Origin: Promethearchaeota archaeon
GTDB taxonomy: Archaea; Asgardarchaeota; Lokiarchaeia; Sigyniarchaeales; SOKP01
Direction of reading: 5' to 3'
Assembly (NCBI GenBank): GCA_048939995.1
Contig: JBHLOY010000024.1
Coordinates: 1 to 22,861 of the forward strand
DNA length: 22,861 nucleotides
Shown: in pieces, positions 1-22,861 of the stretch
How the letters are laid out: each line of letters begins with the position of its first letter
Position numbering within the stretch: the first letter of the stretch is position 1
Notes under the pieces: generated by a model
What the model saw: the letters and a program-made list of their open reading frames with translations, nothing else
Databases searched by the model: none
What the model was told of the DNA's origin: nothing
Made by a program: the position numbers and the translations under genes

Positions 1-510
1 AACTGGGATTTAATAGAAGTCTCAAAGGTTAACGACAAAATTATTAAAAAGCTTTTAAATTATCTAAAGTATGATATATCAGAAAATTTTTTCATTTCTT
101 TTGAAAGTTTATTGAAGTTAGGAAATAAAATCCCAGAGTACACAATTGATAGTATTATTAAGGAATTAGAGCAAAGTCATAACTTTAAAAAAGAATTGTT
201 TCAATTCATCTTAAATTTTACAAAAAATGGCATTGTTGAATATCATCTATTACCTCAGTTGTATAATCCTGATTTCATAATACGTGCTCGGGCAGTAATG
301 AAAATTAAAGATAATAATGATTCAAAATACCTAAAATTCTTATTACCTCTTTTAGAAGATCCTGACGATTCAGTTCGTTGGAGTGTAATAAAATATCTCG
401 CTAGTTTTAAGGATAATCACATTATATATAATGAGTTGAAGAAGCATTTAGATAAAGAATTAAATCCAATTATATTCGATAATTTAAGAGAAATTATCCA
501 AGAGAAGTAA
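1..510 (+). CDS. HEAT/PBS-lyase-repeat protein, 5' truncated by the window edge
   Basis: Frame 1 is open from base 1 (NWDLIEVSKVNDK...) through the ORF-track start at 112 to TAA at 510. HEAT-like units: DFIIRARAVMKI, LLPLLEDPDDSVRWSVIKYL. Confidence 0.7.
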   Translation, partial: NWDLIEVSKVNDKIIKKLLNYLKYDISENFFISFESLLKLGNKIPEYTIDSIIKELEQSHNFKKELFQFILNFTKNGIVEYHLLPQLYNPDFIIRARAVMKIKDNNDSKYLKFLLPLLEDPDDSVRWSVIKYLASFKDNHIIYNELKKHLDKELNPIIFDNLREIIQEK

Positions 511-692
511 TCTCATTATATTTATATTGATTGATTTTACTATTTAATTAACATAGTTAAAGTCTATATTATTAGAAAATATCAAAAAGTAAAGAATTAA
601 AAAAGACAATTTTAATTATAATAATAACCCAAATTTCTGGAAAATAAGAATTAAAGATTTTGAAAAAATTTTACATTTTTAGTAAATTCGAG

Positions 693-714
693 TTAAATTT
701 TAATTAAAATTTAA
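693..714. promoter_or_regulatory. Perfect 22-bp A/T palindrome upstream of the GTPase-regulator pair, candidate operator
   Basis: TTAAATTTTAATTAAAATTTAA equals its own reverse complement. It is A/T only, so a chance origin is possible. Confidence 0.3.
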
Positions 715-757
715 TTATGGTTGAGGATATAAATCAAATTTCAAAAGGTGTTGAATA

Positions 758-1285
758 ATTTCTACATATGATTACACTTTTAAAATTCTTTTATTAGGAG
801 ACGCTTCAGTTGGGAAGACCTCATTTACAAAAAGATATTGTTATAACATTTTTAATCCATCAGAGCGATTGACCATTGGTGTTGATTTTCATGTAAAAAC
901 TATAGAAATTCACGGTAAAAAAGTAAAACTTCAAATTTGGGATGTAGGAGGCGAGGAGCGCTTTAGGTTTTTATTACCTACTTATTGTTTGGGAGCAAAT
1001 GCTGCTTTCCTCTTATATGATATCACACGTCCACCTACTCTAGATAATATCCCTGAATGGGTAAATATAGTTAGGCAAAAGGCAGGATCTATTCCTATTG
1101 TCCTAGTTGGTTCAAAAATAGATTTAAATTCTCAACGACTAGTATCTCGAGATTATGGGATACAGATTTCAGAAAGAAATAATTTCTCAGGTTTTGGAGA
1201 AATTTCAAGCAAAACGGGTCAGAATGTTTTAAAAACTTTTGAAGTACTTGCAGAGTTGACTCTACAAAAATTAGAAAATAGGTGA
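758..1285 (+). CDS. Rab-like small GTPase (about 175 aa). True start lies upstream of the ORF-track call, probably ATT at 758.
   Basis: In-frame extension upstream of 869 gives STYDYTFKILLLGDASVGKTS (G1). Then TIGVDF (G2/RabF1), KLQIWDVGGEERF (G3/RabF2-3), YCLGA, LLYDIT, GSKID (G4), EISSKTG (G5). An in-frame TGA at 752-754 bounds the ORF. Confidence 0.92.
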   Translation: MSTYDYTFKILLLGDASVGKTSFTKRYCYNIFNPSERLTIGVDFHVKTIEIHGKKVKLQIWDVGGEERFRFLLPTYCLGANAAFLLYDITRPPTLDNIPEWVNIVRQKAGSIPIVLVGSKIDLNSQRLVSRDYGIQISERNNFSGFGEISSKTGQNVLKTFEVLAELTLQKLENR

Positions 1286-1289
1286 TTAC

Positions 1290-2252
1290 ATGGAAGAAAG
1301 CGAATTTTTGCCTTTAAGTTCTTTATTTGATGCGATTGGTGTCATAGAGAAAGGTATAGAAAAAATATATCATTACTTATTAAAGAATGTAAGAATAGAT
1401 AACTTAAAGGAAGTATCTTCTAAATTTGGTCTCACATTAAAAAGAGGATATAAAATTTGCTCTGTCTTAAATGATTTAGAACTTGTACAAATATATGATC
1501 GCCCTATGAAAATCCATCTAGCGACACCTGTAATTCCAATTTGGCAAAAAATAATAAATAATCGAATAGAAGAATTATCTCAAGAATTTCAAGAAAAAAA
1601 AGAAAAAGCAGAAATGGCCTTAGAGGATTTCTTAAAATATTATAATCTTTCTGAACAAGTGAGTCAAGAATTTGTAGAATTCATTAAGTATGACTTAAAT
1701 AACTTTTATGAAACTTATTATACATTCACAGCTAAAAAAGAATGTAGAATAGCGATAGGTATAAGATATGATAATGATTTAATCACTATGATTAAACAGA
1801 AAGGTCCAGAAAATGTACCCGAAAATCTGAGAGCTTCAATGAAAAATGGGATGTTAAAAGTTAAAGAAAATGTAAAAAATCTAAATGTTAAAATAATTTT
1901 TAATGCGGAACTTGTAAAAGAGTTATTGAAAAGCGAGGATTTTAAACTTTTGGAAAAACATATAGATCAATATGATTTAATGTTTGAAAAAGTTAGCGTT
2001 CATGTTACTTATGATGACTTTAGTAATTTTGGTCTCACTGATAATGAATTAGTTCAACCTAGTTTTGATCCAACTAATAAGTTGATTGGATCATATATTT
2101 CAAGGAATAGTAGTATTTACCAAATCTTTCATGAAAAATTCAATGAATTATTCGAAAAGGGTATTTCTATTAATGACTTCTTAAAGGAAAATAAGGATTT
2201 AAGCATGGAAACTGTAACTGAAAAACAGTCTTTCGTAATATGCCTTTTATAG
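1290..2252 (+). CDS. TrmB-like transcriptional regulator (N-terminal winged HTH, coiled-coil linker, C-terminal effector domain)
   Basis: EKIYHYLL...LKEVSSKFGLTLKRGYKICSVLNDLELVQIYDRPMKIHLATP resembles the TrmB wHTH. A long helix follows, and the C-terminal FHEKFNELFEKG is typical. AGGTGA SD at 1280-1285 overlaps the GTPase stop. Confidence 0.65.
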   Translation: MEESEFLPLSSLFDAIGVIEKGIEKIYHYLLKNVRIDNLKEVSSKFGLTLKRGYKICSVLNDLELVQIYDRPMKIHLATPVIPIWQKIINNRIEELSQEFQEKKEKAEMALEDFLKYYNLSEQVSQEFVEFIKYDLNNFYETYYTFTAKKECRIAIGIRYDNDLITMIKQKGPENVPENLRASMKNGMLKVKENVKNLNVKIIFNAELVKELLKSEDFKLLEKHIDQYDLMFEKVSVHVTYDDFSNFGLTDNELVQPSFDPTNKLIGSYISRNSSIYQIFHEKFNELFEKGISINDFLKENKDLSMETVTEKQSFVICLL

Positions 2253-2295
2253 AGACTCAACTAAAAGGAAACATACATAGTAAAAAATTATTTAC

Positions 2296-3822
2296 TTAAT
2301 CCTTTTTTCTTTGTAAAGCTTGCCTAAACTTTTCCAATTGTTTTCTAGGAGTAACAGTGGGACGGTCATATCTTTTTAATCTCTTCTTTATTCCAAAAAG
2401 ATATTTAGCAATATCTTTTAATTTCTCAGTGTCATAACGCATCATCATAGTAATAGTTTCCATTTGGGGGCTACCACCACCATGCAACCCTGCTACTTGC
2501 ATTACACCAGCTAAATCAGAAACAACTAAACCCTCAATTCCTTTAAAACACCTAAGCATGTTTTCAGGTTTAACTCTTGGATTTCTCTGTAAATATTTCA
2601 TAGCCAATTCTCCCACTTCTTCACTAAAAAAAGTTTCTTCGAATGGCAAAGTTGCAATTATTCCTCCTGAAAGGTCGGCTAGTATTTTATATTCTTCATA
2701 AATCATCTCACCTGCAAGTCGCCTACCTGCGTTTGTGAGAATTTCATCTGGTACCTGAGTTCCTGAGGGTGTTTTTTCAGAATGCTTTGCACTTGATTCT
2801 CCAGCAGCAAATACTAGCTCCGCGGTGCCTATAATATGAGATATCTTATCTCGTGCATGAGATGTATTTTCAATGCCATTATATTCTGCCACTAATGCTG
2901 CGGCACTGGCAATTACTTCAGATACTGCTGGCTTGCATCCAGTATAACTATGTCGGTGATAATGTGCAAACATTAAAGCTAGGAAACCTGCATATGGAGT
3001 TTGTCTTGGATCTCCATGACCATTTAAGAACACTCGTTCATTTGGGACAAAAACATCGTCAAAAATGATAAATGTTTCTGCATCACCAATTTCAGCTCCT
3101 GGGGCTTCAACATATTTGGTCTTCCTATAATTAGCAGGTCTCGTTAATAATTTAACTCCATCCCAATCAGTCGGAAGTGCAAATGCTACTGCGTAATCTT
3201 TATCCTCTGGACCCATATATCTGCAAGGAACAACAATCATCTCATCAGCATATGGAGTATTTGTAATGTTAACCTTACATCCCCTTACCACAATTCCATG
3301 CTCTCTAGTTTCAACCACACGTAAGTATTGGTCGGGATCTACCTGTTCATGAGGTCTTTTTAATCTATCACCTTTCGCATCAGTTTGAGCACAACTCGCC
3401 ACTAAATCATTCTCTTGAAAATATTCCATATATTTGTTAAATTTAATAAAGTAATCTGTACCTATTGCTTGATCTATTTCATATGTTACAACTGAAAGAG
3501 CATTAAGTGCATCTATTCCCATGCAACGCTGTATACATCCCCCACAACGATGACACAGTTGTCGAGTCATAAGTTGTTTATTGAGTAAGTCGTCAACACT
3601 CTGATGAATATGACAAAATCTGTTAATTTTCTTGCCAGTTAAATGACTTGTAGCTGTACAAACATCTTCCCATTCAGGATCGTGAGCTTTATCAAAAGTT
3701 TCTTTTATAATTCTCATTCCCCCTTTTAAACGAGGATCATCTCGACCGACTTTCTCTTCGCCAATATAAATATTTGGTTTCATTTTATATAATCTTTGAA
3801 CATAATCTTCATATGTCTTCAT
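2296..3822 (-). CDS. Divergent 4-hydroxybutyryl-CoA dehydratase (AbfD/HpaB-family) homologue with FAD and [4Fe-4S] motifs
   Basis: SHLTGKKINRF, CIQRC, TDAKGDR, HRHSYTGCK, HGGGSP. Colinear with 16674..18122. Confidence 0.85.
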   Translation of the reverse strand: MKTYEDYVQRLYKMKPNIYIGEEKVGRDDPRLKGGMRIIKETFDKAHDPEWEDVCTATSHLTGKKINRFCHIHQSVDDLLNKQLMTRQLCHRCGGCIQRCMGIDALNALSVVTYEIDQAIGTDYFIKFNKYMEYFQENDLVASCAQTDAKGDRLKRPHEQVDPDQYLRVVETREHGIVVRGCKVNITNTPYADEMIVVPCRYMGPEDKDYAVAFALPTDWDGVKLLTRPANYRKTKYVEAPGAEIGDAETFIIFDDVFVPNERVFLNGHGDPRQTPYAGFLALMFAHYHRHSYTGCKPAVSEVIASAAALVAEYNGIENTSHARDKISHIIGTAELVFAAGESSAKHSEKTPSGTQVPDEILTNAGRRLAGEMIYEEYKILADLSGGIIATLPFEETFFSEEVGELAMKYLQRNPRVKPENMLRCFKGIEGLVVSDLAGVMQVAGLHGGGSPQMETITMMMRYDTEKLKDIAKYLFGIKKRLKRYDRPTVTPRKQLEKFRQALQRKKD

Positions 3823-3975
3823 TCTAAAACCCTATTTATTTTTAATTTTTGAGTAGGATAATCTTTTTCTATTAATAAATGAAACTCCTATTTGCAAGAA
3901 TTCTTAGGAATAAAAATTAAAAAAGAGTAAAATAAAAAAATAAAAAATTGATATTAGAAAGGTATTTTTTAGGTT

Positions 3976-4404
3976 TTAATCATATCTCTTATATGTAAAT
4001 AGTAGCCAGAAAAATCCAATAGTTCCTATAAAGAAAGCCACAAGAATAATATAGTTAATCCAATTGACCCACCATTCAGTACCAAACCATGAGAGCATTA
4101 TTGAAAGAGTTTGAACCGCCATTATACTTAAAACAACTAATCCCATACCCATTGCATATTCTTGTTCTCGGAACATGCCAATACCTGAGACTATACACCA
4201 AAATCCAAGTAAAGCTGAAACTAAACCAGAAGAACCAAGAATACTAAGTGCGGCTTGAATGGCAGGGTGCGATAAATCAATTCCTAGAGGAATCCCCCAC
4301 CATGCCAAGAGATTTACAATCCCCACAAAGACAAAAAGAGCACCAATAATTATCATCAAAATATTCAAAAGTTCATTTGAATCTTTTTTCTTTACTTCAC
4401 TCAT
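3976..4404 (-). CDS. Small integral membrane protein, about 4 TM helices, function unknown
   Basis: Four hydrophobic stretches. ATG at 4404 (MSEVKK) is preferred over GTG at 4413. Confidence 0.7.
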   Translation of the reverse strand: MSEVKKKDSNELLNILMIIIGALFVFVGIVNLLAWWGIPLGIDLSHPAIQAALSILGSSGLVSALLGFWCIVSGIGMFREQEYAMGMGLVVLSIMAVQTLSIMLSWFGTEWWVNWINYIILVAFFIGTIGFFWLLFTYKRYD

Positions 4405-4533
4405 TTTTTTCACTAACTATTTTTTTTTATATAAATAGTAAGTATCAATAAAACAAACAAGTTATTTAAATTTTTAATATTAATAACTTAAATATAAAAT
4501 TTGAAATCCTTATGATTTTTAAGTATAAATATA

Positions 4534-5517
4534 ATGAAAAATTCACTAACTCCAGAAGCAATCGTTTCCGACTTTTTAAATGGAAAATTACATCTTAATT
4601 TAGCAGTAGAGTTATTATTATCACTTTTAGAAAAGAGTGATAATTCCGAAATGCGAAGAAAAAGTATAATCGCTCTCGAAAAATTGGGAGTGAATGATTA
4701 TAAGATCTTTAAAATTTTAGAAAATTTTCTATTATCAGATGAAAATCCTTACGTACGTAGTGCTGCAGCTAAATTAATAGGTCAATCCTATCTTAAATAT
4801 GGGCAAAAAACATTATTATGGGTAATCCAACATGAAAAATCACCAGCAGTCATAAAAACTATGGTGAATATGATTGAAAAGGAACCTCCGCATTTTAGAA
4901 CAATTGCAGAAGAAATTTTTAATTGGCTTAAAAATTTTTCTTTCTATTTAGGGGTAATTCCAAATGAATCTAAATTTTTTTTGGATTTGGAAGTTTTTTT
5001 TTCCCAAAACAATATAGATTACGAAATTTCATCCCATACTTATCAATTTTATGAGAAAATAAGTCATATTAAAAATGACCAACCTTGGCTTATTATAAAA
5101 AATAAACACATTGAAATCTTAAATTTTAATTATTTAAATTGGTATTTTTTAAAAATTAATCAAGACATGATTGATTCCTTTATTAAAATGATAGATTTAG
5201 ATACTTTTCTTAATTTATATGAGAAGATTGAATTGAGAAGATTTAATGGAATTAGAATTATAAAATCATTAAAATATCTAAAAAACCTAAAAAAGTTAGT
5301 ATTAAGGGGAAATGGTATTGATACAATCCCTGAATTTTTGACAGATATCGAGAATCTTGAAGAATTAGACTTAAGTCATAACTCTATAAGAGAAATCCCT
5401 AATTCCATCATGAATCTTAAAAATTTGAAGATTTTGAAATTAAATAATAATAACCTTGAACAAACTACGTTTGAATTGAAGTCTTTTTTGAGTTCCTTAG
5501 AACTTGTTGATATCTAA
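4534..5517 (+). CDS. HEAT-repeat plus leucine-rich-repeat protein
   Basis: N-terminal SDNSEMRRKSIIALEKL and SDENPYVRSAAAKLI. C-terminal LxxLxLxxNxI repeats (LKKLVLRGNGI, LEELDLSHNSI, LKILKLNNNNL). Confidence 0.85.
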   Translation: MKNSLTPEAIVSDFLNGKLHLNLAVELLLSLLEKSDNSEMRRKSIIALEKLGVNDYKIFKILENFLLSDENPYVRSAAAKLIGQSYLKYGQKTLLWVIQHEKSPAVIKTMVNMIEKEPPHFRTIAEEIFNWLKNFSFYLGVIPNESKFFLDLEVFFSQNNIDYEISSHTYQFYEKISHIKNDQPWLIIKNKHIEILNFNYLNWYFLKINQDMIDSFIKMIDLDTFLNLYEKIELRRFNGIRIIKSLKYLKNLKKLVLRGNGIDTIPEFLTDIENLEELDLSHNSIREIPNSIMNLKNLKILKLNNNNLEQTTFELKSFLSSLELVDI

Positions 5518-5633
5518 TGACCAAATTGCTAGATTATTGATTATACAGATTGATTTTTGAACCTAAGATAGTTATATATAAAATAAAAGATAAACCTATT
5601 ATCAATTGAAGAAAAAATACAATGGTATAAATC

Positions 5634-7343
5634 ATGGAAGAAAAACCAAAAATTAATGGAGGAGATGTTTTGATAAAATGTCTCCTCGCTGAAAAAGTCA
5701 AATATATGTTTGGAATTATCGGTGGGCAATTTTTGAACATGTTTGATGCTATTTATAGATGGGGTCGTGAACAAGGCATTGAAACTGTCATGTTTAGGCA
5801 TGAACAAGCTGCTGCTCATGCAGCAGATGCATGGGCAAGATTAACTAATACTCCTGGCGTGTGTTTTGGAACAGCTGGACCTGGTGCTACCGATCTTATA
5901 CCTGGAGTAGCCGCTGCTTGGAGTGATAATATTCCACTCGTCGCTATTGTTAATCAAGTAAACAGTAAGTTTGATGATTTATTTACCTTGCAAGGAAATC
6001 TTGATCAAATAACTATGTTTAAACCAATTACAAAATATCAAAGAACTATTAGAGATGTAGAGAAAATCCCAGATGCTGTTCAGAAGGCATTTCGTGAAGC
6101 TACAGGTGGGAGACCTAGACCTGTCTTGTTGGAAGTAGTTGAGGATGCTTTTCTTGGTGAAATAGAAGAGGATCAAGTATCAATCAGGCCCCCAATTAAT
6201 TATCGATCGCTCAGCAAACCTTCTATTAGTGATGACTCGATTAAAAAATCAATAGATTTATTGATGGAAGCAGAAAGACCATTAATTATTTCTGGAGGAG
6301 GAGTCGCAAGGGCAGAAGCATGGAATGAATTAAACGAATTTGCTGAATTTTTGCAGACCCCTGTAATAACAAGTATTATGGGAATAGGAACAATTTCTAA
6401 TACCTCAAAATGTTTAGTTGATTCGTCAATTCAAGGATTTGGTAAAGAAATCTCTTATAGAGCTGATGTAATTTTAGCTCTTGGAACTAAATTTTCATTT
6501 ACTTTAGGTCATGGTGACGAGCCCTTTTTTAAAGATTCTCAGAAAATGATACAAGTAGATATCGACCCTATCATTATTGGAAGAGCTAAACCTATTACTT
6601 TAGGTATTGAAGGTGATTGTAGGATATACTTAAAAAAAATGCTTGAAGAAGTCAAAAAGAAAGGAAAGGTGGAAAAGAGAGATTGGATGGAACAAATTTT
6701 TGAAATGAAACAAAAATATATTGACAATTTTATGAAAAAAGCTTTAAAAGAGAAAATTCCAATTATTCCTCAAAGATTGGTTAAGGAAGTCTTAGATTTT
6801 ATGGATGAAGATGCAATTTTAGTTGTTGATGGTGGAGACATTGCTTGCCATACAGTTGAGCAAATAAATCTTCATAAGCCACGACCACCACTCTCAACCT
6901 TAATATCAATAGGAATGGGGCATTTAGGCACATCTATTCCATATGCAATAGGTGCTAAATTAGCTAAACCTGAAAAGCAAGTGATTGCTATAGCTGGAGA
7001 TGGTAGTTTTCTATTTAATGTCCAAGAATTAGAGTCAGCTGTCCGATTAGGCTTGAAGAATATGATCTTTGTTATAGCAAATAATCAAGCATGGGGTATG
7101 ATAAAATCTTGCCAAGATAAATATAAAAAAAAGCATTTTATTGATGTAGATCTACCAGATTTCGATTTTGCAAAATGTGCTGAAGGTTTTGACTGTTATG
7201 GCGAAACTGTGATAGATCCAAAGGAAATCAGGCCTTCTCTCGAGAGAGCTAAACAGTCAAATAAACCAGCTGTCATTAATATTAAAATTGCACAGGTTAT
7301 GTCAGATGGTACAAAACTAATGGCTTCAATGGGTATTCTCTAA
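5634..7343 (+). CDS. ThDP-dependent enzyme, acetolactate-synthase-like fold, ILVBL/2-hydroxyacyl-CoA-lyase-like
   Basis: RHEQAAAHAADAWARLT, TAGPG, GRPRPV, ThDP motif GDGSF...NNQAWG. It has LVVDGGD instead of the AHAS DVGQHQMW motif. Confidence 0.85.
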   Translation: MEEKPKINGGDVLIKCLLAEKVKYMFGIIGGQFLNMFDAIYRWGREQGIETVMFRHEQAAAHAADAWARLTNTPGVCFGTAGPGATDLIPGVAAAWSDNIPLVAIVNQVNSKFDDLFTLQGNLDQITMFKPITKYQRTIRDVEKIPDAVQKAFREATGGRPRPVLLEVVEDAFLGEIEEDQVSIRPPINYRSLSKPSISDDSIKKSIDLLMEAERPLIISGGGVARAEAWNELNEFAEFLQTPVITSIMGIGTISNTSKCLVDSSIQGFGKEISYRADVILALGTKFSFTLGHGDEPFFKDSQKMIQVDIDPIIIGRAKPITLGIEGDCRIYLKKMLEEVKKKGKVEKRDWMEQIFEMKQKYIDNFMKKALKEKIPIIPQRLVKEVLDFMDEDAILVVDGGDIACHTVEQINLHKPRPPLSTLISIGMGHLGTSIPYAIGAKLAKPEKQVIAIAGDGSFLFNVQELESAVRLGLKNMIFVIANNQAWGMIKSCQDKYKKKHFIDVDLPDFDFAKCAEGFDCYGETVIDPKEIRPSLERAKQSNKPAVINIKIAQVMSDGTKLMASMGIL

Positions 7344-7378
7344 TAATTTTAATTGAAAAACTTCCTATAGGGATTAAA

Positions 7379-8392
7379 TTGAAAGGGATATATTTTACAC
7401 AAATCAACAAAGTGGAGCTTAAAGACGATTTACCAAAACCTCAAATTCAAGCGGATGAGGTTTTAATCAAGGTGAAAATTTGTGGGATATGTGGATCAGA
7501 TATAGGATCCTTCTTAACTGGAGCTTTGGAGTCCCAACAAATAATTTTAGGACATGAGTTTTCCGGAGAGATAGTTGAACTTGGTGAGAGAGTTAAGAAG
7601 TTAAAACTGGGAGATCGAGTCACGGCTAATCCCAATATTCCTTGTTTAGAATGTAATTATTGTAGAGCAGGATTAGAATTCTTATGTATACATAATACTA
7701 TTGGCATAACTCTCAATGGAGCCTTAGCAGAATATGTCAAAATCAGGTCAGATAGAATTCATAAATTACCAAACTCAGTTTCATTTGAAGAAGCAGCTAT
7801 GGTAGAACCTATATCAAATGCTGTTCAAGCAGTTAAAATTTCGGGTTTTAAAATTGGTGATAATGCAGCTGTTTTTGGAGCGGGACCAGTTGGACTATTA
7901 GTTATTCAAGTACTCAAGAAAGCAGGAGCAAGTAATATCTATGTTATTGAACCTGTCGAATCTAAACATAAATTAGCTTTAGAATTTGGAGCCGATCAAG
8001 TTTTTCCTCCGGATAAATGGAGTCGAATTCTTAAACTTACAGATAAAATTGGACCAGATTTTATTTTTGATTGTGTAGCACTTCCAGAGACTATAATCAC
8101 CTCGCTTCAATTAGTTAAAAGGGGTGGTTTAATAATGGTCATAGGGATACATTCAGAGCCATTTGAAATGAGAGGAATACTTCAATTAATGTCTAAAAAT
8201 ATTACAATAAAAGGGATGTATTTAGCAGATCAAGATTCCTTTAGAACAGCTTTAAAATTATTAGAACAGAAGGAAATTGAAATTGATTCTATCATCACTA
8301 AGAAAATAAAATTAGACCAAGTGCCTGAAACTTTTAAAAATCTATCTATTGGTCTACATAATGATCTTAAGATTCAAGTAGAAATTAAGTAA
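7379..8392 (+). CDS. Zinc-dependent medium-chain alcohol dehydrogenase
   Basis: CGICGSD, GHEFSG, structural Zn site CLECNYC...C, GAGPVG Rossmann motif. TTG start. Confidence 0.9.
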   Translation: MKGIYFTQINKVELKDDLPKPQIQADEVLIKVKICGICGSDIGSFLTGALESQQIILGHEFSGEIVELGERVKKLKLGDRVTANPNIPCLECNYCRAGLEFLCIHNTIGITLNGALAEYVKIRSDRIHKLPNSVSFEEAAMVEPISNAVQAVKISGFKIGDNAAVFGAGPVGLLVIQVLKKAGASNIYVIEPVESKHKLALEFGADQVFPPDKWSRILKLTDKIGPDFIFDCVALPETIITSLQLVKRGGLIMVIGIHSEPFEMRGILQLMSKNITIKGMYLADQDSFRTALKLLEQKEIEIDSIITKKIKLDQVPETFKNLSIGLHNDLKIQVEIK

Positions 8393-8486
8393 TTATTAAT
8401 TTATAACTTATTTTTTTGTATATTTGTCTGAAAAAGAAAAAAAACAGACCGTTTCCTTGTTATTTCTATCAAAAATTTAGAAAAAA

Positions 8487-8494
8487 TTTATAAA
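8487..8494 (+). promoter_or_regulatory. Candidate archaeal BRE/TATA promoter of the acyl-CoA ligase gene
   Basis: GAAAAAA followed by TTTATAAA, about 50 nt upstream of the start. Confidence 0.45.
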
Positions 8495-8510
8495 TTCTAC
8501 TATCAGTAAT

Positions 8511-8541
8511 AATGATATTTACTAATATCGTAAATATTATT
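8511..8541. promoter_or_regulatory. Inverted repeat over the predicted TSS of the acyl-CoA ligase gene, candidate operator or 5' hairpin
   Basis: AATGATATTTAC-N7-GTAAATATTATT, with 11 of 12 positions paired. Confidence 0.4.
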
Positions 8542-10274
8542 TGGTGATAAAAATACAAAAAAGTCCTTATGATGAAAAAATATGGCTCAAATCTTATGAT
8601 AACCATGTTTCTCATTCTTTAGATTATCCTCGCGAGAATCTTGCAAAATTATTCGATAAAGCAATGGATAGATTCCCTAAGAGAGTTGCTTGTTACTTCA
8701 TGAAAAAGGTTATAACATTTGAGGAACTTAGAGATAAAATGCATCGATTTGCAACCTTTCTACAACAGAATGGTTTACAAAAAGGTGATCGAGTCGCGAT
8801 TAGCCTCCCAAATTGCCCTCAATATATGATAGCTCATTTTGGGACTATATTAGCTGGAGGTGTTGCTTCTGGATGTTCCCCTCTTCTTAGTCCTACTGAA
8901 TTGGCTTACCAAATTAACGATAGCGAATCTAAATTTTTTATTACGCTTGATGCAATCTATGAAAAAGTGGTTTTTAATATAATAGAGAAGCTGCCAAATT
9001 TAAAATCTATTATAACTACAAATGTATCTGATTTTATGGGGCTGGGAAAACTTCTAGTGTCTATTGCTAAGTTAATAGGTAAAATACCAAAAGGTAAGGT
9101 CAAACCTTATCCAGGTAAACAGATAGTTGATTTTCAAAAGGCTTTGGAATCTTCACCGAATATTAAAGAGGTTACTATAGACATAAAAAATGATCTTGCT
9201 TTACTCCAATATACTGGTGGAACTACAGGCTTACCAAAAGGAACAGAATTAACTCATTTTAATATTATTTCGAATATGCATCAAATTATTTCTTGGATAG
9301 GTATTGAAGTAGCAGAAGAGGGGCGAATACATCTTAGTGCTTTCCCTATGTTTCACCTTGCGGGTTTACAGATGAGCATGACTACTCTATATATTTCTGC
9401 TCCACAAATATTAATAGTAAATCCAAGAGATACTAAACATATCATAGAAGAAGTTATTGATAAACAACCAAAATTAATGGTAAACGTACCCACTCTCTAT
9501 TTATCTATAAAAAGTAATCCTTTAATGAAGAAGGTACCTGAAACTGCTTTAAATAACCTTGATGTCTACATATCTGGAGCAGCACCATTTCCAGCTGAAG
9601 CAATCAGAAATTTTGAAAAAGATATGAAGGCAGAAAATAAAGTTATGGAAGTATATGGAATGACTGAAACATCTCCTATTCTTACAGGAAATCCCTATTA
9701 TGGAACTAAGAAGATTGGAACAGTTGGTCTACCTGTTGCTGACACAGAAATTCGGATTGTAGATGTTGAAACTGGAGAACAAGTCGATCTTGGAAAACCG
9801 GGGGAGATAATCTGTAGGGGTCCTCAAGTTACAAGAGGGTATTATAATAAACCTGAGGCTACCGCAAAAACCATAATTGATGGTTGGCTTCACACTGGAG
9901 ATGTAGGTGTTATGGATGAAGATGGATATATTACTATTGTAGATAGAACAAAAGATATGTTAATTGTCTCTGGCTATAAAGTATATAGTGTTCATGTGGA
10001 AGATGTACTTACGAAGCATCCAGATATCGAAATGGTTGCTATCATTGGATTAAGTGACCCAGACCGCCCAGGAAGCGAACTGGTTAAAGCAATAGTCCAA
10101 CTTAAAGAGGGGGCTCAGCCTTCTGAGTCTACAAAAGATAGATTAAAAAAGTATGCCGCAGATCACTTATCTAAATATGAGAACCCTAAGATTTGGGAAT
10201 TTAGGGAGAGTTTACCACTTACTACAGTGGGGAAAGTCTTAAAACGGGCACTGAGAGAAGAAGCTAGCAAATAA
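8541..10274 (+). CDS. Long-chain acyl-CoA ligase (FadD-like AMP-binding enzyme)
   Basis: YTGGTTGLPKG, YGMTET, GEIICRGPQV, WLHTGDVG, IVDRTKDM, LPLTTVGKVLKR. Exact start uncertain (8541, 8544 or 8553). Confidence 0.92.
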   Translation: MVIKIQKSPYDEKIWLKSYDNHVSHSLDYPRENLAKLFDKAMDRFPKRVACYFMKKVITFEELRDKMHRFATFLQQNGLQKGDRVAISLPNCPQYMIAHFGTILAGGVASGCSPLLSPTELAYQINDSESKFFITLDAIYEKVVFNIIEKLPNLKSIITTNVSDFMGLGKLLVSIAKLIGKIPKGKVKPYPGKQIVDFQKALESSPNIKEVTIDIKNDLALLQYTGGTTGLPKGTELTHFNIISNMHQIISWIGIEVAEEGRIHLSAFPMFHLAGLQMSMTTLYISAPQILIVNPRDTKHIIEEVIDKQPKLMVNVPTLYLSIKSNPLMKKVPETALNNLDVYISGAAPFPAEAIRNFEKDMKAENKVMEVYGMTETSPILTGNPYYGTKKIGTVGLPVADTEIRIVDVETGEQVDLGKPGEIICRGPQVTRGYYNKPEATAKTIIDGWLHTGDVGVMDEDGYITIVDRTKDMLIVSGYKVYSVHVEDVLTKHPDIEMVAIIGLSDPDRPGSELVKAIVQLKEGAQPSESTKDRLKKYAADHLSKYENPKIWEFRESLPLTTVGKVLKRALREEASK

Positions 10275-10276
10275 AC

Positions 10277-10309
10277 TTTTTAACTATTTTTTTCTAACTC
10301 TTTTTTTTT
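10277..10309 (+). terminator. Oligo-T tracts, archaeal-type intrinsic terminator
   Basis: T5, T7 and T9 runs directly after the ligase stop codon. Confidence 0.5.
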
Positions 10310-10397
10310 GAACTAAGATTTAAAAAACTATATTAAGAAATTCATTGTATACTATAACCATAATAATGTAGTTTATTAAAAAAAGGAGTTGATTATA

Positions 10398-11678
10398 TTG
10401 GAAAATAAGAAAGGAGCTGTGCAATGCATAAATGATGAGATTCTGGCAAAGCTTTCTTTAAAAAACAGATATAAATTCTTGAATTATAATTTAATGACAT
10501 ATTTAAGTAAGGAGCATTTTGAATTCCTTAAACGAGCTCAAAAATTTTTTATAAATTTTGAAAAGAAATATAATATTACCCATAATGAAGATTTATATCA
10601 GTGGATTCCTGAAATCGGTAAAGAAGGCTTAATAACTCGGATGTATAATTTTGAAAATCTGGGTTTGAATTATGAACCTTATGGCTACACAGCTGAATTT
10701 ATGAGAGCCCTTGCTTCTGACTCCTTTGATCCTCAATTCACTATGGCTAGTGGAGCTAGTATTTTAGCTATAAGTCCCTTAATATTACATAATGATAATG
10801 TTGACATTCGACTAAGAGCCCTAAAAGAATTGGTGACAGGGGAGAAAATTGGTTGTATATGCATCACCGAACCAGAAAGAGGTTCAGATGCTGTTCATAT
10901 GCTTACTACATGTGAAGAGCAAGAGGATGGGAGTTTCATAGTAAATGGTGAAAAAATATATCAAACTAACGGTCCAAAAGCAGACTGGGCAGTAATATAT
11001 GCAGTAACCGAAAGAAATAATGGAAATACTATGGCACAATTCCTTGTTGACACTTCGTGGGAAGGCTGGAAAGCAGAAAGAGTAAACATTCCTTGGACTC
11101 CTAGAATGCATATTGGTAAAGAAACTTTTACTAATTTACGAATTCCAGCTGACTGTGTTCTAGGTAAGCCTGGAGATGGAAGATCTCATTTATTTGAGGG
11201 ATTAAACCTAGAACGATTGGGCATTGTTTGCCTTAACGCTTCTCAAGCTTGGAATGCTCTTACTCACGCATTCATTTATGCTAATATGAGAAAACAATTT
11301 GATGAAGTGATTTTAAAGTATCAAGGAGTAGGGTTCCCTTTGGCAGATTTATGGGCTGAAACAATGAATTTAACTTTAGCTGCATTAAATATAACTCAAA
11401 TGGTTGATAATAAGATGAAAGAACATGGAACACTACCAAAAGAATTTAATTTAACTCTAGGAGCTACAGCAGCTCAGTTAAAAAGTGTTAGTGCTAAATT
11501 ATGCGAACGAGTTGCTTATGAGTGTGCTAATCTTATGGGTGGTGCAGGAGTATGTGATAACACATTAATGCAAGATTTATTAGGAATAACTAGGATTCAG
11601 GAGATTGGCGGAGGAACACGTCAAATAATGCAATATGTTATGAGTTATGCTTTGAGAGCATTATTCAAGGCAATTTAA
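10398..11678 (+). CDS. Acyl-CoA dehydrogenase, IVD/LCAD-type catalytic arrangement
   Basis: ITEPERGSD, NGEKIYQTNG, RKQF, GLNLERL, EIGGGT. TTG at 10398 follows a GGAGTTGA SD-like motif (ORF track starts at 10389). Confidence 0.9.
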   Translation: MENKKGAVQCINDEILAKLSLKNRYKFLNYNLMTYLSKEHFEFLKRAQKFFINFEKKYNITHNEDLYQWIPEIGKEGLITRMYNFENLGLNYEPYGYTAEFMRALASDSFDPQFTMASGASILAISPLILHNDNVDIRLRALKELVTGEKIGCICITEPERGSDAVHMLTTCEEQEDGSFIVNGEKIYQTNGPKADWAVIYAVTERNNGNTMAQFLVDTSWEGWKAERVNIPWTPRMHIGKETFTNLRIPADCVLGKPGDGRSHLFEGLNLERLGIVCLNASQAWNALTHAFIYANMRKQFDEVILKYQGVGFPLADLWAETMNLTLAALNITQMVDNKMKEHGTLPKEFNLTLGATAAQLKSVSAKLCERVAYECANLMGGAGVCDNTLMQDLLGITRIQEIGGGTRQIMQYVMSYALRALFKAI

Positions 11679-11691
11679 CTTCACTTTATTA

Positions 11692-11700
11692 TTTTTTTTT
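11692..11700 (+). terminator. T9 tract after the acyl-CoA dehydrogenase gene
   Basis: Nine T residues starting 14 nt after the stop. Confidence 0.4.
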
Positions 11701-11765
11701 AATCTAATTACAAAGAATAACTTTAAACATTAAACTCAATATATCAAATTATAGTGTTATCAAAT

Positions 11766-12665
11766 ATGAAAGATTTAAATAATAGAAATTGTCTAATAAC
11801 TGGGGCTGCTAATGGAATTGGAAAATCTTTTGCCTTAGCTTTAGCTCGAGAAGGTATGAATTTATTTATTACTGATATTGATATAGAAAAGCTAGAAAAA
11901 GTTAAAAATGATATAAAAAATATTGGAGCTCAAGTTTATTCAGCTAAATGTGATGTTACGAAAATTAAAGACTTTCAAGATACTGCAAAACAATTTAATT
12001 CGAAATTAGGAGAATTAGACCTTCTTATTAATAATGCGGGAATCGTGATAGGAGGAAACATTTTCGAAATCACCTTGGATGATTGGAAAGATTTACTCGA
12101 TGTTAATTTATGGAGTATAATCCATTCACTAAAGGTATTTCTCCCAAAAATGGTTTCCCAAAGCCATGGTCACATTGTCAACGTTGCCTCTGCAGCAGGA
12201 GTGATAGGAGCAACAGAACCACTTCCTTATATTGCATCGAAATTTGCAGTTGTAGGATTATCGGAAGCATTATTTGGACAACTTTCTAGTTATGGAATAA
12301 ATGTATCTGTTGTTTTACCTTTATATGTTCGAACTAACATCTTTGAGAGTTGTAAAATCAAACATTCTCAAGAATTAATTGATGATGTTGGGGAAGAAAA
12401 ATTAAGAGAAATTTCTAAATCCCTCTTGAAAGACATGCAAAGTAAATCAATCCTTCCCGATCGGGCTGTTAAGAAATATATTCAAGGCATTAAAAATAAT
12501 CAACTGTATATATATGATAGTAAAGCAGTATTAAGTATATTAACTTTAAAAGGAACAAATCAACCCCACTTTGAACAAGTTTTGAAGGATTTAAACAAAA
12601 GTTATGAAGAAATACAAAGAAAACATTATTTAAAATATGGAATCAATATTGATGATTATAGATAG
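11766..12665 (+). CDS. Short-chain dehydrogenase/reductase, probably NAD-dependent
   Basis: TGAANGIG, acidic TDID, NNAG, Ser in VAS, YIASK. ATG at 11766 is preferred over GTG at 11754. Confidence 0.9.
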   Translation: MKDLNNRNCLITGAANGIGKSFALALAREGMNLFITDIDIEKLEKVKNDIKNIGAQVYSAKCDVTKIKDFQDTAKQFNSKLGELDLLINNAGIVIGGNIFEITLDDWKDLLDVNLWSIIHSLKVFLPKMVSQSHGHIVNVASAAGVIGATEPLPYIASKFAVVGLSEALFGQLSSYGINVSVVLPLYVRTNIFESCKIKHSQELIDDVGEEKLREISKSLLKDMQSKSILPDRAVKKYIQGIKNNQLYIYDSKAVLSILTLKGTNQPHFEQVLKDLNKSYEEIQRKHYLKYGINIDDYR

Positions 12666-12674
12666 GTTAGAAAA

Positions 12675-13490
12675 ATGAATTTGAATGATATACATGATAT
12701 AATGTATGAAAAGGAAGAAAATGGGATATGCACGGCAACTTTGAACATTCCAGAAAGGAAAAATGCCATGTCATTTGTGACCTTTTTAGAATTAGTTACA
12801 ATCTTGGATGATATGGAAGCTGATAAAAATGCCAAAATATTGATAATAACTGGAAATGGAGACTCTTTCTCTTCAGGAGGTTATTTTAATATGAATTTAC
12901 TTACCAAAGTTCCTGAAGAGATAATGAAGGATATAGATTTAGAGGATATCGCCCAGAAGAAATTATGTATGCGCATGTGGAACTTTTCAAAACCAATAAT
13001 CGCTGCTATAAATGGTTTAGCGGTTGGAGCTGGCTTTACGATGCCCTTGGCTGGTGCTGATCTAATATATATGGCAGAAGATGCGTGGATTGGATTTTAT
13101 TTTGCAAAACGCGCTGTTATGGCAGAATTTGCGGCCCATTTTGTATTACCACTATATATTGGATTTCAAAAAGCTAAGGAATTACTTTATTTTGGAAAGA
13201 AAGTAACTGCTCAAGAAGCCTTAGAACTTGGTCTGATTAATAAAGTAGTTCCAAAAGAGAATTTAATGCAATTTGCACGGGATCAAGCACTAAAGTTAGT
13301 TCCTCCGAAAGGACCGAGTTTATCAATCAAATTGATGAAAAAAACAATACACCAATATTTCAAAGAAATTTTATCAAAAACATTAGATTTAGAAAATCAA
13401 GGCTTAAGAAATCTACTAACAACCCATGACTTTCGAGAATCATTAAAAGCTTTAGGACAAAAAAGAGATCCAATTTTTAAAGGCAAATAA
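12675..13490 (+). CDS. Crotonase-fold protein, probably an enoyl-CoA isomerase (ECI2/PaaG-like)
   Basis: LNIPERKNA, FSSGG, KPIIAAINGLAVGAG, AQEALELGLINKVVP. It lacks both hydratase Glu residues and has a Glu in VMAEFAA. Confidence 0.88.
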   Translation: MNLNDIHDIMYEKEENGICTATLNIPERKNAMSFVTFLELVTILDDMEADKNAKILIITGNGDSFSSGGYFNMNLLTKVPEEIMKDIDLEDIAQKKLCMRMWNFSKPIIAAINGLAVGAGFTMPLAGADLIYMAEDAWIGFYFAKRAVMAEFAAHFVLPLYIGFQKAKELLYFGKKVTAQEALELGLINKVVPKENLMQFARDQALKLVPPKGPSLSIKLMKKTIHQYFKEILSKTLDLENQGLRNLLTTHDFRESLKALGQKRDPIFKGK

Positions 13491-13500
13491 AATTGAAAAT

Positions 13501-14091
13501 TCAATAAATTCTTAGATCTTTACCACATGATAAGCAGAAGTCAGCATCACTACTTATCAGATAACCACAATTAGTGCAATATTTTTTATTAACATTAAAT
13601 ATATTATCAACTAATTTTGAATTTTTATACTCATCCACTTCTCTTTCATAATCGCGGTCTTTTATAATTATCCCATTTTCAGTTGCAACAATATAGTCTT
13701 GAATGTTGTTAGGATTGATCTTAATTAGTATTCCAAAAATAAATGCTACTGTTAAAGTTGTGGCTAATGGTAAGATATTGAAGGGGAATTTGATATGAGG
13801 AATTGAAGGAACAAACGTGAAAAGTATAAATAATAATAGAGTAAAAAAGTTTAATAAAAATGTGACAGTAAATAACTGTTTAAGTCTTAAAAAGGTACTG
13901 AACTTTCTTTTGCAGGTTCTACAAACCGGAAATTTTGTCGAATAACTGCTAATTATACTTGTTGTTGTTCTAGAAAAAATACCTCCATCTATCAATTTTC
14001 CTTTCACATAACCAATTTGAAATTTCTCAAGAGGAACATCTGACCTTCGGCATTTTAGGCATTTTTTGGGAAAATCTTCATACCTAAGCAT
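13501..14091 (-). CDS. Membrane protein with N-terminal CxxC...CxxC, two TM helices and a C-terminal zinc ribbon
   Basis: CLKC, CRTC, two hydrophobic segments, CTNCG...FCLSCG. ATG at 14091 (track start TTG 14097). Confidence 0.75.
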   Translation of the reverse strand: MLRYEDFPKKCLKCRRSDVPLEKFQIGYVKGKLIDGGIFSRTTTSIISSYSTKFPVCRTCKRKFSTFLRLKQLFTVTFLLNFFTLLLFILFTFVPSIPHIKFPFNILPLATTLTVAFIFGILIKINPNNIQDYIVATENGIIIKDRDYEREVDEYKNSKLVDNIFNVNKKYCTNCGYLISSDADFCLSCGKDLRIY

Positions 14092-14093
14092 AA

Positions 14094-14780
14094 TCAAGGC
14101 TCCTGAATATACTTTCTAGCCAGAAATTTCGCCCATTTTGGAGTGACTCTTAATACAGCTTCTTTTAGTGAGGGAAAGTGTTTTTTGAATTCTTCATAAT
14201 CATTGTTATCCTTAATAAATTCATATTCTTCTTCACCCAGTTCTTTTTTAATTTTGTAATAGATCTTTGCTAGGCGATTAAGTCCTTTAGTATATCCTCT
14301 CTTTGTTTTTTCATTGATAACATAAGGAAGAAACTCAAAGTAGAACTTCCATGTTCTCATAACATAATCTTCCATAGTGGGCATCATTGTAAAGGTATAA
14401 ATTGTTAAACCCTTTTTAAACATAAATAAGCCTACATTTAATACTTCAACTTGATACCATGGAATATATCTAGAAGCCATAAGATGTGCTTTAGGTTCTT
14501 GGAATGCAATTCCATTTTTTGTAAAAAGAATATGAGATTGAAATGTTTGAGTTTGAGTCACTGGACCAGCTGGACCCTGAATAAGCCCAGAGAATAAAGC
14601 ACTATAAATAATATCCTCTCCTATGGGAATTACTTCTCGAACTTCAGAAAAATCGATTGGAACATAAAAATTGTCATCTACGCCACCTTTAATCTCCGTT
14701 TTTTCCAAGGATTCACCACAAGATGGGCAAAATTTAAGATTTCCCTCAATTTGATTTCCACAATTAGTACAAAATGGCAA
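14094..14780 (-). CDS. Zinc-ribbon protein with a possible PH-like domain
   Basis: MPFCTNCG...FCPSCG. HILFTKNGIAF...IPWYQV resembles the bacterial PH/GRAM strand pattern. Confidence 0.72.
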   Translation of the reverse strand: MPFCTNCGNQIEGNLKFCPSCGESLEKTEIKGGVDDNFYVPIDFSEVREVIPIGEDIIYSALFSGLIQGPAGPVTQTQTFQSHILFTKNGIAFQEPKAHLMASRYIPWYQVEVLNVGLFMFKKGLTIYTFTMMPTMEDYVMRTWKFYFEFLPYVINEKTKRGYTKGLNRLAKIYYKIKKELGEEEYEFIKDNNDYEEFKKHFPSLKEAVLRVTPKWAKFLARKYIQEP

Positions 14781-14970
14781 AATAACCGCTCTTTTAATTT
14801 GGTTTTTGTCTTGTTATACTTATAGATGGAATTTAATATAAACTTTATTTACTGAGTCAAAATGATTAAAACTGTTTATCATCTCTAGAAATCCTTATAA
14901 GAGAGAATTAACAATTATTATTTTTGTATAATAAATTTGATTTATATTTAATTTGAATTAAGATGGTTAC

Positions 14971-16656
14971 ATGAATTCTCAAGCAAAAACACGTCTTTGT
15001 ATGGTAACCGGAGGTGTCATGTCTGGCATCGGTAAAGGAGTAGTAACAGCGAGTATAGGGAAAGTTCTTCAATTTCGAGGGTTTAAGGTGTCAGTAGTAA
15101 AGATAGATCCCTATTTAAATGTTGACCCTGGAACATTAAATCCAATTGAGCACGGAGAATGCTTTATTACCGAGGATGTATGGCAATTTAAACCAGTATT
15201 TGAATCAGATGAGAGAAGTTATAGAATTTCGGAAATAGATCAAGATTTTGGCACATATTCTAGAATCCTCGGTATTGAAATGCATCCTTCACATAACATA
15301 ACCTCTGGTCAGATCTATTTATCGACAATCCTAGGCGAAAGAAAAGGAAAATTTTTAGGAAAAACAGTCCAATTGATCCCACACGTAACGGATATAATTA
15401 AGCAGAGATTAATGGAAATAGCTGAAGCTGAGGAATTGGACGTATTATTAATTGAATGTGGAGGAACTGTTGGTGATTTAGAATCAAGTATATTTCTGGA
15501 AGCATTTAGACAACTTAAACTGGAATATCCGAAGCGTACAGCATTTGTCCATGTAACTCTTGTTCCATACTCTTCAGCCGTAGGACAACAGAAAAGTAAA
15601 CCGACCCAGCATTCAGTAAAAATGCTTCAAAGCATGGGACTGCAACCAGATATTATAATCGGAAGGAGCGAGAAACCCCTAGATGACGATATTCGAAGAA
15701 AAATATCTTTGTACTCCAATGTTCCTGAAAATGCTGTCATTTCTAATCCCGATTTAGAATTTATTTATGAACTGCCTTTATTATTTGAAGAACAAGGCAT
15801 GGGTGATATTCTATGCGAATTAATTGATCTAAAGGCAAAATTAGTGAAATATTCAGAAGTTAGCAATTATTCTGAATGGGTCAAAATGGTAGAGATGTAT
15901 AAGAAAGCCACTAAAACTATAAAAATAGGAATGCCAGGGAAATATTTCAACATTTCTGACTCATATATCTCTATAAATAACGCTTTAGAGCACGCTGCTG
16001 CTCATCAAGGCTATAAAGTAGAATTAAAGATGATTAATATAACTGAAGAAATTAACCTAGAAAAAGAATTAAAAGATTGTAACGGGATATTGTTAACTCC
16101 TGGTTTTGGAGAACGAGCAGTTGAAGGTATGATCTCTTCTGCTGAATATGCGATGGAAAAGAAAGTCCCTTTCTTAGGTATTTGTTTTGGTGCTCAGTTG
16201 TTTTATGTAGCCTTCTGCAGAAAATATTTGGGATTAAAGAATGCAAATTCAACAGAAATATACCCAAATACTCCTTATCCTGTAGTTGATCTTTTAGAAA
16301 GTCAAAAAGAGGTTTCTGAAAAAGGCGGAACTATGAGATTAGGGGCCCAAAAGATAATAATTGAGCCTAATACTAGATTGTATGATGCATACAAACAAAA
16401 AGAAATATTTGAGAGATTTAGGCATAGATTTCATATAATTGAGAGATTTATGACTGAAGAAGCAAAACAGAAAGGGATATTAATTTCAAGCAGAGACGAA
16501 ACTGGTAAAATAATTAATAGTATTGAATTGAACCGGAAAGATCACTTCATGGTTGGTACTCAATTTCACCCCGAATTTACATCTAGACCATATAAACCTT
16601 CTCCAATTTATACTGACTTTATTAAAGCATGCATATCATTTAACAAATCGAAATAA
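14971..16656 (+). CDS. pyrG: CTP synthase
   Basis: [42 protein letters not shown], glutaminase triad GICFG and QFHPEF. Confidence 0.97.
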
Positions 16657-16673
16657 AATGATAGTATTATTAC

Positions 16674-18122
16674 TTATTCTTTAATTTCAAGAATTTCTTT
16701 AACTAATTTCTTCTTTTCTTCTAAATTGGCTTGTCGTGAAATCATAATTCTCTGTGCTTGAGGTGAACCCGCACCGTGCATAGATTCTGTTCTGTAACTT
16801 ACAGATGCGACTCCCATTGTTAAGTTTTCGATGAAACGCAATACCTTATATCGATCTTCAGCACAAATACCTTGACAAGTTGTTAAATATTTTTCAATTA
16901 ATGGACCAACTTCTTTCGATTTGAGATCTGCTTCTGAAGGCATCGTACAGATTATTCCCCCTGCGATATCTTCAGCTAATCTCCCGATTTCATATGGGAA
17001 TCGAGTAACATTTTGTTTACATACGTTAGCTAATAGCATATCCATTTCATAGTTTCCTGCTTCTCTCTGGAAGCCTAATGAACTGCATGCGATACCACAA
17101 CTATACAATGTTTCATTTAGATGAGTCATTTCTACTAATTTATCTCTTACATGAGATGCATTATCAGTTCCATTATATTCTGATATTAATGCAGTTGCTC
17201 CGATTAAAACATCACCTACTCCTACTTTGCATCCACCATAAGATTGTCTATGAAATCCAGCAAATCTGTTAACCAATTCTCCAGAAAATTCAGTTTCACC
17301 CTTCATGAAAATGTTTTCATCGGGTACAAACACGTTATCAAAGACTACAAATATTTCTTGACCACCATACTTGAAATTTCCAATATCATATTTACCTTCT
17401 TCAACCTTTCGAGTATCACATGATTGTCTTCCATATATTAAGGTTATACCCTTTTCATTAGTATCAATTCCGAAACTTATTGCATACTCCTCTTCACCTG
17501 GCCTTAGTGCAAGTGTAGGCATAATAATAGCTCTATGAGAATTAAGAAATCCTGTTTGATGAACTTTTGCCCCTCTTACTATAATCCCCTTATCATTTTC
17601 GTCAATGATATGCAAATAGGCATCAGGATCTGGCTGATCTTTGGGTCTTTTGCTTCTATCTCCTTTTGTATCAGTCATAGCACCATCAACCATCAAATCT
17701 TGTCTTTGAACATCAATCCAATAATTCTTAAAGTTTTCATGATAATTAGATCCAGATTTTTTATCTATTTCATATGTGATACTATAAAGCGCGTTTGCTG
17801 CATCAAACCCAACACATCTTTGGAAACAACAAGCAGTATGTTGCCCCAATAGTCTTTGCATCTTAACTTTTTTAATTAGATCTTCCTTAGATTGGTGAAT
17901 ATGTGTAAAGCGATTGATAACATCACCTGTTAAATGAGATTTTGTAGTCATTAAATCCCTAAACTCTTCATTTTGAGCTAATTCGTAGATTTTCATTACA
18001 GTATTAATTGAAGGCCTTATAATGGGATGATTCCAGAATTCAGTAATCTTTTCGCCAAATAAATACAAATTAACTGGTCGTTTTATACTTTCCAAATACT
18101 CTTGAGGTGTTTTTAATGGCAT
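16674..18122 (-). CDS. abfD: 4-hydroxybutyryl-CoA dehydratase / vinylacetyl-CoA isomerase, canonical type
   Basis: CFQRC, TDTKGDRS, KVHQTG, GGQE, HRQSYGGCK and RTESMHGAGSPQAQ match the clostridial enzyme motifs. GAGGT SD upstream. Confidence 0.93.
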   Translation of the reverse strand: MPLKTPQEYLESIKRPVNLYLFGEKITEFWNHPIIRPSINTVMKIYELAQNEEFRDLMTTKSHLTGDVINRFTHIHQSKEDLIKKVKMQRLLGQHTACCFQRCVGFDAANALYSITYEIDKKSGSNYHENFKNYWIDVQRQDLMVDGAMTDTKGDRSKRPKDQPDPDAYLHIIDENDKGIIVRGAKVHQTGFLNSHRAIIMPTLALRPGEEEYAISFGIDTNEKGITLIYGRQSCDTRKVEEGKYDIGNFKYGGQEIFVVFDNVFVPDENIFMKGETEFSGELVNRFAGFHRQSYGGCKVGVGDVLIGATALISEYNGTDNASHVRDKLVEMTHLNETLYSCGIACSSLGFQREAGNYEMDMLLANVCKQNVTRFPYEIGRLAEDIAGGIICTMPSEADLKSKEVGPLIEKYLTTCQGICAEDRYKVLRFIENLTMGVASVSYRTESMHGAGSPQAQRIMISRQANLEEKKKLVKEILEIKE

Positions 18123-18210
18123 TTTTTTTTACCTCGATTTTATTAATTATAATTATTTAATTGATTATCTCCTAATAAAAATAATAATTATTAAAAATAA
18201 TATCAATATT

Positions 18211-19269
18211 ATGTCAGAATTATATAGTAAAGAAAAAAAGCAAATTTGGAGAATAAGATTTAGGTTTTTATTCTTAGAGGTATTTTTTGCTTTTATTTTG
18301 ATATTTTTATTTTTAGCAGTTCTTCGTTATCTTATTTTTCCATTATTTGAAGATTTACTAATGTTTGGTGTATTATATTACATCATAAGAGCTATCGTAA
18401 TCTTCCTTATAATTCTATTTGTTTTATGGATTCAAGGGAAATTCATTACAGAAGGTAGTGAAAAGATAGAATTTACCCCAATGGAAGGTCAATTAAGACT
18501 GTATAAGATAACACGAAAGAATTTTAAATATCAAATTCTTTATGGATTTCTCCTCTTCTTTTTAGTTCTGGTACCTATAGAATTTATTACTTTCTACTTT
18601 ATGCCAGATTTGGTAGGGTATCAACTCGAATTCTTAGTATATGATCCATTTAATCTTTATTTATCTGAACCAAATTATCCACTATTTTTGCTTTATCTAA
18701 TTATTGTACAAATCTCAATTGCTTTTGCTCAAGAGACAATATATAGAGGACTGCTAGCTAAAAGGGGTAGTGATCACTTCTTTGAGATGTCTGCTGTAAT
18801 AATTTCCTCTCTTTCTTTTGGTTTGAAATCACTTATATTTTATTTCGATCCTATAAGTTCCTCCTTTTCTCCATTGACTCCAATCATTTGGCTAATTGAA
18901 TCCTTTATAATTGGAATAGTACTATCTATAGTCACTATTAGAAGAAAATGGTTATTACCTGCGATTATCGCGATCTTACTAAATAATATTCTCTTTTATC
19001 ATTTAATTTGGAACATATTACATGGGATAACATCCTACGTCTTATTATTATACCTATACCTTCCCTTATTAATTGGGAGCGTTATCTTATTTATTTGGCA
19101 ATATCCAAGAATACGAGAAAGTTTATCAATTGGAATAGGAACTCTCAAAACTTACTTGAAAAAAGAGGATAAAAAGGAAAAAACTACAACAGACAAAATT
19201 TTTCGATATCAAATTGACATTATTGTAGCAATAATCATTTTCCTTTTAGGCTTTATAATTTTAATTTAA
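18211..19269 (+). CDS. CPBP (Rce1/CAAX protease/Abi) family polytopic membrane protein with a degenerate active site
   Basis: About 9 TM segments. AQETIYRG, IISSLSFGLKS and LLPAIIAILLNN align to the EExxxR, FxxxH and HxxxN motifs. Confidence 0.78.
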   Translation: MSELYSKEKKQIWRIRFRFLFLEVFFAFILIFLFLAVLRYLIFPLFEDLLMFGVLYYIIRAIVIFLIILFVLWIQGKFITEGSEKIEFTPMEGQLRLYKITRKNFKYQILYGFLLFFLVLVPIEFITFYFMPDLVGYQLEFLVYDPFNLYLSEPNYPLFLLYLIIVQISIAFAQETIYRGLLAKRGSDHFFEMSAVIISSLSFGLKSLIFYFDPISSSFSPLTPIIWLIESFIIGIVLSIVTIRRKWLLPAIIAILLNNILFYHLIWNILHGITSYVLLLYLYLPLLIGSVILFIWQYPRIRESLSIGIGTLKTYLKKEDKKEKTTTDKIFRYQIDIIVAIIIFLLGFIILI

Positions 19270-19284
19270 TTAATAATTCAAATA

Positions 19285-20436
19285 ATGGTAAATAAGATGA
19301 CAGAAAATTTAAATGAAAGATATAAAAGCGCTGCAGAGATAATAAATAGAGCTGGTGAATTTGCTTATCCAATAACAAGTACTTTAATTAAAATTTTAAA
19401 GTATAATATTAATGAAGAAGATTTGGATATAATCTTCGGCTTTGCTAAACAGATTTCTCAAACGATGGATCAATTAAAAGAAAGTACTGAACTACGAGAA
19501 GATCAAATTCTAAAGAAAGTTGACTCTCTTGCGAAAAAGGGAGTAATTTTTAACCAACCTAATCGCCAAGGAGTAATGGTTTATAGATTATTACCCGTGG
19601 CTAGGCAATTCGAATATACATTCATGAAAACCTTAGACGATTCTGAGAAGTTTCGTACCCTAGCAGAACTATACCACAAACTCGATAAGGAAATTGAAGA
19701 ATTTATTCAATCTAATTATGATCAAGTTATTTCGACTCTAGATAAAAGATTACCAATCGATCGCACAGTATTAACTAGTTTTATTAATAAGGACACGGGG
19801 AAAGAGATTGAAATTGTAATTGATAAAAAAGTTGAAGTTCCGACTCAAGTTATCATACCTTCACAAAAAGTCGAAGAGATAATAAATAAATTCGAAGATA
19901 TAGCCGTTGGAAATTGTTTCTGCCGTCAACATAAAGATTTATTAGGAGATCATTGTAAACAAACAAACATTCGGGAAAATTGCTTTACATTGGGAAAATC
20001 TGCACGACATACTTCCGCACAAGGATTTTCTAGGTTAATTTCTAAAGAAGAAGCCCTAAAAATTTTAAAAGCTACAAAAGAAGATGGTTTAGTTCATAAA
20101 GCTTATCATCTTCATTCTGATATCACAAAAGAAGAAGTCGCGATTTGCAATTGTTGTTCTTGTTGTTGTTTAAATAGTCGAGATTTAATGGTTGGTCCCG
20201 TTGTTAATGCTAACAACTACTTAGCTGAAGTAAAAGAAGATAAATGCATTGGATGTGGAAATTGTATTGATATTTGCCATAATAACGCAATATCATTAAA
20301 TGACGATAATATAGCAGAAGTAGATGAGGAATATTGTATAGGATGTGGATTATGTGCCTATTTTTGCCCCGAGAATGCAATTTCTATGATAGAAGGTTTA
20401 AGATTCATTCGGATGATTCCTCCCCGTAAGAATTGA
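19285..20436 (+). CDS. Cys-rich Fe-S protein with an N-terminal HTH-like region and a C-terminal 2x[4Fe-4S] ferredoxin domain
   Basis: CFCR...C...C, ICNCCSCCC, CIGCGNCIDIC, CIGCGLCAYFCP. Confidence 0.85.
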   Translation: MVNKMTENLNERYKSAAEIINRAGEFAYPITSTLIKILKYNINEEDLDIIFGFAKQISQTMDQLKESTELREDQILKKVDSLAKKGVIFNQPNRQGVMVYRLLPVARQFEYTFMKTLDDSEKFRTLAELYHKLDKEIEEFIQSNYDQVISTLDKRLPIDRTVLTSFINKDTGKEIEIVIDKKVEVPTQVIIPSQKVEEIINKFEDIAVGNCFCRQHKDLLGDHCKQTNIRENCFTLGKSARHTSAQGFSRLISKEEALKILKATKEDGLVHKAYHLHSDITKEEVAICNCCSCCCLNSRDLMVGPVVNANNYLAEVKEDKCIGCGNCIDICHNNAISLNDDNIAEVDEEYCIGCGLCAYFCPENAISMIEGLRFIRMIPPRKN

Positions 20437-20448
20437 GATACTTTTCAT

Positions 20449-20463
20449 AAAAAAAAGAAAAAA
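20449..20463 (-). terminator. Oligo-T tract on the minus strand after the hydratase-2 gene
   Basis: A8-G-A6 on the plus strand, between convergent stop codons. Confidence 0.45.
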
Positions 20464-20466
20464 TAA

Positions 20467-21327
20467 TTAATTTACTACTACATAAGCATTACCTAATACT
20501 ATTCCTCCTCGCTCAGTTCGTACTTGAATAATATAACGTCCATTAAGTTTCCATCCTTCTGTAGTTAAGGTTTCTCCTGGATAAACCTCGCTAGTAAATC
20601 TTGCTTTAAATTCTTTAAATCGCTCCAAATTTCCATTACAAGCTCCATAAATAATTGCACGAGTAGCAAAACCATATGTACATAATCCATGGAGGATAGG
20701 ACCTTTAAATCTGCCACTTCTACTAGCAAATTCAGGATCTATATGCAATGGATTTAAATCTCCGGTAAGTCTATACAATGCTGCTTGATTTTCCTGAGTT
20801 TTATAGGATATGGTGAAATCTGGTCTTGTATTTTCGGGAGGTTTTAATGGTTCTGTTTTAGGTCCTGATTCTCCACCGAATCCACCGCCCCCAAGATAAA
20901 AAAATACATATTTTGTATCAAATATAGGTTCACTTTCTTTGCTCTGACCAGAAACTTTCATATGAATAACCGCAGCATTTCCCTTATCAAAGATATTTTC
21001 AACTTCTGCTTGGCATAGTATCTCACCAGAAGGAGAAAAATGTTTATAGATTTTAATTGATTGCTCCCCGTGCACAAAGTGGGAGAAATCTATTTTGCCA
21101 AGCTTCTGCAGCTGGAGAGCTGCTCCTGCAACTATACAAGCATAACTAGGGAAAACCTTCAATTTATCAGTGAAATTCTCATATAAAAATTGTAGCTCAT
21201 CAATTTTGGCTCCAATACCTAAAGCATAAAGCACAACATCTTTCCAATTATATTTAAAAAGAACTTCAGGAAATTTTTTTCCTATCACATCCAGATTTAA
21301 TCCAGACAATATTTCTTCATTCCTCAT
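20467..21327 (-). CDS. (R)-specific enoyl-CoA hydratase 2 (MaoC double hot-dog, like the MFE-2 hydratase domain)
   Basis: LYALGIGA, VHGEQ, hydratase-2 motif YRLTGDLNPLHIDP, PILHGLCTYG, VYPGETL. Confidence 0.9.
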   Translation of the reverse strand: MRNEEILSGLNLDVIGKKFPEVLFKYNWKDVVLYALGIGAKIDELQFLYENFTDKLKVFPSYACIVAGAALQLQKLGKIDFSHFVHGEQSIKIYKHFSPSGEILCQAEVENIFDKGNAAVIHMKVSGQSKESEPIFDTKYVFFYLGGGGFGGESGPKTEPLKPPENTRPDFTISYKTQENQAALYRLTGDLNPLHIDPEFASRSGRFKGPILHGLCTYGFATRAIIYGACNGNLERFKEFKARFTSEVYPGETLTTEGWKLNGRYIIQVRTERGGIVLGNAYVVVN

Positions 21328-21420
21328 AAAATTATGATTTTTAATATTAGATCTTTCTTGACAGTTAATAATTATATGTTTTATTATTAGATAGTAAAAC
21401 GAGTTAATTTACTACTGAGT

Positions 21421-22701
21421 TTACGCATCTAGATTTTCAATCACAGTTGCTATTCCCTGTCCTCCTCCCACGCAAGCATTAGCTACACCAAATTTTGCTT
21501 TTTTATCTTTTAATATACGTGCTAGTGTCCCAGTAAGACGTATCGCTGTTGATCCTAATGGGTGTCCAATCGCGGTTGATCCTCCCATTATATTGACCTT
21601 CTCTTCGGGTATATTGAATTTATCCATACAATTTAAAGCAACAATACAAAAAGCCTCATTTATTTCCCAGTAATCAATGTCATCTGCTTTTAATCCTGCA
21701 TATTCTAATGCTTTTTGTGTAGCAGGAACTGGACCCCGTCCCATCACTCTTGGATCTACTCCTGCCCAACCAATTGATACAATCCGTGCCATTGGTTCTA
21801 ATCCTCTCTTTTTTGCTCCTTCAGCCTCCATTAGGACTGCTGCTGTAGCTCCTGCATTCAAAGGAGATGAATTTCCTGCCGTTATTACTCCCTCATCAGT
21901 TCCCTCTCTCTCAATATATCCTTGTTTTCCACCATTTTTTTCTAAATAGAATGGTGTAGATATTCTTCTTAATCCCGCAACACCTTCCAAAGTAGATTTT
22001 CTTGCCGCCATATCTCTATCAACTATCATTGCTTCATCCTTATTGCCCTCCACATGGCCCATTATTGGAATTATTTCACCTTTAAACCATCCAGCTTCTT
22101 GATATTTAACTGTCAGGTTATGACTTCTAACTCCAAACTGATCTAAATCTTCTTTTGTAAATCGTGGTACTTCTTCCTCATATAATCTCTGAGCAGTTTG
22201 TAACATATTAGTAGAATTCATAATATCAATATCGGGATTATAAAATCTACTATTCGTATCAGTGAATCGCTTCCATTCAGGTTCAATTCCTATTCTCCGA
22301 ACTCTTGTCATATGTTCAAAACCAGTTGCTAATACCCTTGTACTATTACCAGTCATAATATGCATTATCAATGCATGCATTCCAGCGCCTGCTGAACCAC
22401 ATTGCTTATCTATCATAAATGAAGACACTTCGTTTGGAAATCCTGATAAAAAGAGGGGAATTTTCCCACCGTATGTCCAATTTTCCAGCACCCCTGAAGC
22501 AATGCCAATAGAAACCTCCTCAATATCTTTTTTTGTAATTCCTTTTTCAGCTAGGCTTCCATCAAAAAAATTTATGAGAAGATTAGCAAGTAACTCATCA
22601 CCACGAATTTCACCAAATACATCCCTTTCAGGTTGCTCTGGTCTGGAACGTGAAAATGCGGTTCGAGCGTAATCAATTAACCAGACTTCTTTTAAATTCA
22701 T
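21421..22701 (-). CDS. Thiolase (acetyl-CoA C-acyltransferase)
   Basis: KQCGSA nucleophile, TAGNSSPLNAGA, EINEAF, GHPLG, CVGGGQG. ATG at 22701 with GAGTGA upstream is preferred over 22749. Confidence 0.93.
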   Translation of the reverse strand: MNLKEVWLIDYARTAFSRSRPEQPERDVFGEIRGDELLANLLINFFDGSLAEKGITKKDIEEVSIGIASGVLENWTYGGKIPLFLSGFPNEVSSFMIDKQCGSAGAGMHALIMHIMTGNSTRVLATGFEHMTRVRRIGIEPEWKRFTDTNSRFYNPDIDIMNSTNMLQTAQRLYEEEVPRFTKEDLDQFGVRSHNLTVKYQEAGWFKGEIIPIMGHVEGNKDEAMIVDRDMAARKSTLEGVAGLRRISTPFYLEKNGGKQGYIEREGTDEGVITAGNSSPLNAGATAAVLMEAEGAKKRGLEPMARIVSIGWAGVDPRVMGRGPVPATQKALEYAGLKADDIDYWEINEAFCIVALNCMDKFNIPEEKVNIMGGSTAIGHPLGSTAIRLTGTLARILKDKKAKFGVANACVGGGQGIATVIENLDA

Positions 22702-22793
22702 TCTATTTTCACTCTTGTTTATAACATTTTTTATTGTAGAAAATTTCATTTATTATAAAATTTATTGAGTTGACAAAATTGGAGTAAGACTAT

Positions 22794-22861
22794 TTAAGCC
22801 TTTCTAAACAAGTAAATCGCCCACCCAATCGCTTCCCGCTCCCACTTCAGATATAGGTTTT
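22794..22861 (-). other. GC-richer terminal segment, possibly the 3' end of a minus-strand CDS
   Basis: Two minus frames are open from the edge: KPISEVGAGSDWVGDLLV* (stop at 22804) and NLYLKWEREAIGWAIYLFRKA* (stop at 22794). Confidence 0.3.

Follow-up and report, generated by a model that had tools for sequence, protein, structure and literature searches.

A predicted lyase-class ThDP-dependent enzyme beside a putative acyl-CoA entry module in a Lokiarchaeia genome: one pathway or two?

Do six co-oriented genes in a Lokiarchaeia (Promethearchaeota) MAG encode a single degradation route? The window, i.e. the whole stretch of 22,861 nt that was analysed, carries in succession genes for a ThDP-dependent enzyme, an MDR, a FadD-like ligase, an acyl-CoA dehydrogenase (ACAD), an SDR, and a crotonase-fold protein (Table 1). 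The host lineage is anaerobic. A first-pass annotation of the window had joined the six genes into one pathway built around a 2-hydroxyacyl-CoA lyase, and all six ORFs are indeed present as it described them. The hydratase-2 and thiolase genes that it counted as nearby both exist, but they lie 7 kb from the run, on the opposite strand and past pyrG and abfD.

Table 1. Features of the locus, with positions in the window
Feature	Module	Position	Strand
HEAT/LRR protein, unrelated flank, used as synteny control		4534..5517	+
ThDP-dependent enzyme, predicted lyase-class subfamily, Asgard-centred, uncharacterised	A	5634..7343	+
Zn-dependent MDR, polyol/butanediol/threonine dehydrogenase class	A	7379..8392	+
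T7 tract, likely terminator closing the ThDP-MDR unit		8411..8417	+
Ligase, long-chain acyl-CoA type, FadD-like	B	8541..10274	+
T7 and T9 tracts, likely terminator behind the ligase gene		10287..10309 (tracts at 10287, 10301)	+
Acyl-CoA dehydrogenase, helix-G Glu275 and IVD-like Gly	B	10389..11678	+
T9 tract, likely terminator behind the ACAD gene		11692..11700	+
SDR, accessory		11754..12665	+
Crotonase fold, isomerase type	B	12675..13490	+
Hydratase-2		20467-21327	opposite to the six genes
Thiolase		21421-22749	opposite to the six genes

The ThDP and MDR genes are separated by 35 nt with no T-tract between them. Tracts of 7-9 T, which the annotation had read as signs of several transcription units, follow the MDR (ADH), FadD, and ACAD genes and are absent after the ThDP and SDR genes; the three joints marked by T7-T9 have gaps of 75-148 nt. 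Genome-wide, such tracts stand after 1.3% of co-oriented genes spaced by <30 nt versus 15-20% of wider gaps. Terminators were called from the T-tracts alone, and a scan for sigma-70 promoters and stem-loop terminators, which is ill suited to archaea, gave matches at chance level. The tight spacing, lack of internal terminators, and joint conservation by which a single operon would be recognized are not seen in the six-gene run. As the T-tracts cut the run at the same joints where its parts separate in other lineages, the six genes may represent two separate modules side by side in a conserved chromosome segment. Together with the chemistry proposed below, we give this reading a probability a little short of even.

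The five-gene order is kept across genus g1, and less completely in g12 and g20, hence the modules may be functionally coupled to some extent. Modules A and B are apart in g15 and g16, in Helarchaeota, and in the remaining Asgard families of the sample. The gene order is conserved in two to three genera, but synteny of the unrelated flanking genes (LRR, pyrG) is about as strong as that of the run itself, the HEAT/LRR gene is linked to the ThDP gene as tightly as the ACAD gene is, and an SDR orthologue is confined to 5 of the 42 related loci. Several neighborhoods of sister proteins lay on short contigs or were uninformative. The host genome (G000) holds about 16 ligases, 12 ACADs, 17 crotonases, 11 SDRs, and 8 MDRs among its 3355 ORFs, so a run of such genes is unsurprising by itself; dozens of them are to be expected in a lipid-degrading Loki genome, and a pathway of all six genes, as had been proposed, is unlikely.

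We then inspected the ThDP enzyme. In FastTree phylogenies, whose supports are SH-like only, it places inside the OXC/HACL lyase superclade (support 1.0). The catalytic Glu57 is conserved in 117/117 homologues, and the active-site Gln120 and the ADP-site Arg160 in 116/117 each, while the second ADP-site arginine is replaced by Lys286 in most. Assignment as an acetolactate synthase (AHAS) was rejected: the enzyme sits outside the AHAS clade, the lysine for the second substrate is replaced by Glu170, the arginine of the RFDDR motif is lost (KFSFT), and the score of 388 bits falls below the NCBIfam cut-off of 538 and below every AHAS cut-off shown. A search of the genome for ilvH gave no match, and one for ilvC/KARI gave weak off-target matches only. 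Judged by its sequence, the enzyme is lyase-class and not an AHAS, in line with the annotation's lyase-like call. Its subfamily, with invariant Gln32, Glu170, Asp402, and Glu409 and with His430 in most members, spans many Asgard families, often as tandem duplicates, and is automatically annotated as acetolactate synthase. A literature search, to which most subscription journals were outside coverage, returned no paper on it.

HACL/S (8VZJ, 8VZA, 6XN8), AcHACL (7PT1), and oxalyl-CoA decarboxylase have the same three-domain fold (TM about 0.88) at about 24-29% identity, and share with the ThDP enzyme the superclade, the ThDP-activating Glu, the active-site Gln, and the nucleotide-site Arg. The sites that hold the CoA-binding arginines in the solved HACLs aligned (PMC11271303, PMC8760513) are different. 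At the first one (Arg260 in ApbHACL, Arg273 in AcHACL), where DhcHACL, TbHACL, AcHACL, and Acetobacter Oxc have arginine, G/A/V/I/S is found in 105/105 homologues and Arg in 0/105, and the ThDP enzyme has an inserted loop. The second one (Arg400/Arg417), also an arginine in DhcHACL, TbHACL, and AcHACL, is Val408 in the ThDP enzyme and I/V/M/other in 105/105 homologues, again with Arg in 0/105; an frc-linked actinobacterial Oxc-like protein lacks it too, which makes this site alone a weaker test. The acid/base glutamate of the helix that follows the ThDP motif (Glu493 in AcHACL, Glu557 in HACL2; PMC8760513) is replaced by Ile490, with Cys493/Gln494 one turn on. CoA could bind through residues other than those mapped: a lysine lies one position off the Arg260 site in a third of homologues, and an arginine in the C5 paralogue.

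We judge it rather improbable that the ThDP enzyme is a genuine 2-hydroxyacyl-CoA lyase whose CoA site has been rebuilt. Such an enzyme would act on chains that arrive already 2-hydroxylated, such as those from phytosphingosine or 2-hydroxy fatty acids, and would hence need no hydroxylase; in mammals, phytosphingosine is converted to a 2-hydroxy C16 acid that is cleaved by HACL2 (PMC10398889). The superclade placement, the retained Arg160 and Lys286, and the adjacent ligase gene speak for this alternative, as does a sphingosine-1-phosphate-lyase (SPL)-like gene of the host (C3), 42% identical to a Thermogymnomonas gene that is divergent from an SCP2-ThDP pair. Against it stand the loss of both arginines and of the Glu493-type acid, the position of the ligase outside the conserved module, and the distribution of the SPL-like gene, which in none of the Asgard genomes compared was found close to the ThDP gene and which did not turn up in searches of families f10, f22, and f25, all of which have module A.

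A structure search ranked benzaldehyde lyase (BAL; 2AG0, 2UZ1, Herbiconiux 8Y7S) and formolase at the top, BAL with Z of 44.5-45.4, a root mean square deviation of 2.1-2.2, and 545 aligned residues, and HACL/S with Z of 44.2, which is a tie within about 1 Z that the search cannot part. BAL performs CoA-independent acyloin cleavage, the chemistry we propose for the ThDP enzyme. It differs in that the ThDP enzyme is 25-27% identical, lacks an aromatic context, and has MDR and SCP2 as partners. No characterized homologue exceeds about 30% identity, and the reaction is therefore not pinned by homology.

The lasting partners of the ThDP enzyme are the MDR and/or SCP2, not the ligase-ACAD-isomerase trio. 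ThDP and MDR genes adjoin in Loki genera and Helarchaeota, in families f21, f22, and f25 (3/4 in the latter), and in a Dehalococcoidia-named cluster; f10 has ThDP-MDR-SCP2 in 6/6, another MAG has the order MDR-ThDP-SCP2, and Thermogymnomonas has SCP2-ThDP. SCP2 is missing from the locus studied here. The MDR slot is filled by at least two MDR subfamilies, of which the 403-residue type extends from Loki to the Dehalococcoidia-named locus. Among solved structures, (R,R)-butanediol, ketose/sorbitol, and threonine dehydrogenases come closest to the MDR. This resemblance to butanediol dehydrogenase, the AOR and Fe-ADH genes flanking one family member, and a PDH/acetoin-dehydrogenase-like E1a/E1b/E2 set downstream of ThDP-MDR-SCP2 in G126 would suit a fermentative module A, in which a 2-oxo-acid decarboxylase or carboligase and a dehydrogenase let a peptide fermenter dispose of electrons by making alcohols (Ehrlich-like) or acetoin/diols. 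We consider this unlikely, at about the level of the HACL alternative, as the AHAS residues that grip a second 2-oxo acid are replaced, the SCP2 linkage suggests a lipophilic substrate, and the near matches include no PDC/IPDC families.

The ACAD of module B carries Glu275 on helix G and glycine at the positions of MCAD Tyr375 and Glu376, as in a bacterial IVD, which bears out the IVD/LCAD-type motif reported earlier. The catalytic helix-G Glu is common to IVD, LCAD, and MbtN and is found in 9 of the 12 ACADs of the host, and glycine at the Tyr375 site is shared by IVD and MbtN, so this combination is not diagnostic of IVD. As far as sequence can tell, the IVD-like signature is not branch-specific. 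A paralogous trio lies within a lipid island. The IVD-like Gly is invariant across the ACAD group, versus Val/Ile in 57% identical paralogues. The ACAD is ≤29% identical to IVD, LCAD, and MbtN and ≤30% to the ACADs from the PDB and from plasmids with which it was compared, and its clade is expanded in the host's family, where 3-6 related copies per genome are common. Across all plasmid searches, no match exceeded 34% identity. In the crotonase-fold protein, neither hydratase glutamate is present and Glu151 occupies the position of PaaG Asp136, i.e. the single acid of PaaG/ECI2-type enoyl-CoA isomerases, which agrees with the isomerase type assigned before; the protein's match to NCBIfam PaaG (123 bits) is below the cut-off of 345. 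The ligase and the crotonase-fold protein have 58% and 61% identical paralogues, respectively, in the C11 lipid island. ACAD-FadD-ECH trios without a ThDP gene occur in a g12 island (complete in 9 loci) and in g15, and the trio island holds thiolase-fold/DUF35 proteins, SCP2, and Fe-ADH.

These data bear on the idea that all six genes form one O2-independent alpha-oxidation route that gets past 3-methyl branches in phytanyl or amino-acid skeletons. The gene order of g1, shared in part by g12 and g20, the invariant Gly of the ACAD group, and the paralogous trio in the lipid island are in its favor. Yet internal T-tracts interrupt the run. The HACL residue tests fail and conserved co-localization is wanting outside three genera; these two results largely refute the idea, which is very unlikely. 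Mammalian phytanate alpha-oxidation uses a ligase, PHYH, HACL1, and an aldehyde dehydrogenase (PMC10398889). A ligase and a lyase-class ThDP gene are present here as well, but the cluster is without an aldehyde dehydrogenase, the lyase is without the CoA site, and a search of the host for the phytanoyl-CoA 2-hydroxylase (PF05721) gave no match, nor did it in the control genomes. An IVD-type ACAD performs beta-dehydrogenation and is hence not an alpha-oxidation step. The biotin carboxyltransferase PF01039, expected of a downstream methylcrotonyl-CoA carboxylase (MCC) or geranyl-CoA carboxylase, was not found in the 98% complete host genome (control positive in 12/14), nor was MCC, which leaves neither the leucine (MCC) nor the Atu route as a continuation of the ACAD; an AtuA search was silent in its controls.

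Least probable, with a very slight chance, is that the ThDP enzyme formylates methyl ketones released by retro-aldol cleavage of 3-hydroxy-3-methylacyl-CoA downstream of module B, with the MDR balancing ketone and secondary alcohol. The MDR is of the secondary-alcohol type, thiolase-fold and DUF35 proteins adjoin the paralogous trio, and formylation of acetone has been proposed, though not demonstrated in vitro, in Desulfococcus biacutus (PMC7888143). The formyl-CoA site that it requires is missing, and a mutase was not recognized in any neighborhood examined.

The reading that we favor, tentatively, is that a CoA-independent acyloin or 2-hydroxyaldehyde lyase and a dehydrogenase work on a lipophilic substrate and are encoded next to an ordinary module for acyl-CoA entry. 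From the gene identities, residues, and linkages observed, we infer the reactions and substrates as follows. Module A would cut the C-C bond next to a hydroxylated carbon of a lipophilic non-CoA substrate in the manner of BAL. The MDR would turn a vicinal diol into an alpha-hydroxy carbonyl and back; with ThDP added to the carbonyl, two aldehydes would be released, one being formaldehyde if the diol is terminal. The aldehydes may be handed via AOR/Fe-ADH and ligase into acyl-CoA metabolism, and SCP2 may be the lipid carrier of module A in other lineages. Module B, with its ligase, LCAD/IVD-type ACAD, and enoyl-CoA isomerase, is paralogous to a portion of the C11 island and would serve for the entry of acyl chains that are long, unsaturated, or branched.

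A wider proposal, which we regard as unlikely, takes module A as an Asgard-wide O2- and CoA-free counterpart of alpha-oxidation. SCP2 would deliver a long-chain 1,2-diol or 2-hydroxyaldehyde whose source is either sphingoid bases, acted on by the SPL-like lyase, or monoalkyl glycerol ether lipids; the MDR would oxidize it, and the ThDP enzyme would cut it into an n-1 aldehyde and formaldehyde. If so, anaerobic sediment archaea would possess a hitherto undescribed route for recycling lipids that stop beta-oxidation. Under the favored reading, shortening of hydroxylated lipids without O2 or CoA would supply a missing step in anaerobic sediment lipid turnover, and the ThDP enzyme would be a new C1-handling biocatalyst. 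What is noteworthy is an uncharacterized ThDP lyase-class subfamily without the HACL CoA site, whose partnership with MDR/SCP2 is kept across phyla.

Other assignments were considered for ThDP proteins of the host. An IolM/IolD inositol function of module A was rejected, as IolM is the top NCBIfam match but scores 203 against a cut-off of 450. A short TPP_enzyme_N match beside a CoA-transferase III gene (C28) was rejected as Oxc and, by size and motif, probably belongs to a split two-gene ComD/E-like pair. A further ThDP paralogue (C23) stands apart from AHAS in the tree and clusters with a haloarchaeal enzyme that is inositol-linked.

The window comprises the entire contig C30 of the source genome (G000; 3.75 Mb, 98% complete), and its nearest loci are in Promethearchaeota (Lokiarchaeia) MAGs at 62–90% identity. 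As the first-pass annotation had described, six co-oriented ORFs encode a ThDP enzyme, a Zn-MDR, a FadD-like ligase, an ACAD, an SDR, and a crotonase-fold protein (ECH). The ThDP enzyme, MDR, ligase, ACAD, and crotonase all stay below the listed NCBIfam cut-offs, and none exceeds about 30–35% identity to solved proteins where checked. The cluster is made of variants of known enzyme kinds, and G000 holds about 16 ligases, 12 ACADs, 17 crotonases, 11 SDRs, 8 MDRs, and 3 ThDP enzymes of the same fold. The hydratase-2 and thiolase noted as nearby do exist, but they lie 7 kb from the cluster on the opposite strand. The intergenic gaps are, in order, 35, 148, 114, 75, and 9 nt. T7–T9 tracts lie 3' of the MDR, ligase, and ACAD genes and are absent 3' of the ThDP and SDR genes; between co-oriented genes genome-wide, such tracts occur at 7 of 532 gaps below 30 nt, and at 43/284 and 195/992 wider gaps. 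The sequence likely divides into four transcription units, namely ThDP-MDR, ligase, ACAD, and SDR-crotonase, in agreement with the several units first suspected from the T-tracts.

Features of the window, the source genome, and compared loci
Feature	Location	Strand	Remarks
Six-gene cluster	Window 5634-13490	+	
Rab-like GTPase and TrmB-like genes	Window 869-2252		4 nt apart; pair kept in relatives
HpaB/AbfD-family (4-hydroxybutyryl-CoA dehydratase-like) paralogues	Window 2296-3822 and 16674-18122		Either side of cluster; 35% mutual identity; third copy on C16
Two zinc-ribbon genes	Window 13501-14780	-	Same slot (crotonase to pyrG) holds a DUF1846 gene in most relatives
CAAX-protease-like membrane gene and 4Fe-4S protein	Window 18211-20436		4Fe-4S protein has many paralogues in G000, one before the C5 ThDP paralogue
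Lipid island of G000	C11:267-298 kb (L102)		Same island as in genus g12, including FadD and crotonase (isomerase) paralogues
Lipid-island loci with ACAD orthologue, g12	L127-L138		
ACAD of same clade as the window's	G000 C17:22658-23962		Broken into two ORFs
ilvD-like gene	G000 C23		Only one in G000; adjoins ThDP paralogue
Sphingosine-1-phosphate-lyase-like gene	G000 C3:32778-34115 (L182:8778-10115)	-	Not close to ThDP gene
ThDP-MDR-SCP2 operons, touching genes	L162-L167, L173 (families f10, f21)		Listed with them: L177, L180
PDH/acetoin-dehydrogenase-like E1 alpha, E1 beta, E2, and lipoate ligase	L173:10178-14201		One genome; directly 3' of ThDP-MDR-SCP2
ThDP gene in 2 to 4 tandem copies	L055, L062, L064, L074, L084, L169; G102:C447		
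403-aa MDR subfamily in place of 337-aa MDR	L031, L055, L078, L137, L139		

The six genes had been read as one O2-independent pathway for branched or 2-hydroxy acyl-chain degradation. The gene types and their order in genus g1 support part of this interpretation, but two modules recur separately, and the stretch probably has a two-module architecture: module A consists of the ThDP enzyme and MDR, and module B of the ligase, ACAD, and ECH. The order ThDP-MDR-FadD-ACAD-ECH is usual in g1, but unrelated flanks are equally usual there. Partners of the ThDP gene at 42 loci are MDR (33), a HEAT/LRR gene (29), ACAD (28), crotonase (23), ligase (22), pyrG (22), the TrmB-like gene (20), Rab (17), and SDR (5), in a count where window extents vary, some genomes contribute two loci, and related genomes are not independent. 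ThDP and ACAD genes are linked in many g12 genomes, loosely so in g20, and separated in g15 and g16; in genome G074 they share a contig with 137 kb between them. One g15 genome has FadD-ACAD-ECH-pyrG without a ThDP or MDR gene (L142). At a second locus in g12, ACAD (78% identical to the window's), FadD (56%), and ECH (61%) appear in that order, followed by genes for a CrtI-like flavoprotein, an FNR/2Fe-2S reductase, SCP2, and Fe-ADH, to which one case adds AOR; genes for one DUF35 OB-fold protein and two thiolase-fold proteins are oriented divergently. Because it is found without ThDP in another order and context, the FadD-ACAD-ECH trio is a unit of its own.

The ThDP-MDR(-SCP2) module, uncharacterised and widespread, is the notable part of the stretch. 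A sister ThDP subfamily (39–44% identity, joined at support 0.98) extends across the phylum in families f10, f11, f15, f16, f21, f22, and f25. Its genes touch those of MDR and SCP2 at all six f10 loci and also in f21, accompany a 403-type MDR at three of four f25 loci and one f22 locus, and neighbour AOR and Fe-ADH at one f11 locus. The ligase-ACAD-isomerase trio is absent from every sister-subfamily context examined (f10, f11, f21, f22, and f25 loci), and several other sister sequences whose neighbourhoods were examined have no MDR/SCP2-type partner. Two ThDP genes occur in a Helarchaeota MAG, divergent from an MDR orthologue and a 403-aa MDR. The wider collection includes a Dehalococcoidia-named cluster with ThDP-MDR(409) and another MAG with MDR-ThDP-SCP2; in f25 and the Dehalococcoidia-named cluster, an MDR of the 403-aa subfamily adjoins the ThDP gene. 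Thermogymnomonas SCP2, 34–41% identical to f10 SCP2 proteins, sits in an SCP2-ThDP pair, and the gene divergent from that pair encodes a homologue of sphingosine-1-phosphate lyase (3MAD, 500 bits). A gene resembling this lyase is present in 29 of 55 other genomes of the source's family and was found in no other Asgard family searched at E≤1e-90.

The ThDP enzyme groups with oxalyl-CoA decarboxylase (Oxc) and relatives at support 1.0, which upholds its lyase-like assignment. Acetohydroxyacid synthase (AHAS) was rejected, as the Lys and Arg for the second 2-oxo acid are substituted, the tree placement is far from AHAS, and neither ilvH nor a real ilvC was found in the genome. [quoted passage not shown] The acyl-CoA arginines of ApbHACL/S are R260 and R400 (PMC11271303); the CoA contacts of AcHACL include R273 and R417, with E493 as acid/base (PMC8760513). 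In our alignment, both arginines are seen at matching sites in DhcHACL, TbHACL, AcHACL, and one annotated Oxc. In contrast, none of 105 close homologues of the ThDP enzyme has Arg at either site, nor do any of the 11 scored sister-subfamily proteins, and Ile490 occupies the E493 site. The enzyme therefore falls outside HACL by these features, while its chemistry may be related. Its homologues instead keep Q32, E170, D402, E409, H430, and Q494 (near-)invariant.

The MDR has catalytic and structural zinc ligands and the acidic residue of NAD-use type. Among solved proteins it is closest to (R,R)-butanediol, ketose/sorbitol, and threonine dehydrogenases, enzymes whose target is a secondary alcohol beside another polar group. 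We tentatively propose that the MDR would connect a vicinal diol with an alpha-hydroxy carbonyl, and that ThDP would attack the carbonyl and cleave the adjacent C–C bond to yield two aldehydes, the greasy substrate being brought by SCP2; this chemistry is possible, if somewhat short of probable. Module B would activate, dehydrogenate, and isomerise acyl chains. As aldehydes from module A could reach module B through AOR, a loose metabolic link between them is plausible.

The IVD/LCAD-type label of the ACAD stands in that its helix-G Glu and the Gly at the MCAD Tyr375 site both match a bacterial isovaleryl-CoA dehydrogenase (IVD). LCAD also has the Glu and accepts straight, unsaturated, and branched chains (PMC10925408). 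The label is nonetheless weakened, as the Glu is present in 9 of the 12 G000 ACADs and both features occur in MbtN. The substrate of MbtN is a long-chain acyl-ACP. The Gly is constant in the orthologue group, whereas the paralogues at 57% identity carry Val or Ile, a mild sequence-level hint of a special pocket. The crotonase is isomerase-type as first proposed, a type routine for unsaturated fatty acids. Since no biotin carboxyltransferase was found in G000, the leucine and Atu routes appear blocked beyond 3-methyl-enoyl-CoA; if branched chains are used, the likelier bypass would be hydration and retro-aldol cleavage by thiolase-fold/DUF35 proteins.

At L048 (genome G010), the ThDP, LRR, and membrane genes are 64, 52, and 49% identical, respectively, versus 84–95% for their neighbours, which suggests local replacement of this three-gene block in one of two lineages. 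The tandem ThDP copies vary in substrate-facing segments.
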